Shown: positions 1-64,000 of the stretch, one piece after another
Layout: each line of letters opens with the position of its first letter
How positions within the stretch are numbered: position 1 is the stretch's first letter
Made by a program: the position numbers and the translations under genes
Source: Takakia lepidozioides
Lineage: Eukaryota > Plantae > Bryophyta
DNA: 64,000 nt
Reading direction: 5' to 3'
Assembly (NCBI GenBank): GCA_030704615.1
Contig: CM060733.1
Span: 29,326,001-29,390,000, forward strand
Notes under the pieces: generated by a model
What the model saw: the letters and a program-made list of their open reading frames with translations, nothing else
What the model was told of the DNA's origin: nothing
Databases searched by the model: none

Positions 1-819
1 TACTTGGTCTTTTTAAAACCAAATTAGCTATGTCAACAGCCTATCATCCGGAGTCAGATGGACAGATAGAGCGAGCAAATCGTACAATTGAAGACATGTT
101 GCGGGCCTTTATGTTAGAAGAACAAGAAGAGTGAGATTGGTTATTACCATTGGTAGAATTTTCATACAATAACTCGGTCAACGCGTCAACGAAAGAAACT
201 CCTTTATTTTTGATGTATGGTGAACATCCAAATGTGTCAATAACTCTTACGAAATTCAATTTACCAAAAGAGGAGTTATCCAAGGTAGCCGTGACTAACG
301 CATTTGTGCAACAAATTCGACGGGGAGTACGTCTAGCTAAAGAGAAGCTAATGGTGGCCCAAAATCGCGAAAAGCAGTATGCAAATGTACGTCGACGAGA
401 TAAGAAGTTTGCAGTTGGGGATCAAGAGTGGTTGTCTACAACCAATTTACACATAATTGGATCGCGAAAACTAGAGACACAGTTCATTGGTCATTTTTCG
501 ATCATTAAACGCATTGGAGCAGTCGGTGTTTCACGTTTCTCTACTACGTCGTTACGAACCTCGACCATCAATATTCAAAGATAATCAAGAATCACAACCT
601 TTACCAGAGTTGATAGACGGAAATGAAGAGTGGGAGGTCGACCGTGTTCTGAAAAAACGCACATACAAACGAGGACGACATGAGGTGTTGGAGTATTTGG
701 TTTTATGGAAAGGATTTCCATTATATGAAGTTACCTGGGAACCGGTGCAAAATCTCGCAAATGCTCAATTGGCAATTCAAGCTTTTGAAAATTCGAACAA
801 CGAGGACGTTGCTTCTTGA
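1..819 (+). mobile_element. Ty3/Gypsy chromovirus 3' internal region: integrase C-terminus plus chromodomain (degenerate)
   Basis: Integrase motifs ([30 protein letters not shown]) and VFHVSLLRRY, then chromodomain EEWEVDRVL...EYLVLWKGFPLYEVTWEP. Contains internal stops and a frameshift. Confidence 0.92.
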
Positions 820-832
820 AAGAGGGGAGGAT

Positions 833-1269
833 TGTAACAAAGTAAAATCTAGAAGGTTCTAGATGGAGGAGGAAAGTTCCCTAGAAGTTTCCAGAATAAC
901 TAGAAAGGATCCTAAGAAGTTTGACTTAAGGAAGTTTGACTTGAGGCTCTCAAGTCAAACATCTAAGATATTCATATTACGGAGAGTAGGTCAAATCTTT
1001 GATAAAGTCATATTGAAGAGAATATGTCAAACCTATAAAGGTTGACTTTAGCAAGTATCTTTTATAAAGTCGTATTGTGGAGAATATGTCAAACCTATGA
1101 AGGTTGACTTTAAGAAGCTTTGACTTGAGGCTCTCAAGTCAAACCTTTAAAATAATCATATTGTGAAGGGTATATAAACCTGCAATGAATGCCTAGAAGG
1201 CATCGAGTTGTTTTGGGAAAAAGTTGAGAAGTACTTCTATTCTAGTTTGTGTAGATCCTGGGTGTTACA
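833..1269 (+). mobile_element. 3' LTR of the chromovirus, preceded by a polypurine tract
   Basis: PPT GAAAGAGGGGAGGA at 818-831. The LTR starts TGTAACA (833) and ends TGTTACA (1269). TATA-like TATATAAA near 1171 and internal direct duplications. Confidence 0.85.
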
Positions 1270-1629
1270 ACTTGTTACACACCAACATGGTTGCGGCACT
1301 ATTAGCATGCCCACACAACATGTAACGTAAGCTTGTACGTATCACTGCAAGATTGGGATCTATCATCACATCCACGTGTGGAAGGTGACATGGCACACAA
1401 TTGCACACATGGTCCTTTCATACCATGCCACCTCGACCCTCCATAATCATGACTCTTGAAGGCAATATCTTTCATACCCGTACAATTACACGTTTTGCTA
1501 TGACATCTGAGGTCATAGGTGGTGTTTGTTGCAGATACACAGTCTCATGGGTTGAATCTCCGAACCCCCGGTCGATACCCCCTTCCACGTATAATGACAC
1601 ACCTCAATTTGTCTCGGTGTTGGGCTATA

Positions 1630-1860
1630 GCAAAGTTCTTAAAAGCTATATGCATGATCTCTTGAACAAATCTGCTCGTTGGCCGCACATTTGTGTCCAC
1701 ACATCTGGATCATCATGGTTGAGGATTACTGCAGCCTCTATGTGATTAGATGTAGGTAAATTTGGTTCTCGACCGAAGAGAAGAAAGTAAGGTGAGAAGG
1801 AGGCAAGGGACGCTTGTTTGCTGAACCTATAGCCCATTGCCAACCTCTAACACCGTCATT
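1630..1860 (-). mobile_element. Ty3/Gypsy integrase remnant
   Basis: AMGYRFSKQASLASFSPYFLLFGREP resembles the end of a Gypsy integrase core. Interrupted by stops. Confidence 0.6.
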
Positions 1861-4329
1861 GCTCTAGTGTCCTCCGATCTTTGCCCCTTCCACCTCTTCA
1901 TGTCCTTCAAATATCCGTACTGGCTCCTCCCCCTCGGACGCAGATATGTCGGGGATATCAACAAGCATGTATTGTTTCATTGCGTTCCTTCTGCTGGCAG
2001 TTTGCCAATCCACTGGACGCAACAATAATATTTGCTGGCAAAGCCTTTTGGTATCCTTAAATTGATGAAAGAGGAAACAACTCAGGATACTGGTATGTGA
2101 GCAAGGCAATGTGACGCAGGGAAATGCGCTGAGCTATCTCATCTTTCTCCCCATATAAGTACTTACGTATTTTGATCCCCGCTTGAAACACTCCTGCTAA
2201 ATGGAGGCTTCACAGGCTTCACAGCTTCCATCGCCTTCGATGAATCTTGGATATAAACAATAGAAAACGTGATCTTCTGAAAGACCATCCGAACTTTGAA
2301 GCTTGCATTTTTTGTCATATATATCATTGTTGTTGAAATAATGATAGTCCAAACAAAAAAATACTTGTTTATGCAAGAATTTGGAACATAGGTGACTATC
2401 CCGACTTGATGTGCTCTCTCTATCTTTCTTGGTTGTCATCATTGCAGAATTGACTTCTCGTTCCTTGTCATCTCTTTCAAGAAACCCAGGTGGGGGACTC
2501 CAAGGGCCCGAGTATTGTGGAGGGCGTCCACTTTTCACATTACTCCTGAAGATAAACCAAATGACCATTAGCTCCGGAAGTGCTTACAAGCAATGCCTCG
2601 TGGAGAGAGGCTTGTGCCACTCTCCACTAGTTCCCACTGTTCTGCTCATTCCAAATTTGAGGAAGGGTCCATATTTACCAAATTGGGAATGGACAACAAG
2701 GGTGAGTATTGTTCAAGGCTTGCTCCAGATGTGGGACTAAAATGATGTTGGTGCTCTTGGACGCCAACCATCCCCTATCTGTTTATGGTGAGTAAACTGG
2801 TTCTCTTCTTTCACAAACCATCGACAAACGACTGTAGCTTTCAAGATGAGCTCAAATACGTAAGTTTGATACAACAATCCACATCAGAGTTAAGCCTAGG
2901 AAGTCTCGCGGCTTTATGCATTCTCATAACCCAACCATCTAATTGTGGAAGGTACAGTGCTAGTCTTTTTATGTTGCCAAAGAGATCCCAGGTTTGTACT
3001 CATTGGATTGACTTATGGATTACAGTGGTCACAAGTAGATAGACCACTCTCAGTTTAAACTTCAGAGGGGTGCAACAACTTCGGTAGTCCTAGAGTCCCA
3101 CAAATAGTATGCTCGGTCAATTGCGAAATGCATGTGATGTAATTCTAGAGACGTTTGAATTATTGATTACTAGTGAAGTGATTCACTTCTATGTGCAATC
3201 TTGTGGGCTCATGTGTAAGAGAGCCAAAAGTGATGGCTACAATATGCAATATTTTTTGATATCAATGTGGTGATGTTGACACACCCCTATATTCAAGCGA
3301 ATATCATTGTAGCTTGGGCACATGGGTTAGGTACTGCATCTGATGAGCAGATTAGGAAATTGCAAGGTGCCTTGAATGAAGACTACCTTCTTTCTTTGAA
3401 GCGCCCAACGCGGGTGCATTGGCTGGGTTCCCCTGAACCAGGTAACTTCCGCTACTTGTGGCGGAGACAAGCAGCAGAAAATCTTGGGTTGGGTTCATCG
3501 TAGAGAGGAAGAAGATCTGCTGGGTTTCTCGGCAAAGGTGAATGATCTGCTCCTTTCTTCTTCCAAAGTGAAGTTGTCAAAGCTCCACAATCCATCGCCC
3601 AACTGGTTGTTGACAAACTCCTCAACCAAAACGCATGCAGCTGTATAACTTGACCTTAAAGGTTCAAGCATTGACCACATTGATCCCCAACCGGCCAGTC
3701 TATTCATGATATGTCTATGGTTATATTGGGTGGGTAGTCTGTTGATTTGGGTCTATTCATGCTATGTGTGTTGCATGGTTCTTTTCTACTAGGTCTTGCT
3801 CTGGGTTTATTGCAGGGGTCTGTTTTAGTTGTCTATTAACGCTTTGTTCCACTAGGTGGTCTATTGATGTTTTCTATTGAAATTTCAGGGATACTATTTG
3901 GAGAGTCATTGCGTCAACAAGCTATGGATGCTTGGAATTTTAGATCAGCAAAGGCAATTTGCATGTGTTTTGTATGATCCATTTCAAAAGTCTGTTAAGC
4001 AATCCAGGTCTTTAACATGCTTTGACAGTTTAGAGATATGTCCTTAATCAACAAAAAACAAAATCTCTCCATTATACAATGAAGTGCTATCGTTCCTCAA
4101 GTGAATTACTACATTGACTTACATGGGATTATGATGAGATTGCATAGATTTGCACATGGTTGACGTATACAAACCCTAAAGCAATTGATACATAAGATAT
4201 ACACACATCTTTGAGGGCCCACATGCACACTCCATAAACAAATCCCTCTCATTCTTTTTGTTACAATTTGATCAATCGTTTTTTTGTCTAATTTTGAGCA
4301 TTATATACTGATCATCATCTACGTTGCCA

Positions 4330-4496
4330 TTGCCTGGGATGTGACCAATATGAATGTAGAAGGCGACTTGCTGAGGGGCTGTCGTTGGATTGTGGAAGCA
4401 AAACTTGTAGAGTCCTTTCCGGTGTGCCACAAATGCAAACTTTTCGTCGGCCTTGGTAGTTGCACTGTGCACCTTATTTTCTTGAGGTCCTGTCAC
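4330..4496 (-). pseudogene. p24/emp24/gp25L (GOLD domain) gene fragment
   Basis: Acceptor TTGCAG followed by VTGPQENKVHSATTKADEKFAFVAHRKGLYKFCFHNPTTAPQQVAFYIHIGH, a typical GOLD-domain segment. No complete set of flanking exons was recognised. Confidence 0.65.
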
Positions 4497-7028
4497 CTGC
4501 AAACCATCCGACAAGTAATTAAGCTCCATTCAAATTGTTCCATTCACTATCATTCTCTAATCATTCTGAAGGAGGTCCCTCGAATGCTCTTCGTCCCAAT
4601 TTCTAGGTTGGTGAAGATTGTGAGGTGGGCTGATGGTCCTACGTACACAAGATCTTATGTGATCGAAGGTAGCAGTTTGTGTTTTTTTCACCTTGGAATT
4701 TTACAACTTATGAAGCTAAAAGGTTATAGAAGGTGTCATAGTTAATGTACCTGAAATCTTGCAGTACTTAGGTAGACAACCCTCCTATACATGTGCAAAT
4801 TTTATTAATGGATAATGTGTGGCTTGTGTAGTGGAGGGCAACATCCATGGCACATCCAACATACGATGTTCGCACAAAACACTTGTTTGTTATGTTGAAC
4901 GATGTACACTTTGAGAATATGTGAAAATGATTCAATGAAAGTTGGTGGATGCGATTCGGAACCTTTTCGACATACCAAAACATCTTCAAAGAGACGATTT
5001 GACTTCAAGCATGGAAATGCAACTGCCAATGACAACCTCCTGCAAGAGGTTGTGTCCTAGTTTCTAGAACGGGTGGTCCTTGACATTGTAATGACTTAAC
5101 AAGATATTTTGAAAGAATTGGTGTGTGGAAGGTCCGTCAATGACTGTACTCATGCTATATCGGCTTTTGAGTCTAGATATCATTCTTCAATGACAGTCTA
5201 TAAACTTAGGTATTATACAGTACCTTGTAGATGGAGGTGAGTGCACCAACTCTTATGCTTTTTATTGTCTGCTTATAAGGAGACTTTGTGGGTTGGTTGG
5301 TTCCGTGACTAAGTTGACCATCCAAGGTGTCTATCTGTAATTTCCTCTAAATTTCATGTTTGTAGTTTATGACCGACATAAGCCTCATATTATGCTGGCA
5401 TGCTTCTACAACTCAATGGAATCAAATAATTAACCAGACCTTGTGGTGATTAGTTCCAAAAATTGCATCGCATGCAACTATTTGCGTATGGCCTAGCTCC
5501 AACATTTTTCATCCTACCATAGACATTTGATCCCGATATTGAATTTTAAAATACCATCAAAATGCTGGAAGTTCAAAGGCAATGTTTCCTCCTGGTATAA
5601 GAAAATAGAATTTGGATTTTGGTCCTTCCACGTAAGTTATAGACGCTTTTCGTGTCATACTCATGTTTCTTAAAGATCTCCCATGCTAATTTTGCAGCCA
5701 GATTTCTAACATCTGCCTCTATCATAAAATCATCGCGAGTCCATGATTGCTTTGCACCTATGTTTTTTTATGACATATAATCCTTTTGCTCCACCATGAT
5801 TTGCACCATAGAGAAACCTAGGTTTGCATGATCCATTGTTTCTGACCTGTGGACTCGCAAAGCCATACCAAGTGTTTCAGAACTTTGATATATTGGTCCC
5901 ATGACAAGGTCTTTTAAGTACATCAACATGCAACTTCTACATCTTGTTGTAATATGTGATATTACCAATCTCAAGTGCAAGGTACAATTGTTGGACCTTG
6001 AAACACATAGACAACCAGGCCTACATGATTCCCCATATTCAGACTTCTTCATTTTAGGGCCTCTATCATGATGATGACTAAACTTTACTTTGGGACCCTT
6101 TATAGGCATCAATTTCGAGGTGCACTTCTTATCCGGCCATAACAATAGTGAAACCTAAACATGTTGTTTGAAGTCAAGATGTGAGGGCATGATAGGCACA
6201 CAACTTGATATCCCAATTTGGCCCGACTTACACCACATAAAACACTCAAAACTTCCACCAACAATGAAAAGAACAACACCAACGCTGACTGAAAGAGGTG
6301 GGAGATAGCTACTAATATGATTTTGATCTAGAATGTATTGGATCTCGGACTTTTGCATGTTCTAGAAGCAACATCTTATTGAAACTGAATGTAAAATTGA
6401 GTTGGAGCATCCTCTTTATACTCCTCTTCAGGAACAAAGTGATCTGTCACGCTCTCTAAGGTATGATTCCTTCTCAACATTGACATAGACTCCTTTCCTT
6501 CCATACTGTTTATCAGCTGCCCATTGTAGGTTTTGGGAATCAACGGGTCATTCTTTGGGTTAGCAGACCCAGAAGACCTATGTCAGCAGACCCCGGGTGG
6601 GGGCCCACCGTGGAGGTCCGAGACCTGGGGAAGCACCGCGGAGGAGGACCGCGGCAGAGCGATGGTTGGGGGACGGGACCGCGGAGGGCGGCGCGGTCGG
6701 GCCGCGTTCGAATAAAACAAAAAAACAAAAACAAATTTAATTTAAGAATGAATGACTTTCCAGGAACCTCAGAGTCAGAAGTTCTTCTCACTACCTAAGT
6801 CCACGATTTTTCAAAACCCTAGAAAGGTCTCCTCCCTCATGCGAGGTAGATTGATTCCTCCACAATCTGCAAAGCTTCTCTTCCCCATATCTGTCTTCCG
6901 TAATCTGCTATGGTTGTTCTCGAATGAAGAAGTTACTCCGTTTCTAAGGGTTGGGCTCGAGGTAATGTACTCTCAAGCTGTAGGTGTCTCTCCTCAATTG
7001 TCGTCATCGGCAGAGAGGGGCGTCCCCT

Positions 7029-7961
7029 ATGAGCACGCATTCTGGACTCGGAAGCGGCAAGCAAAAGCAGGATATCTCATCGGCGGAGGTATGTTCCATA
7101 TGCTTGGATCCGATAGCAGGGGAGGCCTTTTTGGACAAATGCTTTCACAGGTTTTGTTACCACTGCATCCTGCAGTGGTCAGAAATGGTGTTGGCGGCTT
7201 CCCTCGCCCGCTCTGGTAACCCTAAGCGCCTTTCACCCTTAGTATGCCCGCTTTGCAAGACAGAGTACACCTCAATTATCCATGATTTTGTTGCTGGCAC
7301 CAGGTATCAGCGAGACTTTCTCGTCTCTTCTGATGGCAGTCGATTTCAGTTGTCCGAAACTCATAAGAGACGACAGACAGTGTACTTAGGGTCGGAAGCA
7401 ACATCTATAGCTCATGTATCTGGGAGAAGCACAGATCTAAGAACGTCAGCTGGACTAGAGAAGGCAGAAGGGGGATCAGTGAAAAGGAGTCGAAGAGGAG
7501 GTGCGGTACAAGCCAATCGGTGGCTACCATGCTGGGTACGGCGGGAGCTTCAAGCTCTAATGCAGGAAGAAGATGTGGAGATGGTGACGCACCATATTGT
7601 AGGGGTGGTTGAATCTTTGCAAAAAAGAGGGAAAGGAAATCAATCCAGAAACAGCGGGAGCACAGAGGGAGACTGGCATGCTGCAGTTTCAGCGGCTGTC
7701 CAGCCCTTTGTGTTTGAGCACTCTGAGAAATTTGCAGAAGAACTCTGGAGTTTTCTGGATTCCGGTATTGATATAGCCTTCTATGGTCCAAGTAGCGTCA
7801 GTCCTCCGTTCTCCGAATCCTTCACCAAGGTTGAGAGTGATGCTGCCACTGGGATTCCAAGCACTTTTATAGATCTTCCCACCCTGGCTTTTACAGAACA
7901 CTTGAAAACCCAACATAGAGTAAGATTGGATATGTACGATGAAGATGTGGAGGGAACATGA
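7029..7961 (+). CDS. RING-HC E3 ubiquitin ligase, TOPORS-like (single coding exon)
   Basis: C3HC4 RING CSICLD...CFHRFCYHCILQW...CPLCK, plus the C-terminal WVRRELQALM...EHSEKFAEELWSFL segment typical of TOPORS-like proteins. First in-frame ATG at 7029. Confidence 0.88.
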   Translation: MSTHSGLGSGKQKQDISSAEVCSICLDPIAGEAFLDKCFHRFCYHCILQWSEMVLAASLARSGNPKRLSPLVCPLCKTEYTSIIHDFVAGTRYQRDFLVSSDGSRFQLSETHKRRQTVYLGSEATSIAHVSGRSTDLRTSAGLEKAEGGSVKRSRRGGAVQANRWLPCWVRRELQALMQEEDVEMVTHHIVGVVESLQKRGKGNQSRNSGSTEGDWHAAVSAAVQPFVFEHSEKFAEELWSFLDSGIDIAFYGPSSVSPPFSESFTKVESDAATGIPSTFIDLPTLAFTEHLKTQHRVRLDMYDEDVEGT

Positions 7962-10239
7962 CAAAAAAGCCTGCCAGTATGGGGTTACATTTTGAGGGAG
8001 CAACCCTTTCTTTTCCTACTATGTAATCTTCCAGTTCAAATTGCCTTAGTAACCTCAATTGAGAAATTACTTTCTGGAGTCCCTCATAAGCTGTGTGTTC
8101 TGGCCATGGCATTAAACTAGGCTCAGTTGCAAGCTCTAGGAGAACTGCAGGGTTCCAGGGGGCAAGCAACTTCTCCTGTGACAACGAAGTAAAGGTCCAA
8201 AAGCAGCTATTGCAGGACTTATGTCCATATTCAACGAGTTGGGTTTCAAGACCTCATGATAAGACCCCTTTCTGCAACTTTGCATGAGAAACTAGTGATG
8301 TCCGCAAAAAACTATGGTTAGCTGTGGTTCAGTGACCTCTTTGTACTGGAAATGGTTGAAATTGGTAGGGTGCAAACTGAAACCTTGTACCACCAAGCTG
8401 ACTACACCCTGTTTAATACAGAGAGAGAGAGAAGACTCCGGCCATAGCTGGCATATTATGATCCACCTCTGTTTGGCACCTATTGCAACTGTGCTTGTTC
8501 CTCTCAAATGGGGTATTGTGATGGTTCATAATCTCCTGCTACGGTGTTGGTATGACAGATGAACTTATTTGCCGCATTTGAGTTATAGAGCTGGAGAGCT
8601 GTTGCTATGGTCAGTCAGATACTCTCTTGGTATTTGATCTGATAACCCTGTCAGTCCAAAGGATCTATGGCTTAGGTACGGTGGGGACAGAGTGGCCTCT
8701 TCACCTCATAATCTGTCCTTAGGGATTATCCATGCTGGCTTTCCACAAGGTCTCTGAAGGAGACAAGCTCGTGGCCACTTTTTGGTATTTGAAAGGTGTT
8801 CTGTGTACTGTTCGGAGGACACCGTATGTGCTCTGCCAGTTTAAGAGACAGAGGGATGGAATAGTGTCTTGAGTGAGAAGCTAGTGATGAACGAAAGAAT
8901 TTGTGAGTTCTCTGAGGGTTGATCCATTCTCCTCGTGAAAACTTCCCCCCCGAAATGGCATGCCCCTCTGAGGACAGGAGAATCCCGCCCTTAATGCAAG
9001 AGTTGAGCATCACAGTATCAGCTGAGAGCAAGTTCGTGGGATGACTGCTCTGGTCCTGCTGTCTTGAACTGGGATCTGTGGTAGCTGTGCCCTGGAACGT
9101 GGGACCTAACCTAACCCAATCCTGATTTCAGATGTGATATGACAAGTTGCCACTGACGTGAAAACTGAACTTTATGGTGCCAAAATCTGGTTCTGGACTT
9201 GGTAGGCATGCATGCTGCACAGAGTAGCATGAAGCTTGTAGTGGTGCACACTCAGGGTGAGTTCTTATGAAACAAACTCAGATGACACGCATACTCAGCA
9301 TGTTTCCAGGAGGGAGGCAGGGGTTCTTCTAGGGGGCTCTTCATGTCCTGGTAACCACTGTGACAAGTTTACACAATGTTTCGACGAACACAACATTGTG
9401 TGAGAATTTTGATGACATGGAAGCATCTATACTACAACATACTACTGAGCAAGGTGAACATCTCATAGTTATCATTGTACCATACCAGGTTGGGTCTTGA
9501 TAGAGCATTTGTCAATGACAAACCCCAGAGAAGCACATGGAGAAGATTTCCTTCAGAGCAATAAAACCAACCAGAAATAACTTTTCGAGTTTGGCTTCTA
9601 CATGCTCAGTCGCTTGAACAGTTTCACGGGGAAAAAAGATTTGAGACTCATAAGCTAGAGGTGCTTATTATTACCTAGTTTAAAAAGCTTCAAGTCAGGT
9701 GGAAGAAATGCAGGTGCTATGTAATGTACATGCAATGCAGACCAAAATTTCACTTCAAGCTCACCTCTCAGTTTAGGGCTGCTTTTCTGTGTACATCAGT
9801 GTCAATCACCCTCGTGTCAAAAAGCTCGACTACCTGCTAATCCATTCCAAGGTTACCTTTGGTATGGTTCCTATGTAAGTTTCATGTGAGCTATACATAG
9901 ATATTCTACCTTAGGGCCTCAGACTATTCTGAGCCCTTGGTTAATTAAGTAGTTGAAACCGTGGCTCTTTGAATGGTTGCAGTATAAATCGTAGGTTGAG
10001 GCTTGAGAAGCGCAACCTGTGGCCTTGTTATGCTGGCTAAATCCTGCCCATGAAGGATTGCGTCAATACACCTGTACCTCATAAAAACTGGTTCAATAAG
10101 CAACCTGAGGACCGAGCCTCATAGTTGCATATTTGTATGCCAAAGAATAATCAGCCCTCTGAAAAGTGTTGACTGCCAAACCATGATCACAAATTCACCG
10201 TGAGAGATAAAGATTCTTTAACATCCAGTGAATTTACAG

Positions 10240-10378
10240 AGCCTACTGCTCAACACACAGGCCATCGAGGGCCCAATGGACGGTCTGAAGGCACATGTTG
10301 AAGGATTGAACCCAGGATCACCTAGGTTATGCACAGGCAAGGCACAAACACCCAACCACTGGGCTACCTGCTCAAGAG
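10240..10378 (-). mobile_element. tRNA-derived SINE
   Basis: On the minus strand, A-box-like TAGCCCAGTGGTTGG (10352-10366) and B-box GGGTTCAATCC (10303-10313). A related copy lies at 32551-32606. Confidence 0.6.
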
Positions 10379-10622
10379 AGAGAGGAAGGGAAGGCTTCAG
10401 ATTTATTATTGCTAAAGCTAAAGCCTCATTTATGTTTGCAGTGACTACAATAAACGGATAAATAGTTGTCGCATGATCACTTAGTCCAGCAGCTTTATGC
10501 AAGCAGTGTGTTTTATTAAAGTGGCTCTAAATTTGACCTTTGTCAGAGATCATGTCAAAGGGAACCATCCTCTCATGCTCCTACAAATCATAAATTTCCC
10601 CAATCAATGTCCACCTGTTGGT

Positions 10623-13600
10623 TCATTTGAAGAAGGTCTCCAAGGCTTGGGCCGCTTCTATGCCTTGTCTTAGTGTGGCAATCACACCAGCTGGATCTGT
10701 CGATCCAAAAACAGAGCTCCCCGCCACTACGCAGTTGGCCCCAGCAGAGGCGGCTTGCTCTATAGTGGAAGGACCCAATCCCCCATCAACCTGGATAAAA
10801 CAAAAGCTGACATCTGTTGTAGTGATTGATATTCGTTCTTGAATCAATGGTTCTGTAAGGTGGAAGCTTGATTCCATACCATACACCTAGTGTTTTAGAT
10901 TTTGGCCGCACGTTCCTTGTTATTAGTGTTGATCCGGGGGGTTGACCACCTCAATGTGGATTAGACTCGTTCTTCACCCCTATGAAGTGGACCTAAAGTG
11001 CTAAAGGCAACAACACACCATGTCTAATGCATATTGAAGTAAGCAGTGCCGACAAATAGATGCACATGAGGTGAGGATACCTCAATATCTAGGTGGGGGA
11101 ATTTCCGCCGCAAGTTGTTCACCTGCTACCACATCCATTGCAAAATCAATTGTTGCTATATGCCAAGCTACACGGCCAATGTGATATGTACTGGGTAGTG
11201 CAACTTAAGGACCTTCCATTATACAATAAATTTAGATTAGATTCATAAAATGTTTTTAGATTTCTCATAAATTTTCTGGTCTTCCACAAGGTTTGCAGGG
11301 AGTTGCCACCACCGAATTCGCCTTGGAACTTATCCAAGCTGCGGGCAATTATGGGCAAACATCCATAAAATCTTTCGCAAAGTACTGCAGCGCAGCCGCT
11401 ACAGGCTGTATCCGGGGGCTGTCAGTGGTGAGACGCGCGAGCATTGAGCCACCCGGATACAGCCCGTAGTGGCCATGCTGAAGTGCGCTACCGGGCGGAA
11501 TGAACTGACATGCGTCTACGTGGCACATTTTGATTGGCTATGAGGCGGCATGCTATGAAGATTACAAGGAGCATAGAATATGGTAAATAGCAGGCCTCCT
11601 CGCAGCCAGTCAGAAATGCGCCATGTCATCTATATCCTCTCAGTGCATTATAGAAATTGAACAGTCAATTCTGAATCAGATTCGATGCCACCAAGAAGGT
11701 GAGGGTATCAACAAACACACATCAGTTCAGATAAACAAGCACTCTACATGCCTTATGTCTACAACCCAATTGTGACCTTCTGGGGGTTTACTTCCCTTCG
11801 CCTTTGCAGCTGCAGTCTAAGACAGACTGGTGAGAGAGAAAACTGCACCTTGGACATCATATCAGGCATGAATTTCTGGCCACCAAAACCAGGCTCAACT
11901 GTCATGACAAGCACCATATCCACTGGCTCCGAGCTCTCCACCTGTATGCAGAGTTCATCTGCTGTTAGGGACGCAACTGTCTTTGCAATTATCGAATGGA
12001 AGATATGGATGTGTGGATGTGGAACTATGACTCAGAGAAAAGATACATTCCCCACTTCTCACATACCAAAGGATAGACATCTTCAACATGCGTCCCAGGC
12101 TTCAGAGAAACCCCTGCCCGCATGCCAGCAGCCTTAATTTTCTGAATAACCTCTTGCCAATTCTCTGCAACCTCTACCACGGCACATGTCATGTCACAAG
12201 ATAAAAACTGTTGATAAGATGAGATCTCTGAGCTATTCCGGTGCAGCCTTGTCGAAACTGACATTTTTTTGTATGATAAGAAGTTGAATTCATAAGATCT
12301 TCCAGACATCTGTCATCAATTCACTCAGCATTTCATTTAAGAGATGCTAGCCCAAAATCTTTTGCAGATATCCCATAGGCCATATAGTTTCAGAGGGAGA
12401 AGAGCATTCAAAACCGAAATCCAACTGAAACGAAAACTGACCTCGAGCAGCCTCAATATGGAAAGTGAAAGATGAAGCGCCTGACGTGGCAAATTCCTCC
12501 ACATAGTCCAGAGGGTTGGTCACCATTAGATGGCAGTCCAAAAACATCCTGCCTTCCCCACCCACCACCAGAATTTCAGTCAGCCAGAGCCATATCTTTA
12601 GCACAATACACTGTTATAAATACCCACTGACAAATAGACATCACAAGGAAGAGTTTGGGCAGATGTCCACTCACTTGGTATGCTTTCTTAGAGACTTGAT
12701 GACCGGTGCCCCAATGGTCAGATTTGGGACAAAGTGCCTGCAGCTCATGAAAGGAAAGAAAATGCTTTGCCAATTAGAACCTCTCCAGCATCTCTCTCTT
12801 TCCCTCCTCAGGAAGGATCCTTTAGTGATGTAGTGCACCATCTGATCTATTCTTACTCTTCCACATGCTCTAGTTAGAATGATAGCCACCTATACTACCG
12901 GTCTACAGTAGGCATGCCATTATAGGGCCTGTGGCATGTGCAGTCTGAGGAACACGTCTCCCTGCTGTGATGTACTGGGAGCATTTCCATAGAGACAACT
13001 CCTACCAAATTTGGAAAGGTCCTCAACATGGAACAAATGGTTCAGCACTGATTATTCCATACCAGATGCATGCCCGACAAACAAAGCTTACCCATCCTGC
13101 AAACAGAAATCACATACCAACAAACCTCATATCAGCAACATTCAGATTGTACTCATAAGATGACGTTTGCCATAGCCTTGTGGGCATAGACCCTGTGCCC
13201 ATTTTGAGGAACAAAAGGAACTACAACCTTCATGAGGGGCTCACTTCAGAAAAGGTTGATATGAGAAAGTTCTAGAACTGCAGGTGATCACCAAGCTGAC
13301 GTATAGGTGGAGCCTAGAGGATACGGATGCAAAAGAGGAGACAAGAAACATGAACTTGTCTCGACAATTGCTGAAATTGAACAAGGCCAAGAAAATTGTA
13401 TTCACCGCAAAGGAAATTGGTGAGCATCGGCTGGAAATCAATTCTGCCATAAACTTATGTAGTTATGGCTTCAAACTGATCTATTCTACAATTGACATCA
13501 GTCTAGATTTGATCACCCTCCTAAGCCAAGACTCACTACAGTCAATTACTCACCTTTCTGACCAAAAAAGCCCATCTCATCAACTGCCCATTTTCTTACC

Positions 13601-14314
13601 ATCTTAAGCCCAAACATGGTAGTCTTACCCCTCCCTCAAGGTATCAAAATCTCCTCTCTGATACTATCCCTGACCTCCTTGAATGCTTGTACTTCCCTCA
13701 TGCAAAAACCCAGCCCCTCTACAGGAGTTAGAAAAAGGAACTAAACACTTCGTGTGCTCAAGAAGCAACTGCTTTGAGATAACTCAACAATATATTTCCA
13801 TCACGAAATTTGATGCAGAATTTGGAGAGCTGGCATAATTAAGGGCCAGCCCTGGTGGGCTCCTCCTAACTACTATCTCATAGGCTTATGGTGCTATATT
13901 TACACCCCAACAACAAAGTAAAAGATTTTGTGGCTTTCAGGAAAGCTTGAAAGGCAAAGTGCTCAAATGACAGACTAATGGCATAAACCTTCCCGAAGAC
14001 TGTCTGAAAAAACATCTGGGCCTCCACAGTACCCTCCTTGCATACCATATCCTCTTCCAACACAATTCTGATGTTAATTCATTGCAAAGGAAAAGTTTCA
14101 TATCCTTCTAATAAAGGAAATTATTGGATCTTCCTTTCGGAGACGAGAAAGAGAGAGAAAGGTAGAGAGAACGAACCATGATATCCATGTGCAGCCAGTC
14201 CGCACCACATTCTTCCATGAACTTGGCCTCCGAAGCAAGATTAGCGAAGTCGGATGACAGCATCGAGGGCGATATTTTGGGAGCTGGGAAACCCACATGA
14301 GCATCCTGCCCCAT
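10623..14314 (-). CDS. RPE: Ribulose-phosphate 3-epimerase, cytosolic type (8 exons)
   Basis: Exons 14314-14177, 13096-13092 (5-nt microexon), 12737-12675, 12548-12442, 12164-12067, 11941-11849, 11122-11081 and 10790-10623. All introns are GT-AG and phase-compatible. Motifs: [62 protein letters not shown]. No transit peptide. Confidence 0.95.
11395..11473. repeat. Inverted repeat (hairpin/MITE remnant) in an RPE intron
   Basis: GCCGCTACAGGCTGTATCCGGGGGCT versus the reverse complement of AGCCACCCGGATACAGCCCGTAGTGGC: about 26 bp with 2 mismatches and 1 indel. Confidence 0.6.
13145..13245 (-). mobile_element. LINE 3'-end remnant, same family as the element at 25637-26722
   Basis: AGATTGTACTCATAAG..GTTTGCCATAGCCTTGTGG..ACCCTGTGCCC aligns by eye with 25637-25740. 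Confidence 0.65.
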
Positions 14315-14587
14315 CGGTTCACCCCTTGTTTCCTTGCCTCTTTCCAGTCTCACCTTCAACGTACAGATTCTCACCTCCTTACTGAAGCTCCGCTGGATAT
14401 TTTGCAGTCCTCCTTCCCACAGAAAAGACTTCGAAGGAGCGCAGTGCAGCGTAGCGCTTCCCTTCCGGAGGATGAGCTTTCCTTCTAAATTTGATGGATG
14501 GATCCATCCACCTTTACACGCCAAAATTACCTGCACGAAGATACTTTAATATACATATTCAATTGAACCGGAGGAACGGAACAGTCA

Positions 14588-14870
14588 GGGCCGGGCCCGG
14601 CCCCAGACTAAGGTAGAAACAAGAAATTTTATTCAAATGGGCCAAGCGGTTTACACAAGGGTCCGTGCCCAAGACCACGAAAATGACATGGTTATCTACA
14701 TGGCATGATTTATGGCGCCAAACTCTTGGGCCCGCCCAATAAAAGGAACTCTCCTGCGATCGAGACCAAACTCTTTCCTTTGGGCCCAAGAGATAGAAGA
14801 CTCCGGCCGAAGTCGACGTAACTAAGAGCCACTTCACGCTATGGCTATGCCCCATTTTTGGGGTGGGCCC
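14588..14870 (-). promoter_or_regulatory. Cluster of site II-like (TGGGCY/GGCCCA) motifs upstream of RPE
   Basis: Several TGGGCC/GGCCCA hexamers 270-560 bp upstream of the RPE start codon, as is common in plant housekeeping promoters. Confidence 0.4.
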
Positions 14871-15198
14871 TTACCATTAAGATATATTTTCTTAAGCCTA
14901 TCACAGCTGTAGGATGGAAACAGGTCATAGAAGGGGTTGTACGCAGGTAGAGACCAGTGTTGGGCGGTTACCCGCCTGGCCCCGGGTAACCGCCAGTTCC
15001 GGTTATGTGGAACCGGACCCGCCTGTGCAGACCTGGAACCGGAAATTGGGGATTGTGTGGGAACCGGAACCGGCGGTTCCAGCTACGACCACATGTGTGG
15101 GAACCGGGTTTGGGGTTTAGGGTTCCGGTTCCGGTTCCGGTTCCACCCGTGGGCTGTAGCCCTAAGTGTCTCTAGTCTCTACGTCTCTACGTCCCCAG

Positions 15199-17013
15199 AA
15201 CGCGGTCCGAGCTTGGATTGGCATTCGGCCCCCACAGTGGGACGACCGTCTCGCAGGTTACGCACACTGGCGGGCCGTTGAAAGACGAGAGTATGGCGAT
15301 TGCCAACTCCAGCACTCGGGAGGGCCATACGGAGAAAACATTTTCTGGGGATCAGGCAAGAGTTGGCAGCCTTCGGACGCTGCGAATGAATGGGTGAATG
15401 AGGGGAAATGGTACGACTATTCCAGGTGCTCATTACATTGATCCAATTCTCCTTCCAAATGGCTCTTGCAATCTGAGAATCCCTCCGGCATGTCTCTGTT
15501 GCTTGGTACTACCCTCAGGTAGCTTGGTGGGAGGGTACAGATCTGTAATTGCTGCCCATTTGTCCCCTTCCTTGGAATAATGATCATCAACTCTTGTGCA
15601 GCCAGCAGGGTTCACAAGCTTTGGCTCACATGAAACATCTTTCCCTATTTGATTTTCCAGCTCCATGTTGCCATCCTGGCTTCCTTGTCCTTGCTTAGAT
15701 TCTTCATGGGACATACTCCCCTTTATGGTTGGATCATGCAAAAAGATCTTTTCCTCAACCCTGCCTTCTTTGTCAAATCTTTTCGTTTGGTGTTCACTAT
15801 GGTGTTCAGCCAGCAGGGTTCACAAGCTTTGGCTCACATGAAACATCTTTCCCTATTTGATTTTCCAGCTCCATGTTGCCATCCTGGCTTCCTTGTCCTT
15901 GCTTAGATTCTTCATGGGACATACTCCCCTTTATGGTTGGATCATGCAAAAAGATCTTTTCCTCAACCCTGCCTTCTTTGTCAAATCTTTTCGTTTGGTG
16001 TTCACTATGGTGTTCAGCCAGCAGGGTTCACAAGCTTTGGCTCACATGAAACATCTTTCCCTATTTGATTTTCCAGCTCCATGTTGCCATCCTGGCTTCC
16101 TTGTCCTTGCTTAGATTCTTCATGGGACATACTCCCCTTTATGGTTGGATCATGCAAAAAGATCTTTTCCTCAACCCTGCCTTCTTTGTCAAATCTTTTC
16201 GTTTGGTGTTCACTATGATGCCTTGACTCCTTGGCCTGAGGACTGCTTCTCCACTGTGATATAGTCAATTCATCAATCAACACCATATCTGCCAGTTCCT
16301 CTAGTGGTTTGGCTGTGTCACAATCAAATCGTAGGCCGCAGGGTAGTCGCACTCTTGATGGCTGATACTCAATGTCATCTTGATTTGTGTCTTGTTCTAA
16401 ATGCACACCCGTAGATGGCCTTGGGATTTGCACAGGAGCTTGTAATCGAGGTGGGCACTCTTCATTGATGCCTGTTTGATTCTCTGTTGAACAAATGATA
16501 TCTGCCAGGATTGCTTCTTCCATATCACAAAACACATCTACAATTTTTGTGGCAAGGGTACTCACATTCGTGAACTCCATCATTCTGCTGCTCCCTGACC
16601 CATTTTGTCCCAACATTTCACAGCATGAAAGTTTCATTTCACATGTTTTCGCTTGGAGCCCCAACCGGTGATTCCTTTCACTTCAGATCTGAGTTTGACT
16701 CGATGGACATGTAGTGCGATGCTCCTCTTGCTAACCTGTGTTGTTCAATTTAAGACCTTCAGGATACATTGCAGAGACTTCGCTTGTTGGTGACTTCACC
16801 CTAAAACAACTCGGTGTAGTACTTCAGTGATCTGCTCCTGACTTAACTCCAATTCTTGCTTCTACTACAGAGCCTGTGGGCATTACACTCAAATCGTCTG
16901 GCGCAGAACTACTAGGGTGGGATGTGCGAGACAAAGTGTGTAGTGACGGCAACATCTTCATGACCTGCAACTACTACCCGCCTGGTAACTGGGTGGGGCA
17001 GAGGCCTTACTAG
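15199..17013 (+). pseudogene. PR-1 (CAP/SCP) gene fragment captured in the hAT, split into 15199-15426 and 16872-17013
   Basis: The 5' part reads WDDRLAGYA..GDCQLQHSGGPYGENIFWGSG..WVNEGKWYDY. The 3' part reads [40 protein letters not shown] with a frameshift. No signal peptide or start is present. Confidence 0.85.
15599..16217. repeat. Tandem triplication of a 208-bp unit
   Basis: Units start at 15599, 15807 and 16015 (CAGCCAGCAGGGTTCACAAGC...) and appear identical. Confidence 0.95.
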
Positions 17014-17334
17014 GCAGCTGCAAGAAGTGTAATCTTTCTCTTTCTCTTCAGGACTCTCTCTTCCGATCAACATAATAACCACATTGCCTCACACATCTAT
17101 GCCATATTGTATACTGCAATCCTTCATTGGGCCGGCCTTGTGTGATCTATCTCCAGGGAGAGCGACCTCCGACCTGATATCCATGATGTTACAGACTCCC
17201 GTGTTTGGGCTTAGAGTTATCAAGCGGAGCTGTAACACGAGTTCTTCAACTTTAGCCTCAGTGTAATCTGTGCTGAGCGCCAATCCTGGACCCCAGGTGG
17301 TGCGAACTTCGTCGTAAGAATGACATATACGATG

Positions 17335-17757
17335 GGTGCAGGCCCGGCCGGTTTGGGGGCAGCAATTAGACTAAAGCAACTGTGCATAGAGAAGGGCACT
17401 GATCTGTCTGTGTGCGTGGTTGAGAAGGGTGTTGAAGTTGGTCAGCTCTCTGCCCCTCTCTTGTACGGTGCTTAGTTGTACAATTTGGATGACAGCCAGG
17501 CTAGCTTTGGATGACCAATTTGTACTTTTGCAGCACATAATGGATAGCAAGTTGGTTGGGGCGTAATGACAGTAGGTTGCTTCCTTGCCTCAGTGTCTAT
17601 TGCCATGATCAATGTTGTTCATCGTGCAACAGAGATTTATACAGAATCTCGGCGCCTGACTGTTCCTGTATATGTGGCAGGTGCACACATACTTTCGGGA
17701 AATGTGTTTGAACCACGGGCACTCAGTGAGCTCTTTCCAGATTGGAAGGATCAAGGC
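17335..17757 (+). pseudogene. ETFQO: Electron transfer flavoprotein-ubiquinone oxidoreductase fragment (two exons plus intron) captured in the hAT
   Basis: Exon 17335-17440 encodes GAGPAGLGAAIRLKQLCIEKGTDLSVCVVEKGVEV. GT-AG intron at 17441-17680. Exon 17681-17757 encodes GAHILSGNVFEPRALSELFPDWK. These are the N-terminal FAD-binding signatures of ETF-QO. Confidence 0.88.
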
Positions 17758-17779
17758 GTATGTCCTCAGTCCATACTTA

Positions 17780-19583
17780 TGAAAACTGAGAGGGAAAATG
17801 AAGGACCTGAGAAGGCCCGTAGGCCAGCCAAAAAGAGGCTCGGCCCCACTCCTGGAAACATAGCTTCTTTTTTTAGGAGCTCCACTCCATACAACCAAAA
17901 TGATGATCAACAGAAGCAGTTCAATGAGGATTTAGTCTTATTCATTGCAAAGGAGTTGGTTCCACTGTCTTTGGTAGAATCCCCTTGGCTAAGAAGGATG
18001 GTGTTGAGGCAAAATCCTCGGATTGTTTTCCCTTCTTGACGGACATTTGTGAATGAGGCCATTCCAATCTTGGCAGAGAAGACGAAAGAGCGCTACATGT
18101 CCCCATCTCTTCAGAGTTGTGCTACTTGCTCCGTGAGTTTTGATTTGTGGATGTCAAGAGGGGGAACTGACACTTTTGTCATCATAACGCACTTTATTAA
18201 TGAACAATGGGAGCAATGTCATGTGACTCTTGGCATGTTTGAGACACCTGACACATCTGGGGCTGCCATGGCACATCAAGTCAACAATCTTCTTGTGAAG
18301 TATGGCCTCAATACTCGCATTATTGCTTACGTCAAAGATGAGGGAGGTAACTTGGCCACTTTGATCAATGCTTTGAATTCGGTGGTCTCATGTGCGTGTT
18401 TGGGGTTGGATTCTCCATTTGTGGGTAGCTGTTTTGGGCATGCAATGTCCAAGTGTTGCCAGTATGCAACAAATGATGCAAAAGTATGCGCAGATATGAG
18501 ATCGGTTTCTATAAAAAAATGCCCAATCAGAGTTGCAAAAAACCATTACTTGGACCAAAAAAAGTGGCAAAGGGAGACGAGAATGGGCAAAGGCATGTGT
18601 GGACAGCGGCATTCATCCCCACAAACTGAAGACTCCGGTGAAGACACGGTTTGCTTCCAAGGTGATCATCTTCCAAGAGACTTTGGAGTTTAGGCAAGCC
18701 ATAATCACTTGTTACTCTAGGCAAACCTCATTGGCACTGCAGTCCACAAGTGTGGGCCATTGCCCAATCAATTTCTACAGTTCCAGGGCCTGTGGTTCAT
18801 GAGTGCATTATGAATCAATCTGGGGGATTTTGGTTGTTGTCCGATGCTCTTAATGCAGCCATTGCCACAACAATTCGCATGCGAGGAAGTAGTGCTGGGG
18901 GGGCTACAACTGTGGATCATTGCATGGGGGATTTCTCAACAGAGTTGACATTGTTGGAATGGCGGATGGTTCGAGAGGTGGTATATGTCTTGGAACCATT
19001 TCTTTCTTTTTTGGAAGGGTTTCAATCGCGCAAAGCTCACAATATGCTCGCGCTTATGCTTGACCCACGTTACAAGGGGTTGTCATTGGTATCACAATAT
19101 GTGGGCAAAGAGTGTGCTTTGCATATTGTGTCCCAATATGATAGTATGGTGTTAGAGCCTCTTTTGGTAAAGTGTTTCAAGGTCTTACATCCGAATACTC
19201 CGGCCCAATCACAGCCCACTTCCACAATGGACGAGATGTCCTTATTTGGTGTGCATGACCACAATGAAGACATGACATTGACAGTGGTGAGAGAACAACT
19301 ATCACATTTCAGAAGGACGAAGATAAATGAGGGTGAGTGCGTGGCTCCTTTGAAATGGTGGAAAGAACACGAGTCTCTCTTTCCGTATGTGGGATTTTTG
19401 GCACGGCTAATTTTGGGCATAGTTGGATCTCAGATTGAAGCTGAGAGGGTTTTTAGTATTGCAGGTGTCATAACAAACTTGAGACGGTGCAGGTTAAAAA
19501 TTGAAAACCTTGATATGCTTGTGAGTGTAGTCAAGAATTGGCCAAATGATGCTAGAGTTGGTTGCTTTAGTACTTTGTCTTAG
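17780..19583 (+). pseudogene. hAT transposase, disrupted (stop at 18037, frameshifts near 18520 and 18745)
   Basis: Catalytic motifs SFDLWMS, VKDEGGNL, CFGH and TPVKTRFAS, then LMLDPRYK, and the dimerisation domain PLKWWK..LARLILGI.GSQIEAERVFS. Confidence 0.92.
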
Positions 19584-22047
19584 AGACAAATTATTGTTCA
19601 ACATATTACATTATACTCCTTTGATTGGAGTTTGTTTATTTGTCATTTTTATTGAAAATTTCAGTGACATCCCGTGTACTTAGTTTGTTGTATGCTATAT
19701 TGACAAAGCATCATCCAAAAAACACAAATTTATGTAGTTTTTTTTAGTTGTGCTTTTGCTGCACCATAAAAGGTAACCATAGAATTACACATGTTTAATT
19801 TGTTTTGTATTTTGAATTAAGATCCTTATGTAGTTAGTTTGTTTTAGTTGTTCTTTGCTACACCGTACGACAACTTATAAAATCTCTGGTTTTCCGTTTT
19901 TAATGGAGACCATGCGTATATAACTAGTTATATATACCATAAAAGACAATCACAAAAAACATATAAGTTTATTTACTTCTGTTTTACTAATAAATTCCCT
20001 GGTTTTAGTTGAAAATTCTCAGTATGACCAATCAGATCAGTTCATCTAATTTTCCAGAAGAATAAAAAATTAAAAGAATTTAATATATTTTTAAAAAAGA
20101 ACCGGAACCTAACCGGAACCGGTGTTTTTTTTCCAGCAACTAACCGGTAACCGGAACCGCCCCCATGTTAAAAAGTCAGAACCTGAACCGGACCGGAACC
20201 GCCTTAATAAAAAATAACCGGATCCGGATCTGGAACCGTCTCTTCAAAAATTTGTGGAACCGGAACCGAAGGTTCCTTCACAAAGGCAAGAACCGCCCAA
20301 CACTAGTAGAGACTGTCCACAGCCAGCTCGCGGCAAGCACTCAACGCAAGTTCTGGCCGTAGAATCATCAGCCCTCTCTATCTCTTGGACCTCCTCCTTC
20401 CATGATGAACACAAACATCATCAACAATCCAGCAAATTGCTCGTTTATAAGTTGTTGCAATGCCAAAATGGTTGTAAGCACGCCCTTGTAGGCCATGAAG
20501 AGGACCAAGGCCACAAGAATATTATGCCTTCTTGCTTCCATAGTTTAGGGATACACGATTTGATGGGAGACAATCGTGTGTGAAGCGTAGAAGACAAAAA
20601 ATGAAAGAAGGGTGAGAGTGGTTGATATTGGTATAAGTTGAGCCCAATAGGTTTACACGAAGAAGGCCCAATTCCTTGAAAATTATATTTTAATCAGTTC
20701 ATTCAGCCCAATTGTGGGCCCCAAAGCTCTAGTCTTGGGCCCCGGCCCTTGTGTGAACGGGCCCTCAATTGAAGTCATATTGAAAGGAAACAAGGAAAAG
20801 TAGGCTTGCTGTGCATTCCATGACGCTGCAAAGGGGGCCAACCCACACAGGGAGGACCAGAACAGAGAGATCATCACAGCCCACACACGGCAGTAAAACA
20901 GAACAAGAAACAGGAGATGTAGTTGCCTGTAGCATGCAGAGTTCAAGGAATCCACCAATATTCAAGAAGGTGACCCTAAGGCCATGTTCCCAGACAGCAA
21001 GTGTAAGAGTTGGATGCAGAGGAATGGCTATGGCGGTTGTGCGAGCCGTGTACTAGATTCTGCGGGACCCACTGCTGGCTTTGTCTCACTCGTCAATGCT
21101 AACCACCCACCTCGCCATGATTTCTGCGGAGCATGCATTGTGTATTTCTGTGTGTGCTCTGTGGGTCTTTTTGTCGTGCATCAGATCGCATGGACCTAAG
21201 AGTCATCAGCAGAAGTTGGTCATCTGTTTCATTTTGGTTTATTCACTCACTCTTGCTCTCTGCTTGCAATGCAGCATGCGCCGGAGGAAGGAGAATCGTT
21301 GATGTATCTGATCCACAACCTTTTGCGTGATCGCTTTATGAGAGGGGCAGTTGGGTCTGATTGTTTGATCCATTAACAGGGCCGGTGACCGAGCCAATTG
21401 GGCAATTTTGAGAGAGAGAGTGAGAGAGAGAGCACTGTTGTGACATTGCAGGGCAACAAGATATTAAGGGGCGGAGTTAACTGTCAATCCTACTGCAGCA
21501 AATATGAAACTCTGACATAGCTCCATTTCGGCCGAACCTAGTTTGTGGGCTGGCCTAAAAGGTCCACATGCGACAAGAAAGCTGAATTGCGTGATCGAAG
21601 AACGTTAGAACTCAATGTTCTGCACCAGACTAAGAGAGAAAGGACCATTGTGGCAATCAAAGGGGTTGGGGAATCTGTGCCGAGCCCGATTGGTGTCACC
21701 ATGCATTGTATACCGTTGCAGACATGTACACTCTTCCTTCCTTCACAACGTATTACTGTCATATTGTTACATCCACAGAAGTCACAAACAAAGAGATAAA
21801 TAACGGAAGAAGAGCGGAAGAAAGGATGACAAAGAAGAAGTTAGAGATGGAGTACGACCAGAGGGCTAAAGAGCTACAAAAGAAAGACCAAAGAGCGTAC
21901 CACACCCCAAAAGTCGCCACGACCACTACACTAGTTGGAGGTGGGTCGTTACTTGTTCACTGATGCGTGAGAGAGACAAACCCTGAGATCGTCAATTACG
22001 AGAACAAAATGGATTTCTAAGTACATTATTTGGTACGATGTGCAGTG

Positions 22048-31713
<9,666 letters not shown>

Positions 31714-31898
31714 AACTAGGTTGCAATCACATCTCGTCAATGGTGCACCCTATTCCACTGGCAGGTGTTGAGTCTGCTGTTGCAGCCCCAGGTAACATCT
31801 AGCAACCCCACCACTTAACAGGCGCCAAATGCAAGACTGGGTAAAAAAGAATATTGCCACAAAATGCTAGGTGGATGTGTCTTGGCAAAGGTCTAGCC

Positions 31899-32521
31899 CA
31901 GTGTTGGACTGGTCTACAGGTTCTTACATTTGTGAAGGAACATTCAGCTCCAGTTCCACAATTATTTGAAGAGACGGTCCTGGATCCGGTTCCAGTTTTT
32001 TTCTATTGAGGCAATTCTGGTTCCAACTTTTAAAGCCGGGGGTGCTTCTGCTTACCTTGTTACCTGCCGGGAAAAAACACCGGTTCTGGTTAGGTTCCTG
32101 TTCTATTTTTAAGATATATTTTAATTATTGAAAATGTTTTAATAATTTCCATTAAATATATAATACCTTAAAAATTTGTTAAATTGTTACAGTATATATA
32201 TAGTGTGTGTGTGTGATTTGAGAAGCTGTCGCCTGCTCTCTCTGGAGCAGGGGGCGCCCTCGCAGCCTCATCACTCAGGCTGCCCACCACGACCTCATGT
32301 AGCCTGAGACACAGTGACCCACCCCACCGAGGGGTTTAACCTATACAGAACCCTGGGGAGCCCATGAACCCATGTGCAGCCCCGGCACACTCCTATCCTT
32401 CCCTGTCCTTGAACCCTGGTTCCGGATCTACAGTGGCGGCCTTGGCCTCAGTTCCTAAAACCGGAACCTGAACCGCCCCCCTTAACAAGTCCCATAAGCA
32501 GGTGGGGGGCGTCCGACATTG
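31899..32521. mobile_element. Possible non-autonomous hAT-like element
   Basis: Imperfect TIRs CAGTGTTGGAC and GTCCGACATTG, with AACCGG/CCGGTT subterminal motifs as in the hAT at 14955. No matching TSD. Confidence 0.4.
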
Positions 32522-33356
32522 GTATCAACACTCGGTATCAACACTCGAATAGGGAGCCCGGTGGTTGGGAGTTTGTGCCTTGCTTGTGCATAACCTAGGG
32601 TTCAAAGTGTAGTAGTCCCCAGTGGTCCCTCTGGATGAAGAGACACCATAATTTACGCTTCCTTCGGGAGGGGTCATCCTTCCTTCCTTTGGTGTCAACC
32701 AGACCAAGCTGGTATTCATTCTTGTTGCTAGGAATTGGATGCCCGGTTTTGGCACCTCCCATACCTAGGTCAGTATTCCAACTGCATTAGGGCCAAGAAA
32801 ATGAATTTGCACAAGGTATCAAGTATCAACCCTACGCATTTGTTTTTGCTTTGAGAGTTTAGGCTTCCTCTGGCCCTATAAAAGACATGAACTGTTTGAT
32901 GCAATGATTGAGTGGGGGGGTTGGTATCCTGTGTGTACGCTCAGGTGAGCACAACCCATGGGCATGGGAGTTTTATGGTTTTTAACCCCGGTCATAGGAG
33001 TTATATGTTTTCAAAACGGAATAAAACCATAAGCGGGTATAGTTTTTTCGTGCATTTGTACGGTACATCTGCGCCAATTCAGCGAGGGCGAAACCTTCAG
33101 TAGTGTAGCCAGAAACCCTAAACCTATAGTGGCGGCGGTGAATTTCGCATCGAGAAATGATGTGCTATGGGCACAAACTGAATTTCGCAGTGAGAAATGA
33201 TAGTTTAGGTGAATTTCGTATGGAGAAATCATATATGCTATGGGCACAAACTGAATTTCGCAGTGAGAAATGATATGTGACATGGGCACAAACCTAAGCA
33301 GCGGTGGGTTTCGCATTGTTCATCAGGTATAGGGGCTACTTGTTCTTTATGTGTAG

Positions 33357-33451
33357 GGTAAGCCTCCGGGATTACCGAAATGAGCCCCACCACGAGCGGT
33401 AGCCGAATGGCGGGGCGAGTGTAGGTAATCCCCCACACGAGGAGGCTTACC
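33357..33451. other. Nested multi-stem inverted repeat (potential structured RNA/DNA)
   Basis: GGTAAGCCTCC pairs with GGAGGCTTACC (11 bp), GGGATTACC with GGTAATCCC (9 bp), and GCCCCACCA with TGGCGGGGC (8/9). Confidence 0.6.
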
Positions 33452-34697
33452 GTGCGTGAAGAACGTGCAGGGAACGCTATAACTCACTGGCCAGCCTGGC
33501 GGGTAAATTATAGGATCGTGTAACTCATTGGCCACCCTGGCACGTAGAGTTAGAGGTTTAAGTCACTGGTTTCCCTTCCCTTCCATGTCAGTGCTCATTC
33601 TTTAGCTGTGACAGAGCTTATGGAGATCATCTCATGAATATGCTGGGGACTATGTTTTAGTCGCAGTTCAATCCCGCCTTGTAATAAATTTCCTGAAAGT
33701 TGGTCAAGTAGTATTCACTCCCTGGTTCCACTGCTTATCTCCGCTTCATCTGGAGTTATTTGCCAATACATCTGACGGCAGTCCTTGTTTCTAAGAAATC
33801 CTTAGCAAAACATGTTCTCAGGTTGGAAACCTGGAACTGGAAAGTACCCGCCACTTGTACTCCAGAAATTCCAGGGTAGTGATGTCTTAGTCTCCTCCTT
33901 GGTGAAAACATATGATGTCTGCTGCACAAATCAATCAACAAATGCTTTGGATACCTGCAGATGTATCTCCGTAGGAGATATTTTGCGTCCAAGAAGGCTG
34001 CAGGATCCGCATGGTGTCCATGCACATATTATAAATTGTGGTTTTGTAGGAAATGATATTTTGTCCTTTCCCCTCATGATCTCTATGAGTCAGTTTTGTC
34101 TGCCTTTTGACTCTCAGACAATCCCTTGTGAAATAGTGGGTTTTGGACTACTTGCGGCCCCTCTCTCTTTCTTGTTTCTTGCTTCCTCCTGTTCTTTGAC
34201 TTTGCCGCAGACATTACAAAGTACCATTTTCAATTCATCTCCCAGCTTGTAGCATGCACTATTTCAATTTCTGCTCTTGTAAATCTTCTTTCATCTGTCT
34301 GTTCATCAATTCAGCTGGATATAATTTATTTGAGTAACTAATGCACGTTGAAGATGAGACTTGATCAAGATATTAAGATTGCTTGCTAGTATCCTTGATA
34401 GTATCCTTTGTGATCAGATATGTTCTAATAATTAGCCACTAAGCCTCCTCTAACCTCAGAAGAGAGAATCACTTCCCAATTCCCAACTTCGGTGCTTCAG
34501 TACAAACAAGAGGACAATCCAAGACCTCATAATTATGTACTGTTCACGAATTTCTGCCAATATAATGATGGATGGAACGGCTCAAATTGTGTTCTCTACC
34601 AGCCATCGGGCAATATCTAACTGAGAAGCATCAGGCAATAACTTAGACAACCCACCTCCTGCTTGCCATCACCAGGAAAGGGGTATCAGGATCTTGC

Positions 34698-43924
<9,227 letters not shown>

Positions 43925-45074
43925 GGCGGTTGATCCGGCCCTTTAATTACGCAACTGCACACCACCTGTGCTCCTCAAGGGGAGATTCTGGCACCAAGGC
44001 AGCTAGACATTTCATCTGTCATTTCAATTGGAGGGCGGCACTGTCGCTAACCAGACAACAAGAATGCATGTCACCCATCTTCAAATGCAGTTCATACAAT
44101 TACTAACTTCACTTGTACAAATCGGTTCATCCATGATCTATGCATCTGGCGACGGCAACTCTCTCGCCAATGACAGCATGAAGTGAGAACAGCCCCAAAT
44201 TCTTGATCCACCTACCGTGGAAGCAACCTCATGAACCACTCTCCTTTTGGAAAGGCTCCTTCTCCAGCTCCCATAACAGCTGTACGCAGCCTAACAATCA
44301 GCTCCCCGCCCAACGTTTCCCCTCTCTCTCGCATATGAAAGACTGCGTTCCCGCTACCAAACTTGCAATACAGCGAGATTCCAGGCATCCTGCAGAGACG
44401 TCAGTAACCGTGCAAGTGCGATGCTGCCAGCATGAGATCATCAATCAGCTCACAACCCTTCTGCTGCACATACTCGAAAATCAAACCCAGGGCAGCGGAC
44501 AATCTATCCATGTGATTTCCACAAAAAATTCACCATCTCTTTCCAATCACAAGTTTGGAGGTAGAATCCGAGAGATTGCTTCGCATGATTCCCTTCAATC
44601 TCTATTCCCGCAGATCCATGATCGATTTGCGGGTTTTTTCTTCATGCATCGGCTGACCATGCAACCCAGAGTAGATGGGCCAGCCCGACAGCTCTGAATC
44701 TGAATCTGCCCAGCCCTGCTTTGGTGGCTTTCCGGGAGTCGGGATTTTTGGGGAACGAGACTGTCTTTTTTAACCCCTGATAAACCGCGGGACAGTTTTT
44801 TTCAGCATATCCGATCCGGCCATTTTCACCCTGCTACAGTAAATTAAATATCTCAGCGTGTGTTTTTCCCCTGTAACGTAGCCCGTCGATATGACAGGAA
44901 GCTGACACATAGAGTGGCCCCAGCTTATTCGCTTAATGACATCACCCGTGACCCGACCATTTGAAGGGTTGCCGGATTCCTGGCTGCCTACACTAACCAG
45001 CAGATATCCCTTCATGTACTTCCAAGTGATCCGGGGCAAATGATTATGTACCACAGCAATTCCTGGCATCACAC

Positions 45075-45455
45075 ATGCATGGCCCACATGCACTACATGC
45101 ATAGTATGTTACGATATGTATGTGTGGATGTGGACACCCTTAAACAATGTCTATAGAGACGGATGCAATGGTCCATATCCTTTTATGCAAATTTCAGAAA
45201 GGGGGTTTATTTGGTTATTTTCCCCCTCAAGGTCCAGTAGCTGGGGCTGATGTTTCCTTGGAAACCCAAAAATAAAACATAAAAATAAAAAATTAGGAAA
45301 AATATTCGTGTATGGTACAATGATCAGTACCATCATGTCATCTGGGATTCACATGATCACAACATGAAAGGATATGGACCATCTCTACATACAATGTCCA
45401 CACATACATACGTAGCATCCTATCATGGTGCATGTTGTGCATGTGGGCCCTGCAT
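45075..45455. mobile_element. Foldback/MITE-like element with long imperfect inverted arms
   Basis: Arm ~45075-45187 (GCATGGCCCACATGCAC...GGTCCATATCCTTT) is the reverse complement of arm ~45363-45455 (AAAGGATATGGACC...GTGCATGTGGGCCCTGC). Confidence 0.65.
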
Positions 45456-46540
45456 ATATACCGCCTGGAGACAATGCATGTGACGGGCAATGGGGGCATC
45501 CCCCGACGTGGCGCCCGATTGGCCCACGTGTCGCTCTGCCTGCGCTCTGTGCTGGAAGGTTGTAAGTAGCGGAGGGTGGTAAGTTACTGCAGGCGCTCCA
45601 CACTCAGTGCCGAAAGGTTTTAGCGGAAGGGCGAAAAAATACCATGGCGTTACGTGTCAGGAATTTCAGCTGGCAACGGACATTCCGGCCCGGAATGGGC
45701 TGTTCGTGGCAGGTTCCATGGCAGGTTCCGAGGGGTTTCCAACCCCCGTTCTAGGAAATAGAAGCCCCGGATTTTCTTAGGGTTGGGACCCGCCCAGCTT
45801 AGGAACTCTTAAAGTGAAGTGGGCGCTTTGTGTAAGGACCCCACTTGGGGCCACACCATCTTCAGCAGCCCTCAAGTTACTGCACCAAAAGGAAAGTTAC
45901 CCCTAATCACCCCATTGCGCTGCCATTGGCTGCTCCCATGTGCTCTTTGGATCTTTGAAAAATGTAATGGGACATGGGGTCGCATTATAGCTCCCACCCA
46001 ACGTTTCACAGGGTTGGCCCTTCGCGTGTCAAGAGAGTTTGCCATATTGCACCACGTGGCAAGGCTTCTGTGGCTATCGTAGCTCTGATAGCGACATCTG
46101 GGGCTACAAACCAAGTACGTTCGATAAAGGCCACCGGGCGGACCCGGCGAGTGGCGGGCGGCCATTATCTTATACTTAATAAGTTTCATTTTATTGCATG
46201 TTTTGTTTGGCTTGTGCTGGTTGTTTATCTTTTACAATGGGGTTGGGAACCAACAACCTCTCAGGTTGAGCTGCCCAAGATGGAGTATTCGAACTTTAAT
46301 GGAAGCCTGAAAGGTAAGTAACATGGGAACTTTCAAAGCCCCCCAAGCTCGAAGATATCTATTAGGGCCCCACTTCTAAACCAGAATTGAAGGTTCCCGC
46401 AGAACGACGCATGGTGATGAGCAGGAAAAAAAAACCCCGCGTGAGCAGAATCCACAATGATGGGGGTGATTTGTATGCAAGGAAAAATACATATAATAGA
46501 TGGACATAGGATGTTTATACGTTAATAGGGTCTACATGTA

Positions 46541-46640
46541 AGCGGTAAAGCCCTTGCCCTAGGACTTTCCTGGATTTGAGGCGCCTGTCCCCAGGGCACC
46601 GGTAAATCAAGGAAAGTCCAAGGGCGAGGGCTTTACCTCT
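46541..46640. mobile_element. Small hairpin MITE with TA flanks
   Basis: 34-bp arms GGTAAAGCCCTTGCCCTAGGACTTTCCTGGATTT and AAATCAAGGAAAGTCCAAGGGCGAGGGCTTTACC with 3 mismatches. TA lies on both sides. Confidence 0.6.
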
Positions 46641-47666
46641 TAAAAAAACGAAGCTGCCCGTTTTCGAGACTGCCTGTCTCTGCGTTGCCACTTGTCACGT
46701 CATTGTAGCTCACTGCCCAAGTTTGAAAATCGTCTGCCCAATATTAAGAATAATAGATCCATAAAATATGCCAGCCTGCCAGGGGACAGATTCCATAATC
46801 TGGGATTACACGTGCGAGGGGAAATTCCTGTCAGGGCAGCCCTAATTTTAACAAAGCCAAAAAATCTAAAGGTTTTTACAGTGTGTAAATATAATATTAA
46901 ACATATAGAAGGAGAAACCTTTTTTTTAAACTTATTTCAAGAAATAAAGTTAGGTCCGGGGTGGGTATAGTAAAATTTAGAGGAGGACGACGCGAGCTCC
47001 ACGCTTCGCGGTGAGAGGAGAGTCCAACGGTCTCTTCGTCTCTCTCCTCCGGCCAGGCGACTCAACGATCTACAGACTGATTTTCAGGAGCGAAGAAGGT
47101 CTTGTGTATTTGAGGTTGCATTCAGTAGGAAGTCTTTTTCTTCTCCCATTTGATTTGATACCTTTTTAAGTGAAAGGGGTTCATTCCAAAGGCTTTTTCG
47201 TTATCATCACTCATACTTCATCTCTTCCTATCTTCATCCCAGACAAGCTTATAACCTCATTATATCCTACGCTAGCGCCCCAACTAAGTTGTCACCCTCC
47301 CGCGCGCTCGAACCAAGTCCTCAACCTTTACGCAGTATCATCGCCAGTTCTAAGTTCTAAGTTCGAAGCTCTAATTTTCAGTATCATCTCTAGTTCTCTC
47401 ACAACTTTAGCTAATCAGTCCTCGCTATAGTTCGCATCAGGTTTCTAGTAGTCAACTCCTTTCACTTCTCTCTCACTGTTCTCTCTCTGTAACCAGCTTG
47501 CAATTTTCATCTATTTCCCAGCCCCGTCTCCCTTCTATTCCTTTCTCTCGCTCGATAGAAGCTCTCAGTCGCATAGTTCTAAGTTATAGTCTCATCTGTA
47601 GTTCAGTCGTTGTCCGAGCGAACCCAAGTTTTTATCCTAGCTCGAAATCCTTTCTATCCCAGCGCC

Positions 47667-49158
47667 ATGGCTCCCACAAACTCGCAGTTCGGGTCCAGAG
47701 ATCGTGGCTATGGTAGAGGGAGGAGGCAGCCTCGGGCAAACCCAGTTGCGGGGGAACGGCTCCGATGGGATGAGGGGATCGACGGCGGGGGGAGCGCCAC
47801 GTGGCGGTGGGCGACCCAGGGCCCACCCATCCTCAGGGACGGGCTTCTTCTAGGCACACCAGGCCCAATCGCAAGGTAACTTCAATCACAGGGCCACGCA
47901 GGTCTGGCAGCCTAGAGGACCCCCCAGGCAGATCCCTACACCAACTATGGCCCACAGGCAGGGACCTGGAACGTACTGGAATCACAACCATCATCTTCTG
48001 AACTCCCCTCCCTTCAACGAGCTGGCACATATGCAGATTCAAGGTTCGACACTATGCCAAGCTGAAGTAGAGCAGCCACAGAGCCCCCATCACCTCTCAG
48101 ACCAGATGATGGATCTTCACATAACTCAAGAAGCCCTCCAGAGGGAGTGTCCTCTGATCTCCATGGACATGGAAGACCTTGAGACCAGAGTCACAGACAT
48201 GGAAAAATTCGGAATTCTGGTACATTTCCCAGGAAGGAAGGTGAAAAGAGCAGCCGTAAGAGATTGGGCAATCAGATATATGGGGGGCTCAGGGGAACTG
48301 AAACATCAATTTTGTCATGCTAAAGGTAGGGGTTTCTTTTCCATAGTTTTTGAAACTGAGGAAGCAGCATCACAGGCCCTCTTCTTTAATCCGCATGCAC
48401 ATGGGTTTAATATTAACATCTTTCCATGGTCCTCGAAAATGGGGCACAAAAATGGAATGCTCTGGGGACCTAGAATTGTGTCCTTACCCTTCATCCCAGA
48501 TCAATATCTTATGAACCTGCCTGACATAGCAAACCATTTTGGATCGTATCTGGGATGCATAGGGGTACTGTTTGACCCACTCATGAGCACCAACCTCATC
48601 AGACAGAATGCAGCATGGAAATCAGCAACTATTGCATCCAGAATAAATGACACAGGGCAGGCAAAAATGGTCTTATTAATTCCTGATGAAGACACCCTTC
48701 CGGATTTTGTGCGTCTACCAATAGACAGAGAGGGAAACTACTTCACCACGAGGCTGATTGAAGATACAGCTTACTCTACATGCTTCAATTGCGACATGCA
48801 AGGTCATATCAAGGCAAACTGCATGCAGGGGAAAAGAAAAAGGGTAGTAAAACTGAGCAGGGCTGAGGCCTCCCACCCCATTGAAGGAGGAGAATCACCA
48901 GTCAGTACCTCCCCAGGGATGGAGAGGCCTATCCAGAAACCAAGAACAGCTGAAGCTAACCCAGAACTGGTGGAGGATGTCCAGCTCAACCCACAGCACA
49001 GGCAAATGTTGTCTAGAGGGGAAGCAAAGGACCCTATGATCCTGGAATCACGCAACTACAAGCTGACACAAGGTAATCTGCACAGCAAGCAAAAATCGCA
49101 GGAAAATCCCTCCTCCTTTGGCAATTGTAACAGAGTTCTTAAACCCTATCTGGTCTAG
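47667..49158 (+). mobile_element. LINE (L1-type) ORF1, DUF4283-like region plus zinc knuckle; ORF2 not present
   Basis: GRGFFSIVFETEEAASQAL..P...INIFPWS, SLPFIP..Y and the CCHC knuckle CFNCDMQGHIKANC. The N-terminus is RG-rich and frameshifted. Confidence 0.72.
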
Positions 49159-49666
49159 GGAGAGTCGAGTCAATTTGTGATCACAAGCATAGCAAGTAAT
49201 CCGGTGCTGGCAAGGATATGCCTGGGCTCTGTTCATTCCCCCAACTGGCCCTGGTAGGTTGCTCACAAATCGATACTGATAGCGACCCCAAGGCCACATG
49301 TGTCACGCCATTGGTCTTCAGGAAGGGACACCCCCCTCCCTTCCTCATCACCTCTGGGTATGTGGAATGCCTGGAATCTCTCTGGGTCACCTCTGCGGAC
49401 ATTAGGCACTTCATCCAAACTTGCGGCACAAAAAGTAATGCATCCCTCATTATTAAGAAGAAAATCTACGTTTTTTTCTCGAGTCACCTGAAACACTACT
49501 TCCTAAACAGCCTGACCATGGAAGAGGCAGAGGTTTACAATACCCCAACCCCCAACGATACGCTATGGATCAATGAATCCATAAATGTCACGGGAGTGGG
49601 AAAGGGGGGCAGAACAAGGGACTCACTGAGAAATGCATTCTTACTACTAGAAACAAGAATGGACAA

Positions 49667-50423
49667 GTGAATGGGGGCGAGACAGGATCATGGAGTGCAA
49701 ACACCCATGGCAGATGTGGGATGAGATGCGGAAAGAGAGAGTCATTGGATCTCTCAAGGAGCAATATGAGGAGTGGGGAGAGCCATTCACGGAGGATCAG
49801 TTGGAGGCCAAGGTGGCCAAGGCTCTTGAAGAGGTTGAGGATGTTTCTTTTGTGGAGGATGTTCTCAAGGTGGCTATGGCGGAGCAAGTGGAGGCTACGC
49901 CACAGTCAGGGTGGGCGGACAAGGCCCAAGAGGTTGTTATCTAGCAATCAAAGGATGCATCTCCTACCTCCAAGCCTGGTGTACCTAAGGTTGCAGTCAC
50001 TCAGGACAATTGGGAATTAGATGTTGGACCTACAGCCACCGGAGGAGAGAGACGGAGGATCCAAAGATTTCTAAGGGCTTCTAGAAATTGTTTTGCCTTT
50101 AGTTTGAAGGATTTAGGGAGTTTGAAGGGCCAGGAGATTCGTATTGATTTGGCAAGTGACACGCCAATTTTTCGAAGGCCCTACAGGTATAGTGACATGG
50201 AGAGGTCATTGATCCAGTTACGGACTATGGAGTTGTTCGAAGCTGGATTGGTGGAGTTGTCAGGCGGGAAGTATGCCTCGGCAACGGTGATGCCAGTTAA
50301 GAAGGATATCTATGGCAATTGGACAGAAAGAAGGATATGTGGGGACTATCGTCCTGTGAACCGTCAGACTAAGTCTGATAAATATGTCATGCCAACTCCA
50401 GAAGAAATCTTTGATGCCATTGG
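49667..50423 (+). mobile_element. Ty3/Gypsy pol fragment (post-DNMT linker plus RT N-terminus), same family as the DNMT-bearing element
   Basis: LKDLGSLKGQEIRIDLASDTPIFRRPYRYSDMERSLIQ...CGDYRPVNRQTKSDKYVMPTPEEIFDAIG is nearly the same as 62107-61790(-). CKHPWQMW matches CRHPWHTW, which follows the DNMT. Confidence 0.88.
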
Positions 50424-51890
50424 GCGCCTCTGTAAGGCCCAAGCCTGCAATTGCTGCTCTCCCCAACATCAATGGCTATACTTTCGAGTCCAACAAGACC
50501 CGCAATGGCCTATACCTCCTCCCGGTTGGGCCACCCAACTGAAACACTTCATCTTGATTGTCCACCAGGTCTACTCCAGGAGTCATCATGTTGTGCTCAA
50601 TGGCTGGTCTAGCTGGCAACTCCTACAACCTTGCAGCTGCCGCTTGCCATGGCGCAGCTGTGGCTGACTTCACCCCCGAATCCAAAGCATCCATAGACTG
50701 TATTATCTGATATCTCCGCAGAAGTGTCGATGCATCACCACTCTCATAGAGTCTAGCTGCTGGTCTGAACACAGCAGCTGGCCGAATCCCTGGCATTGCA
50801 ATGGCCATTGCAGAAAACAATGGAGCTTGGCAAACAGCCGTAGCCGCCCCCAACAATGTACTGGCTGCACATTGCTTTGCAGCACCACCCACTGGCATTT
50901 CCCGAGCCACACCTGCTCTCCCCAATGATACTCGTGGCTCTACCTCTGACACACTAGGGCAAGCGGGTGCCATCGATGGCGTAGTTGGCACTGTCTCAGC
51001 CAATGTAAATGACTGTGGAAGCCTTGTCTGACGACTTGCTTCCCCCCTTTGTGGATCAAAAACCACATCTGCTCCTCTTGGCTCAGGAGCTTGCGTTGCT
51101 GCTCAAGTGACAGCAGCAGCAGAGTCCAATACATGCAATGGCCCTACAAGTGCGGCTTCACACATGAAGCCCATACCAATCTGGTCTTCCCTAGGCATAG
51201 GAGGTTGTGTAGGTGGGGCTTGAACCTCAGGCCTTGGAGTTGGCGCAACATAAGTAGTGGCCATGGCAGCAAGACGTTGCTCTAGCTGGGCAAGTCTATC
51301 CACCATGCCTTGGTCATGACCTTGACCCTGACCTTGTGCTCCTTGGTTTTGGTTACGACCTCCACCACGACCTCTACCTCCTCTACCTCTCTGGACTACA
51401 TTGCCTCGTCCTCGGCCACCATTGTTCCCTTGGAACTGGCCTAGCCGTAGCTCAAGATGCAAGTCATAACAACGGGCCTCCTCATGCCCATACTTTCCAC
51501 AATGCCCACAGTGTAGTTGTGTAGGCTGTGCCAGTGCCGGCTCTTTGCCTCTCTCCGGGCAATCCTTCTTGACATGGGGTCCTCCACAATCCCAACAAGT
51601 CACACCCGACTGTTGTTGGCCTGAGAATGAAGGAAGAGACCTCTACATCTGAGATGTCCTTCCCTGGGCTTCGCCCAAGCCCCCTTGTTGCCTTGAGCAC
51701 GTTGGGGAGTTGGTTATTGTTGGCTAGGAACTCCACTTCGTTGTGTCTCCTTGCCAAACCCCACCATAACCACTTGCTCCTCCACCATATTGAGCTATAT
51801 CCGCTCTGCTAGCAAAAACACATTTGCTAGGGTGGGTTGGGCCACTTGATTCTTGTCCAAGATGTCGCGCACCTCACTTCGGTAAGCTCC
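50424..51890 (-). mobile_element. Ty3/Gypsy gag (two CCHC zinc knuckles) plus protease N-terminus, degenerate
   Basis: CWDCGGPHVKKDC and CGHCGKYGHEEARC knuckles with an RGG-rich tract. Protease-like RVLLDS..PLMLGRA at about 50460-50505. Confidence 0.8.
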
Positions 51891-52913
51891 TCTTCAAGCC
51901 ATAGTTACTCGCTTTGATGCGCGCGCCTAACTCCCAAACTAGCCGCCGGGCCAACTCAGAGCTTCGGCTGCTCACCGGGACATAACGGTCCCCCTTTGCT
52001 CCCCCACAAGACCCTCTCTTAATTTGGGCCTAGTGGAAATTCCCTTTGGTCGTTGGCAGTCCAGAACAGCTCCCCACACCTTGGTCGTTTTCCGGCTCGC
52101 ACGCTTACTCACTAGTTTTTGGTCACCAACGGACTTGCACCGTTCTCGGGGTTACTACTCCCCTATATATACTTCTATGACTGTCCGCGGGGGTTTCACA
52201 AACAACCATGCCATTTTATAGCGAACCACCACGAAAACCCTCGATTCCCGGTGATGAGTCGTGGTGAGTCTTGGCCCACCCACCACGACCCCATTGGACC
52301 GTGATGAGTCCCAAGACTCCCCACGACTCCCACCACAAGGTCTCCACCCCATGGTGAGTCCTATGCCACCTCCACTAAGACCCACTAAGCTACCACCACC
52401 CCTCGTGGAACCACCCCCACCGCAACCCAGTGTACGGGGCTCCACCTAGTGAGTGCCTCCGCCTCCTTGAGTGTCTTGGGCACTCAAGGGTGCTTCAGCC
52501 CCCCGCATCTATTGTTGCCACTGCCCCCACCACAGGGGCAGCCCCTCTTGTATCCCGACCCCCCTGCCCTCAAGGCAAAGGGCCGCGACACACACCCTTA
52601 CCAACAGGGAGTCGATGTCCTCATCGACTTGTCCATTTTGTAGAAACGAACATCCAAGTTGTGGCGTCCCACATCAAGGAGTTTGTTTCCGCACCATGGC
52701 GTCGCATGGCAAAGAACCAAACCCCCACTTGACTTTACTCTCCACTAGCTAGTTCGGCCAACTTCCTCCAAATCTTGGCGAAGGGTGGAGCCTCTTGAGC
52801 TCCTCCCAGTGCACTCTTCTTGGCCCACTTCAGGGCCAAGGAACGATCATCCCCGAGGATCGAATCGCCTTACTGCAACAACATTTGCTTGCGACCGCTC
52901 ATGATGCCGCTTT

Positions 52914-53391
52914 TGGCATCACCTTGAGCAAGGGTTCACCTTGAACCCTTTTTTACTAGGAAGATAACCTTGAACCAACCATGCGCCCCAATCACTACAA
53001 TTGGGTCCGCCTTGGAATGTTGGCCTGAGGTACGGGAACACGCCGAAGCCGCACACTACAAGGCAACCCCCTCGGTAGCGCAGTTATAGTACGCGCATGT
53101 GCCAGGTGCGCACTAGCACGTGAACTCCCAACGAAAGTACAAGTTTCCTTGCCCCTTGGATGGGAGTCACCCGATTTCGGCACTACGTAAACACACGATT
53201 AATCCAATTTACCTCTCCTACTTTTGTAAGCTAGCATACATTCTACACACTAGCCAACCATACCATGCATCACATTTCCAAACAAAATAGGATGCACAAC
53301 ATTTGGAAACCATTTCATTTATAACGAAATTTGTACAATACAAGTTTTTGCAATCAGATTCCTAAGCTAGCTAAGCCGGGCTAAGCATGCA
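52914..53391 (-). mobile_element. Probable 3' LTR of the chromovirus at 53426-56710
   Basis: Minus-strand PPT GGGGGAGGAAA (53392-53402) is followed by TG. The putative end ...GATGCCA lies at 52914. Boundaries are approximate. Confidence 0.55.
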
Positions 53392-53425
53392 TTTCCTCCC
53401 CCATGATCCAAGGTTGATGTCCCCA

Positions 53426-56400
53426 TCAACGCTTCTTCCACTTTTGAGGTCGCCCTTCGAAAGCTGCAACCGCCTCGGATGCGTTTCCCATTTCTGAGGC
53501 ACGCACCCAAGATGCCTCAACATGATGATAGCCCTTCCATTTCATGAGATACTCCGTTTCTCGATTCTTGAACCTCCTCGACTTAAGCACTGCCTCCACC
53601 TCGTACTCAGGTTCGTTTTCATGATCCAATAGCACAGGTGGCGGACGCAACACTTGATGCCGATTCGGACGCGCTTCATCTTTGAAGTAAGGCTTCAAAA
53701 GGGAGACGTGGAATACCAGATGCACCTTGCTGTTTGCCGGCAGCTCCAATTCATACACATCCTCATTCATAACCTTCCGGATGCGAAAGGGTCATGCATA
53801 CGGAGGTACGAACTTCGGACTCACTTCCGGAGATAGTTGGAAATTCTTGATGTTCAACCAGACCTCCGTGCCTGCCTCAAACTTAACTTCCCTCCACTTC
53901 CGATTCGCATGTCATTCATACCGTTTCCTAGTTTTGGCAATGTTGTACTTTGCAAGCTTCAACAAACGTTCGCGTTCTTCCAACACCGTTGCTGCTGCCG
54001 GTTCCTCAACGTCTTGGGCGGCCCAACTTGTCGGCACCAGAGGTGCTTTTCCATAGACCAATACGAAAAGAAAAATTCCCGTTGCGGAGTGTTTTGTGTT
54101 ATTATAACAGAACTCTGTCGCGTCCAAGTGCTCCACCCAGTCCGATTGGTCTGTCGACACGTAATTCCATAAGATCTGCTTCACCACGGAATTCACCCTT
54201 TCCGTTTGGCCGTCTGTTGTAGGTCGGAAGGCAGTGCTCATCTTGAGCCTCGTCCCCATTTTCTTCCAGAGTGCCCTCCAAAATTTACTTGTAAACTTTG
54301 GATCGCGGTTCGAGACAATATCCTTCGGGAGTCCATGATGCTTGAAGACGTGGGCGAAGTAAAGTCGCCCCGTCTCCTGTGCCGTTGCCGTCTCCTTGGT
54401 GGGAATGAAATGGCCCATTTTACTGGACCTATCCACCACCACCATGATTGCATCGAATCCTTTTGACAGCGGCATAGCACTCATGAAATTTTCCCAAGAC
54501 CCCTCTGGAATCGGCAAGGGTTGTAACAGCCCCGCTTGCTTTTTATACTCGCTTCGGTTTTGTTGGCATGTGGTGCATGTCTTGACATACTCCTCGGCCT
54601 CCTCCCTCAGCTTGGGCCAGAAATACTCTTTCTTCAGGAGTGCCGCGGTGTGCTTGGCTCCACCGTGGCCCGCAAGCGGGCCATCATGGCATTCTCTCAA
54701 GAGGCTATCTCTGACCTTTCCCTTCGACACATAGAGATGCTTTTGCGTGTACCGGAGCAGTCCATTTTGCAAGTGGAACTGCGATTTAGCCCCCATCCTC
54801 GAGTCCCGCATCACAGGCTTCGCCATCTCATCCTTCCGGTAAGCCTTCCGGATCTTCCTTTGGAGCGTCGTCTCGCCCCTGTACACCAACATGAGCTGTT
54901 GCTTTCTACTTAAAGCATCGGCCACCACCTTGTCCCGTCCCGGTTTGTACTGGATATCCACGTCGAACACCGCTAAAATGTCTTGCCACCTAAGTTGTTT
55001 TGGGGACAACTTAGGCTGCATGGCAAAATACTTCACCGTGACATTGTCCATGAACACCTTCACCGGGTTGGAACCAACATAGTGGCGCCAAAGCTCAAGG
55101 CAATGCACCACCGCCTTCATTTCTTTTTTGTGCATAGGCCACCGTCACTCCACTTCATTCAGTTTCTTACTTTTGTAAGCCACTGGACATCCAGCTTGCA
55201 TGAGTACACCCCCAATCGCGAAGTCCGACGCATCTGTATGAATCTCAAATGGACGGTCGAACTCCGGGATTTTCAAGACTGGAGCTTCCGCCATCCGCTG
55301 CTTCAACTCGGCAAAAGCTTGGCCACAAAAGGTGTTTCATACCCATACTTTGGATTTACACAGAAGGTGTAACAGCGACCCCGCGATCTTGGCGACATTT
55401 CTCACATACTTTCGGTAATAGTAGGCGAGTCCTAGGAAGGATCGCACTCCCGGGACCGAAGTCGGAGACTCCCAGTCCAAGATCGCCCTCACATTTCTGT
55501 AATCCATTTTGATCCCATCCTGTGTAATCACATGCCCTAGGAACTCCACTTTTGTGACCCCGAATTCGCACTTTGAAGCTTTGGCATACGGCTTCCCTTC
55601 CCGCAATTTCTAGAACACCCTTTTGAGGTGCTCCAGATGCTCTTCCTTTGTTTTTGAGTACACCAAGATGTCGTCGATGTACACGATCACAAAGTCATCC
55701 AACCATTCTTGGAAAAGGCTGTTCATTAGCGTGCTAAAGGTCGCGGGTGCGTTGGTGAGCCCAAAAGGCATCACCAATAACTCATATGAACCATATCTTG
55801 TCATGCACGCGGTCTTCTCCTCATCTCTTTCTGCCACTCGGATTTGATGACCACTAGCCGGAGCGCAAATCAATCCGGCTGAAATACTTCGCTCCTGCTA
55901 ACCGATCGAAGAGGTCGTCGATCCTGGGCAAATGGTACCGGTTCTTGATAGTCATCTTATTCAGAGCCCTGTAATCGACACACATCCGCAGCGTCCCATC
56001 CTTCTTGTCTGCGAATAGCACCGGGGCTCCGTAAGGTGACTTACTCGGCCGGATGTACCCCTTTGACATTATATCCTTGAGCTGAGTCTTCAGCTCGATC
56101 ATCTCTCTGTGGCTCAACCGGTAGGGCGCCTTGGCAGGCGGCTCCGATCTCGGTATCATCTCAATGATCTTGTGGTCAACTCCTCTTTGCGGTGGCAAGC
56201 CGCTTGGTAAATCCTCTGGCATCACATCTTGGTATTTCTCCAAGATCCCCTTGATCCAATCTGGGCTCGGCTCCCTATCGCCTTCTCCCTCCACTTGTCT
56301 TACGTAAAGCAAGAACTGGGGCTCATGTGACTCCTCCACGGCCCACTCTTTTGCTGACATCAGGTTTATTCGCCCTCCCACTGGGTTGGGCGTTTCCGAC

Positions 56401-56710
56401 ACTCGTAAAACTTCGCCACCATTCCCACACGGTAGCGTGACTACTCTCTTGCGGCCATCTATGACCGCTCCGGATTTGCTCAAAAATGTCATCGCCAAAA
56501 TGAGATCCACTCCATCGATCTCGCAAATGGTGAAGTTCTCACGTCCCTCCCAACTCCCCAGCTGAAGAGGAACATCAAACGCCAACCTCGTCGCCAATTG
56601 TGGTTCTCCTTTGGCAGAACGCACCTCAATAGAGGACCCCACATCATTTGTCAGGAGCCCCACCTTCCGTGTCGTTGCCGGTGTCATGAAGGAGTGCGAC
56701 GCTGCTAGGA
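53426..56710 (-). mobile_element. Ty3/Gypsy chromovirus pol (PR-RT-RNaseH-IN-chromodomain), degenerate
   Basis: PR region (ASHSFM...DLILAMTFL), RT ([33 protein letters not shown]), RNase H (TDASDFAIGGVL), IN (CHDGPLAGH..CTTCQ, DGQTER), and chromodomain EYEVEAVL..EYLMKWKGY..ASW. Several stops and frameshifts. Confidence 0.93.
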
Positions 56711-57559
56711 CCATTGCAGAGATCTGGGAAGATGGCTGAGATCTGGGCTGCATCGGTAATACCAACGGAGCATGAAGCACTTATCGTAAAGCCGAATGTG
56801 TATGGCCTGAGCGGAAAACACGGGTGTTTGAGCAGTTATCACAGCCCACCACAGCATCACACAGCCTATCACAGCCCACCATAGTGTCACACAGGATGGT
56901 GTCTGATGGGGGTATGTGCCATTCGATTCCGCAACCTCCGTCGTTACCTAGCACGACAATGGTCTCGTCAACCTGTCCAGGAACATCCTTCCTTTCTTCT
57001 TCCAAATAAACTGTGCCCGGTTTGAGCTTGAATTTGGAACAAAGGTAAGTTTCAGTCACTCTGCAAAGTCCTCCCTCGTTTGGGATCCAGGCTCTCCCAA
57101 GTTGCGGAGGACAGCAAACTATAGCGTAGGAATTCGGAGCCATCGAAGACCGCACGAAGTTGGCAAGTGCGAGGTTCAGTATAGCGACAGACCAAGGCTC
57201 ACAGGCACCATGCGGAGTCCATCGACGATTGGAAGTCGCACATTGAAGTGGAAAGTATTGTTTCAAGCTACATGCATGAAGGTGGGAGGTGTGATTCCAT
57301 AGCCAGTAAGTTAGACAATGATGGCCGATTCGGCGACGAAATAACATCTCCTGACAGTTTCTCCTGAGGGTGGATCCAGCAGTATTCTCGGTGCAAACAG
57401 GAACGTTCGCACTGACAAGTGCCAGTACTGTTAGTTAAAACGGTCAGACAACCAAGTTGTGCTCATCAAGATTGGCCGCAATTGTGTTGTTTCGGAACAA
57501 TGCAACCCATTCAGGTTCCAGATTTCCCGTCCCGAGTGATTCTTTCGATTGCTGGTGGA

Positions 57560-59290
57560 CAAAAATACGGCGCCGCATTTCCGTATTGCATCTTGGTCAT
57601 GCACCAGAGCGACGGAAATGCGGCACCGAGTTTCCGTCCGGGGGAAACCTTTATACTCTCCAGAACGGAAATGCGGTAACGCATTTCCATCCAGCAAGCA
57701 CGGTATGTGAAGGTGGTACGGAAATGCGGTAACGCATTTCCATCCAACAAGCACGGTATGTGAAGGTGGAACGGAAATGCGGTACAACATTTCCGTTCTG
57801 ATTGAGAATTATGAACAAAGGGAACAGAAATGCGGCACCGCATTTCCGTCCGAGTCGCACTTTCCGACATTCCAGAACGGAAATGCGGCACCGCATATCC
57901 GCCCGGGTGAGACCTTAACACTCTCCAGAACGGAAATGCGGTAACGTATTTCCATCCAGAAAGCACGGTATGTGAAGGTGGAATGGAAATGCGGTACCGC
58001 ATTTCCGTTCTGATTGAGAATTATGAACAACGGGAACAGAAATGCGGCACCGCATTTCCGTCCGAGTCGCACTTTCCGACATTCCAGAACGGAAATGCGG
58101 CGCCGCATTTCCATTTTGTATCTGATGCATGGAGCCGAGTGCAATTCCGACCGCTTGAGACAGCGCAATTCCGACCGGTTGAGACATTCATACTATCCGG
58201 AACGGAAATGCGGTGCCGCATTTCCGTTCTGATTGAAAATCGTGAACCATCGGAACTGAAATGCGGCAGCGCATTTCCATCCGAGTCGCACCTCCCAACA
58301 TTCCAGAACGCAAATGCGGCACCGCATTTCCGTTCTGATGAAAAATCGTGAAACATCGGGACTGAAATGCGGTACCGCATTTCCGTCGGAGTCGCACCTT
58401 CCGACATTCCAAAACGGAAATGCGGCGCCGCATTACCGTTTTGTATGTGAGGCATGGAGCTGTGGAATGAAAATGCGGCACCGCATTTCCGCCAGGGTCA
58501 GACCTTAATACTTTACAGAACGGAAATGCGGTACCGCATTTCCGTTCTGACTGAAAATCGTGAACAACGGGAACAGAAATTCGGCTCCGCATTTCCGTCC
58601 GAGTCGCACCTTCCGACATTCTCGAACGGGAATGCGGCTCCGCATTTCCGTCCGAGTCGCACCTTCCGACATTCTCGAACGGGAATGCGGCTCCGCATTT
58701 CCGTCCGAGTCGCACCTTCCGACATTCTCGAACGGGAATGCGGCGCCGCATTTCCGTTTTGTATACGAGGCCTGGAGCTGTGGGACGGAAATGTGGTGCC
58801 GCATTTCCATCCATGTGAGACCTTCAAACTTTCCAGACAGGAAATGCGGCACCGCATTTCTGTTCAGGTGAGACCTCTATACTTTCCCGAACGGAAATGT
58901 GGAACGGCATTTCCGTTCATCAACTGCGGTATGTGAAGGGGGAACGGAAATGCGGTACCGTATTTCAATTCAGATTGAAAATCATGAACCACGGGAACTG
59001 AAATGTTGTGCCGCATTTCCGTCCGAATCGCACCTTTCGACATTCCTGAACGGAAATGCGGCGCCGCATTTCCCTTTTGTATCTCATACATGGAGCTGTG
59101 GGACGGAAATGCCGCACCGTATTTCCGTTCAACAACTAAGGTATGTGAACGTGGAACTGAAATGCGGTGCCGCATTTTCTTCCAACAAGTACGGATGTGT
59201 AGCTTCGTGATGGTACTTAACGGAAATGCGGCGCCGCATTCGCATTTTCACTCCAACTCATCAGACGCTGGGACGGAAATGCCTTGAAAT
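57560..59290. repeat. Array of about 30 units of 53 bp, each a 26-bp palindrome plus a 27-bp spacer from a few recurring classes
   Basis: Core ACGGAAATGCGGYRCCGCATTTCCGT at 57718, 57771, 57824, 57877, 57930, 57983, 58036 and 58089, and again from 58202 in 53-bp steps to about 59156. Confidence 0.95.
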
Positions 59291-59677
59291 GTGAACACGT
59301 GGAGCAACGGAATTGCGGCACATGTCTGCACTCTATCTGACTGAAGTGGCATGAGCGGCGCGGCTGACTGTTGGATAATGATGTTTGTTTTTCGGACGGC
59401 AGGCGTATCCTGAACGATTCGAATTTCGTAATGACGCAAAGTCCACGAGGAGACACTTTCGTCCAACCCTTTCGAACCCAAGTGGTGCATCACCGCCGTT
59501 TCATCTACTTTTGTCGTGTCTCCTCACTCACCCCTCTCGCGCCCTTTCCATCTGCACTCTTTGCCCCTTTTCCCTGTCTCTGTTCTTCTTATGCTCGAAC
59601 CTGAAAGGGGGGGATTTCGTGCACCATACAGGAGACCTCGTCGCAAGCTCCGAAAATTATACTTCGGACGTAGGCCA

Positions 59678-61200
59678 ATGCCGAAGGGGATGAAGCAGAT
59701 GCGTCTACAGGAGGAGATTGCCATCTCCGAGCAGCAGGCCACTCAGGCAACCCAGCCACCAGTGAGAGCTCCATGCGATCGGGCTGCGCGCAGCTGATCG
59801 AGCACTGAGTACTTGATATGCCAACAAGGGATAATGGGTGAGTTGATGGGGAACTAGTGTAGTACTTGACTGTGCTTGCCAGATTCGATGTACCGAACCC
59901 CCCATTTTGCTTCTGTAATTCTTAGACTGAATGCTAGGAGACTTGAATGCAGAACATGTTTGCATGCCTAACAGGAAAGGTGGACGTGCTGGAGGGATCG
60001 CAGGAATCCGAAGAGCCGCAGGAAGAGTCCGAGGAGCTAGCTGCAGCACGTACACCCACTCGATCCCCGAGCGCGGGTATTCCTGCCGGGCCTAGCCCTG
60101 TGCGTTTCAAAGACGCGGCTTCGAAGGGCAAGTTCAAAGCCCCAGAGATCGACTCGCGTTCTTCGGTCATGGAGAATCGCCAGCAGGGGTCGGGCCCTTC
60201 TCCAGCAAAGTCGAAGAAGAAGCAGCCCATCCCTCTACTGGTTTCTGAACCGGCTCAGGCCGCTTCACCCCCACCAACGCGAATGAAGCAGCCTGGTAAA
60301 AGACAGATTCAATTGCAGCAGATACCTTCACCTGCAAGGATGAGGAAGCAGAAGGCAATCAGGGCAAACGGCCAACAATCTCCCGCAAAACCGCTTCCAC
60401 GAGCTGAAGCTCAGTTCCTGGAGGATTTCTCGCCTGCAGATGTTGGGGCCGACTCTGCTGCAGCGAAGGCAATGGGATCGACCGTTTCTGTCGATTTGGT
60501 ACCGGAGGAGGGTGCTGCCGCTCAACGTTCGCAGCAAGACCTCACCACCGATGAGCAAGCAGGTCCGGAGGAGGCCTCTGCAATGGCAGAATTGCCCGCA
60601 GACAGGCCCAGAGTGCAGCTCCAGTTGAGGATGCTCCAGCTGCTCAGCCACTACCGGCACCTACAGACATGTCTCTGGAGGATTTCAAAAGTGCAGCTGA
60701 TAAAATGTTGGAGGAGACACACAGTAGCATTGGCAGAGTTCTGGGCAGCAGGGTATTCCAGCGGACTCTTCGAATCCCACTCTGTCGCATGGTCTCCCTT
60801 CCCATTGTCAGGCAGGCCCTTCCCGGAGATGTGGATAAGCTCAGTTCGCATTTCGAGAAGGGTACCGTCTGGATCGGCAGCGTTTTACGTTTCCATTGAG
60901 AATGAGGACGGCGAACTCGTGGACCCACTGCGATGAATTGTCAACGTGGGATACCCAGTGGCACACTCGCAACAACGAATTCGAGGCGACGCTGAAGGGT
61001 GATCCAGACTTCGGCCATATGTCGGTAAAAATGTTCTTTGTGTGGGACGGGAATCACCGACTTCTCGCCTGGTGGGAGTACATCAAGCAGAACCATGCCA
61101 AGCACATTGGCTGGCATTACATGGTGGAGTGTGTCATCCTCAAGTGAAGGCGGCAGACTCCTCCTTGCTCAAGAATGCCATGGGGGGCCCAACTTCGTAA
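59678..61200 (+). CDS. Putative ParB/Sulfiredoxin-like domain protein with a low-complexity N-terminus; frameshifted and truncated at the assembly gap
   Basis: Joining frames across 60669-61147 gives RIPLCRMVSLPIVRQALPGDVDKLSSHFEKG..AFYVSIE...KMFFVWDGNHRLLAW (DGNHR at 61046-61060). Exon structure and start are tentative. Confidence 0.55.
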
Positions 61201-61234
61201 GATACTCATACCCTCCCAAGCACGTTCGAAATGC

Positions 61235-61734
61235 NNNNNNNNNNNNNNNNNNNNNNNNNNNNNNNNNNNNNNNNNNNNNNNNNNNNNNNNNNNNNNNNNN
61301 NNNNNNNNNNNNNNNNNNNNNNNNNNNNNNNNNNNNNNNNNNNNNNNNNNNNNNNNNNNNNNNNNNNNNNNNNNNNNNNNNNNNNNNNNNNNNNNNNNNN
61401 NNNNNNNNNNNNNNNNNNNNNNNNNNNNNNNNNNNNNNNNNNNNNNNNNNNNNNNNNNNNNNNNNNNNNNNNNNNNNNNNNNNNNNNNNNNNNNNNNNNN
61501 NNNNNNNNNNNNNNNNNNNNNNNNNNNNNNNNNNNNNNNNNNNNNNNNNNNNNNNNNNNNNNNNNNNNNNNNNNNNNNNNNNNNNNNNNNNNNNNNNNNN
61601 NNNNNNNNNNNNNNNNNNNNNNNNNNNNNNNNNNNNNNNNNNNNNNNNNNNNNNNNNNNNNNNNNNNNNNNNNNNNNNNNNNNNNNNNNNNNNNNNNNNN
61701 NNNNNNNNNNNNNNNNNNNNNNNNNNNNNNNNNN
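61235..61734. other. Assembly gap (500 N)
   Basis: Run of N bases. Confidence 1.
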
Positions 61735-64000
61735 TAACTGGTGATATCCGGATCGTAAATCCAACGTGCTTAAAGACCTTGGAATGCCCAATGGCATCAA
61801 AGATCTCCTCTGGTGTTGGCATGGCATACCTATCGGACTTGGTCTGACGATTTACAGGCCGGTAATCACCGCACATACGTCTCTCCGTCCAATTGCCATA
61901 GACATCCTTCTTAGCTGGCATCACTGTGGCTGAAGCATACTCTCCACCAGAGAGCTCCACCAAACCTGCCTCCCAGAGATCTTGAGTCCTCATCTGAATC
62001 AAAGACCTCTCCATGTCACTGTATCTATAGGGTCTCCGAAAGATTGGCGTGTCAGTGGCCAACTCAATACGGATCTCTTGACCCTTCAGTGCTCCCAAGT
62101 CCTTCAAACTGAAGGCAAAGCAATTCCTGTAAGCCCTCAGGAACCGCCGTATACGTCGTCTCTCTCCTCCGGTGACAATGGGTCCAATGTCAGGCTCCCA
62201 ATTGTCCTCCGTAACTGCAACCTTAAGTCAGTGGGCTTAGAGGTAGAGGACGCGTCCTGTGGTTGCTATGCTGCAACCTCTTGAGCAGTACTCCTTCCTG
62301 CTCAGTCAATGACAAGGCCTCATCCTGCCCCATCATCTCATCATTGAGAACCTCCTCAACCCGAGAAGAATCCCAATCTCATCCATCACAGCTGCCTTGG
62401 CTGCCAACTCCCTCTGAACCTCGAGCACCTCCCACGTGTGCCATGGATGTCTACACCCCGTGGTCCTCACCGGCTCGCCCCCACTCACTGCCTGTACCGT
62501 CTCGGTAGGCAGAGAGACCATGAAGGGGAGTGCACTCCGCACTCTACGTTGCTCAGCCATAGCCAAGCTGATAATCCAGGTCAAGCAATTGAGATCCATT
62601 GCTTGCCCCAACACCTGACGCCGTGATGCCTCAGAAAGAGAAGGCACCGTTGTGGTCCCAGTGGAAAACCCCATAGCCCGCTCTCGCTCGTCGGCATTAG
62701 GCTCCACTAACTGCTGCAACTGAGCATCCCACAGGAGGCCAGGTCCACCATCCCGAAAAGCATGGGATCCTGGGAAGCTGAGCAGTGTAGGTAATGCTGC
62801 TCGTGGTTGACCCACCCTGTTGACCACTGCCAAAGGCGAACGGTCATCGTGTCTCACACGTTGAGACTGCCTCCCTGTGTCCAAAATGCTGTCCACTATG
62901 AGGTGTGTTGGCCGCTCCACCCCATCAAATGCACGCTTGAGCAGTGCGGGTGGCATCAAGTTAGTCCACCATAGCCGTGGACGATGAGCCCGTGATCCCA
63001 CTGCAGTTGCATCCAGCAGCACTGCTGACCCAAGCCACGACCGGACTTGATGCACACTGGCCATCACCCTGGCCCGAGAATCGCCCATCAGTGGCACATT
63101 CTCCAAGATGTATGCTGGCGATACAGCTTGATGAAGCTGCAAGTGGCGCAAAATCCGCACCATCTCCCAAAACAGACCCGTCCTCGAGTCTCGCAATCCA
63201 TTGCCATGCCCGGTGATGAATGCCCTTGGCAGGGCCAACCTGCCACTACCAGATCAATGGAGCCAACTGCTCCAAATCCGGCGCCCCCAGCAACGAAATG
63301 TCTGCTGGCAAGGCTTGGTGGTATCCACGAACTGCAGACACTGGCAACAAAGCAGGGTACTGCTGTACCAACTGAGCAACATGGCGCAGTGAGACGCGTC
63401 GTGCAGTCTCATCCCTCTCCACATACAGGTAACGCCTTACCCGCACACCTGCCTGTAGCATAGCAGCCAATCCGGTGCTGATCCCGCCAAACAAGTCCAG
63501 AAGGCAAATGCCTTCATCCGGATACTGCCACACAATAGGTGTGGTATCCAATGGTGACAACTGAGGTGGTCCTGGTGCAATACCCGCACTCTCCTCCTCT
63601 CCTGACGGTACAAAAGCCTCTACCCAGGCTTGTTGCACCCGTCGATCAGCAACCTGCTGCAAATCCTTGCTCGTACCCCACAATGGAGTGTGAGCAGCCA
63701 TGGCAGGCAACTCCGCCATACCATGCATGTCATCCTACTCTGATGGAGGTGGCACATCCTCTGCATGGGCATTGCCTTCCAGCAACTCTCTATTCCATCT
63801 AACTGAAGCTGTAAAGGCGACTAATGTTGGCATCTTGCCCCGCTGGGCAGCCGCTATATCCCCAATGAATGTCACAGGGAGCTGTGCACGGCGACCATTG
63901 CCTGACTGCCATCCAGGCCTGTAGGATGCTAACTCCTCCCAAAAGTCCAGGGTGAAGCCCATGGGGTATAACACTACCCCACCAACGAGGACATCGTAAG
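61735..64000 (-). mobile_element. Ty3/Gypsy retrotransposon pol with domain order protease - C5 DNA methyltransferase - reverse transcriptase
   Basis: Protease C-terminal YDVLVGG at the window end, DNMT at about 63510-62560, then RT PIFRRPYRYS...RMCGDYRPVN...STLDLRSGYHQL running into the gap. Confidence 0.9.
62560..63510 (-). CDS. C5 cytosine DNA methyltransferase domain within a retrotransposon pol (two 1-bp frameshifts around motif IV)
   Basis: Motif I LLDLFGGI (~63503-63480), II YLYVE, III DI, IV DLVVAGWPCQG (GWPCQG at 63240-63223), VI YILENV (63103-63095), VIII AHRPRLWWTN, IX ERERAMGF and X RRQVLGQAM. Confidence 0.9.

Follow-up and report, generated by a model that had tools for sequence, protein, structure and literature searches.

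Organization of the element copy in the window

The window analyzed here is a 64,000-nucleotide stretch of the Takakia lepidozioides genome (assembly GCA_030704615.1, contig CM060733.1, positions 29,326,001 to 29,390,000). The minus strand of 61735–64000 carries the end of a protease, followed by a complete DNMT3-type DNA methyltransferase (DNMT) domain with two frameshifts and by the start of a Gypsy-type reverse transcriptase (RT). A preliminary description had reported a protease C-terminus, C5-methyltransferase motifs and an RT in this order on one strand, with motif IV hidden between two 1-bp slips; every motif was found on the minus strand, and the one-base slips were located near 63265 and 63213.

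The C-terminal part of the aspartic protease (63738–63998, minus, like all parts of this copy) aligns to the Marchantia polymorpha protein P0003 from residue 714, past the LLDSGA of P0003 at 636. The protease–DNMT spacer (63516–63737) has a stop codon at 63737–63735 in this copy. The DNMT occupies three frames, namely motifs I–III (63264–63515; LDLFGG at 63500–63483), motif IV with the catalytic cysteine (63214–63258; GWPCQG at 63240–63223), which is flanked by the two slips, and motifs VI, VIII and IX–X (62561–63208; ENV at 63103, RPRLWW at 62983 and LGQAM at 62611). The DNMT–RT linker contains TAG-CAA-CCA (62260–62268), a stop codon in a CARYYA context and a predicted readthrough site. The N-terminal part of the RT (61735–62227), which is 74% identical to residues 695–830 of Marchantia P0011 and was also placed by the RT tree, is truncated by a 500-N assembly gap (61235–61734), past which no recognizable continuation of the element was found. 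Gag and the protease start fall past the window end, and RNase H, integrase and both termini lie outside the window.

The three DNMT frames were chained by tblastn with relatives from Marchantia and Calypogeia (E values, 5e-180 and 0.0). The Pfam methylase model PF00145, proposed as a check, gave a weak match to the longest single-frame piece at 62561–63208 (E value, 1.6e-3; 18.4 bits), which did not reach the 22-bit cut-off, whereas intact relatives scored above it, with 35.6 and 51.1 bits. When X was placed at both breaks, the window DNMT was a stop-free sequence of 317 aa, and the family profile covered 317 of 317 positions (E value, 2e-152), a match that is not independent because the profile was derived from matches of the window piece. 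Pfam returned no match for the protease, motif I, motif IV and RT pieces of the window, and the intact relative L034 gave a weak Asp_protease_2 match below the cut-off (E value, 2e-4). A single-sequence AF2 model of the 212-aa piece of the window had a pLDDT of 34.6 and was set aside.

The stop in the spacer (63737) and additional slips in the DNMT–RT linker and in the RT indicate that the window copy is dead. Among the contigs of public runs, almost all others carry a different letter at 63737, and at both slip sites the length of many further copies differs by a single letter. The CpG observed/expected ratio was 0.52 in the element, 0.34–0.56 in host exons and 0.85 in another Gypsy element, and is non-diagnostic.

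Two further remnants of the same family were found in the window. One comprises a linker and an RT start (49710–50425, plus), with TAG-CAA-TCA at 49942–49950 in frame with the ensuing RT, and shares 78% nucleotide identity with the main copy; an adjoining inverted part (50434–51881, minus) contains the end of Gag, zinc knuckles and the N-terminal half of the protease, and the DNMT was deleted at the inversion. Although it resembles a DNMT-less family member at first sight, this remnant is an inversion with a deletion and says nothing for or against the existence of such members. The third remnant (1274–2197, minus) consists of a DNMT motif I–II piece (2027–2197) and a C-terminal integrase piece (1274–1843).

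Distribution and architecture of the family

Searches with the longest window piece retrieved 48 long homologues, with the best matches in Calypogeia fissa (68%) and M. polymorpha (63–69%); Sphagnum fallax and S. troendelagicum were the other named sources. A profile built from 12 sequences yielded 290 shorter proteins and 80 metagenome loci, as well as 524 clusters (50% identity) at E ≤ 1e-30. Ten locus pairs were at least 99% alike over more than 1.5 kb, so the locus counts slightly overstate independence. Viral contigs yielded one weak locus, and the ESM Atlas yielded generic C5-methylase clusters only. No named vascular-plant or Klebsormidium sequence was present among the matches listed, which does not speak for their absence. 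Since every relative was fetched via its DNMT, members without the domain could not show up.

The domain order in relatives is Gag, zinc knuckle, protease, DNMT, [TAG], RT, RNase H, integrase and a plant homeodomain (PHD) finger. Of 81 loci, 42 have the protease–DNMT–RT order, which is also seen in proteins from Marchantia, Calypogeia and Sphagnum, and 17 more have a compatible partial order (11 with protease–DNMT at a contig end or gap and six with DNMT–RT). The remaining loci comprised one with protease–DNMT–PHD, 16 with the DNMT before integrase (12 of these directly after RNase H) and five that were uninformative. Among 308 DNMT-bearing proteins, 51 have the domain before the RT or directly after the protease and 87 after the RT or RNase H, while its position is indeterminate in 170. 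The second architecture, in which RNase H precedes and integrase follows the DNMT, forms a single clade with a support of 96 in the DNMT tree and likewise in the RT tree; Scenedesmus sp. and Hariotina are the members known by name, the latter assigned by its DNMT–integrase–PHD order. The window DNMT falls in a 10-row clade with Calypogeia, Sphagnum and Marchantia (support, 99), and the two trees agree broadly. Membership in Ty3/Gypsy is indicated by the order of protease, RT, RNase H and a DDE (rve) integrase in relatives; of these parts, the window itself holds the protease end and the RT start only.

A second sub-family, a subset of L047–L081 (e.g., L056:5625–14939), has a DNMT that is approximately 40% identical and also has split ends, without the stop codon that follows the DNMT in the clade of the window. 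In addition, protein P0087 is labelled as belonging to a bacterial metagenome-assembled genome and yet groups tightly with retrotransposon locus L034; it probably represents a eukaryotic contig in a bacterial bin.

In the public run X2, the summed contig depth was 2.6e5–1.5e6 per bin on the element (likeness 80) versus 69.6 in a neighboring unique bin (likeness 85); as summed depth is no copy number, and X1 and X2 are possibly the assembly's own sample, this supports the description "very abundant" only.

The earlier proposal that a methyltransferase-bearing family, and not a one-off insertion, resides in a land plant was thus borne out by the named liverworts and peat mosses and the 42 of 81 loci. 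The adjoining N gap and the frameshifts of the window copy might hint at an assembly chimera or at a host DNMT gene that was captured once. This alternative has a negligible probability and is refuted: the domain order recurs in 42 loci and in liverworts and mosses known by name, the window has two further remnants, a 2173-nt contig from another study joins DNMT motif X to the RT, and a 366-nt contig spans both DNMT frameshifts. The region is almost certainly a dead member of a high-copy family of Ty3/Gypsy type in which a DNMT3-type methyltransferase is a genuine, family-wide component.

The methyltransferase belongs to the DNMT3 class

The domain is identified as a C5-methyltransferase by motifs I, IV (PC), VI (ENV), VIII (RxR) and IX–X, which are present in unpermuted order. 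In PDB searches with the sequences of relatives, DNMT3A ranked first, followed by DNMT3B, DRM and then HhaI, HaeIII and DNMT2, with profile E values of 6e-23 versus 5e-13 and 7e-10 along this ranking. An AF2 model of the Marchantia P0003 domain (pLDDT, 90.8) had DNMT3A/B as its best fold match (E value, 4e-18; TM, 0.72). These sequence and fold searches of relatives place the enzyme in the DNMT3 class, with DRM, DNMT2 and the bacterial enzymes as more distant matches. It shares fold and motif order with the catalytic domain of DNMT3A/3B and with the plant host DNMT3/DRM enzymes, but it is only about 20–22% identical to them, is intronless, has no PWWP or ADD domain and, unlike DRM, is unpermuted.

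The catalytic cysteine was conserved in 268 of 271 aligned rows, the glutamate of ENV in 294 of 302, and the two arginines of RxR in 282 of 303 and 290 of 301. When the window copy was compared with 21 Sphagnum-like loci, pN/pS was 0.198/0.753 for the DNMT, 0.174/0.712 for the RT and 0.409/0.743 for the spacer, with synonymous sites saturated in 15 of the 21 DNMT pairs; by this measure the DNMT is as constrained as the RT, whereas the spacer is not. Among these 21 close, decayed copies, dN/dS was 0.54 for the DNMT versus 0.41 for the RT. Judging from these substitution patterns, the DNMT is under purifying selection.

A conserved in-frame stop codon follows the methyltransferase

Locus L034 is intact save for one in-frame TAG-CAG-TTA, which separates an ORF of 1369 aa (Gag–protease–DNMT) from one of 1047 aa (RT–RNase H–integrase–PHD). 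The homologous site was found in 23 of 27 Sphagnum-like loci, where it reads TAG in 17, TAA in five and TAC in one, and the next codon is CAA in 22 of the 23. The stop is therefore present in 22 of the 23 located Sphagnum-like loci and, in addition, in L033 and L034. Both window copies have it, as TAG-CAA-CCA (62268, minus) and as TAG-CAA-TCA (49942, plus, in frame with its own RT); the window contains three such TAG-CAR-YYA 9-mers, two of which are these family sites. Consistent with this, Marchantia P0002 and P0003 and Calypogeia P0001 end 82–84 aa past the DNMT. The stop is missing in the second, more distant sub-family (15 loci) and in P0026, P0031 and P0205, where the frame runs on.

UAG-CARYYA is known as the type I readthrough signal of plant viruses (PMC5382211), and the Sphagnum-like context CAA-CCC is one letter away from CARYYA. 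Because the conserved in-frame stop follows the DNMT, the enzyme is likely part of the abundant Gag–protease product, with the RT made by readthrough. The majority of ribosomes would end at the TAG, such that nearly every Gag would bear protease and DNMT, and a minority would pass UAG-CAR-YY and add RT, RNase H, integrase and PHD. The preliminary description had proposed that the enzyme would be released from the polyprotein and packaged together with the RT; in the clade of the window, the conserved stop parts the two, so that the DNMT cannot be viewed simply as a piece of Pol made in equal amount with the RT.

The role of the DNMT could be the same if the stop were bypassed in another way, either by splicing, with the TAG serving as acceptor site, or through reinitiation. 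In Sphagnum-like copies, the TAG is preceded by a T-rich stretch and followed two codons downstream by an ATG, which would suit such a bypass, but this ATG is lacking in both window copies and in L034, and the DNMT, the TAG and the RT are held in one frame in two families despite linkers of 372 and 489 nt. We regard splicing or reinitiation as quite improbable, and readthrough as the preferred explanation. An in-frame stop also governs downstream enzymes in the readthrough retroelements MuLV, Tca2 and SIRE1 (PMC2194720) and in viruses with tobamovirus-type UAG-CARYYA signals (PMC5382211), as far as these sources describe them. The present element differs in that its stop comes after Gag–protease–DNMT and that no stable RNA structure beyond that of shuffled sequences was found 3′ of the stop (3/3).

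Split ends and proposed self-priming and integration in relatives

The termini, the self-priming signal, the integrase and the PHD finger are known from relatives and not from the window copy; the terminal repeats of relatives had no match in the window. Full copies have the layout A–internal–G tract–B–x–A–B, with A pairs 84–94% and B pairs 80–94% alike. An ordinary pair of complete direct LTRs was absent in the relatives, whose layouts are A..B-x-A-B or A..B, so that the term "LTR-to-LTR", used in the preliminary description for intact copies, is inapplicable. All 20 listed left ends (18 distinct) open with TGTCAT, and the right ends close with (G/A)ACA. TG..CA ends and a 4-bp target duplication, as in Ty3/Gypsy elements, were observed in five of six relatives with both ends; the single-B copy L016 has a target duplication, and L049 has none.

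The junction of B and A forms a GACA-nn-TGTC palindrome in 10 of 17 loci of the protease–DNMT–RT architecture, while six stop after a single B and one is too short; the ends of the element are the halves of this internal palindrome. In the RNase H–DNMT–integrase type, a split-end junction was detected in two of 15 loci (one locus). Within this clade, L070:2717–3425 and L073:4750–5458 carry a perfect B|A palindrome and a second B, and split ends are thus common to both architectures.

In two families, the sequence that directly follows A has its complement within A, over 10–17 nt in five of seven copies and over less than 10 nt in the other two. The complement lies at about position 164–170 of A in four copies, approximately 30 nt past a TATA box at 132–138. 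This is reminiscent of the Tf1-type self-priming that PMC6317226 mentions for Tcn1 elements. Transcription would start approximately 30 nt after the TATA box in repeat A, the 5′ end of the RNA would pair just past A and prime synthesis itself, and the plus strand would begin at the G-rich tract preceding B. With self-priming after A and a plus-strand start before B, the unit duplicated by the RT would be B-x-A.

The split ends, the target duplications, the self-priming signal and the termini that are palindrome halves together suggest that the integrase cuts circular cDNA internally. It would cleave the palindrome GACA-nn-TGTC and not the cDNA ends, a two-unit circle giving A..B-x-A-B and a one-unit circle or a double cut giving A..B; the two-base spacer of the palindrome corresponds to the overhang left at a processed end. 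The A..B copies could instead have arisen by B–B recombination or assembly collapse. The mirror product A-B-x-A..B, which is expected from a symmetric two-unit circle, was found at none of the 18 left ends. Integration from circles via internal-site cleavage is a prediction of this terminal anatomy, and programs that search for LTR pairs would likely overlook or mis-annotate elements with ends of this kind.

Split direct repeats are characteristic of tyrosine-recombinase retrotransposons of the PAT/Ngaro/TOC1 type. These elements have A..B-A-B ends as in the relatives described here, but the relatives have an rve integrase, TG..CA ends and 4-bp target duplications. Troyka was also considered and was ruled out by its CG ends and 3-bp duplications.

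A PHD finger accompanies the integrase

The integrase-bearing protein of relatives contains a PHD finger, with a Pfam PHD match above the cut-off in L034, L055 and P0229. The best 60 matches to solved PHD structures include CHD4, PHF21A, KAT6, DPF3, KDM5, UHRF1, BAZ2 and AIRE, which we take to be readers of unmethylated H3 tails. The methyl-lysine cage position, two residues before the histidine, is glycine in 62 of 66 sequences. A finger of this type, without the cage, may direct insertion to H3K4-unmethylated chromatin.

Comparison with known methyltransferase-bearing retroelements

The closest known element, as judged from its published description, is KnitGypsy-Dnmt3 of the alga Klebsormidium nitens, which has a DNMT3 in Pol, a Ka/Ks below 0.2 and DIRS-like repeats (de Mendoza et al., 2018; PMC5890265). 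The DIRS layout, according to the review file of that paper, has the ORFs between A1 and A2, and A2 in turn between two B repeats. An unrearranged DNMT3-type domain in a Gypsy polyprotein, purifying selection and DIRS-like repeats were all found here as well, the repeats in relatives only. In KnitGypsy-Dnmt3, the DNMT shares one ORF with the RT and RNase H (PMC5890265), whereas in the clade of the window the conserved stop parts them, and the single-ORF state occurs in other sub-families. The two also differ in host, an alga in one case and a land plant in the other. The available text of PMC5890265 contains no PHD finger, target duplications, internal palindrome or self-priming; the words "Marchantia" and "fern" are missing from the body of the paper, and its supplements were negative for "PHD".

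Other retroelements carry methyltransferases too, among them SymbioDIRS-Dnmt3, which produced de novo CG methylation in yeast (PMC5890265), and EpiLTR/DAM-LTR. SymbioDIRS-Dnmt3 is a DIRS element with a tyrosine recombinase, and the DNMTs of EpiLTR, according to the portion of the preprint available, are sister to DNMT4 and accompanied by DAM and a chromodomain (10.64898/2026.05.21.726589); the relatives of the present element differ from both by their DDE integrase and PHD finger. The accessible parts of two recent reports cite such elements for "streptophytes" and name no land-plant members (PMC12344493, 2025; preprint 10.64898/2026.05.21.726589, 2026), and those of PMC6317226 describe Phygy and Selgy without a methyltransferase or homeodomain. 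The available text of a Marchantia methylome paper names only five DNMTs, all of the host (PMC5784723). In the literature covered, with most subscription papers and Repbase falling outside the search, no publication was found that treats members from bryophytes or chlorophytes, and none that reports the stop or the palindrome.

New here are the stop after the DNMT, the split palindromic ends, the PHD finger on the integrase and the chlorophyte-including RNase H–DNMT–integrase clade. The range of retrotransposon-borne DNMT3 enzymes grows from a single alga to include mosses, chlorophytes and liverworts, among them the model M. polymorpha; taken by itself, the land-plant range is a modest addition. 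ORF1 products of the family have been annotated as hypothetical host genes.

Possible roles of the methyltransferase

On balance, we consider it somewhat probable that the DNMT3 is made together with Gag and protease, is packaged and methylates the new DNA of the element before integration. The packaged enzyme would act on extrachromosomal element DNA, and the position of the leaky stop predicts that it is abundant. A role in the particle fits, because the domain remains within the polyprotein at both of its positions.

It is unlikely, though the most credible of the other roles, that the DNMT works in trans on chromosomal DNA, such as older copies, rival elements or host genes, for example to limit copy number. 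Synthesis at the level of Gag would supply enough enzyme for the nucleus, and a host benefit by slower transposition was listed as an option by de Mendoza et al. (PMC5890265). Against action in trans, a monophyletic clade has the domain between RNase H and integrase, at the level of Pol (87 proteins; support, 96).

A non-DNA or non-catalytic function, either RNA methylation or the binding and shielding of cDNA, is less likely still. It would agree with the failure of the KnitGypsy-Dnmt3 domain to methylate DNA in yeast, a result that its authors termed inconclusive, and RNA methylation has been proposed for a LINE-borne DNMT (PMC5890265). However, human DNMT3B was likewise inactive in the same yeast assay (PMC5890265), the closest folds are DNMT3A/B with DNMT2 much lower, and the Cys, ENV and RxR residues are almost invariant.

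Beyond the packaging of the enzyme, a doubtful but possible reading is that these elements form an old clade spanning the green lineage, with hundreds of families in chlorophytes and bryophytes, that combines capsid-level DNMT3 made via a leaky stop, methylated circular cDNA, integration through one palindrome and a PHD finger aiming at H3K4-unmethylated chromatin. Such a cycle would place the logic of DNMT3 plus ADD inside a transposon as a self-contained mimic of silencing. Concrete tests in Marchantia follow from where the stop lies, from the layout of the ends and from the PHD finger, and the question raised in 2018 of how a transposon profits from a methyltransferase of its own becomes testable in a model plant because M. 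polymorpha carries the family.

Other features of the window

An ordinary abundant Gypsy element without a DNMT (protease, RT, RNase H and integrase) lies at about 51815–57400 (minus) and adjoins the 5′ side of the second remnant; its chromodomain-like end was judged by eye, and a further integrase/chromodomain-like piece is located at 1–800 (plus). The RT of this other Gypsy element was on a long branch in a tree built without REXdb Phygy, Selgy, OTA and chromovirus references. Further repeats include a stop-bearing hAT transposase remnant (17548–19583, plus; PF05699), LINE-like fragments recognized by eye that had no Pfam match (25646–26671, minus, and 47854–49158, plus) and a satellite of 53-bp units with higher-order periods of 106, 212 and 318 bp (57660–59200). 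Past the satellite lies a 329-aa low-complexity frame (59947–60936, plus), which had no match in Pfam or the Atlas.

Two ABCC/MRP-type transporter genes face each other at 22021–35489 (plus) and about 36800–43942 (minus), and their exons are 67–80% alike. A single-exon RING-finger gene (6984–7961, plus) had its best matches in mosses, which, with weak support, makes an early-branching moss the probable host: in its gene tree the window gene branches off later than the Sphagnum rows and earlier than Ceratodon and Physcomitrium (supports, 86/89 and 85/78, none starred).
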